IMG/VR virus record: IMGVR_UViG_3300022241_000068
DNA length: 64,000 bases
Strand: one strand, 5' to 3'
Source of the DNA: an uncultured virus (IMG/VR IMGVR_UViG_3300022241_000068)
Taxonomy: Duplodnaviria > Heunggongvirae > Uroviricota > Caudoviricetes
This document shows, one piece after another, positions 1 through 64,000 of this stretch. How positions within the stretch are numbered: the stretch's first letter is position 1; every line of letters starts with the position of its first letter. The notes below the pieces were generated by a model, which ran no database searches, was not told where the DNA came from, and saw only the letters and a program-made list of their open reading frames with translations. The position numbers and the translations under genes are program-made.

Positions 1-2810
1 TAGTTACCTATTAAGGATGCACCTTGTATTCCTGTATTACTATTTATATATCCTCTATTTAACTCTTCATTAGCAGCAATATCTGCAAGAGTTTGTTTGT
101 ACATTTTCTTTTGTCTATTCCTATCAGCAATAGACATTACCATGTCAAATATTTTAAAGGGTATATCTGCAATTCCAGCACCAGCTTTAATTAGTTCTCC
201 TACTTGTGCATGTTGAATATCACCTCCATTCTGGAAACTAAAGAATTTTTTTTTTAAATTTGGACTTTGGGAATATAAGTTATTACTGTAAACACCTCCA
301 GTTCTCAATGCTTTATCTCTATTCTCAAGAGGATCCCTGTATACAGAACCTGTTATAGCATTGTTATAAGGATTATTATATATAGGAGATATTACATTTC
401 CTCCTATTTGATATGACATAGATTGTTGATCATTCTGTTTTATTCCCCATCTGGATCCAATATCCATTACAATAGGACTTTGGAACCCTGGTCTAATACC
501 TACACCCCATCTAGATCCAATATCCATAATAAGAGGATTAATACTACGAGTATTGTCATAACCTACACCCCATCTAGATCCAATATTCATACTAAAAGGA
601 TTACCAAAAGATACAACTTGTGAAGAATTGGGGGAAGACGGTTGTTGTGTAGTTTGTGGATAAGTATGATTCTGTAAATCATTCATTTGATTAATAAAAA
701 AAGGATTAGTAGCCTGAGAATTTTGTTTGACAGGTGTATTATTTACAGAAACATTTTTAAATTGATTGAATTGGTTTTGAAAATAAGTATTTAAATTATT
801 ATTATTATTTTTTACTTCTGATTGGGTTTTTATTTTTGCCGCAGGTTTAATAGTTCTAGGTTTATAACCACCTGGATCAAAAATACCACTCATGATTTGG
901 CCCTCTATTGCTTTTACTCCAGCAGCATTCATGGTTTTCCAATCTCCAGATCCTTTCTTTCTGGTCTTCCATGTACCATCTTCTGCTTGAAGATATTCAT
1001 AAGGATCTCCTTTTGTCTGTAATATTTTACCAGAAGCCAATCCTGTATTAGTGTAAGAACTATTATCTACTCTGTTTGGTAAATCATATATTTCCATTAA
1101 ACCAGATCTCTGAGGAGTATTTATACCAGCACTGTAAGCATCTGGACTAACTTGTCCTTGCAACATTAATTGTTGTTGCATTGGGTGTTGCATATTTACA
1201 TAAGGATCATTCCATGCATAGCCTCCATCTTGCATTTTTCTTTTCTTCTTTACTTTACCTCCGCATTTATACTGATCAGGTTTTTCTTTTTTAAGTTCAT
1301 TAATGCCTTTGATGATTTCTAGGTATGGAGATCTTGAAGCTTTATTTCCTTCAATTGCTAAAGTTGCAAAAGCATCATTTTCTCTGTCTGTAACTTTATA
1401 AGTAGACTTAAGTTTAGATGCTAGATCTGCTGGTGTAAATTTGTTAGTGTTCATAAAGTCTAGGAATTTAATTTCTTTTGGGGCAGAGCTTACTTCTGTT
1501 TCTGAATACTCAATAGGAGTATATCCTAGAGATATGTCATTTAAGTCTACACCTTTAAATTTTTTATTTTTATATAGTGTTAATTTTGGATCACGTGAAA
1601 ATATGTATGCACCTTCAGGAAGAAGTTCTGTAACTTCATCATCCTTCATGTGCTTATGTCTTTTTTTAGCTTTTACTGGAGTAATAGTTCCATCTTCAAA
1701 TGCTATATACTCACCTACTTCTGCTTGTAGTGGAACCATTTCTGGACTTTCTACTTCTCCACCTTCTTGGTATTTCATTGGAATTTCAGTAACATAAGAT
1801 GCTCCAGGGAAATTGTAATTATTTCCTGGCATCATCATTCTTCTTTGTCCATTGTTTCCTATACCCATAACAGGAAAAGGAGTATTTCTCATTGTAATTT
1901 GATTAGAAGGAATTATGTTATAAGGATTATTCATTGAAGGATAACCAGGAGTATATCCTGTAGAATTTATCATACCTCCTTTTTGTTTTTGATATTGATC
2001 ATAAGCTTGATAAGTATCTGAAGCTTTTCCTGCTAAAGAGGCCGCTTGCATGGTATTTGTAAAATTATTTAAAGATCGAACTTGTCTACTAGTTTTAGCT
2101 AAAGTTGAAAATCCTTTAGCTGTTTTTCCAATTTTACCAAGTAAAGGTAAAGCACCTACTATCTCTAAATATGTTTCAGGACTCATTCCTGATTTTTTAT
2201 ATGATCTATATACATCATCATAAGAAGAAATACCAGTAGGGTCAACTATTTCAAGAATATTTTCAAGATTAGAATCTGGTTCAATCGCCCCTCCTTTTTG
2301 ATAACCATAAAACCCTTGTTCTGCAGTAAGATCTTGTTTAGGTTTATTAAGATAATCCATGTATCCTTGTTGCCCTTGCATTAAACCCATTAAAGGTCCT
2401 GCCATAGCCTGAAACTGAGCAAAGTTATTTACATTACTATCTATTTTAGCTTTTTCAGCTTCATACTGTGTAGTTTTAGCAGTATTTCTCCTATCTACTC
2501 TATCATTGGAATAATGATCAAATCCAGAATTAAGAGTATTAGGTCCTGTAGTAGGTGCAAACCCAAACATGCTATTACCACTAGAATTCACATTTCTAAA
2601 GTTATTAAAAACATTAGGATTGTTTGAATTATACTGATTTTGATACTGTTCTAATACAGGAGCCGTTGGAGTATTAGTATTTATATAATTCTGTTTACTT
2701 TGTTCTAACGTATTTGTAAACTGATTTATATCTTGTTGCATAGAAGAAGGTAACAAGTTTGACCATCCTCCTGATTGATATCTTCTTCTATTCTGTAATC
2801 TTTTGCGCAT
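1..2810 (-). CDS. Large virion cargo/ejection-like protein (partial, runs off left edge, >930 aa)
   Basis: Not in the ORF track. ATG at 2810 (MRKRLQNRRRYQSGG...) stays open to base 1 in my reading. N/Q-rich, with ~8 [YFKM]-[QK]-x-G-G motifs. Lies directly after the tail stabilisation gene, as crAss-like cargo genes do. Confidence 0.7.
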   Translation of the reverse strand, partial: MRKRLQNRRRYQSGGWSNLLPSSMQQDINQFTNTLEQSKQNYINTNTPTAPVLEQYQNQYNSNNPNVFNNFRNVNSSGNSMFGFAPTTGPNTLNSGFDHYSNDRVDRRNTAKTTQYEAEKAKIDSNVNNFAQFQAMAGPLMGLMQGQQGYMDYLNKPKQDLTAEQGFYGYQKGGAIEPDSNLENILEIVDPTGISSYDDVYRSYKKSGMSPETYLEIVGALPLLGKIGKTAKGFSTLAKTSRQVRSLNNFTNTMQAASLAGKASDTYQAYDQYQKQKGGMINSTGYTPGYPSMNNPYNIIPSNQITMRNTPFPVMGIGNNGQRRMMMPGNNYNFPGASYVTEIPMKYQEGGEVESPEMVPLQAEVGEYIAFEDGTITPVKAKKRHKHMKDDEVTELLPEGAYIFSRDPKLTLYKNKKFKGVDLNDISLGYTPIEYSETEVSSAPKEIKFLDFMNTNKFTPADLASKLKSTYKVTDRENDAFATLAIEGNKASRSPYLEIIKGINELKKEKPDQYKCGGKVKKKRKMQDGGYAWNDPYVNMQHPMQQQLMLQGQVSPDAYSAGINTPQRSGLMEIYDLPNRVDNSSYTNTGLASGKILQTKGDPYEYLQAEDGTWKTRKKGSGDWKTMNAAGVKAIEGQIMSGIFDPGGYKPRTIKPAAKIKTQSEVKNNNNNLNTYFQNQFNQFKNVSVNNTPVKQNSQATNPFFINQMNDLQNHTYPQTTQQPSSPNSSQVVSFGNPFSMNIGSRWGVGYDNTRSINPLIMDIGSRWGVGIRPGFQSPIVMDIGSRWGIKQNDQQSMSYQIGGNVISPIYNNPYNNAITGSVYRDPLENRDKALRTGGVYSNNLYSQSPNLKKKFFSFQNGGDIQHAQVGELIKAGAGIADIPFKIFDMVMSIADRNRQKKMYKQTLADIAANEELNRGYINSNTGIQGASLIGN
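445..590. repeat. Three ~60-nt-period direct repeats encoding M[DN]IGSRWG
   Basis: CCCCATCT[G/A]GATCCAATAT[C/T]CAT at 445, 505 and 568. Confidence 0.85.
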
Positions 2811-5800
2811 TAGTAATGATGTTCTTAGTGTAAAGTTTTAAACTTGCAAATTTATCAAAAATAAATCTATATGTAAAGTAATTATCAAAAAGTATTCTAT
2901 TTTCATACGATACTTTATCCAGAGCTTTGAAATATTGTATATTTGTAGGAGACACATCTGGTAAACATGTATCATTATAATTTACAATAGGTAAATTAGA
3001 GTCACCAGTAAAGTCATAAAGCTCATTAAATCTCCATTGATTAGCTTTCCATTGTACTTCTATCTCACCTTTTCTCTCTTTTAACTTATCATATTGATTT
3101 TCTTGATCCCTTTGTTCTAGATTAATATATCCTGTAGTCTGATGAGTATTCCTTAACCAGACTTTATTGAAGGTTTCTCTCTTAAAAAGGTTAAGTCTAT
3201 CACCCTCTCTGGCTTCTGTATTTAATATAGTACCTTTGTATTTGATACCAGCAATTTCACTAGAAGGCTCTCTTGATGTAAACTCTAATATATATGGGTA
3301 ATAAGTTCCATAATATGTTTGGTAACTGTCATTATTATCATGTATCCATATAGAGTTACCATTAGAAGTGTACATATGATCTCTATCCCATATATAGAAT
3401 TGAGGAATATATGAATGATAGGATATCCAATTCTTTCTACGTAGATCATAAGATAACGTGAAAGAAGAATTTCCATCAGATTTAGTTATTAAAAATCTAT
3501 TTAACCTGGGATCCAATCCTAAAGAGTAATAATTACTACCTGGGACCTTTTCTTGTAGACAATCTTTCTTATTGCAGAATTGAATATAGTCTTTAAAGAA
3601 ATTGAACATTCCTGCTGCAGATATTTCCTCAATACCTTCTGCATATCTGTATACCTTTTTAGCATCATAATCTACCCAGAAATATCCTAAAGAAGTATTT
3701 ATACTATGATTAGGATCTGATAAACCTGCATACCCTTCTACAATACCATCAAATAAAGGCATAGGTTCACTAAGTAATCCCGCTTGTCCTAATAAGAGCT
3801 CTCCTGTAGAGGAAGGTATAGTTTGTTTACCATACTGCAGCACATACATGTTATCAGTAGTATGAGCTATAAATTGATTTTTAACTACTAACAGTTTCTT
3901 AAGCTTTCCAGAATTGGCAGGGATAGTTAATAACTGATTAGCATTAAAACTCTTATAAGAATCTGTTTCTGAAGTTAATATTTGTTTATTAGAATAATAT
4001 ATTTCATTATTTGTAAAACTATCACAATCATCACAGTCACAAGTATTGTAAGGTTCTGGCATTCCATAGAATACTTCAGTATCATTTATCTTAGAAAAGT
4101 CATTACAGTAAGCATGATAATTATCTTCAAAGTTAGTTATCTGACATCCACAATCAGAACCTTCTTCATCTGTTTTACATTGTGGAATACCTACCATCTT
4201 ATCTAAATAATCATTAGTAAATACTTGCTTATTAAGCATGTACCACATAGCATACAACATAGGAAACTCTACTAGATTCCCTACAAATTCTGTTCCAGAT
4301 GCTATATCAAATAAATTATCAATTCCTAACATAGGAAAGATAATATTTATTAAAGTTCGTATAAGAACTTTTTTAGCTACAGACCATTTAGAAGGTTGTT
4401 CTAACCTACAATAAAATCTATTGATAAAAGATTCTTCCCATGCATGAGTCTTTAACTGATAAACATCAGAATCTAACTGTAAAGGTCTTATATCAGGATA
4501 AACTACTTCTCCATTTTCTCTGGAACCTATAGCCCTATAAGCAGGGTTAACTTCAAATTCTCCCCAATATATAATTAAAGTCTTTACAACTTTTGGAAAA
4601 TAATAATCAGTTTCAGGTCCTTCAGCAGCTATTGATAATTCTCTTTTTTGAATTCTTCTATTAGGAGAATGTAATCCAGCATAATTCTTGGCATCAGCAG
4701 CATCTCTTTCTTTAGGTAAAGTTGTATGCACCCATGTTCCAAGTTCTGCTAATAAAATATCCTCTGGAGGATCACAAACGGATCTTTCTTCCTTCTTTGT
4801 AACTTCATAACCTACTGCAGCCTGTCCTCCAGGGATATCAAATTTATTACCTACTTTGTCAGATACAAAACCAGTTCTTCTGAAAGTATAAGGTCCAATA
4901 AAAATGTCCCCCACAGGACCTTGTATTGAAGAACCTTGGTTTTTGCTAGCTTGTAAAAGTGGTATATATACCAAACCAGTTAAGTCTCCATACTGATTGG
5001 GTAAGTCTCTTTTTAATGTTACATAATGAGCAGCAGCCTTTTCAATAGGTACTGCGTGATCAAATACATCACCTATAAAACTATTATCTGAACTAGAAGT
5101 CAGACCTTTAGTTAATGCTGGTAATGTACCATCAATCCATACAGAAGATTCTCTATACTTATTCATTAAAGGAATAACTCCTCCTTTAGGAGGAGAAATA
5201 ACTGAATGAGCTCTTGCGTATGTTTTATATTTTGGTTCAATAATATTTCTAGAAGCTGGAACATATTTATTTAAATTTATAAATTGTCTAGTTCCTGCTT
5301 GATCTATTCTTGTTCCATAATATTGATCATCAGGTTTTTTACCTTCAGCATATAAACCATATCTAAAACCTTCTCCATAATATTCTAATTCAGGAATAAC
5401 CTGAGTGAAGTTTAATGCTAATTTTCTAGTATTAGTATCTAAAGAATGAAAATTAAATGATCCCCCATCTAGATCAGATCCATAAAGTCTAGAACCATTT
5501 ACATCTATATTCCTATCAACTCTTTCTTTGGAATTAACAGCATGTCTTGGAAAGGCATAATACTTGTCATTGTTAGTTGCAAGAAATGTTTTAGTTGCTA
5601 GACCTTTTGCTATGATAGTTTTATTAGAGTCTGTTCTTTTTACATATAATATAGTAAAAGGATTATCGCTATCTAAAGGTTTAGACAATTCTTCTTTAGA
5701 AGGAAACTCTATGTTATCAAATCTTACACCTAATAATCTTACATAAGCATCAGATAAAGGATCTGCTTCTGGAGTTATCTTGGAAGGTACACCTGTACTC

Positions 5801-7725
5801 TTAGAAATATAGTGAGGTTTCTCATATGTATCTGGGAACTTGTGGTGCTTTATTGGAGTACCAGCTAAACTTCCATATATATATTCTCCTTGGCAATTTT
5901 TAAAATCAGGATATACTAAATCTTTTTCAAGTTCAGGTCTCGTATTTCCATAAGATTTAATCTTAGGATTATCTCCTGTAAGGTTTACTCCATTAGCATC
6001 ATAATACTGAGAACCAAATTTAGTAGGCTTTAATCCATCTAAACCATTATCAGCTATAGCTTGAAAGATATCTCCATCAGTTCCTGAAGTATCTTCATAG
6101 CTAGTTTCATTATTTACTTTTATTTTCTGTTCCTGATATTTTAATCTCTCTCTATTTTCTACAGCTTGTATAATCTTAGCTGCACCTTCTTTAATTTTAG
6201 TAGGAGTAAGAGTTGTTGGAAATTCATCTAAACCTTCAGAAGCTCCATACTTTGCTAACAGATCTTGGTATTTACCAGATACTTCCTCTACTCTAGCCTT
6301 TTCTTTATTACAAGCTTCTTGACCTTTAGAACATTCTTCACAAGTACTTAAAGCTTCACAAACATCACTCATTTCTACTTCCCAAGCTTTTATTAAGTCT
6401 GCTATGGGTTGATATACTTCACCTTGAGGATTTGCTACAGTATCATCAATAGGACTTCTGGTTCTTTCATACTTACCTTCTTGGGTAACTTGAAAAGTAT
6501 TACCTGAAGATCCTGCATTAGAACTTTGTCCACTAGAAGCATTAGAGTTTGCTCCAGCTCCAGCAGAAGCTGGTATATGGAATACAGGAGTAGAGGTTCC
6601 ATCACAATAATTCCACTTAATACCATAAGCATAAGTCTCTCCTCTCATGTGAGATTTTAAACCTAAGCGTTTAGCTTCTTCCCAGGTATATTCATATTCT
6701 ACCCAGTTAGTTTCTATCTCATTAGCTCTTCTCTGATAGTCAAGATTCTTTATTTGCTTTATGTTATAAAGATAGAGTCTTCCATCTTTCTGCATTAGGT
6801 CTTGACCCTGTATGTATGTATTTTTCTTTATAAGAAGTTCTGATATATCAATAGGCTCTCCCTCTGTACCATAATAAGTATAAGAAGTTGATCCAGCATT
6901 GTAATGTAGGTGTGCTAGTCTTCTAGCACTTGTTATTCCTCCAGAAGTTATAATTACTGCTAGTTCAATAGCATCATATTTACAATCTAAGGAAGATATG
7001 TTTATTTCAATGTACCCTTCAGATCTTTCTCCACATACATTATTTTCAGATCCTATATAAACAGGATCTGTCACATTATTCCAATTAGAATAATTATTAT
7101 CTCTATCTTTTAATCTTCCTACAAATTGATAAGCCCCTTGTGGAACTTGTCCACCTTTATCATAAGATATTGGAACAATCTTAGGAGTTGCTACACATTT
7201 AAATACTCTGAAATAATCACAAGTTCTGTCTGAACATTGTTTCTTCTCTTCTTTAATAGTATCTTTCAATGCTTGTTTCCTTACAGGATCCAGCATCTCA
7301 TCAATGTTTAACCAATAATATTGACATCCTGATGACCAATATACAAAAAGATCATCACATGGAAACATTGTTTTAAATTCTCCATATATCCACTCACACT
7401 CTTTAAATCCCCAATCACAACCAAACTCTGTATCAGAAGCAATAAACTTAGAACTGCAGTCTTCATGTGAAAGAAGATGTAGTTCACCATTTTTTAAAAA
7501 TACTAAAGTAGCATTTCTATCTTCTATATAAGAAGAACCTACTATAGTCTCACCATAATCATGGCATAGTCTATTAGAAGATTCATTAGAAATATATCCT
7601 ACTTGATTATAATCATCTATTGTAGCATTTAATGCATACTCATAAGTTTCATTATTTTTTGCATCAGGATGAGTATCTCTATCTAAATGTTTAAATGTAT
7701 TTGATATTAAAATATCTCTACTCAT
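2788..7725 (-). CDS. Tail stabilisation/muzzle protein (crAss-like)
   Basis: 1645 aa. N-terminal 'YEYALNA...SNE', internal 'MRGETYAYGI' and 'IKHHKFP', C-terminal 'FTLSY...WISYHSYIP'. Follows the tail tubular gene. Confidence 0.8.
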   Translation of the reverse strand: MSRDILISNTFKHLDRDTHPDAKNNETYEYALNATIDDYNQVGYISNESSNRLCHDYGETIVGSSYIEDRNATLVFLKNGELHLLSHEDCSSKFIASDTEFGCDWGFKECEWIYGEFKTMFPCDDLFVYWSSGCQYYWLNIDEMLDPVRKQALKDTIKEEKKQCSDRTCDYFRVFKCVATPKIVPISYDKGGQVPQGAYQFVGRLKDRDNNYSNWNNVTDPVYIGSENNVCGERSEGYIEINISSLDCKYDAIELAVIITSGGITSARRLAHLHYNAGSTSYTYYGTEGEPIDISELLIKKNTYIQGQDLMQKDGRLYLYNIKQIKNLDYQRRANEIETNWVEYEYTWEEAKRLGLKSHMRGETYAYGIKWNYCDGTSTPVFHIPASAGAGANSNASSGQSSNAGSSGNTFQVTQEGKYERTRSPIDDTVANPQGEVYQPIADLIKAWEVEMSDVCEALSTCEECSKGQEACNKEKARVEEVSGKYQDLLAKYGASEGLDEFPTTLTPTKIKEGAAKIIQAVENRERLKYQEQKIKVNNETSYEDTSGTDGDIFQAIADNGLDGLKPTKFGSQYYDANGVNLTGDNPKIKSYGNTRPELEKDLVYPDFKNCQGEYIYGSLAGTPIKHHKFPDTYEKPHYISKSTGVPSKITPEADPLSDAYVRLLGVRFDNIEFPSKEELSKPLDSDNPFTILYVKRTDSNKTIIAKGLATKTFLATNNDKYYAFPRHAVNSKERVDRNIDVNGSRLYGSDLDGGSFNFHSLDTNTRKLALNFTQVIPELEYYGEGFRYGLYAEGKKPDDQYYGTRIDQAGTRQFINLNKYVPASRNIIEPKYKTYARAHSVISPPKGGVIPLMNKYRESSVWIDGTLPALTKGLTSSSDNSFIGDVFDHAVPIEKAAAHYVTLKRDLPNQYGDLTGLVYIPLLQASKNQGSSIQGPVGDIFIGPYTFRRTGFVSDKVGNKFDIPGGQAAVGYEVTKKEERSVCDPPEDILLAELGTWVHTTLPKERDAADAKNYAGLHSPNRRIQKRELSIAAEGPETDYYFPKVVKTLIIYWGEFEVNPAYRAIGSRENGEVVYPDIRPLQLDSDVYQLKTHAWEESFINRFYCRLEQPSKWSVAKKVLIRTLINIIFPMLGIDNLFDIASGTEFVGNLVEFPMLYAMWYMLNKQVFTNDYLDKMVGIPQCKTDEEGSDCGCQITNFEDNYHAYCNDFSKINDTEVFYGMPEPYNTCDCDDCDSFTNNEIYYSNKQILTSETDSYKSFNANQLLTIPANSGKLKKLLVVKNQFIAHTTDNMYVLQYGKQTIPSSTGELLLGQAGLLSEPMPLFDGIVEGYAGLSDPNHSINTSLGYFWVDYDAKKVYRYAEGIEEISAAGMFNFFKDYIQFCNKKDCLQEKVPGSNYYSLGLDPRLNRFLITKSDGNSSFTLSYDLRRKNWISYHSYIPQFYIWDRDHMYTSNGNSIWIHDNNDSYQTYYGTYYPYILEFTSREPSSEIAGIKYKGTILNTEAREGDRLNLFKRETFNKVWLRNTHQTTGYINLEQRDQENQYDKLKERKGEIEVQWKANQWRFNELYDFTGDSNLPIVNYNDTCLPDVSPTNIQYFKALDKVSYENRILFDNYFTYRFIFDKFASLKLYTKNIITNAQKITE

Positions 7726-8711
7726 TATCTAGGATTATATGTTTGATTAGGATATTTATATATATTTGCTTTGGAACTTCTGTATAATTCATTTTCATAA
7801 TTATAAAAAGGAATTATCTTGTGTATGAAAGATTTTACAAATCTGTTCCAAACATCGTAGTCTGGTATTTGTAATTCTGCTCTAGCTCTTGAAATAAACT
7901 TTTCTCTAAGTTCCATTGCTTGTTGCCAAGCAATTCTAGTACCTTGAGAAAAATCTTCCATATATTTTCTATATAACATCTTCTCTTGAATGTACCATGC
8001 TACAGCTTCAATAGCTACAGGCTCATTAGGTATCATTAAATATCCATCTTCATCTATAGGTTTAGAAAAGTAAGATAACAAGATAGTTCCTTCTTGGAAA
8101 TTAACTATAATGTTAGGATAAGATATGGTATATTCTATTTCACAATCTACATTTAAATTTGCACATTTACCAATATGATAATCATTGTTAGCAAAAGAAC
8201 CTGTAGCAGGTTTCATTAATCTAAACTCAGGATGGTAAATAGAATACTTTCCTCCATTAGCATTAGTGTAATTGAAGAAATGTTTCATATAAGCTACCTT
8301 GTGTTCAGGATGAGAGTTTTGCCATAATCTATCTGCATTAACAATAATATCTCTACTAGAACAGTGATCAGTGTCTTCTGAACATTTAGGACATTCTAAA
8401 GTAACTTCTAAAGAACATCCCATTTGTCTATCTGTAAATGCAACAACTTCTTCTCTTAAGTGATCAGAACATTTTTCATCTTGTTTATATGCTGCTTGAA
8501 CTATAGTTTTAAAACCTGTAGGTAATTGGGCCTTGTAGTTTCTTACCTCTATTAAAGAAATCTTATGTATAAATTGTTCATCTGTAATAATTCTTGAAGT
8601 AGCATCATTAGCCCAAGCTATAATATCATTTTTATCTAGTTCACCTTGGTGACCAGATAATCTTAAATATTCTTTTACTGCAGCCTTTACTGATATTAAT
8701 TGAGTATTCAT
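7725..8711 (-). CDS. Tail tubular/ring protein (P22 gp4-like, crAss-like)
   Basis: 'IEVRNYKAQLP', 'G.ILLSY...PIDEDGYLMIP...EAVAWYI'; synteny. Confidence 0.75.
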   Translation of the reverse strand: MNTQLISVKAAVKEYLRLSGHQGELDKNDIIAWANDATSRIITDEQFIHKISLIEVRNYKAQLPTGFKTIVQAAYKQDEKCSDHLREEVVAFTDRQMGCSLEVTLECPKCSEDTDHCSSRDIIVNADRLWQNSHPEHKVAYMKHFFNYTNANGGKYSIYHPEFRLMKPATGSFANNDYHIGKCANLNVDCEIEYTISYPNIIVNFQEGTILLSYFSKPIDEDGYLMIPNEPVAIEAVAWYIQEKMLYRKYMEDFSQGTRIAWQQAMELREKFISRARAELQIPDYDVWNRFVKSFIHKIIPFYNYENELYRSSKANIYKYPNQTYNPR

Positions 8712-8718
8712 TTTTATG

Positions 8719-9084
8719 TTATAAAGTTCTTAGAGAAATTCTATAGAAACTTATGTTTAAAGTTTTATTATATAAAATATATTCTCCATCAAAATAAAAT
8801 TCGCCAGTTAAGAGAGGGTCTTTAGAAATAAATCTATTGCCATACTTAACAATAACTCCTGAAGAAATTATTTCTACAACTTCGGAATGTCTTTTCATCA
8901 TATAATACTTAGAACCATTTGTAAGATTAAACTGTACATCTGGTAAAGTATCAGATACTAAATATTCTCCTTTTATCTCATCGTAGTCTTTAACAGGTTC
9001 TAAACCTTTCTTTTCACATGATGTAAAGAATGTAAAGAACAATAATAAACTTGCTGGTAAAAGAGAAACTATTAAGTATTTCAT
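8719..9084 (-). CDS. Predicted lipoprotein
   Basis: Hydrophobic signal ending FFTS-C followed by EKK, a Bacteroidota-like lipobox. Confidence 0.6.
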   Translation of the reverse strand: MKYLIVSLLPASLLLFFTFFTSCEKKGLEPVKDYDEIKGEYLVSDTLPDVQFNLTNGSKYYMMKRHSEVVEIISSGVIVKYGNRFISKDPLLTGEFYFDGEYILYNKTLNISFYRISLRTL

Positions 9085-9518
9085 ATTGATGTATAATCTT
9101 TCATGGTAGGATCATTTGCAGAATCTTTAATAAACTTACATAAACCTCTTGCACCTATTATATAATCATTGCCTCTGTTAGGTTTAAATTCATATAATTT
9201 AGCATCTTTCAAATACCTGCTAATATTCCACTTGAAGAAATAATAATAACCATCAGTGTGAAGATTTAACAAGTATTTTATTTTACCAGTTTCATTGTAA
9301 TATTTCCAATCAACTTTCTTTTTAGAATTCTTTTCTGGAATGTGATGCCTTGCAATAAATATTCTACCAATGTTTCCCATTCTATAAGAATATTTTTTTC
9401 TAATAATTATATTAGATAATTCCCAAAAGAATTCTTTCAATATAGTCAGATACTTATCACGTGGTAAATCTCCAGTATAAGTTTCATAAGCATCAACTAA
9501 TGTCCAGGATTTTTTCAT
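9081..9518 (-). CDS. IHF/HU-like protein of the crAss-like tail module
   Basis: 'MGNIGRIFI', 'VDWK...TGK...LNLHTDGYYY.FKW'; position before the tail tubular gene. Confidence 0.6.
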   Translation of the reverse strand: MKKSWTLVDAYETYTGDLPRDKYLTILKEFFWELSNIIIRKKYSYRMGNIGRIFIARHHIPEKNSKKKVDWKYYNETGKIKYLLNLHTDGYYYFFKWNISRYLKDAKLYEFKPNRGNDYIIGARGLCKFIKDSANDPTMKDYTSI

Positions 9519-9520
9519 AA

Positions 9521-10243
9521 TTATTTCAATGGAGTTTGTGTAGGACTTACATCATCCTGACTGTTGTTTACAATATCTTGCACTTGCTGTTGTGCTCTAA
9601 ATAAACCTTGATAAGCTATATCATACATTAAAGGTATGAGATCAGAATCTAAAAGAAACTCTTTTTCCATAGGATCAAAACATGGATCTACTTTGTCATC
9701 ACATGAAGGAAACTTATATACATTAATAGGATCTTCAAATATTGCAGTGATAGTTATAAAGTCTTTATGTATGTCATTATAGACATATATAAAAGCTCCT
9801 TCACCAGTATTTTTTATTGTATAATAAGGTCTGATTCTTTCTGCTTCAAATCTTGAATTTCTTAAATCTTCAAATCTTTCCCATTGCAGGAAATCATAAT
9901 TAATATTCCCCGTTATAGAAGATACAGATTGTATCTTTATAAAAGAAGGGATAGCATACTTAGTTTTTAAAAATGTGCAGCCAGATTGTGGGGCGCATGG
10001 GCATTCATGTAAATCAACTTCTCGTAGTCCAATACAAGGTATAGTTTGATAATTAAATTTAGAAAGAGAATAACCCCTTTCTCTCAATTTCTGAGAAAGA
10101 AGTCTAGCTCTAAATCTTAATAAGTGCCAATATAGATATTCTAAGGAATATAAATTTTCATCAGATATTAAATTCTTATCAGCAATTATATGCAGGAAAG
10201 AAGATATTACTTCTCTGTTAGTATTGTTTATTATTTTTTCCAT
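9521..10243 (-). CDS. Neck ring/structural protein
   Basis: 'YQTIPCIGL.EVD..EC', 'ITITAIFEDP', C-terminal 'D..NNSQD', all typical of crAss-like ring proteins. Confidence 0.65.
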   Translation of the reverse strand: MEKIINNTNREVISSFLHIIADKNLISDENLYSLEYLYWHLLRFRARLLSQKLRERGYSLSKFNYQTIPCIGLREVDLHECPCAPQSGCTFLKTKYAIPSFIKIQSVSSITGNINYDFLQWERFEDLRNSRFEAERIRPYYTIKNTGEGAFIYVYNDIHKDFITITAIFEDPINVYKFPSCDDKVDPCFDPMEKEFLLDSDLIPLMYDIAYQGLFRAQQQVQDIVNNSQDDVSPTQTPLK

Positions 10244-10255
10244 TATTCACATAAT

Positions 10256-10289
10256 AAAAAGGTCCCATAAAAACTTTACAGGACCTTTT
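10256..10289 (-). terminator. Intrinsic terminator-like hairpin (possibly bidirectional)
   Basis: AAAAGGTCC / GGACCTTTT stem with flanking A/T runs, downstream of the phosphoesterase gene. Confidence 0.6.
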
Positions 10290-10310
10290 CTTTTAACAAA
10301 ATTAATTATA

Positions 10311-11375
10311 TCAAGAGTATTGCTTATTATTAAAATAGAATCTATCATTATGCCACACTATAGGTTGTACATGATATCCTCCTAATTCATCAATGGTTAC
10401 AATTGCAGATGCATTCTTCCAAGAAGCTTTCATTGCTTTAGTAGCATATCCAAAAGCAGGACTATCAACATCCCCTCCCCATCCTAAATTCCAAGCAGAA
10501 GTATTACCCTCACAATACATCTGTAATCTATGCGTATGAAAAAATAACATTGAAGTTCTAAATAAATCCATATTCTTTTTAGTAACATGGATAGAACAGT
10601 TTTCACCGTGCACTACTTCTAAATGTTTTCCTAAATAAGCTACAGCAGCTTTCCAGTCTTCTTGTACTATGTACCCTCTATCTTTCAAGCGTAAAGCCAC
10701 AGTAGGATTTACTAATGCATTACCATATTTAGAACTATCTATCTTGGCAACGTGTCTCCAAAAACGATCTTCATGATTACCATAAAGATAATGTTTGATT
10801 TGCCAATCATTACATCTATCTAATAAATCTAAAGACTTATTACCTTCTTCATATTCCCATCCTAATGTTACACCTTCTAATGGTTTCTTACCAACTTCAT
10901 GAGCAGAAACAGAATTCATATCCATATAATCCCCTGCTAAAACTAATCCAGTAGGTTTTATTTCTGAGTATAAATTCAATAATGCATTAAAGAACTTTGT
11001 ATTATGAAAAGGTACATGGGTACATCCCATAATAGCATATGTTCCAGGTGTAAAATCTCTATGAGATTGTTTGTCTGCTTTCCATGCTAAGAACTCTTGG
11101 AACTCTCTAGTCTCTACAATATTCTTTTGAGGCTTATAATAATTCTCAGATTCATCTTCTTCAACTATTTCCTCTTCAGTATTTGTATTTTCTAGTTCAT
11201 CTTTTATACAATTAGGTTCCCAAAGACCTTCTATTGAACCTGTTTTTATAAACCATCTCCAATAATCATTAGCTTGCTTATCATTCTTAAAACCATATTC
11301 TTCAGCATATTCTGCCCAAGATTTTGTTCTACCGTTGTAGAAAATTTCTTTAATTAATTCTGATCTCTTTGACAT
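10311..11375 (-). CDS. Calcineurin-like metallophosphoesterase
   Basis: GCTHVPF (DxH-like, with D replaced by C), AGDYMD, YGNHE, VVHG and FFHTHR (GHxH-like) motifs. Confidence 0.8.
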   Translation of the reverse strand: MSKRSELIKEIFYNGRTKSWAEYAEEYGFKNDKQANDYWRWFIKTGSIEGLWEPNCIKDELENTNTEEEIVEEDESENYYKPQKNIVETREFQEFLAWKADKQSHRDFTPGTYAIMGCTHVPFHNTKFFNALLNLYSEIKPTGLVLAGDYMDMNSVSAHEVGKKPLEGVTLGWEYEEGNKSLDLLDRCNDWQIKHYLYGNHEDRFWRHVAKIDSSKYGNALVNPTVALRLKDRGYIVQEDWKAAVAYLGKHLEVVHGENCSIHVTKKNMDLFRTSMLFFHTHRLQMYCEGNTSAWNLGWGGDVDSPAFGYATKAMKASWKNASAIVTIDELGGYHVQPIVWHNDRFYFNNKQYS

Positions 11376-11396
11376 AAAAGTTTAATTTTGTTGGTA

Positions 11397-11427
11397 CAAA
11401 ATTAAACAATAATATGTTACTAAACAA
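11397..11427 (-). promoter_or_regulatory. Bacteroidota sigma-A promoter
   Basis: Minus strand TTG-N20-TAATTTTG matches the TTTG/TAnnTTTG consensus; upstream of the phosphoesterase. Confidence 0.65.
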
Positions 11428-11441
11428 GCAATTAATTAAAT

Positions 11442-13124
11442 TTATGGTTTAGTATACGTTTTAATAAAGGTACAAACTTTACCACTATTAGTCTTAAATT
11501 CCACTTGATAACTTTCAGCACTACCTACATCTCCTACATTCAAGTTAGCAGGTGCATTAACATAAGTACCATTTATTCTCCTATATTGTATAGCAAATGA
11601 AGCATTATTTTTAACAGCTTCAAACTTTACACTATCTCCAGAATAAGTAGGCGTAATTGTTAATTCACTCTCTATTGTAGAACAAGGATCACCAGTAGTA
11701 CAAGTACAGTTATTAAATACCCAAGATTTAGCTTGAAGAATTATATTGGATAATTCACTATAAACAGAAGCTTTAAAATCTGGGGAAGTTTTAGTTCCAC
11801 ACTTTACCCTAATTACATACTTACAACTTCCACTTCCAGTAAGGTTTGTAGATTTTGTAATAGTATAAGTATTAGGAATAGTCAAGTTTGTAAACTGTGC
11901 AGCAATTTCTACTCCAGCATCAGAACAAGAATTCTCTTGGTTATATAAAATAATTACATCACATGTTCCAGCAGATATAGGATCAATAGTAGAAGTTTTA
12001 CCGCAAGCAGCTTGGCATTCTTCCATTGTACCATAAAATGCTCCAGAGCATGCTTCTGTAATTAGTTTGTAAGTACATCCAGTTCCTGAACAACAGTATC
12101 CATAAACTTTTTCAAGTTCTTCAGTGCTAGAACCTGTGGAACTACCCCCAGAAGAAGACCCCCCTGCCCCTGAAGAAGTACCTCCAGAACTTCCATTAGA
12201 AGGGGCAGAGAAGTTTGATAATTGATTACTTAGTTGCTGTACACTATTGCTAGTGGAGCTAACTTTATTCTCTACAGATGCAACAGTAGAACTTAATTTA
12301 GAAAGGTCAGATACAATAGGATGTACTTTCCCTTGTGCAATATTTTCTGCTGTTGGAGCAACTGTTAACTTGTTTATTTCTTCTTTTAAAGATACGACCT
12401 CTGCATATAACTTATTGAAAGCTGACACTATGTCAGTACCTGGAGGTACATTTATAGAACCAGACACATTGACATTAGTAAGTTTATTAACTTTATTTTT
12501 TAAAGATAAAATACTATTGTCAAATATGTTATTTACTTCAGTCTGTGTTTTTGGAGAATTATTACCTACTTTCCTTACTAGAAAAGTATCTGTAATATCA
12601 CTACCCTCTGGAATTAAAGGAACAGATATTTTATATATATGCTCACCTTGTGTAGTTAAGACTATAAATTCTGCAAATAGAGTAGCTGGAAAATTATTTG
12701 GAAGAAGAGTAAATCCTCCATTTAATTCTTCACTAGAAACTATCATTGATTTATAACCATTATTAACTCCTTCCACATAAACTTTAGAAACTAAAACGTT
12801 TTCTTTAGGAAGATTTTTAGTAGCATATGTAACTAATACATTGCTACTACCAGGTTTGGTAATGACATTAATGCTAACATCAGATGCTTCCAAGTCTAAT
12901 AAACTAACAGATTTAATACTGTTAGTATTTAAAGTAGTATCCGTATTATTTACAGCATTAGCAACAGGTTTGCTACTATTTTTAATAGCAGAAACTTCTG
13001 TTATTAATTTGTCTAATACAGTAGACAAAGAAGTATCTTTTTGAATATTCAAGTCAGAGTTACTCTGACCAGTATATTTTACATACTGGTCAGAATATTT
13101 TTCTCCAAATAAACGGGTATCCAT
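11442..13124 (-). CDS. Structural protein with coiled coil, GS linker and Cys-rich C-terminus
   Basis: Heptad segment, GSSGG linker, 'GYCC....C...C.G.FY...EC..AC'. Confidence 0.55.
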   Translation of the reverse strand: MDTRLFGEKYSDQYVKYTGQSNSDLNIQKDTSLSTVLDKLITEVSAIKNSSKPVANAVNNTDTTLNTNSIKSVSLLDLEASDVSINVITKPGSSNVLVTYATKNLPKENVLVSKVYVEGVNNGYKSMIVSSEELNGGFTLLPNNFPATLFAEFIVLTTQGEHIYKISVPLIPEGSDITDTFLVRKVGNNSPKTQTEVNNIFDNSILSLKNKVNKLTNVNVSGSINVPPGTDIVSAFNKLYAEVVSLKEEINKLTVAPTAENIAQGKVHPIVSDLSKLSSTVASVENKVSSTSNSVQQLSNQLSNFSAPSNGSSGGTSSGAGGSSSGGSSTGSSTEELEKVYGYCCSGTGCTYKLITEACSGAFYGTMEECQAACGKTSTIDPISAGTCDVIILYNQENSCSDAGVEIAAQFTNLTIPNTYTITKSTNLTGSGSCKYVIRVKCGTKTSPDFKASVYSELSNIILQAKSWVFNNCTCTTGDPCSTIESELTITPTYSGDSVKFEAVKNNASFAIQYRRINGTYVNAPANLNVGDVGSAESYQVEFKTNSGKVCTFIKTYTKP

Positions 13125-13129
13125 GTTTA

Positions 13130-16100
13130 TTAAATCGTAAAGTTAAGTAATGTTTTGAAACATTTATCTTGGCAAGCTGGATCTGCAGGATTACTAAATA
13201 CAGCCATGAAACACATTGTTCCATCTGGATCTGTATCTATAGTATCTATACATGCAATTCCTCCACTAGCTGCAATAGAGCCTGATCCTACTGAAGTATA
13301 ACCAGTGGTATTACAATTTATACCATCAGGACAAGCAGAAACTATTGTACTAGCTTTTCTCCAAACTTCGTAATCTAATGGAATAGCAGAGTTATTTATT
13401 AATTTAACTTTTGCATAACCAGTATTAGGATCTCCAGCACAATCAATTTCACCTCTATGGTAAGCTTCTACATCAGTAATACATTCTACTGCACTACAAT
13501 CTGGGGAGTTTAATGTGATACAAGTTGTTTCACAAATTCCAGAAGTGATTACTACAGAGTATTGATCACCAGGTGATTGTTGATTTACAGCAGGGATTGG
13601 AATTTCAACAGCTCCAGAACCTATTGCAGCATCAATAAATAACAATCCAGTTCCATCACAATCTCCTCCTTCATATACTTTAAGATTGTATACTCCAGGA
13701 TATTGACCACCTGTTACAGAGTTTATTACTAATTTATGAGAAGTACCATTACATACAATACCTTGAGTATCAAGATTGATAGGCACAAGACAAGTACATG
13801 CAACATTCACTTCTACAAAATCTGTACAACCTCTAGCATCAGTAACTTCAAATTTCCACAATCCATCTGGTAAATCACTTACTTCATATTCATCATTTAA
13901 AGCAACTGTAGTACCATATAAAATATGTCCACTTGAACTATCTCCTAATGCTGCAAAGTTTTCAGTAGAAACAATAACACCATTTCTATATGACTTTACA
14001 CTATATGGAGAATTAGCATTATTAATCCAAAGTTTAGTTTGAACATTTGGAGCACAATCAGAATTGTTAGAAGGGTATGGTCTTGAAGCGTTGATATCTG
14101 CAGGATTTAATGAACAAGCTAAACCTTTTTGTAAAACAATAGTAGTAGTTCCTGTACAACCATTAGCATCTGTTGCCTTGATAGTATAAGTTCCATCTGA
14201 TAAATCATTAACATTAAATACTAAAGGATATGTAGCAACTCCAGTTTGTTCTCTAACGGTAACATTTGACGGATTTATTAATTCTACATCATAAGGAGAA
14301 AGTCCATTTCCTAAGATAGCAGTAACGTTAACTTTTTCTGTACCTATAGTACTGTCATAAGTAGCTGCAATAGAAATTGTAACTGCAGGACAATTATCAA
14401 CTTCCATGTTTACAGGACCTGCTGTACATCCATAATTGTCTACAGATTTTACAGCATAGATTCCATTTGCTAAAGGATTGTTAAATACTTCAGAAGATGT
14501 TCCTGTATGAACTAAAACATCATCCACATAATATTTGTAAACATTTCCACTAGCTCCTGGTAATACACTAACTGTAATATTTTCTGTAGTAGGATTAAAG
14601 ATAGGGTTAATCAAATCTGTACCACCACTAGTACAACAGTTAATAGTAACTGGAGTTTCATTTACACAAGAAGAACAAGTTGTTTTCACTACATATAAAG
14701 TATTAGGGATCATTCCAGCAATTGTAGCAATTCCATTTACATTAGTAGTAGTTGTAGCTATTGGACTTCCAGATACTTCTGATAAGTATAGTTCTACAGT
14801 ACATCCTGCAATTGGAGCATCACCTCCTGTAGCAACACTCATAATAAGAGTATCACAGTCGTAAGTTACTTCTACAGGTATTCCAGGAGTAAGTGTTCTT
14901 GAATATTTACAATTAGGATCTTGAGAACTTTCCAAAGTAACCTTAGTTAATGGAGTACTAGATGTAAAAGTGTAACCAATAACTTCAGAACCTAGATTAT
15001 ATTTAAATTCTCTGTTATCTACAACACCACTTGCATCATAAAGTTTCAATATCCATTTAACTTGAGAACTTACTGGACATTTTGTACAAGAAGGATTTAA
15101 CAAACCATTTAAAGGGCAGTTGTTAAAAATATCTGTCAATGTAAATTTAGTTCCACAATTTGTAATTGTATAATCAAACTTATCCATATTGTAATCTCCA
15201 GTTAATTCTGTAGGACAAACTAAAGCTTGTAATGGTAAAGTGTCAGATACACAACCACAATCTGTTTTAGCACTATAGTAATATCCAGAACAGAAACCTT
15301 CTGTACAATCTGAAATATAATTAAACCAAGTTGTACCTCCATCATTAGCATAAACTTCATGTACCTTTTCAGAAACATTATTTATACTAGTTCCTCTATA
15401 CCATGTAAATAATGGAGCTCTACAATCTTTAGATTTAATAAATCCAGATTCATTTAATCCTACATTTAATTTATCATATTGTTTAAATGTAAGAGTATTG
15501 TTATTAGCTCTGTAAGTACACTGGTTAGGTAATTCAATATTTGTTTTCTGAGTAAAGTGGAAAGAATAACTTAACACTTTAGGATCATATCCTTTACTTG
15601 GTAAAGTAAATGTAAAAGTTAATTTATTGGTTGCACCATTAAAAGAACCTGTACTTGAAGTAGATCCTGAATATTGAACACCATCTATAATATAATAGTA
15701 TTTAGCCTCACCTTTGATTGTTCCAAATAAAGGAAAATCAATAGCATCAAGAGGTAAACCACCTTTATATAATGTAGCAGTAAAAACATAATCTTTAGCT
15801 GGTACTTGTAAGATAGTAGAAGTAGTAGTTCTGATTTCAGTAAGTTCAGTTTTAACTTCTAACTCTGCACAATTACAACATTGAGCTTTGGACAATGATG
15901 CTTTTAATGTACACTCTTCTTTAGTAAGAGCAAATGTTTGAGAACAAGTTTTTTCTAAACCTTCACATTTACCACCTACACAATTACAGTCTTCAGAATT
16001 AAAACATTCATTACAAGCAAATGAACTACAAGAAACGCAATTACCTTCATAACAAGTACATCCAGGACCACAATCTGCAGATGAAGTACATACTCCATTA

Positions 16101-17347
16101 CATTTAGGAACTGCTACGCACTTATCATTAGTACACTTGCAACCCAAAGTAGAAGCACATTCATCACATGAAAGTTTATCACAAGATACACAATTACCAT
16201 CTTTACATCCACAACCCTGACCACAATCAGAACCATTTTCACAAGGACCTGAACAAGGATCTCCTTGACAAGTACTTCCATAACATTTACAACCATCTAC
16301 ATTTGCGCAATCTTCATTAGCACAATTAAGAGAATCACAAGGTATACAAGTATTATCTTTGCATCCACAATTAGGTCCACAATCTGCTCCAGATAAGCAA
16401 GGTTTATTACAAGGGTTAGGAACACAATTTCCACCATTGCAATAGCAACCTTCTCCACATTGGGAACTGTCACTACAAGTTCCTTCACATTTAGAACATA
16501 TACAAGTTGTAGAATTATATCTTACACAAGAAGATGTCCTATCACATGTAGGATTATTACAATCACAAATCTCTACACACTTATCATTGATACAAATAGT
16601 TCCATCAGGACATACTCTAGGTTGGCAACCTCCTGCAACACATATATCACAAGTGTTACAATCAGTATCTAAAATACAATCAGGTTTAGGAACACAAGTG
16701 TTCAATGCAATGTTATAAATATAACCTTCACAACAATCACAAGTAACACCTTTGCAACAATTTCTACCATCACTTCTACCTTGGCAATGACCAGAATTTA
16801 AACATTCTACGCAATCTCCAGTAGCAGGATCACAAGATGCATCACATGCTTTTCCTACACAAGTACCTTGTAAACATACTTCACATTTACCACATTGTGC
16901 ACCAGAAAGACATTCAACGCATTCACCTCTTTCATTTATAAAGTTTTTACCAGCTGGACATTGACATGTACCATCTTTACAAACTTTACCTAAAATACAA
17001 TCAGTGTTATAAATACATTCTACACAATCTCCGTTATTACAAAGACCATCACATATTTTAACACAAACACCATTCTCACACTTCTCACATTGATCACAAT
17101 CTGCAGAAGTATCACAAGGGCAGATGGTGAAAGGTTTAGGAGGACACTTTCCACAATCCTCACAAATAATTTCACCAGTTACGCATCCATTAACACCATC
17201 AGGAATAGTGATAGTTATACAACCATCTCCATTCTCTGGACAGGGAACAGCTTGTCCTTCCCCAGTTATAAAAATCACTTTAGGATTTTTACAGGAAGTA
17301 GAACCATCCATTGGATTTTTTACACAATAAACATACTCTTTAATCAT
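13130..17347 (-). CDS. Large Cys-rich fibre/adhesin-like protein (EGF/EB-like Cys repeats plus SprB/Ig-like repeats)
   Basis: The first ~490 aa are dense C-x(n)-C repeats (C..CG.GC.C..G.CV). C-terminal 'GTYTIKATDANGCT', 'FEVTDARGCT' and 'KSVDNYGCT' repeats. Confidence 0.65.
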   Translation of the reverse strand: MIKEYVYCVKNPMDGSTSCKNPKVIFITGEGQAVPCPENGDGCITITIPDGVNGCVTGEIICEDCGKCPPKPFTICPCDTSADCDQCEKCENGVCVKICDGLCNNGDCVECIYNTDCILGKVCKDGTCQCPAGKNFINERGECVECLSGAQCGKCEVCLQGTCVGKACDASCDPATGDCVECLNSGHCQGRSDGRNCCKGVTCDCCEGYIYNIALNTCVPKPDCILDTDCNTCDICVAGGCQPRVCPDGTICINDKCVEICDCNNPTCDRTSSCVRYNSTTCICSKCEGTCSDSSQCGEGCYCNGGNCVPNPCNKPCLSGADCGPNCGCKDNTCIPCDSLNCANEDCANVDGCKCYGSTCQGDPCSGPCENGSDCGQGCGCKDGNCVSCDKLSCDECASTLGCKCTNDKCVAVPKCNGVCTSSADCGPGCTCYEGNCVSCSSFACNECFNSEDCNCVGGKCEGLEKTCSQTFALTKEECTLKASLSKAQCCNCAELEVKTELTEIRTTTSTILQVPAKDYVFTATLYKGGLPLDAIDFPLFGTIKGEAKYYYIIDGVQYSGSTSSTGSFNGATNKLTFTFTLPSKGYDPKVLSYSFHFTQKTNIELPNQCTYRANNNTLTFKQYDKLNVGLNESGFIKSKDCRAPLFTWYRGTSINNVSEKVHEVYANDGGTTWFNYISDCTEGFCSGYYYSAKTDCGCVSDTLPLQALVCPTELTGDYNMDKFDYTITNCGTKFTLTDIFNNCPLNGLLNPSCTKCPVSSQVKWILKLYDASGVVDNREFKYNLGSEVIGYTFTSSTPLTKVTLESSQDPNCKYSRTLTPGIPVEVTYDCDTLIMSVATGGDAPIAGCTVELYLSEVSGSPIATTTTNVNGIATIAGMIPNTLYVVKTTCSSCVNETPVTINCCTSGGTDLINPIFNPTTENITVSVLPGASGNVYKYYVDDVLVHTGTSSEVFNNPLANGIYAVKSVDNYGCTAGPVNMEVDNCPAVTISIAATYDSTIGTEKVNVTAILGNGLSPYDVELINPSNVTVREQTGVATYPLVFNVNDLSDGTYTIKATDANGCTGTTTIVLQKGLACSLNPADINASRPYPSNNSDCAPNVQTKLWINNANSPYSVKSYRNGVIVSTENFAALGDSSSGHILYGTTVALNDEYEVSDLPDGLWKFEVTDARGCTDFVEVNVACTCLVPINLDTQGIVCNGTSHKLVINSVTGGQYPGVYNLKVYEGGDCDGTGLLFIDAAIGSGAVEIPIPAVNQQSPGDQYSVVITSGICETTCITLNSPDCSAVECITDVEAYHRGEIDCAGDPNTGYAKVKLINNSAIPLDYEVWRKASTIVSACPDGINCNTTGYTSVGSGSIAASGGIACIDTIDTDPDGTMCFMAVFSNPADPACQDKCFKTLLNFTI

Positions 17348-17357
17348 CTTTTTTAAT

Positions 17358-18191
17358 TTAATACTCTCTTATAAATTTTTGAACATTTGGTTTATCAATT
17401 AGGAATTCACAACTAACATCATATAATATATTTTTAAATTTGAAATCGCATAAATTATGTGAACTATTCTTGCTTTTTATTATTGGACAATTTCCATCTA
17501 TGTCAAATTTCAAACCGCAAGAATATGCTTCAGCAATAAGATTATGTTTCACATTACATTTATTTACTAACTTGTTATATAGTTTATAATTTAAATCACA
17601 TGAAGGAATATCTTTCACAAGTTTGTCAAATTGTAATTTACATTCTTTACTAGAAACAACATTCTTCTCAAATTTTACTTCACATTGTTTTGAATATACA
17701 GAAAGTCCAGCAATTAAATCACAACTAATATTTTTACTATATATATCAAAAACAAAATCACAACCTTTTTTAATTTCAATTTCTAAAGAAAGATCTCCAC
17801 AAACTTTATAAACCATTTCTTCCCATCTCTCTCTTGAAATGCAATATGGATTTTCAGTATTCCAAGATTGTTGATTAGATTTATCTATTATTAAATCTTT
17901 TCTATCTAAGTAATTACAATCTACAATTCTAGTTAAATCTTCTTTAATAAAATTTATATCAGATAAACATAAACAGTTTGTAAACTTATTACTATTTTCT
18001 AATACCCATTTCTGTAAAGAGATTTTGCTTATTAAAAAATCTGGATCATTTTTACAAACAAAACCATATTTTAATTCATTTATTTTACAATTACTTAATT
18101 CAGTAATTTTTAATTTAGCTTTATAAATTAAATCTCTAACATCAATGTTAGTACATATATCTTTACAACATTTATTGCAACATTCTCTCAT
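17358..18191 (-). CDS. Cys/Lys-rich hypothetical virion-module protein
   Basis: 277-aa ORF tightly packed in the operon. Confidence 0.6.
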   Translation of the reverse strand: MRECCNKCCKDICTNIDVRDLIYKAKLKITELSNCKINELKYGFVCKNDPDFLISKISLQKWVLENSNKFTNCLCLSDINFIKEDLTRIVDCNYLDRKDLIIDKSNQQSWNTENPYCISRERWEEMVYKVCGDLSLEIEIKKGCDFVFDIYSKNISCDLIAGLSVYSKQCEVKFEKNVVSSKECKLQFDKLVKDIPSCDLNYKLYNKLVNKCNVKHNLIAEAYSCGLKFDIDGNCPIIKSKNSSHNLCDFKFKNILYDVSCEFLIDKPNVQKFIREY

Positions 18192-18193
18192 CG

Positions 18194-19552
18194 TTATTTA
18201 TTTACAATAGTATCTGTCACATCTACAGCATAATTGCCATTTATGTAGCCATTATTAATGTTGTATGTTATATTACAAGAATCTGGAGTGGAACTATTGT
18301 TAAATATATCGCCATTATTTATATTATAACTTATATACCCAAGATTAGCATTTCCGTTAATAATCCCATTGTTATTATTATATGTTATATATCCATCTCC
18401 AGGTGTACCATTTCCGTTAGTATTTGCGGATATGGTGCCAGAATTACCGTTAAAATTTATGAATCCGTTATTATTATTATTGTCTATAGAGCCTTTATTA
18501 CTGTTAAAGGTTATGCTAGTGACTCCAAGAGATGTATTTGAATCATACATGTTTGCTAATATAGAGCCTTTATTACTATTGTTAGTTATAGAACCGCCAA
18601 GAACATTAAGCCCTATATCTCCTTCGCACGTATTGTATTCTATTACACCTCCTATGCAATTTTCATATATTGCTCCATTTATTAAATGGTTCCATACAAT
18701 AGACGCATGATCTTCAATAGACCCGTTAGTAGGGTTATTCCAAACCCCTATACAAAAGTTATCGCTAAAATAATGAGCACCCCCAATAAACCCCCAATTC
18801 CAATCTGAAATATCAACAGGATTGAAATTAAATGGCTTATCATTATCAAATTCTATTCCAAATTTATTGTTCTTCTCATCCCACTGTGATGATATCCAAT
18901 CATTCTCAAAATCATAATAAACACCAAATAATTTTGGAACATACTCATGATTTGTAAAAGTGGCTTTGGGTATAACTTCCCATTCGGCAGATAAGGTAAT
19001 ATCATCTACTTTAAATCCTATATTATTTTCAGCAATACAAAATCCACCAACACACTCAAATCCAGGTCCACATGGGTTTTCTATGTCGCAAACACTGCCA
19101 TCAACGGGATACGCAACTCTTCTCCATACCAAACCACCCCATATCACTAAATCACCTTCGTTTATTATAGTAGAGTTTTGTGTAAAATACTCTGCATTAT
19201 AAACACCTAACCAAGTATTTCCAAAAGAATCTGGAAAACCAGGCGTGGTAAGGCTATTATATCCTAATTCATTATGCCCTGCTGGCATTAGCATCTTTCT
19301 TACACCTTCAGGGTTTAACTCTGTATTAGAAATTGCTTCAAACCATAATCCTAAATCACCTCTATCTGTTATTTTATATGTTGCTCCTTTTATTAATTCA
19401 CCATTAGTAGCTAATAGTTCAATTTCAGTTCTTGTTACTTCATAGTAACAACAACCATTCTCTACGCTACCATTAGCGCAACAACATTTTCTGTTTAACT
19501 TCTTAAGTAATGTCTGTTGATCTTTGAGATCAGATAATGTTATTAATCCCAT
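18194..19552 (-). CDS. Fibre/spike-like protein with Asn-rich beta-helix repeats
   Basis: 'LIKGATYKITD' N-terminal motif, one EGF-like Cys insert, C-terminal 11-aa N-x-N-N-G-x-I repeats. Confidence 0.6.
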   Translation of the reverse strand: MGLITLSDLKDQQTLLKKLNRKCCCANGSVENGCCYYEVTRTEIELLATNGELIKGATYKITDRGDLGLWFEAISNTELNPEGVRKMLMPAGHNELGYNSLTTPGFPDSFGNTWLGVYNAEYFTQNSTIINEGDLVIWGGLVWRRVAYPVDGSVCDIENPCGPGFECVGGFCIAENNIGFKVDDITLSAEWEVIPKATFTNHEYVPKLFGVYYDFENDWISSQWDEKNNKFGIEFDNDKPFNFNPVDISDWNWGFIGGAHYFSDNFCIGVWNNPTNGSIEDHASIVWNHLINGAIYENCIGGVIEYNTCEGDIGLNVLGGSITNNSNKGSILANMYDSNTSLGVTSITFNSNKGSIDNNNNNGFINFNGNSGTISANTNGNGTPGDGYITYNNNNGIINGNANLGYISYNINNGDIFNNSSTPDSCNITYNINNGYINGNYAVDVTDTIVNK

Positions 19553-19894
19553 TTAAGGCTTGTTTAAAACAGATCTTAATATCCATCCATCTTCAGTATG
19601 ATATGAACAAAAGATTACTGCATCATTTAAAAATAATATTCCTTTTTCATCAGCGCAAGCTGGTAAAGGAAATCTATCATTAAGGTTTAATTCTTCTTGT
19701 GTCAAGTTTTGAGTATTACCATTCTCGTCTATGTAATAGTAAGATATGGTTGCTTCTCTATAATGAGGTTGTACTTTACACTCACATGAGCATGGAGAAT
19801 TTTTTTCTAATGCAATTATTCTTTTTAACAAATCTGCTATGTCTAACACAATTTGTCTAATTGCATCTTGTAATCTTTTAATTTCTTCCCACAT
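19553..19894 (-). CDS. Hypothetical protein (N-terminal coiled coil)
   Basis: 113-aa ORF abutting both neighbours. Confidence 0.55.
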   Translation of the reverse strand: MWEEIKRLQDAIRQIVLDIADLLKRIIALEKNSPCSCECKVQPHYREATISYYYIDENGNTQNLTQEELNLNDRFPLPACADEKGILFLNDAVIFCSYHTEDGWILRSVLNKP

Positions 19895-21202
19895 TTATTT
19901 AATATATTTTCTATCTGTTAATTTTTCTCCACACCACTTATCGTTATATCTTCCTTTAAGTGCTATGAACTGTCCAGAGATAATTGGTATATGAGGATTT
20001 TCCCACCAGTACTCAACTAATCTTCTAATCTGGAATGCACCTTTATACTGAGGTCTAATAAATCTTGCAAAGTTTTCATTAGTATAATAACTAAAACTAT
20101 GCATGTTATAAAACTTTTTATGAGTAGGATCTGCAATTGCACCTCCTCCATCTATACAATTCATTGAAGGAACTTCAAATATTAAAAATCCACCAGGAGC
20201 TAATACTCTATAAGCTTCATTAAAAAAGTGAATAGGGTTTTCCAAATGCTCTAATAAATGATAAGCTCTAATTACACCTACACTATTTTCTGCAAAAGAC
20301 CATTGCTTTTCAAGATCCATTATATAATCAGCATCAAGAAGATCTACAGAGGAATATCCTTTAGGACAATTAAACCTTCCACCTAAATCTATAGTTAAAA
20401 GATTATTATCTTTTGACCACTTTAAATACATCTCTTCTGAATGCTTTACATAATTCTTATCTACTTGGGTTTGAATATCAGCATTTCTACCATTCTTTCC
20501 ACAAGTATTATTATCATGAACTCTATAAAGATATATGCATTCGTTTAAATGCTTAAAACCCTTCTCACCATATTCTTTATAAAATCTACATACTAAATCA
20601 TGATCATCCCCAACTTCTATAGATTTGTCATAACCTCCTATGTAATTATAAGCATCTTTTTTAAAAGCTCTAATATGGTTTGCAGCCCATTCTATTCTTG
20701 CATGATATTGAGGAGTATTTGGAAATCCAATTAATTCTGATAACTCAGTCTGTAATTGATTAGAATAATAAGGTCTTGTTTTCCACCCAAAATAAGCAGA
20801 ATATATAGGACTTGTTATATTACCATTTTCAATTTTAAACTGAGCGCTGTTACTATATACAAATACAGTATCAGAATTTTCAAATTCTTTTGATAACTTT
20901 TCAATAGCATCTTCAGTGAGCATGTCATCATAATCTAATTCTGCACAAATACCTTCAGTAATTAAATCACAACAAATACCTTTTAGAGTTCCTATGTTAT
21001 TAGTTACATTTGTAGAATGAATCTTTATCCATTCTAAATTAAATCCATTATTTTTTAAATATTCTTTTTGATTAGCAGCTTCTCCATTTAAAAGAATTAA
21101 CCATTCAAAATTTTTATTAGTTTGATTTTTTAAACTTATTAAACAATCATTTAACCAATCATTTATTTTATGTACAGGAGTATATAAAGTTATTTTATTC
21201 AT
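19895..21202 (-). CDS. GT2 glycosyltransferase fused to a SAM-dependent methyltransferase-like domain
   Basis: 'YTPVH...CLISLKNQT..NFEW', 'ELDYDD' (DxD), 'GDDHDL', 'LYRVH'; C-terminal 'IDLGG', 'HLLEHL', 'YRVLAPGG'. Confidence 0.85.
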   Translation of the reverse strand: MNKITLYTPVHKINDWLNDCLISLKNQTNKNFEWLILLNGEAANQKEYLKNNGFNLEWIKIHSTNVTNNIGTLKGICCDLITEGICAELDYDDMLTEDAIEKLSKEFENSDTVFVYSNSAQFKIENGNITSPIYSAYFGWKTRPYYSNQLQTELSELIGFPNTPQYHARIEWAANHIRAFKKDAYNYIGGYDKSIEVGDDHDLVCRFYKEYGEKGFKHLNECIYLYRVHDNNTCGKNGRNADIQTQVDKNYVKHSEEMYLKWSKDNNLLTIDLGGRFNCPKGYSSVDLLDADYIMDLEKQWSFAENSVGVIRAYHLLEHLENPIHFFNEAYRVLAPGGFLIFEVPSMNCIDGGGAIADPTHKKFYNMHSFSYYTNENFARFIRPQYKGAFQIRRLVEYWWENPHIPIISGQFIALKGRYNDKWCGEKLTDRKYIK

Positions 21203-21207
21203 ATTTA

Positions 21208-21771
21208 CTATTTACTTGTAAAGAAAAAAAGTTGAACTAATCTAGGATTTTCTGTATAAAGACTAGCAGAATGTATCATCTTAGCATCCCAAATTACTAG
21301 TCTATTATATACTCCTCCAACTTTATCTACAAGTTCCCAATTATCTGGGTGAGTAATATTATATTCTGAATATACTTCTTGTAATTGGATATCAGAAGCT
21401 GGAGGTCTTCTGTTACCATATTTTTTATCTTTCCAAAAAGATGTACCCATTTGATCACCATCTTTTGTAAGGTACACTGCTGCAGCATACTCTTGAGTAT
21501 CACTGTGATAAACTAAAGGGTTATTCTTATCAGTGATTTGGAAACAACCATTATAAGGTTGATTTAACCAATCAATAATTTGAACACCTAATAGTCTTTC
21601 AAATTCTTCTTTTACATAAGGGAATAAGTGTCTCTCTTTAGATCTTAAACCTTTGTAATGATTATTATTTTCTACAAACTCTTGTGAATTTGCATACCTA
21701 ACAACTTCATCTGGATCTTTATAAAAATCATCGACTACTACAATGTTAGGTTTTTTACTGTTAAAATTCAT
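21208..21771 (-). CDS. 2OG-Fe(II) oxygenase (DUF6445-like)
   Basis: 'VVVDDFYKDPD', HxD (YHSD), 'AAVYL', 'YNRLVIWD...HS', 'RLVQLFFF'. Confidence 0.8.
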   Translation of the reverse strand: MNFNSKKPNIVVVDDFYKDPDEVVRYANSQEFVENNNHYKGLRSKERHLFPYVKEEFERLLGVQIIDWLNQPYNGCFQITDKNNPLVYHSDTQEYAAAVYLTKDGDQMGTSFWKDKKYGNRRPPASDIQLQEVYSEYNITHPDNWELVDKVGGVYNRLVIWDAKMIHSASLYTENPRLVQLFFFTSK

Positions 21772-21818
21772 AAATTTAATTTTAGGTTAAAAAATTGGGT
21801 GTTCCCTAATATTAAATT

Positions 21819-22619
21819 TTAATGAAAAAAATTAAAAAATGCATCAGGAACAATTATAGATTCTCCAAGAGTTCCTAATTTTGATTTTTGAGCTATATTT
21901 AAATTTGGGTCTGCTAACAATTTTGCTTCAGCAGAAGACAATGCTCTATTATACATTCTGAAATCATCCAAAATTACATTAGGAGCATAACCTACTAAAT
22001 AATCTGCATACCATAATCCAAATGCAAATCCAACACCTCCACTATTAAAACTAGTTGCACCATGTCCTGTGGTAGTTGCATCTAAGTTTCCATTCATGTA
22101 CCAATATATAGAACCACCATCTCTTATAATAGTCCAATGGCTCCAATCTTTAAAAGGTAATGTTGTAGTAGCTCTACTAGTATCATTTCCGTTTAAATAA
22201 ATTCTTAAATTATCTTGTCCTGAAAATTGACTTATAGTATAACCTCCTTGACCAAATTGCGTAACAGTTCCTATTATACCTTCAGCTCCAGCAGGGGCTC
22301 CTGATTTATTATTATATAACCAAAAACTAAAACTAAAATTTCCAGTACCAAAATCAAATCTACTATTAGGATTAATGTATGCGGCATTTTCTACTACACC
22401 TTCAAACTTTATAGCAGATCTTGTATTTTTAAAACCATTACTAGCAACAGGAGATGCTGTAGAAACATTAAAAGTAGCATGAAGATTATTACCTGAAGAA
22501 TCAATTAATGTTTTACCCATGTGACCTTTGCACATATGTAAAATTAAACCATTCTTAAGTCTTGAATCTAATTCCTCATCACTGAAATTTTTTATATTCC
22601 GTCTTCTATGTAAGAACAT
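21819..22619 (-). CDS. LamG/concanavalin A-like lectin domain protein
   Basis: 'DSSGNNLHAT', 'NFSFSFW', 'WSHW', 'YMNG', 'LDDFRMYNRALS.AE'. Confidence 0.85.
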   Translation of the reverse strand: MFLHRRRNIKNFSDEELDSRLKNGLILHMCKGHMGKTLIDSSGNNLHATFNVSTASPVASNGFKNTRSAIKFEGVVENAAYINPNSRFDFGTGNFSFSFWLYNNKSGAPAGAEGIIGTVTQFGQGGYTISQFSGQDNLRIYLNGNDTSRATTTLPFKDWSHWTIIRDGGSIYWYMNGNLDATTTGHGATSFNSGGVGFAFGLWYADYLVGYAPNVILDDFRMYNRALSSAEAKLLADPNLNIAQKSKLGTLGESIIVPDAFFNFFH

Positions 22620-23119
22620 TAGATTATTGTTTCATATACAGGAGTTACGTATAAAGCATGATTAGATCCAGTAGAGTTTAAATTTACTCCAGTATTATGC
22701 GTTACATAAACTACAAACTTTTTAGGTACAACTCCCCCAAATAAAGATGCAACAGATATTGGTCCAAACCAATATTGCACATTACTAGTATTGTTAGTTG
22801 CTATAATAGCTGCTAATTTTGCAGTAGCATCACGTATTTGGATATTAGTAAAAGTTTCATCACTATCTGTACCATCAAAAACATCTGGAAAAGTGCTATC
22901 TTCTATTAGTCCTATTACATATATTCTAATTTCTTTGGCATCTGTAGGAGAAGTTCCAGTAGCTATTTTACCAGCTAATAAATAATCTATATAAAGATTT
23001 GTTGTATTATCTACTGCAGTACTTTCTCTTCCTGCTACAAAAGTAGAAGATGTAGCTAAACTTGCTAAAGTAATAGTTAAAGCACTACTTGATCCATATG
23101 CTAATTTTACACTACTCAT
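22619..23119 (-). CDS. Beta-rich structural protein
   Basis: 166 aa, T/S/A-rich, in the fibre module. Confidence 0.55.
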   Translation of the reverse strand: MSSVKLAYGSSSALTITLASLATSSTFVAGRESTAVDNTTNLYIDYLLAGKIATGTSPTDAKEIRIYVIGLIEDSTFPDVFDGTDSDETFTNIQIRDATAKLAAIIATNNTSNVQYWFGPISVASLFGGVVPKKFVVYVTHNTGVNLNSTGSNHALYVTPVYETII

Positions 23120-23376
23120 ATTTGTTCAGTTACTTGTAATTCTGTTAGTATTAATTGTTTTATTTCTGCTTCTACTAAAGCAAGTTTATTTAAAACTGCG
23201 TTGTTCAAAGGTACTTGCCCAGAAGCATTTGAGTTAGATCCAAATACTGTAAAACTAATATATGCATTAGGATTATCTTCTCCTAATTCATAATTAACAA
23301 GTTTAAAGTTAACTCTGGTTATATTATTTTTGAATTTTAATCTAACTCTATCTATTGGTACAATATTTATTTCCAT
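23116..23376 (-). CDS. Hypothetical protein (possible fibre chaperone)
   Basis: 86-aa coupled ORF after a fibre gene. Confidence 0.5.
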   Translation of the reverse strand: MEINIVPIDRVRLKFKNNITRVNFKLVNYELGEDNPNAYISFTVFGSNSNASGQVPLNNAVLNKLALVEAEIKQLILTELQVTEQI

Positions 23377-23379
23377 AAT

Positions 23380-23841
23380 TTAAGTTTCAACTGCATAAGC
23401 TATTAATTGCCATTTATTTAAACTATTATCTGTATTATACATAAATCCTAAGTGCATTATTTTTCCTGCAACAGTTGTAGTAGGTAAAGATATACCCCCT
23501 GGACTATATGCTGCATTGAAAGCTAATGTTTGAGCGCCTCCATTATCTTTAATCCTTATTATTAATTTTTGACCATTTACGGGTGTTCCTGTTGGTGCTC
23601 CAAAAGTTGCTCCTACAGCTAATGCTGTTAAATTATATAAATCTGTAGTATCTGCATTAGGAGTTGGTGCAGCAGTACTTGTTGTACCATTAACTCTAGG
23701 TGCAGATATATTTGTTGATCCTTGACTCCCCTGATTACCTTGTGTACCCTGGAACCCCTGTGCTCCTTGGTTACCCTGAAAGCCTTGCGCCCCCTGAGCT
23801 CCTTGGAAACCCTGTAAGAAATCAATTATATCTTTAGCCAC
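23380..23841 (-). CDS. Short collagen-like fibre protein with C-terminal beta-sandwich
   Basis: ~10 G-X-Q triplets, then 'PTGTPVNGQKLIIRIKDNG'. Confidence 0.7.
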   Translation of the reverse strand: MAKDIIDFLQGFQGAQGAQGFQGNQGAQGFQGTQGNQGSQGSTNISAPRVNGTTSTAAPTPNADTTDLYNLTALAVGATFGAPTGTPVNGQKLIIRIKDNGGAQTLAFNAAYSPGGISLPTTTVAGKIMHLGFMYNTDNSLNKWQLIAYAVET

Positions 23842-23844
23842 TTT

Positions 23845-25506
23845 TTAATATATCATTATCCTATGTAAAACTGTCAATGTGTTCCCTAAAGAGTATAACC
23901 ACTTTACATTTTCAGATGCATCGTAATTCTTAACCCATATTTTTTGTCCTAATACAGCAGCGCCATCTGTATACATATTTGTATTAAATGGTTCCATTTG
24001 GTTCCCTACAATATCAAATCTAAAAAATCTATTAGTTGCGTCTTTCTTAATGTACAAATATTGCCCAGACTGAAAAGCAGAACTACCAGTAGTAAAAGTT
24101 TCTGTTCCAATGTATGTAACTGCTGCCCAAGAGCCAGCTCCTGCTGTTCCTCCTGCAATATCAAATCTATCAATCAACGCTCCTCCACCACCTCTCATTG
24201 AATAAATATATCTACCATCTTGTATGTCATTTTCATTAGCCCATGTAGCATTGCCTGTTTCAGATACCCAATCTAAACACATACCTGTTGATGGGGCTGC
24301 GCCTCTTGCGCTTGTTGGAGCAAGAGTAGACCATGTATTACCAGAAACAGAATACTTATACATAGTAACAGCGTTATTACCAGCTAAGTACATGTTATCT
24401 TCATTACTTTCAATTATATAAACAGAAGTAGAATCAGGTTGAGTAGTCCATCCAGAAACAGTTAAACTTGTTCCATTATTATCTGTTATATTTCTTATTT
24501 GACCTATACCAGTGCCTGATACTATTCTAACTTGATAATTTATCCATTGATCTGCTGTCCAAGATTTACCAGAGTTTACAATTGTAGTAGCTGTTGCTGA
24601 TGTAGCAACACCTGTAGCATACCCTGGTTTTCCTCCTGTTATTTGATAAACAGATGTAGCATCTCCTGCACTAATAGCACTTTCGAAAGTTAATACTGTT
24701 GCGGTATTTGATGCTATTTTCACAAACTGCCCTTCTCCTGTGCCATCTATAATAAACAGATACATACCTTTATATGCATCTATTACCCAAGCTTTATTTG
24801 TATCTGTTAAAGAAGTTGTAGATGCTGAAGTAGCTGTACCGTTTTGAAGTATCTGTGCTAATTTAGCTGTACTAACAACTCTTCCATCTGTACCAAATGT
24901 TGCTGGCAAACCTGTGGTAGTTAAATTTGCTTGCCATGTATATGTAGCAATGTCAAATGTTTTCCAAGATCCTGCTGCTGTTGTTCCTGCGTTCATACAG
25001 AAGAATCTTCCAGAGCCTACCCTAAATGTATCGTTATTTGCAACCGATGCCCCTACTGCGGAGTCAAATGTTATAGTTATGGTTCCAGCACCAGCATTGT
25101 TTCTGACATTGGTGATATACCTTCTTAATCCTAAATTTGTCCCATTTAAAAATTCTATGGTTTTACCTAATGCAAAATTATTTATATTGTGTGTGGCTGC
25201 TGCTACTGTCGCAGTAGTCGTAGATCCACCAGTAGCTGTATAAGTTATTGACCAAGGTGTAAATGTACCACAAGCTCCAGCACCAAATGTACCTGCTAAG
25301 GCCCCAGAAGGGATTTGAGTAAAACCATCTTGTTCATGAGAATATAAATATTGAACAGTAGATGATGTTACATATAAAGATAAATCTGGGCTAGAAGAAC
25401 CTGGTGTAACAACATACATAGCTGCTGCTGTTGCAACAGGAGCAGGAGTCATCATTTGCCATTCCTTCCTATGTAATAAAGGTAAATTATTATTTGTAAC
25501 TCCCAT
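23845..25506 (-). CDS. Fibre/receptor-binding-like protein with internal repeats and kelch-like blades
   Basis: Repeated 'ATSA...W..D......I..GTG.GQ...I..N....LT' units; 'YSVSGNTWSTLAP'. Confidence 0.6.
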   Translation of the reverse strand: MGVTNNNLPLLHRKEWQMMTPAPVATAAAMYVVTPGSSSPDLSLYVTSSTVQYLYSHEQDGFTQIPSGALAGTFGAGACGTFTPWSITYTATGGSTTTATVAAATHNINNFALGKTIEFLNGTNLGLRRYITNVRNNAGAGTITITFDSAVGASVANNDTFRVGSGRFFCMNAGTTAAGSWKTFDIATYTWQANLTTTGLPATFGTDGRVVSTAKLAQILQNGTATSASTTSLTDTNKAWVIDAYKGMYLFIIDGTGEGQFVKIASNTATVLTFESAISAGDATSVYQITGGKPGYATGVATSATATTIVNSGKSWTADQWINYQVRIVSGTGIGQIRNITDNNGTSLTVSGWTTQPDSTSVYIIESNEDNMYLAGNNAVTMYKYSVSGNTWSTLAPTSARGAAPSTGMCLDWVSETGNATWANENDIQDGRYIYSMRGGGGALIDRFDIAGGTAGAGSWAAVTYIGTETFTTGSSAFQSGQYLYIKKDATNRFFRFDIVGNQMEPFNTNMYTDGAAVLGQKIWVKNYDASENVKWLYSLGNTLTVLHRIMIY

Positions 25507-25919
25507 TAAACTATGTTATTTATATTAGACATTATAGCTGTCTGATTTTGATTATTTTGTATAAGAGATGATGCAGAAAAACCTCCTATATTTGTCTGAT
25601 TTGCTAACGTGGTGACACTTGTTACTGTAGAAACAGTAGTTACTGTACTCACTGTGGTTACAGTAGAAACTGTAGTAACTACACCAGAAAGAAGTGTAAC
25701 TCTTAAGTCAGCAGCTATACCTCTTACAGAAGGTAGAAAATCTAATCTTGAAACTAGTTCTTGAATAGCTTCTGCTATAAGTGCCAATTCTCTTTGCTCT
25801 TCAGCAGATGTTACATCCTCTACCTGAAGCTTATTATCTGCACTTACTTCTGCATAAATTCCAGATTGATTTCTTATTAATGTTGAATCTATGGCTCCCA
25901 TTATGTTAATCTTTGCCAA
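25506..25919 (-). CDS. Structural protein with VTTVST repeats
   Basis: VTTVSTVTTVSTVTTVSTVTSVTT. Confidence 0.6.
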   Translation of the reverse strand: MAKINIMGAIDSTLIRNQSGIYAEVSADNKLQVEDVTSAEEQRELALIAEAIQELVSRLDFLPSVRGIAADLRVTLLSGVVTTVSTVTTVSTVTTVSTVTSVTTLANQTNIGGFSASSLIQNNQNQTAIMSNINNIV

Positions 25920-28423
25920 TCACTATTGTCACTAACAATAGAGAATGTCGTATTTTGGAAAAGTATTGTTTTTGTTAAATCGTTATCTATTGTCTCTGTA
26001 TTATTAGCATCTACAGTTACAGTATTTGCCGTTGCATCTATTTTCTTGAATACAAATTCAGCTAAATTTCCTACAGCAGTTGGTAAATTAATAGTAATAT
26101 TTGAAGAAGTTGCATCCACTAATACTAAATGTTTACCTCCTGTATTTGTTAAATTATAAGGTGTAGTAGATACATTGATTTTATTATAAACTGCTGGAGA
26201 ATCAGGAAAGCCTTGAGATAAGTATGTATCAAATTTCCACCCTTGATCAGAACCAGAATATACTAAATTAAAAGATATATCTTGAACAGTACAAAGTAAA
26301 TCATCAGCAAACCCTTGTATCTTTTCACCATTTCTTAAAACGGTAAGATTATTTACATTGAAATTGCTTTTAGAATCTGCTACTGCTATAGTATCTCCTA
26401 TTGCTGGTGTTGCTGGTAATGTTAAATTCCAACTACCACCTGTTGTATCAGCTAATATACCTTCCCCAGAAACTGCTGTATAATTAGCAGATTTACTTAT
26501 CCAAGTTATTCCAGATCCGTCATTACCTTGAAAACCTTGGTTTCCTTGGAATCCTTGATTACCCTGAAAACCCTGAGCACCTTGTGACCCTGCAGATCCT
26601 GCAGCACCTTGAAAACCTTGATCTCCCTGTGCACCATTAGAACCAGTATTTCCCTGAAACCCCTGGTTACCTTGAGCACCATTATTACCCTGGAATCCTT
26701 GGAATCCTTGTGCCCCATTATTACCTTGTGCACCTTGGGAACCTGTATCTCCTTGAGCACCTACTGATCCTTGATTTCCAACAGACCCTTGTTGGCCTTG
26801 AAAACCTTGATTACCCTGGTTCCCCTGTTGTCCTTGAAATCCTTGGAAGCCCTGATTACCTTGAGAACCTGTACTACCTTGTGCTCCAATATCTCCTTGA
26901 GCTCCTGTTAATCCCTGAGTTCCTTGAAATCCCTGAGCACCTACATCTCCTTGAAAGCCTTGATTACCTTGAGATCCAGTTAAACCTTGAAAACCCTGAA
27001 AACCTTGTGCTCCAACGTTACCCTGATGTCCTTGTGAACCTTGATTTCCAGTAAGACCTTGAAATCCTTGACTCCCTTGAGAACCAGTATCACCTTTGTC
27101 ACCTGTCCTCGCAAAAGTAATTATTATATCTTCGTTATTAGAAAAGCTAGTAGTAGATCCAGAAACATATGCACAATTTACTTCAAAGTATCCAGCATTT
27201 TCTGTTAAAGAACTTATTGTAAATAATGCAAAGTCAGAAGCGTCTAACCTATTAGAAATTCTAAAGTGACCTTTAATAGTAGATGTTGAGTCATCTATTG
27301 TTCTTAAGAAAGGTTGTATATCAGTTGCATTATCATCTTCATCATCTATATATAATGCTGTAGATAAACTTAGATCTGCATTGTTAAACTTTAATCTACC
27401 AGTAGTAGGATCTGTATTTGCAGTATTTGTATCAAAAGTATAATCAAAAGTGGCTCCACCAAAATTACCTTCTTGTCCTTGATTTCCCTGGTTTCCTTGA
27501 TTACCTTGGAACCCCTGAAATCCTTGAGCCCCTTGGTTTCCTTGTGTTCCACTAGAACCTTGAGTTCCTTGTAAACCCTGAAAGCCTTGATCTCCTTGAA
27601 AACCTTGAGTTCCAATATTTCCTTGAAAACCCTGCGCTCCAGTTACACCTTGTAAACCTTGTGCTCCTTGACTACCTTGACTACCTATAGCTCCTTGAAA
27701 TCCTTGGTCACCCTGAGCTCCATTAGCCCCATTAGAACCTTGAAATCCTTGAGAACCAACAGCTCCCTGAGCTCCTACAGAACCTTGTGAACCTTGAGCC
27801 CCATTACTTCCATTACTTCCTTGAAAACCTTGTGAACCTTGTGATCCCTGAAAACCTTGGAAACCTTGAGCGCCAGCAGCAGCTGTAATATTTAATGTAA
27901 CTTTATTACCAACTCTTACAAGACTTACTCCTGCACCTGTAGCATCAAAAGTATCTACATCACCAGCAGTACCTAAATTAACTCCTTCATCTTGAAATTG
28001 TATGGAATTATTTTTAGTTAACCATTGTGCAGCAGCTGCTAATGTAGCTGGAGTAACAAAAACTGTATTAGATACTCCAGCATCAACTTCTGGTTGCGTA
28101 GCCTGGTTGGGGAATTCCCCCATATAAATCCAAGTAACACCATCACTTATATAGAAACCTTTTGCGCAGAAACTTCCTCCTAACCAAGAAGGTATCCATT
28201 TAGTACCAGTAGATTGTAATACAGCATATATTGCTCCATCAATAGGTACAGGATCTGGTAAATCTGCACATGTGTTTACAATGGGTATACCAGTAATAAC
28301 ATGTTCAGCTAAATATTGTTCTATGATTTCATTAACGCTGCAGCAAAAAGCTCCATCTCTGTAGATCTTTCTTCTAAAAGCAGAATCACTCTGCTTTATT
28401 GCATCGTAAAATTTTTGTGACAA
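25901..28423 (-). CDS. Collagen-like fibre protein
   Basis: Two long G-X-Q tracts split by a globular domain; two C-terminal 'D[TA]T.G...[LI].LP' domains. Confidence 0.85.
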   Translation of the reverse strand: MSQKFYDAIKQSDSAFRRKIYRDGAFCCSVNEIIEQYLAEHVITGIPIVNTCADLPDPVPIDGAIYAVLQSTGTKWIPSWLGGSFCAKGFYISDGVTWIYMGEFPNQATQPEVDAGVSNTVFVTPATLAAAAQWLTKNNSIQFQDEGVNLGTAGDVDTFDATGAGVSLVRVGNKVTLNITAAAGAQGFQGFQGSQGSQGFQGSNGSNGAQGSQGSVGAQGAVGSQGFQGSNGANGAQGDQGFQGAIGSQGSQGAQGLQGVTGAQGFQGNIGTQGFQGDQGFQGLQGTQGSSGTQGNQGAQGFQGFQGNQGNQGNQGQEGNFGGATFDYTFDTNTANTDPTTGRLKFNNADLSLSTALYIDDEDDNATDIQPFLRTIDDSTSTIKGHFRISNRLDASDFALFTISSLTENAGYFEVNCAYVSGSTTSFSNNEDIIITFARTGDKGDTGSQGSQGFQGLTGNQGSQGHQGNVGAQGFQGFQGLTGSQGNQGFQGDVGAQGFQGTQGLTGAQGDIGAQGSTGSQGNQGFQGFQGQQGNQGNQGFQGQQGSVGNQGSVGAQGDTGSQGAQGNNGAQGFQGFQGNNGAQGNQGFQGNTGSNGAQGDQGFQGAAGSAGSQGAQGFQGNQGFQGNQGFQGNDGSGITWISKSANYTAVSGEGILADTTGGSWNLTLPATPAIGDTIAVADSKSNFNVNNLTVLRNGEKIQGFADDLLCTVQDISFNLVYSGSDQGWKFDTYLSQGFPDSPAVYNKINVSTTPYNLTNTGGKHLVLVDATSSNITINLPTAVGNLAEFVFKKIDATANTVTVDANNTETIDNDLTKTILFQNTTFSIVSDNSDWQRLT

Positions 28424-28435
28424 TTTTTTGCACTT

Positions 28436-29929
28436 TTAAACAGCAAATTCAAAATAAACAGAAAGCCCTTGAGGAGTTCCAGCAGTAGCAGAAGTTCTTA
28501 TTTCAAGAACATTACCTGTAGATACTACAAAAGTATTCGATGTTGTTGAATTATGAACGTTATCTGTTAATACAGTGCTCATGCTTGTAGAGACAGTATC
28601 TTTATACAAAGTTATTGTTGTAGTATCTGTCGGTGCTGCTGTTGTATATATTCTACCACCGAATTTTGTACAAGTTTTTCCATTTAAATTGGAAGGTACT
28701 ATAAAATATATAGGTTGATTAGATGCATTTGTTATAGTAGTAGTACTCTCTACAAGATTTAAAGAATAAGAAATTACTTCATATCCAGGACCTTGAGTAC
28801 CTTGTGAGCCTTGGTTACCTTGAGTTCCTTGCGTTCCTTGGCTTCCTTGTGATCCTTGACTTCCCTGTGCACCATTACTTCCTTGAGCTCCAGTAGCTCC
28901 TTGAGATCCAGTGGATCCTTGAGCGCCCTGGGTTCCTGCATTACCTTGAGGACCTTGAGCACCTGCTGAACCCTGAGCTCCTGTAGCACCCTGTGCTCCT
29001 ACTGCTCCTTGTAAGCCTTGGGCTCCAGTAGCACCTTGAGCTCCCTGAGCTCCAGTAGTTCCCTGATCACCTTGAGGACCACCAGCATCACCTTGTGCAC
29101 CAATTGCCCCTTGTGCTCCTTGAGTACCACCTGGAGTACCAGCAACACCCTGAGAACCTTGTGCTCCCTGAGAACCAGTTGCACCTTGTACTCCTTGAGT
29201 ACCCTGTGCACCCTGTGCACCTTGTGTTCCTTGTGAACCCTGTACACCATCATTCCCTTGAGGGCCTTGTGCTCCTTGATCTCCTGTTAAACTCATGGTA
29301 AATAATTTACCTAAAGTTACAGTTGCAGGACCTGATGTATCATAATCATTCCCATCAGAACAATTTACACACCATATATTATATTGAAAAGAGGCTTCTA
29401 AGGTTGGATCTATATAAGATGCGCTATAAGAACCTGTAGCTCCATCAAAATCATTTATAATTAAGTTATCTTCTGAGCCACCTACTACTCTATATTCAGT
29501 AGTACATGAGCTACATGGAGTATCATTTGTAGATACATTTCCACATACACATCCTATTTCATCAGTAGCACCAGCTACAGGAGTTGTAAATTCTACTTCT
29601 AAAGTCTCTTCTAATACATTATTAGAAACAGCTGTATCACAAACAAAAGCTATTGTTGCTAACAAGTTTCCTGGTAACAAACTAATATCTGATACTAAAA
29701 AAGTAATATTTACTTCAACAGTTTCTCCAGAAGAAAAAGAACTTCCCCAGCTAAGAGTATTAGCTGCATATGAAACAGGATTTTTACTAGATGTAACACT
29801 TTGATATGTTAATCCAGGAATACTAGGAATGGTAACAGTAGCAGCACATGGTGCTCCTGCTGACTTAGTTATGGAGAATTTCCAAATAACTATGTCACCA
29901 TTATTTTGAACTTTATTAGGTAATAGCAT
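28436..29929 (-). CDS. Collagen-like fibre protein with N-terminal DUF11/Ig-like domain
   Basis: ~55 G-X-Q triplets; N-terminal 'GDIVIWKFSIT...PGLTYQS'. Confidence 0.8.
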   Translation of the reverse strand: MLLPNKVQNNGDIVIWKFSITKSAGAPCAATVTIPSIPGLTYQSVTSSKNPVSYAANTLSWGSSFSSGETVEVNITFLVSDISLLPGNLLATIAFVCDTAVSNNVLEETLEVEFTTPVAGATDEIGCVCGNVSTNDTPCSSCTTEYRVVGGSEDNLIINDFDGATGSYSASYIDPTLEASFQYNIWCVNCSDGNDYDTSGPATVTLGKLFTMSLTGDQGAQGPQGNDGVQGSQGTQGAQGAQGTQGVQGATGSQGAQGSQGVAGTPGGTQGAQGAIGAQGDAGGPQGDQGTTGAQGAQGATGAQGLQGAVGAQGATGAQGSAGAQGPQGNAGTQGAQGSTGSQGATGAQGSNGAQGSQGSQGSQGTQGTQGNQGSQGTQGPGYEVISYSLNLVESTTTITNASNQPIYFIVPSNLNGKTCTKFGGRIYTTAAPTDTTTITLYKDTVSTSMSTVLTDNVHNSTTSNTFVVSTGNVLEIRTSATAGTPQGLSVYFEFAV

Positions 29930-29941
29930 TATTATTTATAT

Positions 29942-30451
29942 TTATGATTGTATAAAAATCTCAGTAGGACCAGGATCAATAGAAATTTCTGGATCAACAT
30001 TTACACACACTTGTGTACAAGGATCACATTTTTGATATGACTCACAAAGTATTCCTTTACAAACATTCTTTATGTAAATAACAACGGAACCATAATCAGA
30101 TTTGAAATTACATTCTCCTTTACATTGTCCATAAATAGTTATTTCTACTCTCTCATTACCTACTGCAGTATTGCTTGTAGTGAAAGTTAATCCACTGCTA
30201 TTTATAGCATTTACAGTAATTAAATCAGGATGAGAATTAGAATAAACTTTAAAAGATAATATATCTGGTGAATCACAATCTATATCAAAGCAATCAAAAG
30301 GAACAAACCCTGTATTACCACATGGTCCTACAGAATCACATTCCGCAACAAGTATATGCCCTAATCTAAAACAATCTGTTTTTGTAGGACAAGGTGTGCC
30401 TGGAGTATAATTTCCAACACAAGTACATGGGTCATAGTATGGGCAGGCCAT
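29942..30451 (-). CDS. Cys-rich structural protein
   Basis: 169 aa with many Cys. Confidence 0.55.
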   Translation of the reverse strand: MACPYYDPCTCVGNYTPGTPCPTKTDCFRLGHILVAECDSVGPCGNTGFVPFDCFDIDCDSPDILSFKVYSNSHPDLITVNAINSSGLTFTTSNTAVGNERVEITIYGQCKGECNFKSDYGSVVIYIKNVCKGILCESYQKCDPCTQVCVNVDPEISIDPGPTEIFIQS

Positions 30452-30951
30452 TAGCAGTTACAATTTAATTTATCTAATTCTTTTTTTAATATATTATATT
30501 CATTATTCGCAGATTCAAAATTATTTAACTCAGCATGAGCATATATTGAATCCAAAGAAGCTTTTAATTTAATAACCTTTTCCCAAAAGTTATCGCTCTG
30601 TAAAATAGAAGCTTCTCTAACTAAATTAGCCATTCTGCATTCTGTATTGCATAAAATAGCTTTATTTTTTTGGTATGATATTCCACAAGAAGTAGTACTA
30701 AAACAATATATACCATCTATAAAACACTCCGTAGAAAATAATTCAGAAGAATTAAGTATTGTTGGAGAATCAGTTTTAATGGTTATTGTAGAAGTAATAT
30801 CTAATGGAGACTTTATTGTAAGTATGTATTCTTCCGCAGGAATATAATAATCTCCTTCCATCCACGTGGATAGATCTTTATATATTACTTTTCCACAAGA
30901 ATCAGGATATATAAAGAAATTATATTCTCCTTTTATACAACTACAATTCAT
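30451..30951 (-). CDS. Conserved virion-module protein
   Basis: 'DLSTW', 'FIDGIYCF'; C-terminal helical part ending CNC. Confidence 0.55.
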   Translation of the reverse strand: MNCSCIKGEYNFFIYPDSCGKVIYKDLSTWMEGDYYIPAEEYILTIKSPLDITSTITIKTDSPTILNSSELFSTECFIDGIYCFSTTSCGISYQKNKAILCNTECRMANLVREASILQSDNFWEKVIKLKASLDSIYAHAELNNFESANNEYNILKKELDKLNCNC

Positions 30952-30954
30952 TTA

Positions 30955-31653
30955 TTAATTTGATAATTTTACCCACCTAGCACCTCCAGCACTAATAGCC
31001 ATTAATTCTACATATTCTCCTTCAGCAGGTAAATATGTGTTAGCGCCATTAATATTTTCAGCTGCATTACCTTTTATAGTAAGAGTGTTACCTCCTGCAG
31101 TTTCAAAAAGAAATCTATAAAGTTCTCCTGTTTGAAGTCCTGGTAAAGCAGGAAGTGTTAAAATTACATTACCTCCAGTAGTGTCTACTATATACATTGT
31201 TCCTTTTTCTTCAGGAACATTACCTGTCATAGTTACAAAAGATGCATTTACAGTATCTTGAGTATTTGTTACTACTGATGTATCATGTATATTGATATCA
31301 TATATTAATGCAGTTTCATTCTCTCCTGGAATATTTCCATCTTCTGCATTTACAATAGTAGCAGTAATAGAAGCAGGTAGTAATGTGATATCATCTACAG
31401 TTACTTGTAGATATCCATGAGCACAAGCAGTTGCAGTACCATTAGCACCTAATAAAGGAATTGCCCATACTCTAGTGAGAGTGGTATATGTACCAACTTC
31501 TTTAATAAAACCATTTATGGTTATTCCAGCAGGAAATGCATCAAATGTTACAGTAACATTAGTAATACTTCCATCATTATCATTACACACATGTACAGGT
31601 AGCAATACTTTATCGCCATCAGCCTCTACTTTAAAATATTGAGTAAGTGCCAT
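30955..31653 (-). CDS. Decoration/fibre protein (DUF11-like plus DTTGG..LTLP domain)
   Basis: Shares domain types with 28436-29929 (N-terminal) and 25901-28423 (C-terminal). Confidence 0.55.
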   Translation of the reverse strand: MALTQYFKVEADGDKVLLPVHVCNDNDGSITNVTVTFDAFPAGITINGFIKEVGTYTTLTRVWAIPLLGANGTATACAHGYLQVTVDDITLLPASITATIVNAEDGNIPGENETALIYDINIHDTSVVTNTQDTVNASFVTMTGNVPEEKGTMYIVDTTGGNVILTLPALPGLQTGELYRFLFETAGGNTLTIKGNAAENINGANTYLPAEGEYVELMAISAGGARWVKLSN

Positions 31654-31666
31654 TATTTATTTTTAT

Positions 31667-31930
31667 TTAAATTTCTTTAACAATAGGGCCAGAAGTTGTC
31701 TGAACAGTAATACGTAACTTAATTACACCAGCAGTATTGATAATTTCAACAGTTGCAGGATATGTTATTTTACTATCAGAAGCATCTTTTGCTGGCATTT
31801 TTAGCTGGTTATCACAACAATCTAGCTTACAACAAGAATTGAATTCTTGTATATCAACAGTTTCTACAGAAACTCTTTCGCCATTTTTGTTTACTGACCA
31901 AGCAAAACCTTTAGCAATATGTACTTTCAT
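31667..31930 (-). CDS. Small hypothetical virion-module protein
   Basis: 87 aa, CCKLDCC motif. Confidence 0.55.
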   Translation of the reverse strand: MKVHIAKGFAWSVNKNGERVSVETVDIQEFNSCCKLDCCDNQLKMPAKDASDSKITYPATVEIINTAGVIKLRITVQTTSGPIVKEI

Positions 31931-31961
31931 TATATTTAATTATTATTTTTAATAGAAAGAT

Positions 31962-31987
31962 AAAAATGGGGAGATTTCTCTCCCCAT
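31962..31987 (-). terminator. Intrinsic terminator
   Basis: Minus strand ATGGGGAGA-GAAA-TCTCCCCAT followed by a T run, just after the 31993 gene. Confidence 0.75.
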
Positions 31988-31992
31988 AATTA

Positions 31993-33639
31993 TTATAGTA
32001 TATATCCGTTAGAGTCTGGATACCTGTTGGTTAATTCACCATTCTCTACTTGGTCTTGATCACTTGCACAAGTGATAGTGGTCTTTAATGGACCTGCACC
32101 TGTTACAATATATGCATTGATTAATGCTTCAAATTCTGATCTAGTAGTAGCATCTCCAGAAGGAATTAAAACTACAGTTCTTCCTAGAGCATTTGCTGGT
32201 TTACCATATATAGAACCATCCATATGTGGAAGTCCATGCTCAATAACATAAGAACATACAGTACCTGCACAACCTAAGCATTTTGAAATTGCACCACTTC
32301 TACCTTTACCCAAAGGATAACCTGCAGCACCATAATTTCTATGTTCAAAAGCATCATGATCTCTTCCTTTTCCACCTGCATCTGACATGTAATCTCTTAC
32401 AATCCAATCATAAGCAAGATTCTTTGGAGGAGTAGGTTTTACAATTTCCCTAACATAAGTAGATCCAGGTCTGAAACCTTTTACTGCAGCAATAGATAAT
32501 TCTCTATGCTTCATCCATTCAGGATTAAGATTAGGATTGCAAGAACAAGTAGTATCAATAGCATCTCCTATAATTCTGATTCCAGAAGTAAATGTTGGAG
32601 CAGTAGCTTCAGAAGTACAGTTTTTACAATCATTATTAGCAGTAGCTGGAGAGAAATCAGGATCAAAAGGATTGTACTCTTCACAAGGTACAATAGGAGC
32701 ATCAGCTGCAGTTAACAACGCAAAGTCATTATAACAACTATTTACTTCTAACCTTCTTGAACAACAATTACCAAATCCTTTTGTAACTACAGCACTACCT
32801 TTACCATCTAAAAGAACAGTGATTTGATCAACAATTCCTTGTAATTGAGAAAGATAAGTCTTAGTATTATCAAGAGGGTCAACACTATATTCAAGTGTAT
32901 AATCATCACCACCAAAAGATGCTTTAAGAATTTCTGTATCAGTTCTAATACAATCTTTAGTACAAGAATCTGTTACTGGGCTAATACAAAATACTTTAGT
33001 AGTAGCATTAGTAGAAGAATCAGGAGTATCTGCACCATAAAGAATATGGGCAGTAAATCCTTTAGCTTGAGCTCTAGTTCTAGAAGGAGCAAAAGTTGAT
33101 CTCTTCTTGAAACTAGCATTTCTCTTTTCGTTAATGGCATCTCTAAATGCACATGCTAAAGCATGAGTATCTAAACCATTAGTACAAGATGCACAAGCAA
33201 AATCTGAAACTTTTACAGTATAACTGTAAGTAGGCATTTTGTTATAAGGATAGCTATTAATAGAAGCCTCATCCTTTACAGAAATGTTAATTGTATATTC
33301 TTCATCAGTTTCTGCACAATTAAATAAAATATCATAAACAGGAGAAGTACCACAAGCACTCGCCTCTGCAGTTGCAGCAAAAATGTTATTACCAAATAAC
33401 ATATCACCATAACCAGAACGTAAAGTAAACCTGTCAACACCTACTGAAATTACAATTCTTTCATTATCAGAAACTGTAAGAGTTGGTCCCAAAGATTTTC
33501 TAGTAACTGGATCCCAGATTACTAATTGTCCAGGACTCACATTAGTAGATCCATCTGCATTAAATACATCAAGATCTGCATCATAAAGTCCATAATTTCC
33601 ACAAGAAGCGAGAATATTTTCTCTTGTTAAAACACTCAT
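31993..33639 (-). CDS. Auxiliary capsid/structural protein (crAss 'gene 73'-like position)
   Basis: 548 aa; third gene after the MCP, followed by a terminator. Confidence 0.55.
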   Translation of the reverse strand: MSVLTRENILASCGNYGLYDADLDVFNADGSTNVSPGQLVIWDPVTRKSLGPTLTVSDNERIVISVGVDRFTLRSGYGDMLFGNNIFAATAEASACGTSPVYDILFNCAETDEEYTINISVKDEASINSYPYNKMPTYSYTVKVSDFACASCTNGLDTHALACAFRDAINEKRNASFKKRSTFAPSRTRAQAKGFTAHILYGADTPDSSTNATTKVFCISPVTDSCTKDCIRTDTEILKASFGGDDYTLEYSVDPLDNTKTYLSQLQGIVDQITVLLDGKGSAVVTKGFGNCCSRRLEVNSCYNDFALLTAADAPIVPCEEYNPFDPDFSPATANNDCKNCTSEATAPTFTSGIRIIGDAIDTTCSCNPNLNPEWMKHRELSIAAVKGFRPGSTYVREIVKPTPPKNLAYDWIVRDYMSDAGGKGRDHDAFEHRNYGAAGYPLGKGRSGAISKCLGCAGTVCSYVIEHGLPHMDGSIYGKPANALGRTVVLIPSGDATTRSEFEALINAYIVTGAGPLKTTITCASDQDQVENGELTNRYPDSNGYIL

Positions 33640-33663
33640 TATTAAAAATTTAAGTTATAAAAA

Positions 33664-34386
33664 TTAATTTAAATATATTTTGTCTAAATTTAAAAGCTCT
33701 TGAACTTGAGCTTGATAATCATTTATGTCACCTATATCAAGTAAAGCATTAATAGCAGCTAATCTTGAAACTCTTCTCCAAACAAAAGTACTATCAATTT
33801 CAAAATCAATATCTGTTGTAACAGATTCTCCAGAAGAATTTACATACATACCAGAAGAAGTTAGAGATGGAGTAGCTATATGCTTTGGTTTTTTAATATA
33901 ATCAATGAACACATTATCTATTATTGAATCTTTACTTTTATATATTATTAAAGATCTATCTTGTTCATTTGCATATAATCTTTCCCATTCCCAAGAAGGC
34001 TTGTAAAGAGGATCTCTCAGAGTTTTATTAATATCTGAAGACTGTAAAATAGGTAAACCTAATTCTTTTGATTTATTACATCCTATTTTAGAAAAGTTTA
34101 CCCATCTTCTACCAACCCTATATAAATCATCTGGATATTTAGCACTAACTATTTCATCATTTATAACCTTTACTTTAAGAGATTCATTGACTACTTTTAG
34201 TTGTGAAAGATGGTTTCTGACTAAATCATTTACTTCAAATTTTACTATTAAATTTTCAAAAATGAAATCTATGGCTTCATTCAAATATTGATCACCATCA
34301 GCTACAGAAATACTTTTAGAATACTCACTATTCTTTCTATTTAAGTGCCTTCTAAAATCTTCCTGTAAAACCTTAGCTTTTATCAT
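33664..34386 (-). CDS. Head-tail adaptor/ring protein (crAss 'gene 74'-like)
   Basis: 'DQYLNEAI', 'IDYIKKPKHI'; synteny. Confidence 0.65.
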   Translation of the reverse strand: MIKAKVLQEDFRRHLNRKNSEYSKSISVADGDQYLNEAIDFIFENLIVKFEVNDLVRNHLSQLKVVNESLKVKVINDEIVSAKYPDDLYRVGRRWVNFSKIGCNKSKELGLPILQSSDINKTLRDPLYKPSWEWERLYANEQDRSLIIYKSKDSIIDNVFIDYIKKPKHIATPSLTSSGMYVNSSGESVTTDIDFEIDSTFVWRRVSRLAAINALLDIGDINDYQAQVQELLNLDKIYLN

Positions 34387-35326
34387 ATTTAATAGCGTCT
34401 TCTAATTTGATTAACATTTCCTGATTATCAGGATTTTTAAGATACTCTTCTATTTGTTCCATTGTTTTTCCAACAGGAGAACCTAATAGTAACCATCCTA
34501 CATTTTGTTGACGCTTTAATATACCAAGAGATTTAGCTTTCTGAATCCTGTGTTTAAGATTTAAATCTTCAGTTTCCATTTTGCAAAACTTAACAAACAG
34601 TTCTTGTCTTGTCATCTTTGCATCAGTAATTCTTGTTACATTATCTTCTGCAGCTTTAAATAAAATATCATCAACTACATCAGAATCAACTTTCTCATTT
34701 GGGATTAATCCCATTGCCATTGCAATTTTCTTCTTCTTTTCACTAGTTAAACTTTCATAAAGTTTAATAACTTCTAATTTAGAAGCTCTAGCTTTTTTCC
34801 TAGATGCTATATCAATAGCTTTATCAACTATAACATATCTGGCAGAAGCTGTTAAAAGTGGATTGTCTTCTCCACCTATTACAAACCAAGGATGTTTTTT
34901 AAGACCTCTTAAAATAAGATTATGCAAAGGATTGGCTTTATCTAATAAGATTTCACCTTCTTTAGTCATTAATCTCGCAGATCTATGTGTAAAAAAAGCA
35001 TCATTTGGATCCCAAATATCAGCTTTAAGTATATATTCTCCTTGATTCTTACCTTTTTCATATTGCAATCTTGTTTCTTTAACAAGATCATTTAATGATT
35101 GGCAATTTTCTTCAAACCCATCTAGTAACCATTTCCTTTTATTATGACCCCAAGGAATTCTGAAGAAAGGCTTGGAACCAGGAAATCTTTGACCATCAAA
35201 GTTTGATTTTAATTCTTTTTTTATTTCTCCATTTTCGTTAGATTCTGTGTACACTGTAGTCATAGAACCAACTGAAGAAAATTTTCTACTACCTGATCTA
35301 GGTTTAATTGTTACTAATTCGCTCAT
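34373..35326 (-). CDS. Conserved capsid-module protein (crAss 'gene 75'-like)
   Basis: Follows the MCP; C-terminal 'IQKA...GIL......G...G...E....YLKNPDNQE'. Confidence 0.6.
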   Translation of the reverse strand: MSELVTIKPRSGSRKFSSVGSMTTVYTESNENGEIKKELKSNFDGQRFPGSKPFFRIPWGHNKRKWLLDGFEENCQSLNDLVKETRLQYEKGKNQGEYILKADIWDPNDAFFTHRSARLMTKEGEILLDKANPLHNLILRGLKKHPWFVIGGEDNPLLTASARYVIVDKAIDIASRKKARASKLEVIKLYESLTSEKKKKIAMAMGLIPNEKVDSDVVDDILFKAAEDNVTRITDAKMTRQELFVKFCKMETEDLNLKHRIQKAKSLGILKRQQNVGWLLLGSPVGKTMEQIEEYLKNPDNQEMLIKLEDAIKYDKS

Positions 35327-35371
35327 TTTTTATATTTAATTAAAAAAAAATGGCTATGGGGATTATATATT

Positions 35372-35410
35372 ATAGTAAGCTAGTCAGGATAAACCTGACT
35401 AACTAACTAT
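35372..35410. terminator. Hairpin downstream of the major capsid gene
   Basis: TAGTCAGG-ATAAA-CCTGACTA stem with imperfect extension; weak U-tail. Confidence 0.45.
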
Positions 35411-35421
35411 AAAAGAAATAT

Positions 35422-36957
35422 TTAGATCACATTCATTGTGAAGACCGCAGTCAAACTCACATCTTTAACTCTAATACCATAACTATCTGTATGGAATAAT
35501 TCATAATATCTACCTTCGTGTGTTGCAACAAATCCTGATTTATTGTTTCTTCCATCAATAGGTCCTACAGGTGACCAAGTACCACAAATATAAGTAAATA
35601 CTTCGTGGTTCTTTCTTTTCATTAACTCAATATTTGCTCCTGCACCATTACCCATTCCATAATCCAAAACAATGAAATCATAAGAAGAAAGTGGTAAACC
35701 AGTTTCAGGATGTACTACACCACCATTTAAGTATGTAGAATCAAGAATTGGCCAATGTTCAACTCTGATAATTCCAAAAGGGAATATCTGATACTCATTG
35801 AAGTAAGGATTTTTCAAAGACATTGCAGGTCCAGAGTTAGCTCCAAAAGAAGAACCTTTTCCTACATAATCTTCGTACTTGGATATAATTGCAGACTCTG
35901 AATATTTTTCAGTAATCCACTTATTCCAAAGAGTAAGACCACCTTGTCCAGTATATACTGTAACTTTTCTTTGAGCAGGATCTACTCTATCAAACCATAC
36001 AGATTGGAGATACTCTACAAACATGTCTATAGAACCTCCATTCATAGGGTAAGGAATGATGTTACCATCTTCCAAGAATTCCATAAGACCTGGACCAATC
36101 CTTCTATGATATCCTACAGTAGGATCAATAAGATTCTTACCTGCAGACCTTCCATAGAATAATCCTAATTCTTTTTCCCATTTAGCTTGAGCAACAAACT
36201 CTGCCTCTATATAAGATACAATCTGTGAAGGATAATCCTTTACTTCTTGACCTTTGTCATCGCAGAAAGTCATTTTCAAGTTTAACTCATGGGCTTTGTT
36301 AGATACCCTAACTCTCTTACCATAATCAGTAAGTGAAGCTTGGAATTCCAACCAAGAACCTCCATAGAATTGAGTACTACCATATCCTCTAGAAGCTTCA
36401 GAGTAAACAGCATCAATTTTGATCCAGTTAATACCTGCTTCTAACAATTCTGGTGGGAAATAAGATCTACCATCTCTGTCTACTAATTCTACGTTATAAA
36501 TAAAATCAGTTCCGTCAGCTACTGGTAATCCTTTTACAATTACTTGGATTTCTTTTCTGATATCTGGAGCAAGCCTGTCTCCTTCTACAAACCAAGGAAC
36601 ATTAAGTTTAATTGCAAACTCAGTATTTTGAATACCTGGAGTTTCTACACCAGGAAACAAATTTTCTGTTTGCATTGCCTTAATTTCTCCTTCACCTTTG
36701 AGTCTCCATTTGAACTCATCAGTGTCAATGATTTTAACTCTACCATTCCCCATTAACCAGTCTTGGAGGGGAGTTCTCTTTGCAACTAGAGAAGGTGCTG
36801 CACTAGCTAAGTGTTTTAGCACTGGTTCTGTTAAATCTGTCCAGGGTTGAACCTTGTTATAGGTTCTCAACAAAACATTCTCTGAAGCATAATTTGCCCA
36901 GTTTAGATGTTTTGTACTTTCTTCATGTACTTTAAATTTACTTACTAAAGGTCTCAT
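35422..36957 (-). CDS. Major capsid protein
   Basis: 511 aa; 'DEFKWRL', 'WEKELGLFYG', 'IGPGLMEFLE', 'VYTGQGG'; portal-scaffold-MCP order. Confidence 0.85.
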   Translation of the reverse strand: MRPLVSKFKVHEESTKHLNWANYASENVLLRTYNKVQPWTDLTEPVLKHLASAAPSLVAKRTPLQDWLMGNGRVKIIDTDEFKWRLKGEGEIKAMQTENLFPGVETPGIQNTEFAIKLNVPWFVEGDRLAPDIRKEIQVIVKGLPVADGTDFIYNVELVDRDGRSYFPPELLEAGINWIKIDAVYSEASRGYGSTQFYGGSWLEFQASLTDYGKRVRVSNKAHELNLKMTFCDDKGQEVKDYPSQIVSYIEAEFVAQAKWEKELGLFYGRSAGKNLIDPTVGYHRRIGPGLMEFLEDGNIIPYPMNGGSIDMFVEYLQSVWFDRVDPAQRKVTVYTGQGGLTLWNKWITEKYSESAIISKYEDYVGKGSSFGANSGPAMSLKNPYFNEYQIFPFGIIRVEHWPILDSTYLNGGVVHPETGLPLSSYDFIVLDYGMGNGAGANIELMKRKNHEVFTYICGTWSPVGPIDGRNNKSGFVATHEGRYYELFHTDSYGIRVKDVSLTAVFTMNVI

Positions 36958-36978
36958 AATTTTTTTTAATGATTAGAT

Positions 36979-38103
36979 CTAAGTTCTTCTTAAATCTTTG
37001 ATTAGATTATCTAATGATGATTTCTCAGTTTTATTTCTGTTAGGAGAAGTACGTCTACCTTGAAGAAGAGATCTTAATGTATCTTGTTCTTCTTCTTTAG
37101 CTTGCTCTTTTACAAAGTCAAACTTACCACCTTTGAGTAACCAATGATAAAAAGAAATCATTTTCTCATAATCATTATTTAACTCATTCTGTAAAACTTG
37201 AATCTTAGATGCTCTAATCTTCTGAAGTTTTCCAGTCTGTGGGTTTGGTACTTCTACAATTTCTGTAGGAGTAAAAATAGCATCATAAAGATCTTTCTGA
37301 TCTTTTTTACTTAATTTGATACCATTTACTTCTCCTTTATTTATAATTTCTTGAACAGTCTCTACTGTTTCTTGATATGTTTCTTGAGCTTCAAGTCTTA
37401 ACCTTTCTTGTTCTTCTTTATAAGAATCAAGAATATTATCTTGAGCTTTCTTGAAATTAGAAAGTACAGATTCTGCTTTTTGTTTACCTTTACCTTTATC
37501 TAAGATATTTTCAACTAAGTCTTGAATCTCATCTTCTTCTATACCTCTACGTCTTAAGTCTTCTGAAAGAAGAGTTTTTTGATCTTCTTCTTTTGAAGGG
37601 TCTAGTGTTAATAAATCTTGGAACTCAAGTGCATGTTTAACAGCATTTGGATCTCCTCCTTCAATTAAGAATTCAACGTATTTAGCAGCTTCTCCTGCTC
37701 TTGAAGCAAGTTCTTGAGTAGTTTGTTTTAGAATAATCTCATTAGATTTTCTATATAACTCTCTAAGCTTCAAGGGATCTAGATCTTTTGGGATATCTTT
37801 TTCTTCCAATCCTTCAAATAAACCTTCTCTTATTTCAGCTATTGCAATAAGTGCACTATCTGAATAATCAGAATATTCATTTGTTTCCTTTTCATCATCA
37901 TCCTTATCTGAAGGATCATCATCATCTTCAGCATTCTCTGCTGCTGGAATTTCAGAATTATCTTCTTGTTTGTCTAAATCTTCTTCAAGATACTCCTCTT
38001 CTGGGTAACTTTCTTCTTTGTACTGTTCTTCCTGAATCTCTCCAATATTGATTTTAAATCCTACTGGTACTTCAAATTCAGAGACATTATTTCCTCCTGT
38101 CAT
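36979..38103 (-). CDS. Acidic scaffold-like protein (crAss 'gene 77'-like)
   Basis: Very acidic N-terminus, helical; lies between portal and MCP. Confidence 0.65.
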   Translation of the reverse strand: MTGGNNVSEFEVPVGFKINIGEIQEEQYKEESYPEEEYLEEDLDKQEDNSEIPAAENAEDDDDPSDKDDDEKETNEYSDYSDSALIAIAEIREGLFEGLEEKDIPKDLDPLKLRELYRKSNEIILKQTTQELASRAGEAAKYVEFLIEGGDPNAVKHALEFQDLLTLDPSKEEDQKTLLSEDLRRRGIEEDEIQDLVENILDKGKGKQKAESVLSNFKKAQDNILDSYKEEQERLRLEAQETYQETVETVQEIINKGEVNGIKLSKKDQKDLYDAIFTPTEIVEVPNPQTGKLQKIRASKIQVLQNELNNDYEKMISFYHWLLKGGKFDFVKEQAKEEEQDTLRSLLQGRRTSPNRNKTEKSSLDNLIKDLRRT

Positions 38104-38198
38104 AAAATCTGGGTTAAAGTTATAAATAATTTGTTTTTGTTTAAAATAAATATACTATTTTCATAAAAATAAACTTTCGCAGCATATAGCTAAAAGTT

Positions 38199-40802
38199 TT
38201 ACTTAGAAACTGACTTTTTTCTTGCTGCTATTCTTTTTACTTCAATTTCTTTGTCTTTAGTCTTAGATTGCTCTAATAGTTTTTTAAATTCAATTTCTTT
38301 TTGTGTTTTCAATTTTTCAAATTCTAATTTAGATTTTTCATCCATATCACTATATTTAAGTTCAATCTCTAGCATTTTAACTTCCATCTCTTTATTAAAC
38401 TTAAATAGATCAGCTTCTATCTTCATTTGTTCTTTTTCATATTCATCATCTAATTGATTTAGATTAATATCTTCTTGTCTAGCAAACCTTGTACTTTCAA
38501 TTTCTGCTTGCTTTTCTCTGGACATTAACTCATTAGCCTGTTTTAATAATTCAAAGTCTTGTTGCATTTTCTGAAGCTGTTGTTGAATTTCTGCTTGTTG
38601 CTGCATCTGCTCTTGTTGAGCTTGTTGCTGTTCTGCTTGCTGTTGCTTCATTCTTTCTTCAGCACCTTCTGCAATATTCATTATATCTGCACCAGACTTA
38701 GCCCATTGTAATCTAATAAGTTCAGGAAATGAGATAAGACCATTTTGGATCATGGATTGTGCTTGCTGTCTTACTTGAAGAATGTTTTCAAAATCTTGAG
38801 AAGAATTTCTGACTTTTATAGCTAATTCAGATCTCCATAACATTTCCCAATCAATATCTAATTCTGCTACTGACATATCATCAAGGACATAAGTCTTGAT
38901 AGGTGGATTATCTTTAAACGCTACTCTAGCAACATTTATAAGAACATTCATTAAATTTTCTACTACTTTATTATGAGTATTAAATAGATCATAAGTTTGA
39001 TAAGAAGATTGCATTATATTCTGCTGGTTATTAGTAACACTGACAGAAGATTGCTGCATACCTAACCTGGAAGGATTATAACTCATTGATAATGCAACCT
39101 GGTTCTTTATGAACTCTAAGTATTGTAGTTTTCCAGCTAAGTCTGATATTGTAGATAAATCCAGAGATTTAAAGATCTGAGCATCTGCTGGAGTTACTCC
39201 TTCTTGTTGTAGATCAATAGGAATTATCTTTCCATACTTGGCCATTAAAATAAATTTCTGCCAAGACCAATTTTTAGGTTTTGCATGGAAAGAAGTTAAA
39301 AACACCTTACCCATGTCAGTAGCTTCTAATTCATGGATTTTTGCTAACTGTACATTAAACTTATATTGCCAAGGTTTACCTAAATCCATTGGAGCAACAT
39401 TTTTTGAATTACCCATTAACTTTGAGTATTGAGCTCCTATATAAGGTAACTTAGTATCCCAAGGATTACTTAAAGATTTATATTGATAAGGTACAGGTCT
39501 TTTATTTAAATAGATAGAATCTGCTCCACTTCCAATTCTTTCACATTCCCAAACTTCTGGAACCCAAGCTTCATATTCTTTTATATCACCATTTAAAGGA
39601 TTAAACTGATAAGATTCATCAACCCAAAAAGAAGTTTTTTCTTTGGTTTTTGGATCTATTCTTTTTATTTGCTTTAATCTTCTTAAAGCTTTCCAAGTGA
39701 TGTGCACATGTCTGATATCTCCAGACTTAACTGCTGATGAACCACCACCTAATAAGTTTCTTAAAAATTCTTGGCCTTCTTGAGTTTGTACTTGAGGTGC
39801 AGTTTCTAAATATGTAGGATTAGAATATATTTGGTAATCTATTACTTGCTGCATAGGATTCATTATTCCTTGAGAAGCATAGTAATCTAATTTCTTTTTT
39901 ATGTCTTTTTTCTTACCTATTTCATCCCCATGCCAATTGTAGATATCTGAATACATTACATACTGCTCATACTTAGCAGCAACACCTTCTTCAATAAACA
40001 TAGAATTAGGTCTTCCCAAATGATAAAAACCCATTGGATTAACTAATTCTATAAAAGGCATATTATGTCTAATACCTACCCTATATATTTCTTCTCCTGT
40101 AATTATAGCATGTTTAAAACCTTCATCTGTAACATATTTAATATCTAAGTAATCTGATAAGAAATCTATTAATTTTTGAGCTTGAGCTTCAGATGGAGAT
40201 TTATAATCTTTACGCATATAACTATTAATCTCTTTTGGAGTCATAGATTCAATCTTATCTCCAATGTCTACTTGCATTTGCTGTTGTTGTTCTGGAGATA
40301 ATTTGTAAGGATCCTCTATTTTATTCTCCATCATATACTGTTGAGTAACTTGCTCTTGTAAAGGAGCTATTACTCTTTGATGTATGCTCTCTTGTAGAAG
40401 AGAGAGTCTTTTAGCTTTTCTATCATTTATACTATAACCTGAAGAATCAAATGCTATGGGAGTAAAAGGTCTTAATTGCTGTTCTCCTACTAAAGCTTTG
40501 GCAATCTGATCAATGATAGGATGATGTTGAATACCTTCATATCCTGCAGTAATACCTTCTTCTAAAAGTTCAGAATGATCTTCTCCTTGAAAAGATTTCA
40601 TTGCTTCTTTTCCATGTCCATTATATAGTTGATAATTCATGTTTAACCTCTCAGAACGATCTTTATCATTAAGAGGTGAATACATATTATCTATGTATTC
40701 TGCGCATTTTTCTGCCCATTCAAAATCATTTGCTTTCTTTTTATCCCAAGAAATGCGTTGATTAAAAATATAGGAATTTGAAAATATGTCATTGTTAAGC
40801 AT
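38199..40802 (-). CDS. Portal protein
   Basis: 867 aa; 'NYQLYNG', 'HHPII...LVGE..RPF', 'WVPEVWE..RIG', Q-rich C-terminal coiled coil; follows TerL. Confidence 0.9.
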   Translation of the reverse strand: MLNNDIFSNSYIFNQRISWDKKKANDFEWAEKCAEYIDNMYSPLNDKDRSERLNMNYQLYNGHGKEAMKSFQGEDHSELLEEGITAGYEGIQHHPIIDQIAKALVGEQQLRPFTPIAFDSSGYSINDRKAKRLSLLQESIHQRVIAPLQEQVTQQYMMENKIEDPYKLSPEQQQQMQVDIGDKIESMTPKEINSYMRKDYKSPSEAQAQKLIDFLSDYLDIKYVTDEGFKHAIITGEEIYRVGIRHNMPFIELVNPMGFYHLGRPNSMFIEEGVAAKYEQYVMYSDIYNWHGDEIGKKKDIKKKLDYYASQGIMNPMQQVIDYQIYSNPTYLETAPQVQTQEGQEFLRNLLGGGSSAVKSGDIRHVHITWKALRRLKQIKRIDPKTKEKTSFWVDESYQFNPLNGDIKEYEAWVPEVWECERIGSGADSIYLNKRPVPYQYKSLSNPWDTKLPYIGAQYSKLMGNSKNVAPMDLGKPWQYKFNVQLAKIHELEATDMGKVFLTSFHAKPKNWSWQKFILMAKYGKIIPIDLQQEGVTPADAQIFKSLDLSTISDLAGKLQYLEFIKNQVALSMSYNPSRLGMQQSSVSVTNNQQNIMQSSYQTYDLFNTHNKVVENLMNVLINVARVAFKDNPPIKTYVLDDMSVAELDIDWEMLWRSELAIKVRNSSQDFENILQVRQQAQSMIQNGLISFPELIRLQWAKSGADIMNIAEGAEERMKQQQAEQQQAQQEQMQQQAEIQQQLQKMQQDFELLKQANELMSREKQAEIESTRFARQEDINLNQLDDEYEKEQMKIEADLFKFNKEMEVKMLEIELKYSDMDEKSKLEFEKLKTQKEIEFKKLLEQSKTKDKEIEVKRIAARKKSVSK

Positions 40803-43800
40803 ACCAGTTGTTTTTTTGGGGATGTACAGTTCTCACACGTGTTTTAAAAAAATTGTTTAAGTCATTATAAGGGTCTTCTTTTTTATCATCTTCTTTGATT
40901 TCAACATCTCTTTCTTGTGATAACCAAAGTACCAATAACTTCAAAGAAGATACATGGTCATAGTTACCATCTCTATCATATGATTGTAATTCTCTAATTA
41001 TTCTTAAAGAATATAATTTATCTAAACCTAATAACAAGACACCATCATCTAACTTTTTCCAAGGCTCTAATAACATTTGTCTTATTAATTGTTCACAATG
41101 TATAGATAAGGGTCTTGTCATTGTTACTCCATACTCATATTTATGAGCGTAATTTATACCACCTTTCTTTATTGCTTCATATGGACAGATTTGTAATTTA
41201 TGTACAAAACCATTCATTTTACAATAATTTATAAATCCAGGTAAGTTATTTTCTACTAGTATCATTGAGTTATAATAAGTAGCAAGTTTGATAGCCACTT
41301 CATGTATGTCATCTACTTTATCATATCTACATAACATCTCTGCAACTATGGTATCCTGCATACCTGCATTCCAAGACTCTTCTGCAAAACCTTTATATAC
41401 TAAAATAGATGCTAATGAAGTTCCTCCACCATCATCTTTTACAGGGTCATAAACTACTTTATAAAGAGATCTTCTATATGTTGGATTAGGAATATTATCA
41501 GGAGGATGTTCATATACTACAATTGCAGAATTTAGATTTGCTTTATATTGATCAAGATTCATATGTTGAATAGGTCTTGATTTACGCCTAGGCCCTAAAT
41601 CCTCTTTCCACCTAACAGATTTCTTATCTACATCATCCCATTCTAAATCCCCTATAGAAGCATATATATCAAATAAATTTTTAGTTTCTATTTCAGCTTC
41701 TCTTTGTCTTAATTTAGCTGTTGGGAATAAATTAGAAGTAGATGATAAAAACATCTCAGAAGGCACTAATGGTCTTGCCATCATATACCCATCTAATGCC
41801 ATAGAGTTAGATGCTTGTTCTTTTCTTTTTCTTTCTAGTAACTCCTGCTCTAAAGCTGCTTCTATATTTGTATTACCATTATGATCTTTAAATACGTTAT
41901 TACTATAATAAGCAGGAATAAAGCATCCTATAGGTCTAGATCTGTTTTCCCATAAATCAGGATAAGGTACAAAATCATATGTTTCTGGATCTTCAAATAT
42001 AATCTTAGAATCATTAATCTTATCTATGTTACCACCTGTATTATGTGTTTGAATACCATTAGCTAAATAACAATGATTACCAAAAGCTTTTAAATTATAT
42101 ACTTCTTGATCACCTATATTTTCTACAGCAACAATAGTTTCAAATCTTAAATTTTTTACTTTATCGTAATTCTGTTTAGTCCTATAATTGTCTTTAGTAT
42201 TATGATAAATTTTATCTAACTTCTCTTGTTTGTGTTTTACTAATAAATTAATATTTTCATAAAATCTTATTAAGCTTAATTTATCCTTAATATAGAGATT
42301 GTAAGTTTGGTATTTACCATTAGCAATTTTTGTCTTTCTTGGCTCTTCTATTCTTATTTTAGAATGTATTCCTAATTTATTTAATAGATAGAATAAATCA
42401 TATACTAATAATCTACTTATTGAAGTATACTTTATAGTTGAGTATTTAGTTTTTTCATTAAAATATATACAACCATCTCCATCAAATAGTCCTGCTATTA
42501 ATTTACAAACATCCTCTTTTGAATAAGATTGAATATTTTCTGGTAATCTTTTATCTAACTTGGTTTGACCCATTATCCCTAAATTCCTTAACTCAGGGAT
42601 TACTTCTAATATTCTTTCTTTTCTTAATATTTTACTAGTTTTAGTAAGTTTAGGTTCTTCTTGTACTTTTGTTTTATGATTAGAATGAATATAATTCCAT
42701 ACTTCTTCGTCTGAATTCATAATTTTAGGCATTTGCCCATTACCATAAGTACCATCAGACATTAACATTCCTACTAAATAAGGATCAAACATCCTTTTAT
42801 CTGACCAAATATCAACTTTATCTATAACTCCAATTACATCCCCTGGAAATAACATTTGAGTTTCAAAAAATTCAAAGTCTTTTCTTAATAAACCATTGGG
42901 TCTTCTTTTTTTAGTATATATAGGATGATCATATGAACAATTTAGAACCCTACCAGAATTAGTAGTTATTTTGTAACACTCTGTTAACTCCCTACCATTT
43001 CTTTCTTCAATATCTTGTTTTAATAAACCAGTTTCTGAATCATGAGATAATATACCATCTTCTACTTTAAGATCTTCTATGTTTTTAAACTCTCCTGAGT
43101 TTGTCCATACTTTAGAACCTTTGCATACGCAACCTAAATATAAAGCAGATCCAAATTTATTCTTTCTAATCATACATGTTTCATTAGCAGCATGTATTTT
43201 CAATAAATCTGAGGATAATCCACACTCTTCTACCACCATAATCTGAGGCCTAGTACCTACTGCAGCTTCTGCGTTATCAGCGTAAGCAACATGTATCAAC
43301 TTTGTACCAGTACCTTTGTTTAACCAGATCTTTCCTTCTTGAGCTCTATATTCATGTCTATATGGGGAATCTGTATTATTTGGTCCAGTTTTACCTGTAC
43401 AGTTATTATAAAAATAACCAGGTATAAATTCATCTCCTTTACCCCATGCACCAGGCCCTGTCTTTAAATGTTCCTGGATTGTAAGAAACTTCTTTATTAA
43501 TTCATTTGACTTAGAAGTCTGAGAAGATCCTACAAGTAATTCTGCAGCAGCTGGATTATCTAAATAACTTTCATCATAATATTTCTTACCATAAAAATTG
43601 AAAGTTTGTGCAAGAATTCCTGATACACTATAAGACTTTCCTGTAGCACGGGAAGTTAACAAGAAAAAGTTTTTAGCATCATTATCGTATATAGGTTTAC
43701 CTAAAGGATTAGAAAATGTCTTGTACAGATATTCTTTAGATTCTATATATTTTTTATATTCTCCATCCTCCTTTTTTAAGAACTCCAAACTCTTTAGTCT

Positions 43801-44220
43801 GACTTCTTCTTGAGGAGTTAATTTTATATTGTTTTCAATTTTATAAACTAATCTGTTACATGTATATTCTTCATCACCTTGAAATCCTGAGAAACCTAAA
43901 GCAGTTAACCATCCATAATGTATTAACCAATCTATATCTCTAAGATCAGGGTTAATCATCCTAGTGGTCTTACCCCTTTCATCTTCATCAGCTATTATAC
44001 AATAGTTTATATAAAAATATAAGGAAGGGGGCATATATCGCCACCCTCCCTTATTATCAGCTTTATCTAATCCCCAAAAGCCTTCTAAACATTTTATTTC
44101 TTCTTTTTCCCAATAGTTAGAATAATCAATACTATCTGGATGTAATATTGGATGTTCTCTATTTATAAATGGTTTAATATCATAAATATCTGGGAATAGC
44201 TTTACAGCTTTAAAGCTCAT
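40795..44220 (-). CDS. terL: Terminase large subunit (intein-containing)
   Basis: Walker A 'TSRATGKSY', Walker B 'MVVEECG', G|TGG motif, nuclease 'YDPV', 'LVENN', 'GNYDHVS'. Confidence 0.92.
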   Translation of the reverse strand: MSFKAVKLFPDIYDIKPFINREHPILHPDSIDYSNYWEKEEIKCLEGFWGLDKADNKGGWRYMPPSLYFYINYCIIADEDERGKTTRMINPDLRDIDWLIHYGWLTALGFSGFQGDEEYTCNRLVYKIENNIKLTPQEEVRLKSLEFLKKEDGEYKKYIESKEYLYKTFSNPLGKPIYDNDAKNFFLLTSRATGKSYSVSGILAQTFNFYGKKYYDESYLDNPAAAELLVGSSQTSKSNELIKKFLTIQEHLKTGPGAWGKGDEFIPGYFYNNCTGKTGPNNTDSPYRHEYRAQEGKIWLNKGTGTKLIHVAYADNAEAAVGTRPQIMVVEECGLSSDLLKIHAANETCMIRKNKFGSALYLGCVCKGSKVWTNSGEFKNIEDLKVEDGILSHDSETGLLKQDIEERNGRELTECYKITTNSGRVLNCSYDHPIYTKKRRPNGLLRKDFEFFETQMLFPGDVIGVIDKVDIWSDKRMFDPYLVGMLMSDGTYGNGQMPKIMNSDEEVWNYIHSNHKTKVQEEPKLTKTSKILRKERILEVIPELRNLGIMGQTKLDKRLPENIQSYSKEDVCKLIAGLFDGDGCIYFNEKTKYSTIKYTSISRLLVYDLFYLLNKLGIHSKIRIEEPRKTKIANGKYQTYNLYIKDKLSLIRFYENINLLVKHKQEKLDKIYHNTKDNYRTKQNYDKVKNLRFETIVAVENIGDQEVYNLKAFGNHCYLANGIQTHNTGGNIDKINDSKIIFEDPETYDFVPYPDLWENRSRPIGCFIPAYYSNNVFKDHNGNTNIEAALEQELLERKRKEQASNSMALDGYMMARPLVPSEMFLSSTSNLFPTAKLRQREAEIETKNLFDIYASIGDLEWDDVDKKSVRWKEDLGPRRKSRPIQHMNLDQYKANLNSAIVVYEHPPDNIPNPTYRRSLYKVVYDPVKDDGGGTSLASILVYKGFAEESWNAGMQDTIVAEMLCRYDKVDDIHEVAIKLATYYNSMILVENNLPGFINYCKMNGFVHKLQICPYEAIKKGGINYAHKYEYGVTMTRPLSIHCEQLIRQMLLEPWKKLDDGVLLLGLDKLYSLRIIRELQSYDRDGNYDHVSSLKLLVLWLSQERDVEIKEDDKKEDPYNDLNNFFKTRVRTVHPQKNNWYA
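42040..43131 (-). mobile_element. Intein with LAGLIDADG homing endonuclease in TerL (364 aa)
   Basis: YLG|CVCKGSKV...CSYDHP...LVGMLMSDG...LIAGLFDGDG...VYNL...NGIQTHN|TGG. Confidence 0.92.
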
Positions 44221-44413
44221 ACTTTCTTTCTAAATCTCTCTTTGTTTTTAAAAGTAAACTAATAGATTCCTGAGTTTTTTTAGTAGCACAAGGACATTTG
44301 TTATCTACATTATTTGTACAATGACAAATGCATGAATAAGCAACCTCATATAATTCTTCTAAATCTTTTAAAATCTGAGCTTTAAGATCCGCATCCTTCA
44401 CACTCATAATCAC
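44210..44413 (-). CDS. Small Cys-rich hypothetical protein
   Basis: CICHC...CPC; overlaps the TerL start. Confidence 0.5.
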   Translation of the reverse strand: MIMSVKDADLKAQILKDLEELYEVAYSCICHCTNNVDNKCPCATKKTQESISLLLKTKRDLERKYEL

Positions 44414-44549
44414 TGTCTATTGGTTTTAATAAATTAAGTTGTCTTTTAATATCTAAGATTTCATCTCTGATTTCCAACTTCCTAATAAAATCTGTTTCTT
44501 CTTGTAACTCTTTTTCCAAATCTAACCATTTTTGTTCTAAGGGACTCAT
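44382..44549 (-). CDS. 55-aa coiled-coil protein ending in ECEGCGS
   Basis: Not in the ORF track. Manual translation MSPLEQKW...DSDYECEGCGS*; ATGA-coupled to the upstream gene. Confidence 0.65.
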   Translation of the reverse strand: MSPLEQKWLDLEKELQEETDFIRKLEIRDEILDIKRQLNLLKPIDSDYECEGCGS

Positions 44550-44755
44550 ACTAAAACTTTTGTTTCTGATAATTCTATTTCAGTGCATAAAATACTAGAA
44601 TACTCTAAACCAAAAGATACTTCATATTTCCAAGTATCTATGGAAGAATAATATATACATTCAATGACAATTCCAGGTTCTGAGTTTTCTGGGATATTAT
44701 ACCATACAACATCTCCTATTCCAAATTTTTTACTTTTGATCTTCTGTACTGCCAT
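44546..44755 (-). CDS. Small SH3/KOW-like protein
   Basis: 'KFGIGDVVWY...GIV...YEVSF...EIEL'; resembles 52964-53221. Confidence 0.5.
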   Translation of the reverse strand: MAVQKIKSKKFGIGDVVWYNIPENSEPGIVIECIYYSSIDTWKYEVSFGLEYSSILCTEIELSETKVLV

Positions 44756-44969
44756 AAAATTTCATATGTAAAAATAAATCAATTGATACAAAGAACAATC
44801 CAATACTCAAAGTAAAGCATTCCCCTATAACTTGTTCAGAAGCCCCCTCTAAAGGTTCAAAAGTAAATTCATCTACTGCTACTCCACTTACAGCAACTTT
44901 ACCTCCACTAATTCCTAAAAAGAAAGCACCGTCAGTAAGAAATGGTAAAAATTCTAATTGTAGTTTCAT
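44730..44969 (-). CDS. Hypothetical protein
   Basis: 79-aa coupled ORF. Confidence 0.5.
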   Translation of the reverse strand: MKLQLEFLPFLTDGAFFLGISGGKVAVSGVAVDEFTFEPLEGASEQVIGECFTLSIGLFFVSIDLFLHMKFYGSTEDQK

Positions 44970-45478
44970 CGTTTGCGCTTTTCTCTGGCAGATTCCTTAG
45001 CTCCAGCCCTAATTATAGTTTTCTCTTGAGATTCTAACATTCTTTTTTTAGCCTTCTCAATATTCTCCCACATTTTACCTAACTTACTGTTTATATCTAA
45101 TATCTTCTTAAGATCAGAATCATCTTCTACTTCTAACTCTTTTAGATATGCAGTCACTTCTTCTAACTTGTCTATCTGGATTTTAAATAAAGATTCTTCC
45201 TTAGATAAGTTATACCTAGTATATAAAGCAATATGTTCTTTGAATACTTTAGTATCAAATTCTGGATAATAAGAAGATTTGATTTCTCTTAATCTATCTT
45301 CTTTTGGAATCCTATATAACTTAGAATTAGGATCTTCCATCAGATATATACTCCACATAATTTTAGATGCTTCAGATTTAGAATAATCTTTTAGCAAATT
45401 ACTAAATGTTGAAATAGTTTTTAATTCAACATTTTGTTCAAAAAAATCATGTTCTGGATTACCTGTTACAAAACTCAT
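44966..45478 (-). CDS. Conserved protein upstream of TerL (terminase small subunit candidate)
   Basis: 'FFEQN', 'SKIMWSI'; helical C-terminus; position. Confidence 0.45.
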   Translation of the reverse strand: MSFVTGNPEHDFFEQNVELKTISTFSNLLKDYSKSEASKIMWSIYLMEDPNSKLYRIPKEDRLREIKSSYYPEFDTKVFKEHIALYTRYNLSKEESLFKIQIDKLEEVTAYLKELEVEDDSDLKKILDINSKLGKMWENIEKAKKRMLESQEKTIIRAGAKESAREKRKR

Positions 45479-45759
45479 TAAATACTTGTATCAAACTTAT
45501 TTAATAAACTTCTTCTATCTAACCCTGGATTAACTATTTGTTGGATTAAATTATCAACTCTAGCTTTACTTTTCATAGTAAACCAAAGTCTTTTACCATC
45601 TTTAAAACATATTGAAAATATATAAAAAGTAAATTTTTTAAAATATAAATTTATTTTAATAGTTCTTACTGTATAAAATTTCACATCTGTGGCTATAATT
45701 CCAAGTATCATTTTAGTTATTTTTGGCAATAAAGTATAAAATAATAGAGGCTGCTGCAC
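45478..45759 (-). CDS. Hypothetical protein
   Basis: Fills the operon gap; start codon uncertain. Confidence 0.35.
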   Translation of the reverse strand: MQQPLLFYTLLPKITKMILGIIATDVKFYTVRTIKINLYFKKFTFYIFSICFKDGKRLWFTMKSKARVDNLIQQIVNPGLDRRSLLNKFDTSI

Positions 45760-46222
45760 CTCCTCCTATTATCCATTTTTCTCTTTTAGCCCTTTTATAA
45801 GATTGTTCAAGTAATAAAGAATAACTTTCTTGAGAATTTAAATTTGAAGAGCATTCTTTAAGTTTACTTTCTAGAGACTGTATATAAAAGGTTTGAGAAT
45901 TAAATTTAGTCTGTATATTATCTTTTTCTTTTTGTAATGTTAATATATTTAAGTCTGATTGTATTTTAGCTTCTGATATCTGCTGATTTAATTTCCATGC
46001 TTCTAGTAATGCATCTTCTTGAGCTTGAAATAATTTAAACTTTTTATTTAGGTTATTTACTCTTCTCTGATGAAAATCATACCATAAACCATCTGTTTTA
46101 GAAGTTACTACAATTGGAGGAAGATCATCTTTCTTCTGTAAACTCTGACAGGTTCCTGAGTAACTCAGAAGTGTCATGAATGATAGGAACAGGAGTATTC
46201 TTAATTTGTAAATAACTTGCAT
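45713..46222 (-). CDS. Spanin-like membrane protein (signal, coiled coil, C-terminal TM)
   Basis: Overlaps 46125-46442 in another frame, an Rz/Rz1-like arrangement. Confidence 0.45.
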   Translation of the reverse strand: MQVIYKLRILLFLSFMTLLSYSGTCQSLQKKDDLPPIVVTSKTDGLWYDFHQRRVNNLNKKFKLFQAQEDALLEAWKLNQQISEAKIQSDLNILTLQKEKDNIQTKFNSQTFYIQSLESKLKECSSNLNSQESYSLLLEQSYKRAKREKWIIGGGAAASIILYFIAKNN

Positions 46223-46442
46223 ATTTGTTTTTGAAAGTTTCTGATTGGTTTACTAAATTAGTTATCCTAGTATTATCTGCTGATAATAAAGAATCTAAAT
46301 AATCTAGTTTTGTCATTATCAATTCATATTTAGGAAGTATTGCCTCTGGTTTAGGTTTAGTTATCTCCTTATATAGGAAGTATCCCATTCCAAGACATAC
46401 TATAAATAAAAATATACTAATCCCTATTATTAACTTGTTCAT
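46125..46442 (-). CDS. Spanin-like membrane protein (N-terminal TM plus coiled coil)
   Basis: Single N-terminal TM; 'PIIHDT' near the C-terminus. Confidence 0.45.
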   Translation of the reverse strand: MNKLIIGISIFLFIVCLGMGYFLYKEITKPKPEAILPKYELIMTKLDYLDSLLSADNTRITNLVNQSETFKNKYASYLQIKNTPVPIIHDTSELLRNLSEFTEER

Positions 46443-46641
46443 CTATTTTTTTCTTAATTAATACACATCCTTCATACCATTCTGCTTCAGTAAAAACTTT
46501 TAACATATTATTTAACCCATTTAGATCACTATGTATATTCAAAAAAGCTTGTACATTATCCAAATTATCTGAGAATAATAATCTAGGATTATTTAAAATT
46601 TCATTTATTAATCTCTCAGTATCTTCATTCGGAAATCTCAT
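46417..46641 (-). CDS. Small hypothetical protein
   Basis: C-terminal 'E.YE.C..IKK' (UVR-like hairpin). Confidence 0.5.
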   Translation of the reverse strand: MRFPNEDTERLINEILNNPRLLFSDNLDNVQAFLNIHSDLNGLNNMLKVFTEAEWYEGCVLIKKKIDEQVNNRD

Positions 46642-46858
46642 CTATGTAGTATTTTGAAGCTCTTGAATAATGACAGTTACCATTTATCTTTATAATGATG
46701 TCTGTATAGTACCCTATGTTATCAGCTTTCCAAAACCAGATTCTGGAATTTAAGGATGGTTTTTTATCCATTTTAAAAAAATATTCCTGATCTGGAACAA
46801 GGTTATCACATTCATTGCAATTCTTGTCCTTATTTTTTTTGATCACTTTTACATTCAT
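46625..46858 (-). CDS. Hypothetical protein (CxxC)
   Basis: Coupled ORF with CNEC. Confidence 0.45.
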   Translation of the reverse strand: MNVKVIKKNKDKNCNECDNLVPDQEYFFKMDKKPSLNSRIWFWKADNIGYYTDIIIKINGNCHYSRASKYYIDEISE

Positions 46859-47099
46859 ATTGAATTACTTCTAATCCTTTTTTTAAATCATTCTTTTTAA
46901 GAACCTTGGAATAGTCATCATTTACAGATAATAATTTGAAAGTTTTATTACCTATATACATGAGATCATACTTAAAGTTGCCAGTTTCTATTTTACAACA
47001 TACATTAGGTTCTTCTGGATATTCATCCATTTCTAGAACTATGTCTGAAAAATTAACACCAATATCTCCTTCAGAGATGTATTTTTTTATAAGTTTCAT
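46830..47099 (-). CDS. Hypothetical protein
   Basis: 89-aa coupled ORF. Confidence 0.5.
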   Translation of the reverse strand: MKLIKKYISEGDIGVNFSDIVLEMDEYPEEPNVCCKIETGNFKYDLMYIGNKTFKLLSVNDDYSKVLKKNDLKKGLEVIQYECKSDQKK

Positions 47100-47126
47100 A
47101 ATTATAAAATTAAAGGGGAACGAGAC

Positions 47127-47507
47127 TTATTCCCCTTTATATTTAACTTTAGCCATAAAGGTGAGAGTCTCTCTTTTTTTCTCTGGATTGAAAACTAAAC
47201 CATTTTCATTAGTAATTTTCAGATCCTTTCCATCGTTATAATACACTGTGAGGGTTTTGTGTATTGGCCAAAGTCCTGAAGGAAATTTTGTTTCTAAATC
47301 TTTTACGTTTTTTCTGACATTATCATCAGACTCTGTAAATTCTGCTTCAATATAACCATCTTTAATTTTACAATTAGCGGTACATCCACAAGAAGGGATA
47401 ACATCTACTAACATTTCTTTATCTCCCTCAAATGGAAATACCACTACTGTTTTACTATTTGGTAATATTGTTCCTAAGTCAACTGTTTGCTGAATAAAGT
47501 TTACCAT
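47127..47507 (-). CDS. DUF1573-like Ig-fold protein
   Basis: 'DLGTI', 'V.PSCGCT', 'K.LTVY', 'LTF.AKV'. Confidence 0.65.
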   Translation of the reverse strand: MVNFIQQTVDLGTILPNSKTVVVFPFEGDKEMLVDVIPSCGCTANCKIKDGYIEAEFTESDDNVRKNVKDLETKFPSGLWPIHKTLTVYYNDGKDLKITNENGLVFNPEKKRETLTFMAKVKYKGE

Positions 47508-47850
47508 TAATTTCTACTTTAAATTCTATATTAAATTGTTTTTTAAAACTTTCCCAAGCATCTTTGTCCATAAATTCTCCCCATTTACCTAATGAACAAC
47601 TATCATGCCTTACCCACATTTTTGCTGGTAATTCACATTGACAGTGTTTACATTTTCCTGCTAAAAGACAATCTTGACATTTCATAAATCTGAACATATA
47701 CTGTTCTATGATATGAACTTCTTCATATACTAGAGCATTTTCACCTTCTAATTTTGTTAAACTCTTTCTTAGAAGATATGTAGAAAATGATTTCCATCTA
47801 GCTGGTGAAAATATATCTTTAATCCTCATCGTCTTCCTCCTCTTCTTCAC
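47479..47850 (-). CDS. Zn-finger-like protein
   Basis: CQDC...GKCKHCQC...SCSLGKW. Confidence 0.6.
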   Translation of the reverse strand: MKKRRKTMRIKDIFSPARWKSFSTYLLRKSLTKLEGENALVYEEVHIIEQYMFRFMKCQDCLLAGKCKHCQCELPAKMWVRHDSCSLGKWGEFMDKDAWESFKKQFNIEFKVEINGKLYSANS

Positions 47851-48073
47851 CCTCTTCTTCCATATCTGTAACTTCTACTTCAGGAATAAGAGCTGCTAAT
47901 TGCAATTCATCATCTTGATAAACAAGAATACCTCCATGATTTTCAGGAAAAGACATTCCTTCATCTAGATCAAAAGTATCTAGCATTTTCTTATAGTCCA
48001 TGACTAGTACTTCACTATCATCTCTGTACTCCTTGAGAGTTTCTATTAAAGATTTAACATTTTCTATTTTCAT
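47819..48073 (-). CDS. Acidic hypothetical protein
   Basis: 84 aa, E/D-rich tail. Confidence 0.5.
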   Translation of the reverse strand: MKIENVKSLIETLKEYRDDSEVLVMDYKKMLDTFDLDEGMSFPENHGGILVYQDDELQLAALIPEVEVTDMEEEGEEEEEDDED

Positions 48074-48639
48074 TATAGATACTTTACGTAAAATTCAGTT
48101 TCTTGTCTAATAAATGTATAATTATCGTCTTCAGTAGGATTAAGCTTATTAACACAAAATCTGGAAGTTTTTCTCCATTCTAATAAAAGACCTGTAATTT
48201 TCTCAGGTTCTGGCAATCCTTCTGGAATTGGTCTTTCATCTTTCATGATCTTACTCCACTGTAACCATGTAGGATTAGTAGAAATAGAAGTTAAAAGATC
48301 TGGACCATAAATAATATCTCCAGCTTTTAAATGTGGTCCTAATGTTCCATTATCTTCATTATAAGATTTAATAACTCTTAAATAAGGTAAGATTTTTACC
48401 ATCTTAAGAGGTTCACCATCTATGTTTAGAATAGAGGTATTAATTTCCTCATAACGATATAACCTTAGAAGTACTGCACCAGGTTTAATCAGATTTACCT
48501 TAGAGTAGTTCTTGAAATAAGATTTATCCTTTACCCAATCTAAAAATGAATTTTCTAATTGTTCAGGAGAAGGATTAGCTTCTAGATTAATATAATCTAG
48601 CTTATCTTCTTTTTTTGGACTGTTTGCGCCTATTATCAT
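48073..48639 (-). CDS. Hypothetical protein (possibly GroES-like fold)
   Basis: 'PGAVLLR...VIK...LKAGDIIY' is only loosely co-chaperonin-like. Confidence 0.4.
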   Translation of the reverse strand: MIIGANSPKKEDKLDYINLEANPSPEQLENSFLDWVKDKSYFKNYSKVNLIKPGAVLLRLYRYEEINTSILNIDGEPLKMVKILPYLRVIKSYNEDNGTLGPHLKAGDIIYGPDLLTSISTNPTWLQWSKIMKDERPIPEGLPEPEKITGLLLEWRKTSRFCVNKLNPTEDDNYTFIRQETEFYVKYL

Positions 48640-48952
48640 TTCTTGTATGTTTATTTTTAGTTACTTTTTCTCTAATTTTTTCAAGATACTCTCTTCTCTC
48701 TAGTAAGTTGGGATCACCAGGATTTTCTAACAAAGCAGCTTCTGTATTATATATAGCCCTATTTACATTCCTAGAATCTAACTCAAAAGTTCCAAAATTA
48801 TGTATCATAACATCAACTTTGTCATTAGAGCTCATTTTAACATATATATCTTTATATAGTTGTTCAAGAGCATTTACTAGATCCTTGGGTTTCACAAGGT
48901 TCTTATTAGATACTTTATTTACAATAGCCTCTAGTTCCTTATCTAAGTTCAA
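48602..48952 (-). CDS. IHF/HU-like DNA-binding protein
   Basis: Helix-helix followed by 'VMIHNFGTFEL'. Confidence 0.65.
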   Translation of the reverse strand: MNLDKELEAIVNKVSNKNLVKPKDLVNALEQLYKDIYVKMSSNDKVDVMIHNFGTFELDSRNVNRAIYNTEAALLENPGDPNLLERREYLEKIREKVTKNKHTRNDNRRKQSKKRR

Positions 48953-49169
48953 AATCTTTAAATCCTGGTTTAGTTGTTACTGCTATTGTGATAAAATTAT
49001 ATTCAAATATGTCATTTAACAAAGCATCATCTTCCTTCATCCCTGAATTAATACCTTCTTCATATGCCAATTCTCCATAAGTACCTGGGTTAAGTACTAT
49101 AAACTTAGGTTCTTCACCATTTTCTTTCAGGAAGAGATCAATTTCTCTGTTAAGCCTTGCTGCTAGCAT
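48939..49169 (-). CDS. Hypothetical protein
   Basis: 'G.EPKFIVLNP..Y.EL'. Confidence 0.5.
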   Translation of the reverse strand: MLAARLNREIDLFLKENGEEPKFIVLNPGTYGELAYEEGINSGMKEDDALLNDIFEYNFITIAVTTKPGFKDFELR

Positions 49170-49528
49170 GATATTCTAAATTTAAATAACATATTTTGTG
49201 GAATTTCCCCTTTAAAATCAAAAGCTGGCAATATTTGAATACCGTCTTTGGTTTGAATTATCCATCCCTTATTCTTTAATAATAACCTATATTGTCTAGA
49301 AATAAACCCCAATTCATCTTCTAACTTCCTCTTTACCTCCTTACCAAGGAGGTTCTTACCTTCACTATTTAACTTCACACATTCTATGAAGTAATCCTTC
49401 TCTCTATCCCTTAACCAGGATTCTTCTGGTATATATAAGAGAGAGAATAGATCTATGTACCTAGATAGGTATTCCTCTAATGAACTAAACTTAAAATCCT
49501 TTATAGGCTTTTCTCTATTAGATTTCAT
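49163..49528 (-). CDS. Winged-helix DNA-binding-like protein; first gene of the late operon
   Basis: 'L.DRE', 'YR..LKNKGWII'; ATG 4 nt after the -7 element. Confidence 0.55.
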   Translation of the reverse strand: MKSNREKPIKDFKFSSLEEYLSRYIDLFSLLYIPEESWLRDREKDYFIECVKLNSEGKNLLGKEVKRKLEDELGFISRQYRLLLKNKGWIIQTKDGIQILPAFDFKGEIPQNMLFKFRISC

Positions 49529-49532
49529 GGTG

Positions 49533-49606
49533 TAAAGATATTATGTTATTTTTTTTAAAACAATTAATTAATTAATTGTATATTAAAAATATACGTAGTA
49601 TCTTTA
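49533..49606. promoter_or_regulatory. Divergent pair of Bacteroidota-type promoters sharing a palindrome
   Basis: TTG-N20-TATCTTTA on both strands; the two TTG elements are the ends of the palindrome CAATTAATTAATTAATTG (49561-49578). Confidence 0.7.
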
Positions 49607-49637
49607 TGGTTTATTATTAAACCATAAAAGAATAAAC

Positions 49638-50198
49638 ATGACTAATCTTAACCAACAAAGACAGGCCATTATAAAGGCTAAATGCGGCTCATCTTCTAAT
49701 TGTCCTTCAGGAACTGGTTGTACAAATGGAACTTGCTTTCCTTCTAATAGTACAGTATCACAGATTTGGAATTCTGCTTGGACTCCTACTGGACCTAAAT
49801 GGGTTCCTGGGATTACTGGAAGTACTGGTAGTTTTAATATGTATAGTGACCAAGCACAGAATAATTATGAAGTACATAGATCATATAATCTTCTGTATAA
49901 TTACCTATTTCAAGAAAAGAATTCTATAGATATATGCTTGTCTATATCCAATTTTATAGATAAATCACTCTCTCCAAAGTTTTTAGAAAAATATACTATT
50001 TTAGATGCTCATATTCACAGTTTTGAGACATTCTTATTAAAACTTACTCTAAATGGTAAACTACCTGAAACTGATGCATTTCATTTACATGAAATATTGC
50101 ACTCTTCAGACCAAGATGCTGTTGCTTTGGGTAAACAAATTCTACTATCTTATAATGTAGAAAATTTACTAGATATATTACATAACTCTAAAAAGTAA
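49638..50198 (+). CDS. Hypothetical protein with N-terminal Cys knot and C-terminal HEAT-like hairpin
   Basis: CGSSSNCPSGTGCTNGTC; LHEILHSSDQDAVALGKQIL. Confidence 0.6.
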   Translation: MTNLNQQRQAIIKAKCGSSSNCPSGTGCTNGTCFPSNSTVSQIWNSAWTPTGPKWVPGITGSTGSFNMYSDQAQNNYEVHRSYNLLYNYLFQEKNSIDICLSISNFIDKSLSPKFLEKYTILDAHIHSFETFLLKLTLNGKLPETDAFHLHEILHSSDQDAVALGKQILLSYNVENLLDILHNSKK

Positions 50199-50201
50199 GT
50201 T

Positions 50202-51974
50202 ATGAATATACTATTTAGTAAAAAAGACCATAAATATTCCCAAGGGGATATAATATACACATCTGTTAGTAAAAAGATTACTAACTATAAGAATGAGTTC
50301 AATAAGGAACATTGGAGTACTTACAAGGCATTAGAAGCATTAATACCTAATTTTAAAGATGTCAAAAAGGGTTGGGATGTTAGTAAACAAGATTTTATAT
50401 TGTATGCTAGTACTTTAGTAGATGAGAAAGAATTAGCCTTAAAAGTACTTGAAATTTTAGATAACTGGGATAATGAGACTAATAAAAGTATAAATAAGGG
50501 GAATTTCTATCACGAAATAAAAGAGAATGATAGTTATAAGAGAGGTTATGAAATAAATCCTTTTACAAAGGAAAAATTTAAAGTAAATACGACAAAGCAT
50601 TCTGGAGAAGATAAAGGTTCTTTGATAACTAACTTATATGAATTAGAAGATGGTTATTATCCAGAACTAATACTTTGGAATGATAAAGTTAGAGTAGCTG
50701 GACAAGCAGATAAGGTATTTATTGAAACTATTAATGATATTAGATATGTAGATGTCGATGATTGGAAAGGTTTAGCATTGAATACTCCTATAGCTACTAT
50801 ATTTGGTTGGAAAAATATGGAGGACATAATTGTGGGAGATATTATATTTGATGGAAATGGAGTAGCAACTAGAGTACAACATGTATCAGAAATACATTAT
50901 AATCCTTGTTACAAGATATTATTTGATACAAATGATGAACTTATTGCAGATCATGAACATAGATGGGTAGTAACAAAAAGGAATAACAAAGGTGATTATA
51001 CTAATGACGAAATTACCACCGATGAAATGTTTAATAGATTTCAGAATGGAGAAGTTATAAGAATAAAATGTGAAAGTTTAAAAACAGAGGACATAGATCT
51101 TCCAATTGATCCATATGTATTAGGATTATGGTTAGCAGATGGTAATCGTTCATGTGGAACTATAACTTGTGTAAATAATGATATTTGGGATGAAATTGAA
51201 AGACGAGGTTATAAAACTAGTAGTAATCATAATATCAAATTTGGAAAAGCAGAATCTAGGACTATATTTGGAATAAGAGGAAAACTTTCTGAATTAGGTA
51301 TTCTTGGAAATAAACATATTCCTGAAATATATCTAAGATCTTCCCATACACAAAGATTAGATTTACTAAGAGGGCTTATGGACGGAGATGGTTTTTATCA
51401 TAGAACTAGAAAGAGATGTATTATGAGTACTACTAAAGAATGGCAAGCTAATGCAGCAATGATGCTGATTTCTTCATTAGGATTTAAACCAACATTGATA
51501 AATAGTAAAACTTCAGGATTTGGTAAGAAAAATATTCCAACATATGATGTATGTTTTTCAAGTATTGAAAATCCTTTTTTAGTCAGAAATAAAGATTATA
51601 ATATTAAAGATGATAAGTATTCTAAATATAGATATGTAAAAAACATATCTAAAATAGATACTGTACCAACAAAATGTTTAGCCGTAGAATCTGAAGATCA
51701 TACTTATTTAGCAGGACACAGTCTTATTAAGACCCATAATACTAATAAGCAGATAAAAACTAAGGGGTTTAAAGGTCAAAGAATGAAGTCACCTTTAAGT
51801 CATTTACAAGATTGTAACTATGTACATTATAATCTGCAGATTAGTTATTATGCTTGGATGATGGAACAGTTTGGATACACTGTCAGGAATCTAAGTTTTC
51901 ACCATTATAATCAAATGTATAAATTAAACTATTTAAAAGATGAGATTGAAAAAATTTCAATAGTAACTAGATAA
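50202..51974 (+). CDS. PD-(D/E)xK (Cas4/RecB-like) nuclease, intein-containing
   Basis: 'YTSVS', 'GN..H', 'PE', 'VAGQAD', 'DDWK|TNK', 'YNLQISYYA'. Confidence 0.85.
   Translation: MNILFSKKDHKYSQGDIIYTSVSKKITNYKNEFNKEHWSTYKALEALIPNFKDVKKGWDVSKQDFILYASTLVDEKELALKVLEILDNWDNETNKSINKGNFYHEIKENDSYKRGYEINPFTKEKFKVNTTKHSGEDKGSLITNLYELEDGYYPELILWNDKVRVAGQADKVFIETINDIRYVDVDDWKGLALNTPIATIFGWKNMEDIIVGDIIFDGNGVATRVQHVSEIHYNPCYKILFDTNDELIADHEHRWVVTKRNNKGDYTNDEITTDEMFNRFQNGEVIRIKCESLKTEDIDLPIDPYVLGLWLADGNRSCGTITCVNNDIWDEIERRGYKTSSNHNIKFGKAESRTIFGIRGKLSELGILGNKHIPEIYLRSSHTQRLDLLRGLMDGDGFYHRTRKRCIMSTTKEWQANAAMMLISSLGFKPTLINSKTSGFGKKNIPTYDVCFSSIENPFLVRNKDYNIKDDKYSKYRYVKNISKIDTVPTKCLAVESEDHTYLAGHSLIKTHNTNKQIKTKGFKGQRMKSPLSHLQDCNYVHYNLQISYYAWMMEQFGYTVRNLSFHHYNQMYKLNYLKDEIEKISIVTR
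50769..51740 (+). mobile_element. Class-3 intein with LAGLIDADG endonuclease (324 aa)
   Basis: DWK|GLALNTPI...ADHEHRW...LGLWLADG...LRGLMDGDG...PTKCLAV...IKTHN|T; W-C-T triad present. Confidence 0.88.
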
Positions 51975-51976
51975 TT

Positions 51977-52189
51977 ATGAAGAAGTATCATAAATATAAC
52001 ATAATGTTTTGTAATCAAGATCTTTTATATGCACTTGAAACAAGCAAAGCTGTACCAGTATTAGAAGAAGAATATGTATATTTAACAGATGAAGAATTTG
52101 AAAGATTATGTGTAATGATGAATTCAGAAGATATAGACACTAGACACTTAGCTTTCGAAATCTTTAAACAAAAGGTCAAAGAGGGATAA
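51977..52189 (+). CDS. Small protein with HEAT-like hairpin
   Basis: RLCVMMNSEDIDTRHLAFEIFKQ. Confidence 0.6.
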   Translation: MKKYHKYNIMFCNQDLLYALETSKAVPVLEEEYVYLTDEEFERLCVMMNSEDIDTRHLAFEIFKQKVKEG

Positions 52190-52190
52190 G

Positions 52191-52484
52191 ATGGATGTAT
52201 TTGAACATTATATTTATTATTTAATAGGATCTCGTAAAAAAGATCATTTAACAATTGTAGCTGGAACAGTATATTCAAGTATATACCAAACTGAAGGAGT
52301 ATCTATGAATATACCTTTTATGTATAGGCATTCTATAGAATTAAAAAGTGAGAATGCGTCAATGTTATTTGAAATGTTGAGATCTGACAATAAAGAAACA
52401 AAACAATTAGCAATAGAAACCTTTAAACAAGAAGCATATGCCCAAGAGCAGAGTAAGAAAGAATCACAAAAAGAAAATATCTGA
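52191..52484 (+). CDS. Small protein with HEAT-like hairpin
   Basis: MLFEMLRSDNKETKQLAIETFKQ; paralogous to the upstream ORF. Confidence 0.6.
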   Translation: MDVFEHYIYYLIGSRKKDHLTIVAGTVYSSIYQTEGVSMNIPFMYRHSIELKSENASMLFEMLRSDNKETKQLAIETFKQEAYAQEQSKKESQKENI

Positions 52485-52644
52485 AAGAGTTGACAGATAT
52501 GAACAAGCAAAAAATAGAATGAAAAAGCTCATAGATAAAGCAATGATGCAAATGCAAATAGATAAGTTAAAAGAATTAGGACTAGAAACTAAAGCTGATA
52601 CTAACTTATTAGATCTAATTAATAAACCACAGGAAAACAATTGA
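52438..52644 (+). CDS. Small basic protein
   Basis: MPKSRVRKNHKK N-terminus. Confidence 0.6.
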   Translation: MPKSRVRKNHKKKISERVDRYEQAKNRMKKLIDKAMMQMQIDKLKELGLETKADTNLLDLINKPQENN

Positions 52645-52647
52645 TTT

Positions 52648-52998
52648 ATGAATATAATAGAATATGAACAGATTATTGCACACACTGCAGTATATCCTAA
52701 ATCAGTAGGATTAATGTATTGTGCATTAGGATTAATGGGTGAAGCTGGAGAAGTTTCAGAAAAGATTAAAAAATTAGTAAGAGATACAGATTATCTACAA
52801 ACAAAAGAATATTCTGATGAATTTAAAGAGTCTGTAAAAAAAGAATTGGGAGATGTTATTTGGTATTGTACAGCGTTAGCAAATGAATTAGACATGGGTT
52901 TATCAGAAATTATGCTAGCTAACTATGAAAAATTAATTAAAAGAAGAACCACAAACACATTACATGGATCAGGAGATAACAGAGAGGACGGTGTATAA
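52648..52998 (+). CDS. mazG: MazG-like nucleoside triphosphate pyrophosphohydrolase
   Basis: ALGLMGEAGEVSEKIKK, KELGDVIWY, N..KL..R, GSGDNR. Confidence 0.92.
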   Translation: MNIIEYEQIIAHTAVYPKSVGLMYCALGLMGEAGEVSEKIKKLVRDTDYLQTKEYSDEFKESVKKELGDVIWYCTALANELDMGLSEIMLANYEKLIKRRTTNTLHGSGDNREDGV

Positions 52999-53221
52999 GT
53001 GTGGTACTAATGTAATCATTAAACATGGTGCTAATGTAGAAGGAATAATAGTAGGAATCATTATTAGATATGAAGCAATCAGCTATGAAATAAGTTACTT
53101 TATGGGAGGAGAATTCAGAAGAAATGTCTTCGTAAGAGATGAACTTATTATAGATGATAAACGTTGTAATAAGATAGGATTTAATTATGAATTAAAAACA
53201 GAAACAAATGAAAAGAATTGA
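52964..53221 (+). CDS. Small SH3/KOW-like protein
   Basis: 'YKCGTNV...GIIVG...YEISY...DEL...KIGF'. Confidence 0.55.
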   Translation: MDQEITERTVYKCGTNVIIKHGANVEGIIVGIIIRYEAISYEISYFMGGEFRRNVFVRDELIIDDKRCNKIGFNYELKTETNEKN

Positions 53222-53345
53222 AGAAGGAATGGTATTATGCTCTAAATGTGGTAAGACCATCAGACAATCTTTCTTTGAAGGTCAAGAGGATCTTTTAGAG
53301 GAGTATTGTAATGCTTGTTCAGTAAATGAAGAAGCTCATGACTAG
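53208..53345 (+). CDS. 45-aa Zn-ribbon protein
   Basis: Manual translation MKRIEEGMVLCSKCG...YCNAC...HD*. Confidence 0.6.
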   Translation: MKRIEEGMVLCSKCGKTIRQSFFEGQEDLLEEYCNACSVNEEAHD

Positions 53346-53730
53346 AATGGATAATTTAGTAGAATTAGGAATGACTACTAATGTTAGTAGATTTTTTGGG
53401 ATATTATTTGAGGCTAGAGATGTATATCATCAGGCTGCTTTATATCAGAAAGACTTACGTTTGAGTACTAATTTAGTATTGAAAGAAACTCATAACAGTA
53501 TATCTTCTTATATAGACAGATTGATACAGGGCTACTCAGGTCTTTATTATGCTCCTAAAATTGATATAACTTTGTCAAGAGTTGAGGATCCTATAGAGTA
53601 TACAAAGAAACTATATGCTATAATCATTGAATCTAAGAATTTTTTTAAAGATGCTTGGATACATAACTTGTTAGATGATATCAGCGAATTACTTGCTATT
53701 ACTTTATACAGACTTCAATATACTAAATAA
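53326..53730 (+). CDS. Ferritin/Dps-like four-helix protein (DUF5856-like)
   Basis: 'D.LIQGYSGLY', 'IHNLLDDISELLA.TLYRL'. Confidence 0.6.
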   Translation: MKKLMTRMDNLVELGMTTNVSRFFGILFEARDVYHQAALYQKDLRLSTNLVLKETHNSISSYIDRLIQGYSGLYYAPKIDITLSRVEDPIEYTKKLYAIIIESKNFFKDAWIHNLLDDISELLAITLYRLQYTK

Positions 53731-53772
53731 ACCGCCTTGGTCATGGACAAGGACTTTAGGACCGTTACAGTT

Positions 53773-53801
53773 AAACCCTCAGCCATGACTGGGGGTTTTT
53801 T
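53773..53801 (+). terminator. Intrinsic terminator
   Basis: AAACCCTCAG-loop-CTGGGGGTTT followed by a T run. Confidence 0.75.
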
Positions 53802-53818
53802 ATTTGAATTAATAAATT

Positions 53819-56800
53819 ATGTATAAATATAAAATCACATTAAATAATAATGTATATAGATTGATAGTAACCGTTATTCATACAGGATATGCAGAACATC
53901 ATAGAAATTCTACGCATCTTCAATCTTTAGAGCATACTCTTATGATATTAACTAAATATTCATGAAATATGAAAATAGTATTTCAAAATCATAAAAAGCC
54001 AGAGTGGGATCTCCCAATACCAGGTTATTTTTTTCATATAAAAGATCCGCGTATAGATAGTAATAATTACCACACTTATGTTCTAATAGGTCATTATCTA
54101 ATACATAGAAATTTAATGCAGGGAAATTATATGCTATCAGTATTAGAACAACAAATTATAAATAGTAAAATAATAAATTATTTATGAAATATACAATAAT
54201 AAAATGTAAAAATAATATAAGATGCTATTATGATTTAAAAAGAGAAGATGGCACTTTTGTCATTAGAGATATGGTATATATTCCTTATGTAGAAATATTT
54301 ATATAACATGAAAAAATATAGAAAATATACAAAAAAACACATACTTGAAGCAGATTTCAGAAAAGCTCGTTATGGTCTTACAGGTTTTCCTTTTACATAT
54401 AATTTCAGACTATATGAGTTAAATGTAAAGTTTAATGACAAGAAAAAGCATATTAAGAAAGCTTTTGTAAAAAGTTACATAAGTTTTAAAAATGCTGAAT
54501 ATTATATTAAAGACATGTAAAAATTCTAATAACTATAAAAATTATTATGTTAATATTAATAGGAGATAATTATGAAATATTTGGAGGTAATGTACAAGAT
54601 GACTTTATACATATTGAAACTATAATATGGAATTGCAAAAAATATTTACATTATAATAAATTTAAAATTAGAAACTATGAAAATACATAAAAAAAGAAAA
54701 TATTGTATAACTACCAAGTATTTAAAAGTAGGAGAAATGAGTCCTACTCTAGCTTATTATATTAATAAAGATGTTATTATTGCAATTAATGTTCATATAA
54801 TAGATCATTACACTCTTAATATTTTAGGATACGATATTAAATGGGTTAGAGTTAAAGAATATGCATTGATAAGTGTATTTGATAGTTTTAATGAATGTGA
54901 AAATTTTATAAAACATGATAAGATACAAAATAATAAAAGAATCTAGTGATTCTATTTATACTTATGCAGAAGTATATATAAATAAAACTTTAATATGCAT
55001 AATTCCTGACTATCTCATGACTGATTGGGGTGAGATTAATTTTCAATGGTTTGAATATAATGTTTTAAAACGTGTTAACATGTCAAATATCCATAAGCTT
55101 ATAAGTATTCATAGCATGGATATTGCTGATTCTATACATTATGATAATTTTTAAAGATTATGAAAATACGAAATAAAAGAGTGCATACTAAATTATATAA
55201 ATATGATATATCATATTATATATATGAAATTGAAAATTATACTGTACCAGGTCAATTTACTAAACTTAAATATCTTGAAGAATTCTATGAAAAATATATT
55301 ATTACAAAACAAAGTAATGGATGAAACTAAGCGTTTAAAATATCGTCTCTATATAAGAGATATGGAATCAAATAAATTGATTGATTATTCAGGATTAGTT
55401 TTCGTACATTTATCGAATTGCGAAAGTATTATAAAAAATTATGGACCCAAAAATAAAAATAATAAACGAAAAGAAAGCTAAAGGAGTATATCTTTATGGA
55501 ATTGAAGAACCATCTAAGATTTTTTCTCTGAAGATAATCGAAGGATTTATACTAGGAATATATAAATATCGCCGTATATGAAATGGAAAATAGTAAAGGC
55601 AAATAATATGTCTAGCAATATGTCTCTTTCTAAAGGTCCCCGAATATACGTGTTTAACACTGAAGATTTTTCTTATATAGAAATTTGTATTGAATATTGT
55701 GATTAATGAACATGAAAAAATATAAAATAAACTGTGATAAACGTTTTGGTATATATACACTATATGTACGAGATGTTGAAGTGAATGAATTCTGGAGTTT
55801 CCATTTGGATATTGTTGAGAAACATCTAAAACACATAAATGAATAAGAAATTTAAAATAAAAACTAGTTGTTCATCTAATCATTTTCTTCACTATGAATT
55901 ACATACTGAACATATGTTTGAAATGAAACATTATGAATTAAGGAGTATAGAAATCCGTATATTTGACATAGCAAGATGGGATGAGTTTTATCTCTATATA
56001 AATCGGTTTAAAAAAAAGTATAAGACAAATGAAATATAAAATAGTTAATAGCAAAAGGTTTGTTAATGTTATCTCCGAGTGCCCATATAAATATATATAT
56101 AAAATTGATACAATCAGATATTCACCTACTTTTGTAAATCTTAGAAATGCGGAATATAGGATATTATTTGAATATAGTGTAAATTTAGAAAATGAAGTAC
56201 ATAATAAGAAATCAATATAAAGGATACACGTCTGTGTATAATATTTATATTTTATGTTTGGAAGATGTAAAATTCTTTCCGACATATCATAAACTTAGTG
56301 TATTAGAGATAAATATGTTAGTACATGAAAAAAAAATCAAAACAACATGAGATTTAAAATAAGTAATTACAAACCAGGAGTGAGACTTATGATAAAATAT
56401 TATTTTATTTTAGATGGAGATTATTCTGATTATTACTTATTTATTATTGAAAAAAAAATTATTCGAATAACAAAAGGAGATCATGAAATATAAAATATAT
56501 AATAATAAAAAATATACCATAAATAATAACAAAGTGTTATTAACAAATCTGCAAAAATATTATTATATTTTAAATGAAGAGTATCCTGGTTATAACTTAG
56601 ATGTTATTGAGGGTTTAATTATTCAAATAGAAAGGAAACATAATGAAATATAAAATAAGTAATTATAAAGCTGTATTAAGACCTGTAAAACATTTATATA
56701 TTTTATATAAAGATTTATATTCTGCTTATAACTTAGACTTAGATGTTATTGAAAAGCAGATTATTAGAATAGAAAGAAAAAGAAAATATAATGAAATACA

Positions 56801-58519
56801 TAATAAAAAATTTTAAATCTGGTAAAAGTAATAAGTTTATATTTACATTATCAGAGTCTGCATTTATGACTAATCACCTATATATTGTTGAATGGCACAT
56901 TGAATATGGAGAATGTAATGAAATATAAGATAATAAAACGTAAGTTAAATACTATTGGCGATAGTTTCTATATAATTGAAGGAATGTCCAATGGTGTAGG
57001 ATATTATATGCTTAAACATATAGAGAGTGACATATTATACTACGAGAAAAACAAGTTTTAAAAGAAATTTATCATTAATGAAATATATAATAAAAAATCA
57101 CGGAAATATGAAATTTCCTATATATGAATATTCACTATATTTTCCAAATAAACCTAGGAAAATATTTCATCTTATTTATTTAGTTAGTGTAGAAAGAAAA
57201 ATAAAAGAATATGCGATATTTAATAAGTAACTTAACAGATCATCCTTTTTATTACTGGCGTATAAAATCATTCAATGGTCGTGTATATAAATGTTGTATA
57301 TCTATATCTGAGGCTGAAGACGTACTTTTATTATATCAAAAATTATTAAAAAATGAAATATAAAATTTATAATAACTATGTGCTAATTGATAGATCTATC
57401 GGAAAATATACTGATAGAAACTCGTACCATTTGATGTTATTTGGATTAAAAAAGAGTCCTTATAGAGCACCAAATATCTCTTTTATAGAGAGTGTCATTA
57501 AATCAGGTATCATGTTAAAAAGTTAATATATGAATAAATTTAGGATAAGAAAAGAGGGCGATGGATATTCAGGATATTACGATAAATGGTCAGATACTGA
57601 TTTTAACCTTTGGTATAGTGTGCATCTTAAAACTATAGAAAATTTGATTAAATCAACAATACAATATGAAAGACAAGATAATTATAAGAAATAGTAAAGC
57701 CAATGGGGCCAATAAATGGCTTATATCACTATTTGGTAATATGAGTGAATATATCTATTCTATAGATATGATTCCATCAGAAACAGAAAATTTTATATAT
57801 ATATATATAAGCAGTGTAGAAAAATATCTACGAAATCATAGAGATGAAAAATAAGATAATTATAAAAAATTGTAAAGTTAGGGATTCGTGGGATATAGTT
57901 GTTATCACTCTACTTGGGAGTGGAAATAAGTATCTCTATTATAGAGACGTGAACCCAGTAGATACAGATTTTGGAAAATTTGTATTTTTATCAAGTATAG
58001 AAATAAAACTTTTGAAATGAAAATAATTATTAGAAATATAAAACCCACAAGACATCTCAGATATCTACCATATACCAGAAGATTTAGTAGGAATATTGAT
58101 AGTCATAAATATAAATATTATATAAAAGGAAATGAAAATAACCAGTTTGTCTATTTAGCCAATTTAGAAAAATTTAAATTAAAATAATAAATGAAGATAA
58201 TAAAGACAAATGAGGAGATTTATAAGTATCACTTATATTTAAATCATAAATATCAATTTCATCCTGATAATCTTAATGAAATGTTTCCTCAGGAAACGCC
58301 TACTAAGTATGTTACACTTGAACAGCTTGAGAAATGTATAGTAAAATATATAATAATTAAACCTATATGAAATATAAGTTAGAAAATCACATAACTATTA
58401 TAGATAATAAAAAAACAACATTCTATAGCATTAAGAATGTAGGTCTTATAAAAAGACAATCAATAAATATTATTGAAGAATGGATAAAAATATTAGAGCG
58501 TAGTTTAAGAAATATCTAG
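53819..58519 (+). other. Tandem array of ~29 coupled microprotein genes (40-89 aa) of one divergent family
   Basis: Starts at 53819, 53969, 54184, 54308, 54547, 54677, 54915, 55160, 55287, 55441, 55578, 55712, 55839, 56029, 56192, 56347, 56483, 56643, 56791, 56918, 57078, 57211, 57353, 57530, 57666, 57844, 58017, 58191, 58367. Shared MKY[KI]I..N start and [LFI]xx[IVLA]ExxI end. Confidence 0.8.
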
Positions 58520-58838
58520 TTTAACCAATGGCTACGCCACTGGTTATATATAAGATATGTCCTTATTCTCACCTGATATTCTCCTAGAAGTTGTGCCTGC
58601 AGGCCATGATCTTTATAAGATTTTAGGCTTCCGAGGTTTCAGTATCCCTTTACTTACCATTAGGTAGGGAGACTAGGATTATTTTACAGTATTCTCTAGA
58701 GATCCATATAAACTAGAATTTCTTCTTCAAATTTTGGGCTAGAGAATGGGGAACTTTATCCGCATCTTGAATAATTGGGGTAAAGTTACTATAAATGAGA
58801 TTATAAAACAAGTAATTAATTAAAAATATTGAAAAAAA

Positions 58839-59258
58839 ATGTCTAGTCATATAGCTAAAAGTAAGAAAACTCTTGTAACAATATATATAAGAGGCTGGAG
58901 TTTACATCAAAGATTTAGGTTTTATGTCAACAATGAACAGGAAAAGAATAACTTAACAGAGCTTATATTAGCCCCAAATGGGGAGTTAAGGAATATGGCA
59001 GTAGATATTATACTAGGATATAAATACTGGGATGAAAAATGTAAAAAAAGATTTAAGTGGATGATTGGTTTGTATTTAAGAGATTTTGATAAACCTAGTG
59101 ATTTAAACTGGTATAATAATACTAGAGTTAATGAGAATTATTCTTTAGATGAACATAATGGTAAGCTTAATCACTGGCCACATTTATGGAGAAAAAAATT
59201 ACCAGGTACTGATCATGTAATACATTGTCTCCCACCACCTTATATTTTTATATTATAG
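58839..59258 (+). CDS. Hypothetical protein with HEAT-like hairpin
   Basis: NLTELILAPNGELRNMAVDIILGY. Confidence 0.55.
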   Translation: MSSHIAKSKKTLVTIYIRGWSLHQRFRFYVNNEQEKNNLTELILAPNGELRNMAVDIILGYKYWDEKCKKRFKWMIGLYLRDFDKPSDLNWYNNTRVNENYSLDEHNGKLNHWPHLWRKKLPGTDHVIHCLPPPYIFIL

Positions 59259-59424
59259 ATGTTTAGAATTGTTTAATGAATTGGGGGTTGGATAGAAATA
59301 TCCTCCCCCCTTTTTTTTATATATTTTTAGGCATTTCTGGGAGGGAGTGTTTGTATGTGGCCAGCCCACACCCCCTATAATCCTTGGTGTGGAGAATGTC
59401 CTCCGCCCTTCTAAATTATAAAAG

Positions 59425-59694
59425 ATGAAAACTAAATCTTATGCTTGGATGAATCTTGAGTCTTTAAAAACAAAATTAGGGATGCCACGCATACCTTTTG
59501 AATTAAAGGACGGATGGCTCTCAAACTTTGACGCAGAAAAGCGTCAGAGAGTAGTGCTTGAAGAGAGTCTTTGGGACACGTTACTGACCAAAGACTTCTT
59601 AGTCAGAGAATCTGTTAAGACCTCCAGCAAGGGGGCTTATACAGAGCTCTTGATCTGTCTCCCAAAGGAGACAAGACATGACAGGATAGCGTAA
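59425..59694 (+). CDS. Hypothetical protein in a locally GC-richer segment
   Basis: 89 aa, A-rich upstream TIR; stop codon lies inside a GGATAGC-GTAA-GCTATCC hairpin. Confidence 0.65.
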   Translation: MKTKSYAWMNLESLKTKLGMPRIPFELKDGWLSNFDAEKRQRVVLEESLWDTLLTKDFLVRESVKTSSKGAYTELLICLPKETRHDRIA

Positions 59695-59701
59695 GCTATC
59701 C

Positions 59702-59740
59702 AACTCTTCCTTAAGACATAGCGTTTTAAGGAAGAGTTTT
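59702..59740 (+). terminator. Terminator-like long hairpin
   Basis: AACTCTTCCTTAAGA / TTTTAAGGAAGAGTT followed by Ts. Confidence 0.55.
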
Positions 59741-59822
59741 AATTGTGAAAAATGCTGAACATAGAAATCCCAAATGATAGGGATGGGGGTAATATATTGA
59801 ATATCTCTTCTATGTTAGTATT

Positions 59823-59939
59823 AATGCACCAGTCTTATGTAGTTATGAAGACTTCTTATTAAGAGAACTATCACAGAAGGATAGTAGCAATCCTAAAACA
59901 GGATTATAAGATGTGAAACTACCTGATTAATACAATGGC
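59823..59939 (+). repeat. Scaffold copy 1 (37-nt and 38-nt conserved arms, 42-nt unique insert)
   Basis: Arms identical to 60677-60713 and 60754-60791. Confidence 0.9.
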
Positions 59940-60529
59940 ATTTTGGTTTCTAGTGCACTTATCCCGTAAGATATGTGCATTAGTTTTTTAATGTGCTGAT
60001 AATCAGTGCATTGAAAGTAGAAAATAAGTATTGTGAATGCGTACTTATAACACAAAGCCAAAAATCACCTCTTTCAAAGATGCTATGATCATTATATTCA
60101 TGATTATAGCTAAAAGATAAAAAGTTATAATATAAATTAACTACAACACAGTAAGAAAAAAATAGTTGACTGCACTTAAAGGCAGCACTGTGTTACGCAA
60201 TCTGTAGTGAAGTTATAACTTTTAATATTTTAGTTTATTAGTATAACTATTTAAAAGATTATAAAAATATACATGATTATTTCCCATGCAAATTACTTGC
60301 CTGTGGAAAAACTACTCATTGAATAAGTAGATTTAATCATGTATTTACAATATAGTTAAATACTGTATCCATTGTATGTATTTTGTGCACAGAATGCATA
60401 GGGGTAATAAAAACTAGTACCAACGAAAAAGAGAGTAAATTTTATAGGAAGTAAGGCAGGGAGCAACCTTACGTTTTAATATCTCTCATACAGTATGTTA
60501 ACTATTATACTCACACTCACGGATATAAG

Positions 60530-60666
60530 CAAGTTGAGGTAGGCTTGGAAGTAGCCATCCTTTAAAGAGTAATCACCCCTGCATAAGGGTAAAATAGGGT
60601 ACAGAAACGCAATGAAAATTGAAAAGCAAAAACCCAAAGAGGACTTTAGGTGTAACAACACACTTG
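60530..60666 (+). ncRNA. 23S rRNA H43/H44 (uL11-binding GTPase centre)-like element with a 79-nt insertion
   Basis: CAAG..GAGGTAGGCTTGGAAGTAGCCATCCTTTAAAGAGT [insert] GTGTAACAACACACTTG, compared by eye with recalled 23S 1051-1108 sequence. Confidence 0.7.
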
Positions 60667-60676
60667 TCATTTTTTG

Positions 60677-60791
60677 AATGCACCAGTCTTATGTAGTTAT
60701 GAAGACTTCTTATAATAATTATGCCCTGATGTGAAAGGTATCATCAATATGTAGATTATAAGATGTGAAACTACCTGATTAATACAATGGC
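60677..60791 (+). repeat. Scaffold copy 2 (40-nt unique insert)
   Basis: Arms identical to copy 1. Confidence 0.9.
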
Positions 60792-61039
60792 TGCAGCCAA
60801 TTTAATACAAAGGTGAAATTCTTTGTAGTTAATCAGCTCCCAAGGATAAGCAATTATAACAGGCTCCTTTTTCTGCTGGAGTTTGGATAGGGGATTTAAA
60901 GCAGAACCACCTATTATAATTGAGTGCAGAGGGGAAATTTTTTTAAAATAAAACTTACTAATTATGATAAATATCAGATCACCAGGTTAGTTAAACTATA
61001 TATAATATAGTTAATATAATAATTTTTTTATCTAACACA

Positions 61040-61077
61040 CAGATAAGGCAGGAGATTAAATCTTGCCTTATCTTTTC
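61040..61077 (+). terminator. Hairpin/terminator just upstream of the 61092 gene
   Basis: AGATAAGGCAGGA / TCTTGCCTTATCT followed by TTT. Confidence 0.55.
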
Positions 61078-61091
61078 TAAAAAACAAAATC

Positions 61092-61310
61092 ATGAAAAAA
61101 GCATTTTTAATTTCAGTGTTTATACTTCTTTGGGCATATGCATCTGAAGTGGATATGTCATTATTTGCACAAACACCTAATACTCAACAAACCTACAAAG
61201 ATACTGATAATAAAGTTTATCAGGTACATGTAGGAAAAAAAGGAGGAATGTACATTGTAAGAACCAGTAAATCTGGAAAGACTTACAAAAAATACATTAA
61301 AAAATTATGA
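61092..61310 (+). CDS. Secreted/membrane small protein with basic-adaptor-like C-terminus
   Basis: Signal peptide; 'GKKGGMYIVRTSKSGKTYKKY' resembles the PBCV basic adaptor G.[RK]GG.Y motif. Confidence 0.55.
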   Translation: MKKAFLISVFILLWAYASEVDMSLFAQTPNTQQTYKDTDNKVYQVHVGKKGGMYIVRTSKSGKTYKKYIKKL

Positions 61311-61651
61311 AAAATCTATTATTCATGCTGTCATTAATACTAATGACAGCATGCTCTTATGAAGAGCAATGGTTCCCCAAAACTCACGGATTAGCTCAAG
61401 ATGGAGCTGATTCTATTAGTCTTATTTATAATCTGGATTATTTGACTATAATAAGATTTGAAAACAATGGAGATTGTTTTGTACCATTGGATCAAAAGAT
61501 CAATATGGAGATTATCGAAATAAAATGTAATAATCTTCAGAAGGTAGTATCTATAGAATATATAGATGAAGGCATGTCTAAATCACATGAAGATAATTAT
61601 ATATTCTTATATGATGATTATATTATTTATAACGATATTGTTTACAAATAA
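61307..61651 (+). CDS. Predicted lipoprotein
   Basis: MKNLLFMLSLILMTA-C lipobox. Confidence 0.65.
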   Translation: MKNLLFMLSLILMTACSYEEQWFPKTHGLAQDGADSISLIYNLDYLTIIRFENNGDCFVPLDQKINMEIIEIKCNNLQKVVSIEYIDEGMSKSHEDNYIFLYDDYIIYNDIVYK

Positions 61652-61663
61652 AAATCTTAAAAA

Positions 61664-62503
61664 ATGTCAAAAATTACTTTTACCGAAGAAATAATAACAC
61701 CTGCAATTGCCACGTATTACTTGTCATTAATGGGAAATAATAAAAAGCTAAGACAAGAAACTCTTATGAGATATGTACAAGACATACGAAATGGAAGATG
61801 GAAATCAGATACAGGAGAATCAATAAAATTTTCCAAAAGCGGAAGACTTATTGATGGTCAACACAGATTGAATGCTATTATTATAGCAGGTATGACTTTA
61901 GTTCTATTAGTTGCTAGAGGACTAGATGATGAGGTATTTGATGTATTAGATACAGGATCTAAAAGGACAGCATGTGACATATTTAAAATCAAAGGTATTA
62001 AATATGACACTTTAATTCCATCAATGATGGTAACATACAATAGTATTAAAGAAAATGGTAAAACAGGTAGTGGTTCTAATATTACTAAAACTGTAAGACC
62101 AAAAAATACTAATGCTGCATTATTAGAAGCATATTACAATGATCCATTATTCTGGGAGCACGTAGCAACAAAAACATTTACATATTATAGATATATAGAC
62201 AGATTGTTAACTCCTTCTTTTATAGGAGGATTATATGCTGTATTATATAAAATAAATAATAAAATGGCAGATGATTTTATGCACCAATTATGTAAAGGAG
62301 ATGCTGCAGTTAAACCTATCACTTTAGCAAGACAGATTCTTTATACAGATGGAGTATCAAAAACTTCAAAATTGACGCTAAATACAAAATTAGCATATAT
62401 AGTAAAAGCATGGAATCTTTTTGTTAAAGGAAATAATAGCATCAAATCTTTAAGATTTGACCCAGCTAAGGAAGAATTTCCAAAAATATCAAGACCTATT
62501 TAA
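61664..62503 (+). CDS. ParB/Srx-like N-terminal domain protein
   Basis: 'ITP..A...L', 'G.W...GE.I.F', 'LIDGQHRL.AI', 'DTG..RT..D'. Confidence 0.8.
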   Translation: MSKITFTEEIITPAIATYYLSLMGNNKKLRQETLMRYVQDIRNGRWKSDTGESIKFSKSGRLIDGQHRLNAIIIAGMTLVLLVARGLDDEVFDVLDTGSKRTACDIFKIKGIKYDTLIPSMMVTYNSIKENGKTGSGSNITKTVRPKNTNAALLEAYYNDPLFWEHVATKTFTYYRYIDRLLTPSFIGGLYAVLYKINNKMADDFMHQLCKGDAAVKPITLARQILYTDGVSKTSKLTLNTKLAYIVKAWNLFVKGNNSIKSLRFDPAKEEFPKISRPI

Positions 62504-62523
62504 ATAACAATTTGTGGGAGGGA

Positions 62524-62568
62524 GCTACTTGCAGGAAAACTTTAAGTTAGTACTGCAAGTAGTTTTTT
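62524..62568 (+). terminator. Terminator-like hairpin immediately upstream of the tRNA
   Basis: GCTACTTGCAG / CTGCAAGTAGT followed by TTTTT. Confidence 0.55.
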
Positions 62569-62572
62569 AAAT

Positions 62573-62658
62573 GCTATAGTGGTGGAATTGGTAGACACGC
62601 AGGACTTAAAATCCTGTTGACAGTAATGTCAGTATAGGTTCAAGTCCTATCTATAGTA
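62573..62658 (+). tRNA. trnL: tRNA-Leu(TAA), type II, CCA not encoded
   Basis: Acceptor GCTATAG/CTATAGT, D-loop AATTGGTAGA, anticodon arm CAGGA-CTTAAAA-TCCTG, long variable arm, T-loop TTCAAGT. Confidence 0.95.
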
Positions 62659-62672
62659 CATAATTTAATATA

Positions 62673-64000
62673 ATGAGTAAAGTTAAACTGATTAATACAC
62701 GTATATATTCTAAAACTGGAAGATATAATAATTGTAGAATATTAATAGAACTTGAAAACAGATTTTATCCTTTTCCTGGTATAAATAACGCAGAATATGC
62801 TGTAGAAAAAGGTTTAGAGTATTTTGAATATTATCGAGTAACAAAGGAAGATTATGAGTAAATATTTATTACTAAGAAGACCAACTAATAAAGAAACCTT
62901 TCAGCAATTATATTTTATAAAAACTTATGATAATAGATATTTCCCATGTTTTTTTCTTGATGAAAATAAGTTATTAAATTGTTATTACAGAAATTTTCCT
63001 AATTATCCTTTCGATTTATTAGACGAAAAAACTTTTAAAGCTATATATGAAGAATAAAGTTACATTTCTCAATCGTTATAAAAATCATAATCTTTCTCAT
63101 GTACATACTATTGAAATAGATGGAGCATATTTTGCCTTTTCTACAAGTGATATTAGCGATATAGAAAATATATTTATAGCAGCTAATGATTTTGAAATTA
63201 AACAATATTTAAAGGATAATTATATTAAATCTGATGAAGAAAATTTCAAAGCTAGGTATTAAAAAGAAAATTAAACTTATTAATTATTTTAAAGGTCGTA
63301 AATTATCTGAAATATATACTATTAAAATGGATGAATTATATTTTCCATTTGAATTTGAAGGAATTGAAATTCAAGATGTAGAAAACATTTTTACATACGC
63401 TAGTGCTACTACTCTTGAATTTAAAGAATACTTAAAAAGAAATTTTACTGACATTAGTGAAGAATATTACAGTATAAACATATAGATTTTTATTTTTCAT
63501 AATTTGGGCTAAACAGGAGAAGGAGAAATCTTTCTCCTAGTTTAGTTTTAAAACTAATAAATGGAAAAACATAAATTCATTAGAATAGCAAAAGCAGGTA
63601 TATTAAACTGTAAATATAAGTATAATAATTCAGAGCATACTCATTACTTTTTTACTTTAAAAAGTCTTGAAAAATTCTTAATAAGTAAAGTTACGGCGGA
63701 ATTCCTAATAATTGATCATGGCAAAGATAACTAATTCAAAAATAGAAACCAACTCTTTTGTAAGTAAAAAATTGAAATTTTAATTCATGAAAAAATATGT
63801 AATAGCTAAGAAAATAATAGAAGAGGGAATGGTAATATATGCAATAAAAAGAGATGAAGGATATGTTCCTATTTCTGTCTTAGATGAAAAAAAATTTATA
63901 GAAATTTATCATAGTAAAAAGAATTGGCATATAGTAGAAGAGCATGAGTGGAAAAATTAAAATAATTAAAAGAAAAGTAAAAAATGGTGTTATATATGCA
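62673..64000 (+). other. Second cluster of small paralogous ORFs
   Basis: ORFs at 62673, 62854, 63047, 63234, 63561-63734, 63787-63960 and 63944->end. Basic/beta N-termini, 'Y[FV]P' motif; 63047 and 63234 share D[IV]ENIF...E.K.YLK.N. Confidence 0.7.

What the first reader, a model, noticed from the sequence alone, without database searches (positions are those of the whole stretch)
53819..58519. Array of ~29 coupled, hyper-diverged paralogous microproteins (MKYKI...LxxIExxI)
Seen: 4.7 kb tiled almost without gaps by 40-89-aa ORFs, most below the ORF-track cut-off. Nearly all begin M-K-[YFW]-[KI]-I-x-N, have a central Tyr-rich strand and end in an amphipathic helix with a near-invariant Glu. 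Examples: LQSLEHTL, LSVLEQQI, FKNAEYYI, LSNCESII, LKIIEGFI, LDIVEKHL, LRSIEIRI, LRNAEYRI, LDVIEKQI, LKHIESDI, LKTIENLI, LEQLEKCI, INIIEEWI. The middles are almost unalignable. Inference: one small beta-beta-alpha scaffold amplified into a diversified repertoire, such as a panel of anti-defence or host-takeover binders, or variable adaptors docking on one partner through the conserved Glu helix. I do not recognise the family.
Basis: partly seen in the sequence, partly recalled or inferred. Interest (0 to 1): 0.88.

Follow-up and report, generated by a model that had tools for sequence, protein, structure and literature searches.

The report
Phage array of ~29 paralogous microprotein genes
An uncultured crAss-like phage from wastewater devotes 4.7 kb to about 29 back-to-back, overlapping genes for roughly 50-residue proteins that are diverged copies of one small scaffold found nowhere else; the genes are clearly kept open by selection, but what they do is still unknown.

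Summary
On the + strand, 53819-58519 is tiled by 29 ATG-ORFs of 40-89 aa (98.8% coverage). The - strand has 2 ORFs, and 500 composition-matched simulations gave at most 6. 21 of 28 junctions overlap.

A C-terminal h..hE..h motif occurs in 27 of 29 ORFs (shuffles: mean 3.8, max 12). The Glu is invariant in 25 of 25 aligned members. Leave-one-out profiles support 21 of 29 as one family, also without the N-terminus. Six ORFs (m05, m06, m07, m13, m22, m29) are not demonstrable members.

Neighbouring genes are more alike than distant ones (p=0.004). Two strain alleles are paralog chimeras. dN/dS between close copies is 0.5-1.65, yet neutral drift would close the ORFs (0 of 300 simulations).

AlphaFold models show a beta-hairpin plus a C-terminal helix (pLDDT 81 and 70). 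No Pfam, PHROG, PDB or fold relative was found. Every database hit belongs to this phage lineage.

The proteins are basic (median pI 9.3) and Tyr-rich. The function is inferred: an early or accessory binder repertoire that turns over by birth and death.

The scan has noted similar arrays in other phages (e1-5846806, e1-5710053, e1-264412). I rate it a new variant of a known kind.

The parts
53773..53798 (+). terminator-like hairpin (10 pairs, then a T-run), 20 nt before the first array gene
   Evidence: sequence seen
53819..53965 (+). m01, 48 aa, motif LQSLEHTL
   Evidence: leave-one-out 3/200 shuffles reach it
53969..54187 (+). m02, 72 aa, motif LSVLEQQI
   Evidence: leave-one-out 5/200, and 0/200 without the N-terminus; a chimeric allele with m09 exists (P0012)
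54184..54306 (+). m03, 40 aa; its body is skipped or replaced in two variant strains
   Evidence: leave-one-out 0/200; joint 54214->54301 in X4 and X6
54308..54520 (+). m04, 70 aa, motif FKNAEYYI; weak member
   Evidence: leave-one-out 42/200 at full length, 1/200 without the N-terminus
54547..54690 (+). m05, 47 aa; membership not demonstrable (motif FIHIETII in mid-protein)
   Evidence: leave-one-out 58/200 and 35/200
54677..54946 (+). m06, 89 aa; membership not demonstrable; strain-variable patch at codons 18-22
   Evidence: leave-one-out 25/200 and 51/200; SNP/indel cluster 54728-54763
54915..55154 (+). m07, 79 aa; least family-like ORF of the tile
   Evidence: leave-one-out 152/200 and 145/200
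55160..55324 (+). m08, 54 aa, near-miss motif LKYLEEFY
   Evidence: leave-one-out 1/200
55287..55481 (+). m09, 64 aa from the start MKNILLQN (54 aa if started at 55317), motif LSNCESII
   Evidence: leave-one-out 0/200; longer form called in a variant (P0148)
55441..55581 (+). m10, 46 aa, LKIIEGFI
   Evidence: leave-one-out 0/200
55578..55706 (+). m11, 42 aa, FSYIEICI; its N-terminus is found fused to m17 in allele P0005
   Evidence: leave-one-out 0/200
55706..55846 (+). m12, 46 aa, LDIVEKHL; target of the better structure model
   Evidence: leave-one-out 0/200; AF2 pLDDT 80.9
55839..56039 (+). m13, 66 aa, LRSIEIRI; has both motifs but is not statistically supported
   Evidence: leave-one-out 19/200 and 180/200
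56029..56220 (+). m14, 63 aa, LRNAEYRI
   Evidence: leave-one-out 0/200; blastp to m18 E 2e-6
56192..56350 (+). m15, 52 aa, LSVLEINM
   Evidence: leave-one-out 0/200
56347..56493 (+). m16, 48 aa, LFIIEKKI
   Evidence: blastp to m17 E 1e-8 and to m18 E 4e-8
56483..56653 (+). m17, 56 aa, LDVIEGLI
   Evidence: blastp to m18 E 4e-10; AF2 pLDDT 69.7
56643..56816 (+). m18, 57 aa, LDVIEKQI
   Evidence: 0/200
56791..56928 (+). m19, 45 aa, LYIVEWHI
   Evidence: leave-one-out 0/200
56918..57061 (+). m20, 47 aa (51 aa if started at 56906), LKHIESDI
   Evidence: leave-one-out 0/200
57078..57230 (+). m21, 50 aa, LVSVERKI
   Evidence: leave-one-out 0/200
57211..57363 (+). m22, 50 aa, ISEAEDVL; not statistically supported
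   Evidence: leave-one-out 140/200 and 21/200
57353..57526 (+). m23, 57 aa, ISFIESVI
   Evidence: leave-one-out 5/200 and 3/200
57530..57694 (+). m24, 54 aa, LKTIENLI
   Evidence: leave-one-out 0/200
57666..57854 (+). m25, 62 aa, ISSVEKYL; a frameshifted allele exists in one strain (P0151)
   Evidence: blastp to m26 E 1e-9
57844..58020 (+). m26, 58 aa, LSSIEIKL; four strain alleles with 1-5 residue changes
58017..58187 (+). m27, 56 aa, near-miss motif LANLEKFK
   Evidence: leave-one-out 0/200
58191..58370 (+). m28, 59 aa, LEQLEKCI
   Evidence: leave-one-out 0/200
58367..58519 (+). m29, 50 aa, INIIEEWI; has both motifs but is not statistically supported
   Evidence: leave-one-out 42/200 and 61/200
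58522..58546 (+). hairpin directly after the last array gene (no T-run, so not a canonical terminator)
   Evidence: centroid structure; sequence
   Evidence: scores 13.0 bits against the A1 profile; 0/300 shuffles reach it

Best explanation
What it is (shown; odds about 0.85). The block is a lineage-specific multigene family in a crAss-like (Crassvirales-related) phage of wastewater and freshwater communities. About 23-29 tandem genes encode basic, Tyr-rich proteins of roughly 50 aa. Each has an N-terminal strand (MKYxIxN), a Tyr-rich beta-hairpin and a C-terminal amphipathic helix that starts with h..hE..h.

How it is expressed (inferred from anatomy). The block lies between a terminator-like hairpin and a second hairpin. 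21 of 28 start/stop junctions overlap, so it is probably one polycistronic unit translated by termination-reinitiation coupling.

How it evolves (partly shown). It follows birth and death by tandem duplication and unequal recombination between copies. Neighbours are most alike, and chimeric m11/m17 and m02/m09 alleles exist in other strains. The 16-nt junction AATGAAATATAAAATA and the helix motif are the only conserved DNA that such recombination could use. Selection keeps every copy open and preserves the scaffold residues. The rest drifts or diversifies (dN/dS 0.5-1.65).

What it does (inferred; odds about 0.35). It is a repertoire of small cytoplasmic binders made early or in the middle of infection. 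Each copy would be tuned to a different variant of a host target (defence or takeover). The conserved strand, helix and Glu would form the common fold or a common docking face.
For: Tiling and coding signal. Overlapping junctions. Junction motif: 27 matches in the window against 12.4 expected, 19 of them in the array and all on the + strand. Family signal. Neighbours more alike: Smith-Waterman 27.9 against a permuted 24.3 (sd 1.2), p=0.004; genes two apart show no excess, p=0.48. Chimeric alleles P0005 and P0012, frameshifted allele P0151, and 1-5 residue allelic changes in m26. Strain contigs: 54.3-55.6 kb differs by 2-8%, against 0.6-0.9% in the flanks and in the 3' half of the array. 9 of the 10 listed strain SNPs in the array are non-synonymous. 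Neutral-drift simulation: at 27% change per site only 4.7% of ORFs stay open, and 0 of 300 runs keep all 29 open. Models: m12 pLDDT 80.9 (strands 8-13, 16-21 and 30-31; helix 34-45) and m17 pLDDT 69.7. No homologue outside this lineage among 1.84 billion representatives (12 hits, all own lineage) or in the word-indexed 5.8 billion (11 hits, all own lineage). No member in 160 related loci. Context: the block follows a nuclease/helicase-like gene, MazG and a DUF5856-like gene on the replication-side strand. Yutin et al. 2021 (PMC7886860, passages read) describe blocks of short ORFan genes in crAss-like phages and suspect counter-defence roles.
Against: No direct evidence of transcription or translation. 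RNA-library contigs touch the array at five places, but the tool states they cannot prove transcription. dN/dS is not significantly above 1 (the bootstrap 5-95% range spans 1 in all five pairs), so diversifying selection is not shown. Six clustered SNPs in m06 may be a single replacement event. Six of the 29 ORFs cannot be shown to belong to the family. Both structure models used the paralog alignment itself, so they are not independent. There is no anti-defence family match and no Aca-type regulator. The proteins are basic and aromatic-rich, which fits nucleic-acid binding at least as well as protein binding. The 3' two-thirds of the array is about 99% conserved between strains from different studies, so turnover is not uniformly fast.
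Confidence: 0.45

Rival explanations
1. The microproteins are small basic nucleic-acid-binding proteins that bind DNA, RNA or the ribosome. Tyr-rich beta surfaces would stack on bases, and the copies would differ in sequence or structure preference or simply add dosage.
For: Median pI is 9.3, with 25 of 29 basic, against a median of 5.8 and 10 of 23 basic for the other small proteins of the same phage (p=1.5e-4). Tyr is 9.7% against 5.2%. The best fold neighbour is a 43-residue archaeal ribosomal chain (6skg_Bo: Z 5.3, rmsd 1.4 over 39 residues). Many dsRBD-type rows appear at Z about 3.
Against: All fold scores are below the tool's own noise range (typical best Z is 7-8). There is no sequence match to any nucleic-acid-binding family. 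The array's lower GC (23%) inflates Lys, Tyr, Ile and Asn. Four members are neutral or acidic.
Confidence: 0.2
2. The array is a gene-dosage 'accordion'. One function was amplified for dosage, and the copies are now functionally redundant and drift under relaxed constraint.
For: dN/dS between close copies is 0.5-1.65, indistinguishable from 1. A frameshifted allele of m25 and deletion chimeras are tolerated in strains. Neighbours are most alike.
Against: All 29 ORFs are intact although drift at the observed divergence would close about 95% of them. Mean column identity is about 19% with a strictly kept scaffold, which points to long-term retention of many distinct copies.
Confidence: 0.15
3. 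The proteins are HicB-N-like (degenerate dsRBD, strand-strand-strand-helix) antitoxin decoys that neutralise host toxin or abortive-infection nucleases.
For: HicB/UPF0150-type chains recur among the weak fold rows for both models (1wv8_A Z 3.9 and 3.6, 2yzt_A 4.0, 3bid_A 3.7, 6g1n_A 3.3, 5yrz_C, 3k6q_A, 2dsy_A). A BFVD row is named HicB-like antitoxin.
Against: Z of 3-4 is within noise. hhalign of the family profile against E. coli HicB gives probability 0.1%. No Pfam HicB-type match in 0 of 25 members. No HicA-like neighbour.
Confidence: 0.05
4. The block is not a set of genes. It is a non-coding AT-rich repeat region, such as an origin or regulatory repeats, whose open frames are incidental.
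For: Very low GC (23%); a conserved 16-nt DNA motif recurs; expression is not proven.
Against: ORF coverage is 98.8% on one strand only, against at most 18.6% in 500 simulations. Third-position composition is identical to that of real genes. No tandem DNA period of gene length was found. Conservation is at protein-pattern level. ORFs are kept open against drift. Alleles in other strains stay open.
Confidence: 0.03

Closest known systems
Blocks of short lineage-specific genes in crAss-like phages (Yutin et al. 2021, PMC7886860; passages read)
   Same: The phage is crAss-like, and the block consists of short genes with no homologues outside the lineage. Those authors suspected a counter-defence (Acr) role but predicted none.
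   Different: Here at least 21, and up to about 29, of the genes are paralogues of one scaffold in strict tandem with overlapping junctions. The passages I read do not describe such paralogy.
Multigene families and 'genomic accordions' of large DNA viruses (ASFV MGF110/360, poxvirus K3L amplification). Recalled knowledge; the ASFV comparison was also suggested by earlier finding e1-5846796.
   Same: Tandem duplication, divergence and copy loss of host-directed accessory genes. Neighbours are most alike, and strains differ through recombination between copies.
   Different: This is a bacteriophage. The units are about 160 bp and encode about 50 aa, the reading frames are coupled, and no link to host range has been shown.
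Anti-CRISPR / anti-defence gene arrays
   Same: Small, fast-evolving, lineage-restricted genes clustered in one operon.
   Different: Acr loci usually hold unrelated genes plus an HTH regulator (Aca). Here there is one family, no regulator was found, no library match exists, and the proteins are basic.
Hyperplastic regions of T4-type phages and host-takeover modules (SPO1, T5 pre-early). Recalled knowledge.
   Same: Dense runs of small early ORFan genes in variable regions.
   Different: Those genes are mostly unrelated to one another and each has its own promoter or stem-loop. Here one family is amplified without intergenic space.
HicB N-terminal / UPF0150 strand-strand-strand-helix domain
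   Same: Similar size and order of secondary-structure elements. Both have a conserved acidic residue at the start of the helix (for HicB this is recalled).
   Different: There is no sequence or profile similarity, fold Z is only 3-4, and there is no toxin partner.

Membership tests
crAss-like phage short-gene block (Yutin 2021) | The genome is a crAss-like / Crassvirales-related phage | tested here: met
   Portal matches phrog_6547 (E 1e-87) and TerL matches phrog_6681. Portal tblastn hits 138 phage records, led by crAss-like cr4_1, FpV4-type Flavobacterium phages, and Bacteroides and crAss phages, at 25-28% identity. The relationship is therefore distant.
crAss-like phage short-gene block (Yutin 2021) | A run of short genes without homologues outside the group | tested here: met
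   Pfam 0 of 25; PHROGs gave only 7 single hits, the best at E 0.003. All 12 and all 11 database hits belong to the same lineage.
Virus multigene family evolving by birth and death | Tandem paralogues, with neighbours most similar | tested here: met
   Pairwise E values down to 4e-10. Adjacency test p=0.004.
Virus multigene family evolving by birth and death | Copy gain or loss between strains | tested here: inconclusive
   Chimeric alleles P0005 (m11/m17) and P0012 (m02/m09) imply loss of 5-6 genes each, but their contigs could not be fetched. Strains X4 and X6 carry nearly the full array.
Anti-CRISPR / anti-defence locus | Match to a known anti-defence protein family | tested here: inconclusive
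   No match in PHROGs, Pfam, PADLOC or NCBIfam. No dedicated Acr library was available.
Anti-CRISPR / anti-defence locus | Adjacent Aca-type HTH regulator | tested here: not met
   Pfam scan of 21 flanking and atypical ORFs found no HTH family.
Anti-CRISPR / anti-defence locus | Inhibits a defence system | not testable with these tools
   Needs an infection or plasmid-challenge assay.
HicB N-domain / UPF0150 | Sequence-profile similarity | tested here: not met
   hhalign of A1 against E. coli HicB gives probability 0.1%. Pfam 0 of 25. PDB sequence search gave 0 hits at E<=10. Only one HicB sequence was used, not a deep alignment.
HicB N-domain / UPF0150 | Fold similarity above background | tested here: inconclusive
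   Z 3.3-4.0 for several HicB-like chains, within the noise range stated by the tool.
Non-coding tandem DNA repeat | Head-to-tail DNA copies with a gene-length period | tested here: not met
   TRF found only periods of 2-24 nt.

The most novel reading that the evidence does not exclude
The array is a germline-encoded repertoire of mini-binders. Each roughly 50-residue copy presents different loop and sheet surfaces on one strand-hairpin-helix scaffold, and each neutralises a different variant of a host immunity or takeover target. The 16-nt overlapping start/stop junction serves two purposes: it couples translation, and it provides the homology that lets unequal crossing-over add, delete and hybridise copies. 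That would be a bacteriophage counterpart of the multigene-family 'accordions' of large eukaryotic DNA viruses, recurring in several unrelated phages seen by this scan.
Probability: 0.2. Interest if true: 0.85.

Novelty: new variant of a known kind. Interest (0 to 1): 0.6.

Why it matters
Phage genomes are full of tiny unannotated genes, and most gene callers and databases miss ORFs of this size. This block shows that about 4% of a 122-kb phage genome (4.7 kb) can be one amplified, fast-changing microprotein family under clear selection to stay open. If the members are a binder repertoire against host factors, the array would be a compact natural library of about 50-residue scaffolds and a marker of phage-host arms races in Bacteroidota of wastewater systems. 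Together with similar arrays noted elsewhere in this scan, it suggests that tandem microgene families are a recurrent but, as far as my four literature searches for such arrays show, undescribed feature of large phages.

Tried and rejected
1. DNA-level tandem repeat: TRF found no gene-length period.
2. Known RNA families: only the tRNA was found.
3. blastn of the region against 50,697 phage records: no match.
4. Relatives through flanking genes: the one IMG/VR hit is the same phage (1 mismatch in 12,243 bases). 160 more distant loci found through the 590-aa gene hold no family member; the best foreign E value was 0.85. The closest relative, L092, has the upstream gene but not the array.
5. Fold searches: Foldseek against PDB gave nothing below E 4. 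BFVD gave nothing below E 0.3. The VIA wide search gave at best Z 4.5 and 5.3.
6. ESM Atlas: best score 0.83, which is chance level.
7. HicB lead: not supported by sequence.
8. CsrA, Sso7d/chromodomain-like and RHH ideas came from recall only. No Pfam match supports them and I dropped them.
9. Homodimer prediction for m12: no verdict (score 0.01, controls not run). This says nothing either way.
10. The second small-ORF run (62673-63960) as a branch of the same family: hhalign probability 1.9%, with only 10 N-terminal columns aligned. Only 63561-63734 qualifies.
A double-junction DNA pattern found 3 AT-rich giant-virus MAG contigs with no family member and no blastn similarity, so these are chance hits.
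12. Stop-codon recoding: two public gene calls (P0136, P0138) read TGA as Trp and fuse m01 to m02. The phage's large genes are intact under table 11, and the array genes sit in all three frames, so I treat these calls as artefacts.
13. RNA-library contigs: partial cover of the array and flanks. This is no proof of transcription, and uncovered parts mean nothing.
14. The rRNA-like stretch had no blastn match in E. coli genomes.
15. No whole genome is held for the window.


Full report
CONTEXT. The window is part of an uncultured tailed phage. The - strand from 1 to about 49.5 kb carries structural genes: a portal (phrog_6547, E 1e-87), a large terminase (phrog_6681), collagen-like tail fibres and giant virion proteins. 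The + strand from 49.6 kb carries replication-side genes: a 590-aa nuclease/helicase-like protein with a LAGLIDADG-like insert, a MazG pyrophosphatase and a DUF5856-like protein.

Portal tblastn finds 138 phage records, all below 60% identity. They are led by a crAss-like phage, FpV4-type Flavobacterium phages, and Bacteroides and crAss phages at 25-28% identity. The phage is therefore a distant crAss-like relative, and its host is probably a member of Bacteroidota (inference). No whole genome is held for the window. The same proteins occur on public contigs of up to 122,489 bases. Near-identical DNA occurs in 20 listed runs from 10 studies of sludge, wastewater and freshwater.

29 ATG-ORFs of 40-89 aa (median 54) tile the + strand from 53819 to 58519. 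ORFs of at least 40 aa cover 98.8% of the + strand and 11% of the - strand (2 ORFs). 500 first-order Markov simulations gave a mean of 1.27 and at most 6 ORFs, with at most 18.6% coverage. Third-codon-position composition in the array frames (A .404, C .069, G .105, T .422) is practically identical to that of the larger + strand genes (.405/.066/.107/.422).

21 of 28 junctions overlap. Six share the 11-nt overlap in which the upstream gene ends ...N-E-I-stop inside the downstream M-K-Y-K. Five share ATGA. The 16-nt junction sequence, allowing up to 3 mismatches, occurs 27 times in the window against 12.4 expected (largest shuffle 24). 19 of these lie in the array, all on the + strand. A terminator-like hairpin (53773-53798) lies 20 nt before the first gene, and another hairpin (58522-58546) lies directly after the last. 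One polycistronic, translationally coupled unit is the simplest reading. This is inferred, not shown.

ONE FAMILY, MOSTLY. All-against-all blastp gives clear pairs: m17/m18 4e-10, m25/m26 1e-9, m16/m17 1e-8, m16/m18 4e-8 and m14/m18 2e-6. In a leave-one-out test, a profile was built from the other 28 ORFs and each real protein was scored against 200 shuffles of itself. 17 of 29 beat every shuffle and 21 of 29 fall in the top 5%. With the first 10 residues removed, the figures are 12 of 29 and 21 of 29, so the signal is not only the N-terminal motif.

The motif h..hE..h is present in 27 of 29 ORFs. 2000 shuffles gave a mean of 3.76 and a maximum of 12. The two exceptions are near misses. Among the phage's other small genes, 6 of 24 have the motif. 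A 25-member alignment has one invariant column, the Glu.

m05, m06, m07, m13, m22 and m29 pass no statistical test. m07 is the least family-like, and these six may be very diverged members or different genes. The rest of that second small-ORF run is not demonstrably related (hhalign probability 1.9%).

HOW IT EVOLVES. Neighbouring genes are more similar than random pairs. Smith-Waterman on residues 9 to the end gives 27.9 against a permuted 24.3 (sd 1.2), p=0.004. Genes two apart show no excess (p=0.48). This is the signature of local tandem duplication followed by fast divergence.

Public protein sets contain strain alleles. One is a hybrid with the N-terminus of m11 and the body of m17 (P0005). 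Another is a hybrid of m02 and the C-terminal half of m09 (P0012). There is also a frameshifted m25 (P0151) and four m26 alleles with 1-5 changes. The hybrids imply recombination between paralogues that removes 5-6 genes. I could not fetch their contigs, so copy number in those strains is inferred.

Contigs of two independent variant strains were laid on the window. They carry almost the whole array. The stretch 54.3-55.6 kb differs by about 2-8%, counting indels. The flanks and the 3' part (55.65-59.8 kb) differ by 0.6-0.9%. Both assemblies break or skip at m03. 9 of the 10 listed strain SNPs inside the array are non-synonymous, but six sit in one patch of m06.

Nei-Gojobori dN/dS for the five closest paralogue pairs is 0.53-1.65, and the bootstrap 5-95% ranges all span 1. 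Constraint is weak on average, and positive selection is not demonstrated. Random substitution at the third-position divergence of close copies (27% per site) leaves only 4.7% of ORFs open, and 0 of 300 runs keep all 29 open. Selection therefore maintains the reading frames and the scaffold positions while most other residues are free.

FOLD AND RELATIVES. AlphaFold2 was run with the paralogues as the alignment. For m12 it gives pLDDT 80.9, with strands 8-13, 16-21 and 30-31 and a helix at 34-45. For m17 it gives pLDDT 69.7, with several short strands and a helix at 39-54. These two models are not independent of the family alignment.

No solved or predicted viral structure matches convincingly. 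Foldseek against PDB gave nothing below E 4, and BFVD gave nothing below E 0.3. The exhaustive VIA search gave at best Z 4.5 and Z 5.3 (a 43-residue archaeal ribosomal chain, rmsd 1.4 over 39 residues), below the tool's stated background. HicB-N/UPF0150-type chains and dsRBDs recur at Z 3-4. I tested that lead and found no sequence support: hhalign against E. coli HicB gave 0.1%, Pfam matched 0 of 25, and PDB sequences gave 0 hits at E<=10. PHROGs, NCBIfam and PADLOC gave only isolated chance-level hits, and the ESM Atlas gave nothing above chance.

The family profile was run against 1.84 billion representatives and found 12 proteins at E<=0.001. The word-indexed search of 5.8 billion found 11 at E<=0.1. 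All are this phage's own proteins or strain alleles. None of 7,098 small ORFs in 162 fetched loci matched, apart from the two loci that are the same phage. The closest relative by the 590-aa protein (63% identity) has the upstream DUF5856-like gene but not the array. It carries a different cluster of small repeat-rich paralogues.

WHAT IT PROBABLY DOES. The proteins have no signal peptides or membrane segments visible by eye in the ORF translations. They are strikingly basic (median pI 9.3, 25 of 29 basic) and Tyr-rich (9.7%). The other small proteins of the same phage have a median pI of 5.8, with 10 of 23 basic and 5.2% Tyr (p=1.5e-4). The array's lower GC content explains part of this difference.

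I commit to the following reading. The array is a coupled operon that produces a set of small cytoplasmic proteins on one scaffold. Their variable hairpin and loops confer different specificities, and they serve host takeover or counter-defence (odds about 0.35). The main rival is nucleic-acid binding (0.2), which the charge and the aromatic content favour. Next comes a dosage accordion that is now drifting (0.15). HicB-like decoys (0.05) and non-coding DNA (0.03) are unlikely.

Yutin et al. 2021 (PMC7886860, passages read) noted blocks of short ORFan genes in crAss-like phages and suspected Acrs without predicting any. The bioRxiv version of the phi14:2 virion-RNAP paper (passages read) gives no information on such arrays. 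Four literature searches found no description of tandem microprotein families in phages. This is absence in those searches only.

EARLIER FINDINGS OF THIS SCAN. Similar arrays were noted on other DNA. One is a crAss-like phage with 29 (38-40 in sister strains) microgenes on a strand-strand-strand-helix scaffold at the end of its replication module (e1-5846806, e1-5846796). Another is a 47-gene array in a 200-kb phage (e1-5710053). A third is a roughly 20-gene array in a jumbo coliphage (e1-264412). Word look-ups with this window's DNA and one of its proteins found no shared sequence with them. I could not test whether any is the same family. They show that the kind recurs.

VERDICT. I rate it a new variant of a known kind, namely the short-gene blocks of crAss-like phages and the viral multigene families. 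The protein family has no detectable relatives outside one phage lineage.

Noticed in passing
window 62673-63960 (+): A second run of six tiled small ORFs (57-83 aa) lies directly after tRNA-Leu and reaches the window end. 63047 and 63234 are clear paralogues (E 1e-14) with a shared Y.I..D..YFPF segment. 62673, 62854 and 63787 are weakly linked to them. Only 63561-63734 belongs to the MKYKI family.
   Followed up: partly
window 51977-52189 and 52191-52484 (+): Two adjacent small genes (70 and 97 aa) are paralogues of each other (blastp E 2e-5). They have no Pfam match.
   Followed up: partly
window 60536-60573, within 59.8-60.9 kb: A stretch of about 35 nt attracts huge depth in two RNA libraries (4989 and 3210, against less than 15 elsewhere). 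The loose ends continue like conserved large-subunit rRNA (my recall of the GTPase-associated-centre sequence). The surrounding 59.8-60.9 kb shows several skips between strains. There is no Rfam hit and no blastn match in E. coli genomes. It may be a captured or mimicked rRNA fragment.
   Followed up: partly
window 40795-44220 (-) and 50202-51974 (+): The 1141-aa large terminase matches TerL profiles only at residues 728-1116, and it has an inserted segment (about 363-679) that matches helicase/endonuclease PHROGs. The 590-aa nuclease-like protein has a LAGLIDADG-like segment that is conserved in its relatives. Both look like intein or homing-endonuclease insertions.
   Followed up: no
L092 16724-16912 and 20667-21767 (+): The closest relative of the phage (63% identity in the 590-aa protein) lacks the MKYKI family. 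It carries its own cluster of 60-72-aa ORFs full of L-x-N-E-L-type heptad-like repeats, so lineage-specific small-paralogue clusters seem typical of this phage group.
   Followed up: no
window 58520-58838: A 320-nt ORF-free, GC-richer spacer follows the array. Its folding energy is only marginally better than shuffles (z -1.95). There is no Rfam match.
   Followed up: partly
proteins P0136, P0138 (public gene calls on short contigs): Automatic gene calls read the TGA stops of m01 and m02 as Trp and fuse the microgenes. This is an annotation artefact of AT-rich short contigs, and it can hide such arrays.
   Followed up: yes
window 24000-30000 (-): GC rises to 0.37-0.39 over two collagen-like tail-fibre genes (25901-28423 and 28436-29929), against about 0.30 elsewhere.
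   Followed up: no

What the first reader, a model, noticed from the sequence alone, without database searches (positions are those of the whole stretch)
59823..60791. Duplicated RNA scaffold with exchangeable ~40-nt insert
Seen: two elements ~850 bp apart have identical arms, AATGCACCAGTCTTATGTAGTTATGAAGACTTCTTAT (37 nt) and GATTATAAGATGTGAAACTACCTGATTAATACAATGGC (38 nt), but unrelated 42- and 40-nt middles. The arms pair with each other (TCTTAT/ATAAGA, GTAGTT/AACTAC, CCA/TGG, extended differently in each copy). The 5' arm also forms AGTCTT/AAGACT, allowing a pseudoknot or a switch. Inference: a constant scaffold with variable cargo, as in a guide, decoy or antitoxin-like RNA, or an unrecognised ribozyme/processing element. 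Copy 2 starts about 10 nt after the rRNA-mimic element.
Basis: partly seen in the sequence, partly recalled or inferred. Interest (0 to 1): 0.72.

Follow-up and report, generated by a model that had tools for sequence, protein, structure and literature searches.

The report
New structured RNA in crAss-like phages
The two repeats are one complete and one partial copy of a strongly conserved, intricately folded small RNA gene that occurs in well over a hundred uncultured phages, is missing from the RNA family catalogue, and has no known job.

Summary
Identical 37-nt and 38-nt arms flank unrelated 42- and 40-nt middles at 59823-59939 and 60677-60791, and nowhere else in the 122-kb phage genome.

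The arms are the 5' half of a larger plus-strand RNA of about 260 nt (copy 2: 60677 to about 60945). That RNA belongs to a family I found in at least 150 phage contigs. Rfam 15 has no match for it.

The fold is P1, a P2 hairpin whose loop forms a pseudoknot with the 3' tail, and P6. It is backed by compensatory changes: 13 pairs changed on both sides, reached by 0 of 500 shuffles.

Most relatives have only this core. An "expanded" form, as here, adds two arms inside the P2 loop. The insert is its tip, 31-166 nt long in the 34 relatives measured and absent from core-only members. A guide function is therefore unlikely.

Copy 1 is a fragment (5' half only) and is absent from one natural strain.

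Function is unknown. I favour a trans-acting RNA that works through its pseudoknotted core, either by binding a partner or by catalysis.

The parts
60677..60713 (+). It holds the P1 5' strand TGCAC (60679-60683), the P2 5' strand CTTAT (60688-60692), the P3 5' strand GTAG (60693-60696), an internal loop, and the P4 5' strand (60705-60713).
60714..60753 (+).
   Evidence: Its length is 31-166 nt in the 34 relatives measured (0 in L087) and its sequence is unrelated between them. The MFE fold extends P4 and caps it with a hairpin.
60754..60791 (+). It holds the P4 3' strand (60758-60766), the loop GAAA, the P3 3' strand CTAC (60771-60774), and the P5 5' strand CTGATTAAT (60775-60783).
60792..60827 (+). 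Copy 2, variable tip of arm P5.
60828..60859 (+). Copy 2, block B3. It holds the P5 3' strand (60828-60836), the joiner CTCCCAAGG with the pseudoknot strand TCCC (60838-60841), the P2 3' strand ATAAG (60846-60850), and the P6 5' strand CAATTATAA (60851-60859).
   Evidence: model R2 hit at 60818-60945, E = 5e-7
60860..60913 (+). Copy 2, variable tip of P6.
60914..60944 (+). Copy 2, block B4 and tail. It holds the P6 3' strand TTATAATTG (60914-60922), the P1 3' strand GTGCA (60924-60928), the pseudoknot strand GGGG (60931-60934), then AAA and a run of 7 T (60938-60944).
59823..59939 (+). Copy 1, a partial copy: B1 (59823-59859), its own 42-nt P4 tip (59860-59901) and B2 (59902-59939). It has no B3 or B4, so it lacks the P2 3' strand, the pseudoknot, P6 and the P1 3' strand.
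   Evidence: The family HMM matches positions 2-179 only. No second 3' domain exists in the genome. A 26.7-kb DNA contig of run X14 has 18 other letters in place of 59825-59939.
59953..60016 (+). Two strong local hairpins just after copy 1; the first is followed by a T run.
   Evidence: MFE fold, z = -4.3; sequence. These hairpins use the TAATCAG that the HMM had aligned as a P5 3' strand.

Best explanation
Shown:
- The window encodes, on the + strand, one complete gene (copy 2, 60677 to about 60945) and one 5' fragment (copy 1, 59823-59939) of a conserved structured RNA. Rfam 15 does not hold this RNA.
- The family core is a closing helix P1, a 5-bp hairpin P2 whose loop (TCCC) pairs with the 3' tail (GGGR) as a pseudoknot, and a helix P6 with a variable tip.
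- In an 'expanded' subgroup, to which this phage belongs, two further arms (P3-P4 and P5) are inserted into the P2 loop.
The insert is that arm's tip. It differs completely even between close relatives and is dispensable for the family.

Inferred:
- The RNA is an independently made, trans-acting small RNA, with one locus per phage genome and no conserved neighbouring gene.
- Its function resides in the pseudoknotted three-way-junction core. Either it binds a conserved partner (my estimate about 45%), or it is a self-processing catalytic RNA (about 20-25%).
- The peripheral tips are free to be exchanged by recombination within the conserved blocks.
- Copy 1 is a recent partial duplicate. It shares this phage's own deviations from the family consensus. 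It is most likely non-functional, or at most a spare P3-P4 arm.
For: Relatives:
- The 3'-arm word AGATGTGAAACTACCTGA gave 33 IMG/VR loci. Two were chance hits in coding DNA, one was this phage, and two pairs were duplicates.
- Related 21-mers gave 4 metagenome contigs and 3 MAG contigs.

Architecture:
- The family HMM matches 32 of 36 sources over nearly its full length.
- Of the 121 B3-selected loci, 25 are expanded, 15 start mid-model, 80 hold the 3' half only and 1 the 5' part only.
- 65 of 72 checked '3'-half' loci have TGCAC...CTCAC directly upstream, which makes them a compact core form.

Structure:
- Alignment A4 (27 sequences): 95.4% of cells paired against 30-47% when the partners are slid; 13 pairs changed on both sides, reached by 0 of 500 shuffles.
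- Alignment A6 (36 sequences, 17 of them not selected on the arm): 98% paired. P3 is A-U in 20 and G-C in 16. Double changes occur in P1, P2, P6 and the pseudoknot.
- U.G variants in P4 fit the + strand only.
- The MFE fold of 60677-60952 recovers P1, P3, P4 and P5.

Expression:
- RNA-library contigs from two studies cover 60686-60987 (X15) and 60692-60893 (X18). A further X18 contig is a different family member.

Gene-like behaviour:
- There are 1-2 tandem copies in each of 5 complete or near-complete phage records.
- The largest neighbouring protein cluster spans 4 of 33 loci.

Conservation:
- Over the four blocks (119 columns) the window is 73-89% identical to relatives, median 82%. The capsid proteins of 7 of 10 host records are only 23-30% identical to the window's.

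Copy 1:
- HMM positions 2-179 only; no partner 3' domain in the genome; absent from the X14 strain.
Against: - Function is not shown by anything here.
- The relatives were fetched with exact 18-21-mers from the most conserved blocks. Conservation of those blocks is therefore partly by construction, and the B3-selected core-form alignment shows little variation: 2 pairs with double changes, matched by 35 of 500 shuffles.
- RNA-library contigs cannot give strand, ends or level, and such libraries can carry DNA.
- No promoter consensus is shared upstream of the members.
- The 100% identity of 75 arm positions between the two copies, beside a totally different middle, is not explained by simple duplication followed by drift. 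It needs either tip replacement by recombination or selection on the arms.
- The family may have been described somewhere I could not search. My literature check was four sequence strings and three word searches.
Confidence: 0.8

Rival explanations
1. The arms are a constant scaffold and the roughly 40-nt middle is programmable cargo (guide, decoy or antitoxin) that recognises a target by complementarity.
For: The tips are unrelated between copies with identical arms. They are also swapped independently between close relatives: L091 and L103 share a P5 tip but differ in their P4 and P6 tips. In L089 a variable tip carries a copy of a 23S rRNA segment.
Against: - Tip length ranges from 31 to 166 nt.
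- The whole arm is absent in 80 of 121 sampled loci and reduced to a plain hairpin in L113 and L171.
- Neither insert matches the phage genome beyond 12 nt, E >= 0.17.
- No conserved protein gene lies beside the RNA to act as an effector.
- I could not search the inserts against host genomes.
Confidence: 0.05
2. The conserved core is a new self-cleaving or self-processing ribozyme that trims its own transcript. This is a sub-case of the best explanation's mechanism.
For: - The core is compact and pseudoknotted, with many invariant unpaired nucleotides and a variable-length hairpin.
- It sits in intergenic phage contexts without a gene association.
- Tandem head-to-tail copies occur in some loci.
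- Hatchet ribozymes lie 0.8-1.5 kb upstream on the same strand in L093 and L099.
- Weak hint: RNA-library contigs of two studies begin at 60686 and 60692 with no loose end, whereas a DNA contig runs through. That place is also where the repeated arm would break an assembly.
Against: - There is no match to any known ribozyme model.
- No cleavage site can be named.
- In L137 and L164 another conserved motif directly abuts the RNA start, so a 5' end could equally be a transcription start.
- The profile fits protein-binding RNAs equally well.
Confidence: 0.2
3. It is a cis-acting leader, such as a riboswitch, a nut/put-like antiterminator or a processing hairpin, that controls the genes downstream of each copy.
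For: Each copy is followed by terminator-like structures: 59953-59982 plus a T run after copy 1, and a T run at 60938-60944 after copy 2. Small ORFs start at 61092.
Against: - The downstream and upstream genes of relatives are not conserved.
- There is only one locus per genome.
- Only 4 of 144 motif instances have an in-frame upstream ORF of at least 60 codons ending in the motif.
- The X14 strain lacks copy 1 but keeps the flanks.
Confidence: 0.08
4. It is a DNA-level element: a recombination site, hairpin promoter, origin or miniature mobile element.
For: Copy 1 is a precise presence/absence polymorphism whose ends coincide with the repeat ends. The IMG/VR contig of the same phage breaks 27 nt before copy 2.
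Against: - Helices accept U.G but not the A.C that the other strand would carry, and there are compensatory changes in six helices.
- There are no terminal inverted repeats and no target duplication.
- No recombinase or transposase domain was found among the 63 ORFs scanned with Pfam.
- The contig break is what a 37-nt repeat does to an assembler.
Confidence: 0.03
5. Copy 1 is functional as half of a two-piece RNA. Its 5' domain would pair in trans (P1, P2, P5) with the single 3' domain of copy 2, giving alternative assemblies with different P4 tips.
For: - Copy 1 keeps all 5' strands of P1, P2 and P5 unchanged.
- Other phages carry extra stand-alone 3' halves next to a full copy: L092, L069, and more weakly L071, L093, L099 and L094.
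- In L088 the two halves lie about 580 nt apart.
- Copy 1 is unchanged in the X15 strain, whose neighbouring ORF has diverged.
Against: - The X14 strain does without copy 1.
- The copy 1 region prefers other local folds.
- It is the only clear stand-alone 5' half among the roughly 157 loci examined. L107 and L153 may hold another, cut by the locus end.
Confidence: 0.1

Closest known systems
GOLLD and ROOL RNAs (large ornate phage/prophage RNAs; Rfam; PMC5737381 and PMC12286853 seen as search listings and abstracts only)
   Same: Both are phage-borne, independently encoded RNAs with a complex conserved fold and pseudoknot(s). Both are sometimes near tRNA genes, and neither has an assigned function.
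   Different: This RNA is much smaller: a core of roughly 66 conserved nt, and 230-420 nt with its arms. The Rfam models gave no match even at E <= 10. tRNA or tmRNA genes were called within 3 kb in only 7 of 35 loci scanned with ARAGORN.
Small self-cleaving ribozymes found in phage-like metagenome contexts (hatchet, pistol, twister-sister)
   Same: Shared features are a compact pseudoknotted core, invariant junction nucleotides, variable-length hairpins and intergenic phage neighbourhoods. Hatchet occurs in two of the same loci.
   Different: No model matches. The order of helices I derived (P1, then a P2 hairpin whose loop pairs with the 3' tail, then P6 inside P1) does not match my recollection of the HDV-like or pistol topologies. 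That comparison is recalled, not tested. Cleavage is untested.
phi29 prohead (packaging) RNA
   Same: It is a single-locus phage RNA built on a three-way junction with peripheral loops, and it acts in trans with phage proteins (recalled).
   Different: There is no sequence or model match (Rfam). The host phages here are crAss-like, not phi29-like. Nothing here links the RNA to packaging.
CRISPR mini-arrays / guide-RNA scaffolds
   Same: Both have constant flanks around a variable segment of about 40 nt.
   Different: The two flanks are not repeats of each other. The variable segment is structured, varies 5-fold in length and is dispensable. There is no neighbouring effector gene.
Exoribonuclease-resistant RNAs of flaviviruses (three-way junction plus a pseudoknot between a hairpin loop and the 3' tail)
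   Same: The topology is similar as I recall it.
   Different: The likeness is recalled only. There is no sequence relation, and the biological setting is different. Not tested.

Membership tests
The RNA family defined here (unnamed) | Four conserved blocks B1-B4 in order, recognised by the family HMM over its full length | tested here: met
   Copy 2: HMM positions 3-284 of 286, 142.6 bits, E = 5.7e-43. Copy 1: positions 2-179 only, so it is a fragment.
The RNA family defined here (unnamed) | Core helices P1, P2 and P6, plus the pseudoknot between the P2-loop TCCC and the 3' GGGR | tested here: met
   Copy 2 forms all of them. Model R2 hits 60818-60945 at E = 5e-7. Copy 1 lacks every 3' partner strand.
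The RNA family defined here (unnamed) | The helices are maintained by compensatory change across members | tested here: met
   13 pairs have changes on both sides, reached by 0 of 500 shuffles, and 95-98% of cells are paired against 30-47% when slid. Caveat: the members were fetched with exact words from B2 or B3.
Any Rfam 15 family | A covariance-model match at or near the gathering score | tested here: not met
   The window at gathering threshold gave only a tRNA. 59300-61300 at E <= 10 gave nothing credible. In 43 related loci no family overlapped the RNA.
CRISPR repeat-spacer-repeat unit | The flanks are copies of one repeat | tested here: not met
   The 5' and 3' arms are different sequences.
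tRNA / tmRNA | Cloverleaf or tRNA-like domain found by ARAGORN or Rfam | tested here: not met
   The only tRNA in the window is tRNA-Leu(taa) at 62573-62659.
Kink-turn / box C/D-like motif in the P3-P4 internal loop | A 3-nt bulge followed by tandem sheared G.A pairs beside a regular helix | tested here: inconclusive
   By eye the window loop ATGAAG / GA(AA) resembles one, but the family consensus is ATATAAAG / GAAA. No structural test was possible.
Ribosomal RNA mimic (for the main RNA, not the neighbouring 23S-like piece) | Significant similarity to 16S or 23S rRNA | tested here: not met
   The family HMM against E. coli 16S, 23S and 5S gave no hit. blastn-short gave only 11-16-nt words in single members. 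Only E. coli rRNA was available.
Miniature transposable element | Terminal inverted repeats and a target-site duplication | tested here: not met
   The outer ends are not inverted repeats, and the flanks of the two copies share nothing.

The most novel reading that the evidence does not exclude
The family is a new class of functional RNA specific to crAss-like and related environmental phages. It would be either a new catalytic (self-processing) RNA or a modular display scaffold. In the scaffold reading, the conserved pseudoknotted core docks on a conserved host machine while the exchangeable arms carry add-on modules. One such module is the copy of the 23S rRNA 1062-1088 region that sits inside arm P5 in L089 and just upstream of the RNA in this window. 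That would point to interference with host translation.
Probability: 0.2. Interest if true: 0.92.

Novelty: categorically new. Interest (0 to 1): 0.78.

Why it matters
- Complex, pseudoknotted RNAs whose sequence is conserved far better than the proteins of the genomes that carry them have usually turned out to be ribozymes, riboswitches or parts of central machines.
- This one occurs in well over a hundred uncultured phage contigs, many of them crAss-like genomes of 80-130 kb. It has a clean modular series: core, core plus a hairpin and one arm, and core plus two arms. It is not in Rfam.
- It gives RNA biologists a well-defined new target with ready-made natural variants for structure and function work.
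- It gives phage biologists a marker gene of an unexplored early-region function.
- It shows that "identical arms with unrelated middle" repeats in phage DNA can flag peripheral arms of larger RNAs rather than guide systems.

Tried and rejected
- **Exact-word scans that found only this phage or chance hits:** a 29-mer and a 21-mer of the arms in IMG/VR. A 15-mer gave 52 chance loci plus this phage's own contig.
- **Gapped two-anchor pattern:** it found nothing in metagenome or genome contigs, because relatives differ in the 5' anchor.
- **Protein routes to relatives:** the 279-aa and 89-aa neighbouring proteins led only to this phage or to an unrelated contig, L065.
- **GenBank phages (INPHARED):** no match to the 2-kb region, to copy 2, or to a core-form member. 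**E. coli genomes:** none.
- **Minus-strand reading:** with only the two window copies the minus strand seemed to fold better, 26 against 21 pairs. I dropped this once relatives showed that the 3' arm pairs with downstream sequence and that the U.G variants fit the + strand.
- **Promoter search:** sigma-70-like sites are at chance level, 9 found against 8.2 expected. No shared motif lies upstream of members.
- **rRNA mimicry of the main RNA:** not supported.
- **Stop-codon or recoding signal at the TAA inside P6:** 4 of 144.
- **Targets of the inserts within the phage genome:** none.
- **30-letter loose end of an X18 contig:** not in IMG/VR.
- **Uncovered stretches in RNA libraries:** 59970-60505, 60573-60639 and 61042-61300 have no RNA-library contig in X15 or X18. 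The tool warns that holes prove nothing, so I draw no conclusion from them.
- **Literature:** word searches and passages of two papers gave nothing on this RNA.
Full report
**1.
The 37-nt and 38-nt arms are each present exactly twice in the window, at 59823-59859 / 60677-60713 and 59902-59939 / 60754-60791. They are 100% identical between copies. With up to 3 mismatches there is no other copy, and no shuffle produced two matches. The middles (42 and 40 nt) are unrelated.

The window is part of a phage genome. It carries terminase, portal and major head protein genes on the minus strand. Replication and nucleotide-metabolism genes typical of crAss-like phages lie further on. Its capsid protein is about 30% identical to those of Flavobacterium FpV4-type and crAss-like phages.

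An IMG/VR contig of the same phage (G002) starts at window 60650, and its end overlaps window 1-24591. The genome is therefore circularly permuted and 122,361 bp long. In that whole genome blastn-short, a covariance model and a family HMM find only these two copies.

The copies lie in a 1.4-kb stretch (59700-61090) with no credible ORF, between small plus-strand genes.

**2. Natural variants and RNA libraries.**
The stretch occurs in sludge and wastewater metagenomes of 11 studies. I laid four runs on 59300-61300.
- A 26.7-kb DNA contig of run X14 has 18 other letters in place of 59825-59939. That is copy 1, to within two bases of its ends. The same contig also lacks 60157-60530 but keeps copy 2 unchanged.
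- An RNA-library contig of X15 carries copy 1 without any difference, although the ORF upstream of it has diverged beyond 85% identity in two segments.
- RNA-library contigs of two studies carry copy 2 together with the 200 nt after it (X15: 60686-60783 and 60754-60987; X18: 60692-60893).
- A further X18 contig joins a different upstream sequence to 59907-59934 and then to 60829-60852. This was the first sign of a relative.
- Contigs show presence in RNA libraries only. They do not give strand, ends or level.

**3. Relatives.**
Exact words of 15-29 nt and a gapped two-anchor pattern found nothing beyond this phage. A 21-mer from the centre of the 3' arm then found four metagenome contigs. A shifted 21-mer found three MAG contigs. 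An 18-mer found 33 IMG/VR loci. Of those 33, two are chance hits in coding DNA, one is this phage, and two pairs are duplicates.

These loci share nothing with the window except the element and, unexpectedly, two further blocks downstream of it.

**4. The real unit and its fold.**
Members have four conserved blocks (consensus):
- B1: TTAATGCACCAnAACTCACGTAGATATAAAGACTTCTTA
- B2: TAAGATGTGAAACTACCTGATTAAT
- B3: TTAATCAGCTCCCAAGGGTGAGCAGTTGTAAT
- B4: ATTACAACTGAGTGCAGAGGG

They are separated by three variable stretches. In the 34 relatives with all four blocks these measure 31-166, 31-155 and 29-97 nt. In one of them (L087) the first is 0.

RNAalifold and inspection give a fully nested fold plus one pseudoknot:
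- P1: TGCAC with GTGCA.
- P2: CTCAC with GTGAG.
- P3: GTAG with CTAC.
- An internal loop.
- P4: ACTTCTTA with TAAGATGT, closed by variable tip 1.
- P5: CTGATTAAT with ATTAATCAG, closed by tip 2.
- A joiner, CTCCCAAGG.
- P6: CAGTTGTAAT with ATTACAACTG, closed by tip 3.
- A 3' tail, GAGGGR, whose GGGR pairs with the TCCC of the joiner.

On 27 members, 95.4% of cells are paired, against 30-47% when the partners are slid. 13 pairs show changes on both sides, which 0 of 500 shuffles reach.

On 36 members, 17 of them fetched with a B3 word and so not selected on the arms, 98% are paired. P3 carries A-U in 20 and G-C in 16. P1, P2, P6 and the pseudoknot (C-G to A-U) also show double changes. P4 varies by C-G to U-G, which fits the plus strand only.

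The MFE fold of 60677-60952 recovers P1, P3, P4 and P5.

Two of the pairings he named are genuine conserved helices (P4 and P3). His CCA/TGG pair and his alternative AGTCTT/AAGACT hairpin are not conserved. His insert is tip 1.

**5. A graded family.**
With the family HMM, 25 of these are expanded like the window, 15 begin mid-model, 1 holds the 5' part only, and 80 match only the 3' half.

Looking at the 3'-half class, 65 of 72 have TGCAC...CTCAC directly in front of TTCCCAAGGGTGAG. They are a compact core form: P1, a P2 hairpin whose 9-nt loop makes the pseudoknot, and P6.

Intermediate members (L113, L171) have P5 and a plain P3 hairpin with no P4.

The expanded form therefore arises by insertion of two arms into the P2 loop.

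Tips are exchanged independently. L091 and L103 share tip 2 but differ in tips 1 and 3. The conserved blocks offer obvious homology for such exchange between co-infecting phages. That mechanism is inference.

**6. The two window copies.**
- Copy 2 is a complete expanded member: HMM positions 3-284 at 60674-60937, and a core-model hit at 60818-60945. Its tail is followed by seven T at 60938-60944.
- Copy 1 matches HMM positions 2-179 only. There is no second 3' half anywhere in the genome. The TAATCAG that the HMM took for its P5 partner is buried in one of two strong local hairpins at 59953-60016.
- Both copies share this phage's own departures from the family consensus in B1, for example CCAGTCTTATGTAGTTATGAAG where the consensus has CCAnAACTCACGTAGATATAAAG. 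They are therefore recent duplicates of each other. Tip 1 has since been replaced.
- One strain lacks copy 1.
- I read copy 1 as a partial duplicate that is probably non-functional. A trans-assembly with the single 3' half cannot be excluded.

**7. Distribution and context.**
- Five complete or near-complete records hold one locus each, with one or two tandem copies.
- Seven of ten large records encode a capsid protein only 23-30% identical to the window's. One record is a 345-kb phage without such a match.
- Over the four blocks the RNA is 73-89% identical to the window's, median 82%. Part of this is by construction of the searches.
- No neighbouring protein family is shared by more than 4 of 33 loci.
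- tRNA or tmRNA genes were called within 3 kb in 7 of 35 loci scanned with ARAGORN.
- Rfam adds a tmRNA-like match and a group I intron in L067, and Hatchet ribozymes upstream on the same strand in L093 and L099.
- No Rfam family overlaps the RNA in any locus.
- GenBank phages hold no copy detectable by blastn.
- Four sequence strings are absent from the searchable literature.

**8. How it most likely works.**
Shown: it is a plus-strand structured RNA with a conserved pseudoknotted three-way-junction core. It has one locus per genome and no fixed neighbouring gene, and it is present in RNA libraries.

Inferred: it is a trans-acting RNA gene whose core is the business end. High sequence conservation, even inside helices and across phages with very different proteins, points in one of two directions:
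- Recognition of a conserved partner, such as a host machine or a conserved phage protein. I put this at about 45%.
- Catalysis or self-processing. I put this at about 20-25%. The context resembles that of small self-cleaving ribozymes, and Hatchet occurs nearby.

A cis-regulatory role, a DNA-level role and the guide/decoy model are each unlikely, for the reasons given under the rival explanations.

The tips look like tolerated, rapidly exchanged decorations. The exception that keeps the bolder reading alive is L089. Its tip 2 contains a copy of the 23S rRNA segment that, in the window, lies just upstream of copy 2. There, 60542-60568 matches E. coli 23S 1062-1088 at 24 of 27 positions.

**9. 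Limits.**
- Members were fetched with exact words, so the family's true breadth and the conservation of B2 and B3 are not measured without bias.
- Hosts are unknown.
- Only E. coli rRNA was available for the mimicry test.
- Strand and ends rest on covariation and weak assembly hints, not on reads.
- Supplements of the papers seen were not consulted.

Noticed in passing
window 60531-60600 (core 60542-60568): This piece matches E. coli 23S rRNA 1062-1088 at 24 of 27 positions (GGCTTGGAAGTAGCCATCCTTTAAAGA). From memory, that region is the uL11-binding GTPase-associated centre. True rRNA contigs of other organisms pile up on 60536-60570 in all four runs. A similar piece lies inside arm P5 of the family member in L089.
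   Followed up: partly
window 60157-60530: A 374-nt stretch is absent from the 26.7-kb contig of DNA run X14 (joint 60156 to 60531). That removes most of the 64-aa minus-strand ORF at 60476-60670, which is therefore unlikely to be a gene. The noncoding region is built of optional modules.
   Followed up: partly
L118, L120, L123, L125, L131, L137, L145, L164 and others (roughly 30 of 157 loci): A second highly conserved motif, CAAGGGTTGCAACCTTGTGAGAGTAC (a hairpin plus a tail), lies 30-690 nt upstream of the RNA on the same strand. In L137 and L164 it directly abuts the RNA start. A 16-mer of it occurs only once per genome in 3 of 5 records tested. It is not in the window. It may be a dedicated promoter or a partner element.
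   Followed up: partly
L093:1319-1472 and L099:2004-2167: Hatchet ribozymes (79.9 and 64.1 bits; gathering score 51) lie 0.8-1.5 kb upstream of the RNA on the same strand.
   Followed up: no
L073:4082-4470; L067:3477-3982: L073 has a phage-encoded tmRNA (ARAGORN, tag APKAVELRLAA). L067 has a tmRNA-like match (38.9 bits, below the gathering score of 47) that overlaps a group I intron (91 bits). This may be an intron-interrupted tmRNA gene. Both lie 1-2 kb downstream of the RNA.
   Followed up: no
L075:1745-1822 (the same sequence as L090): A tRNA with anticodon TTA (reads UAA) lies about 1.2 kb from the RNA. It suggests stop-codon reassignment in that phage.
   Followed up: no
L088 (oriented): 2755-2925 and 3502-3627: The two halves of the RNA are separated by about 580 nt. 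After TTAATCAGCTCCCAA comes a hairpin and other sequence. This is either an insertion into the RNA gene or a two-piece version.
   Followed up: no
L092, L069, L071, L093, L099, L094; 15 of 121 loci: Extra stand-alone 3' halves or core-form copies lie within about 1 kb of a full copy. In some loci (L127, L109) the next copy starts a few nt after the tail, forming a tandem array.
   Followed up: partly
Whole phage genome (window plus G002); L061:13812-14225; window 52648-52998: The genome is 122,361 bp and circularly permuted in the assemblies. One ORF of about 5,400 codons (full-genome coordinates 103747-120063) lies outside the window. A dATP/dGTP diphosphohydrolase N-terminal domain and a MazG domain hint at modified DNA bases.
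   Followed up: no
IMG/VR contig ends: Many contigs that carry the RNA begin or end within 3 kb of it, including the contig of this phage, which starts 27 nt before copy 2. Repeats and hypervariable tips at this locus probably break assemblies, or the locus may lie near true genome ends.
   Followed up: no
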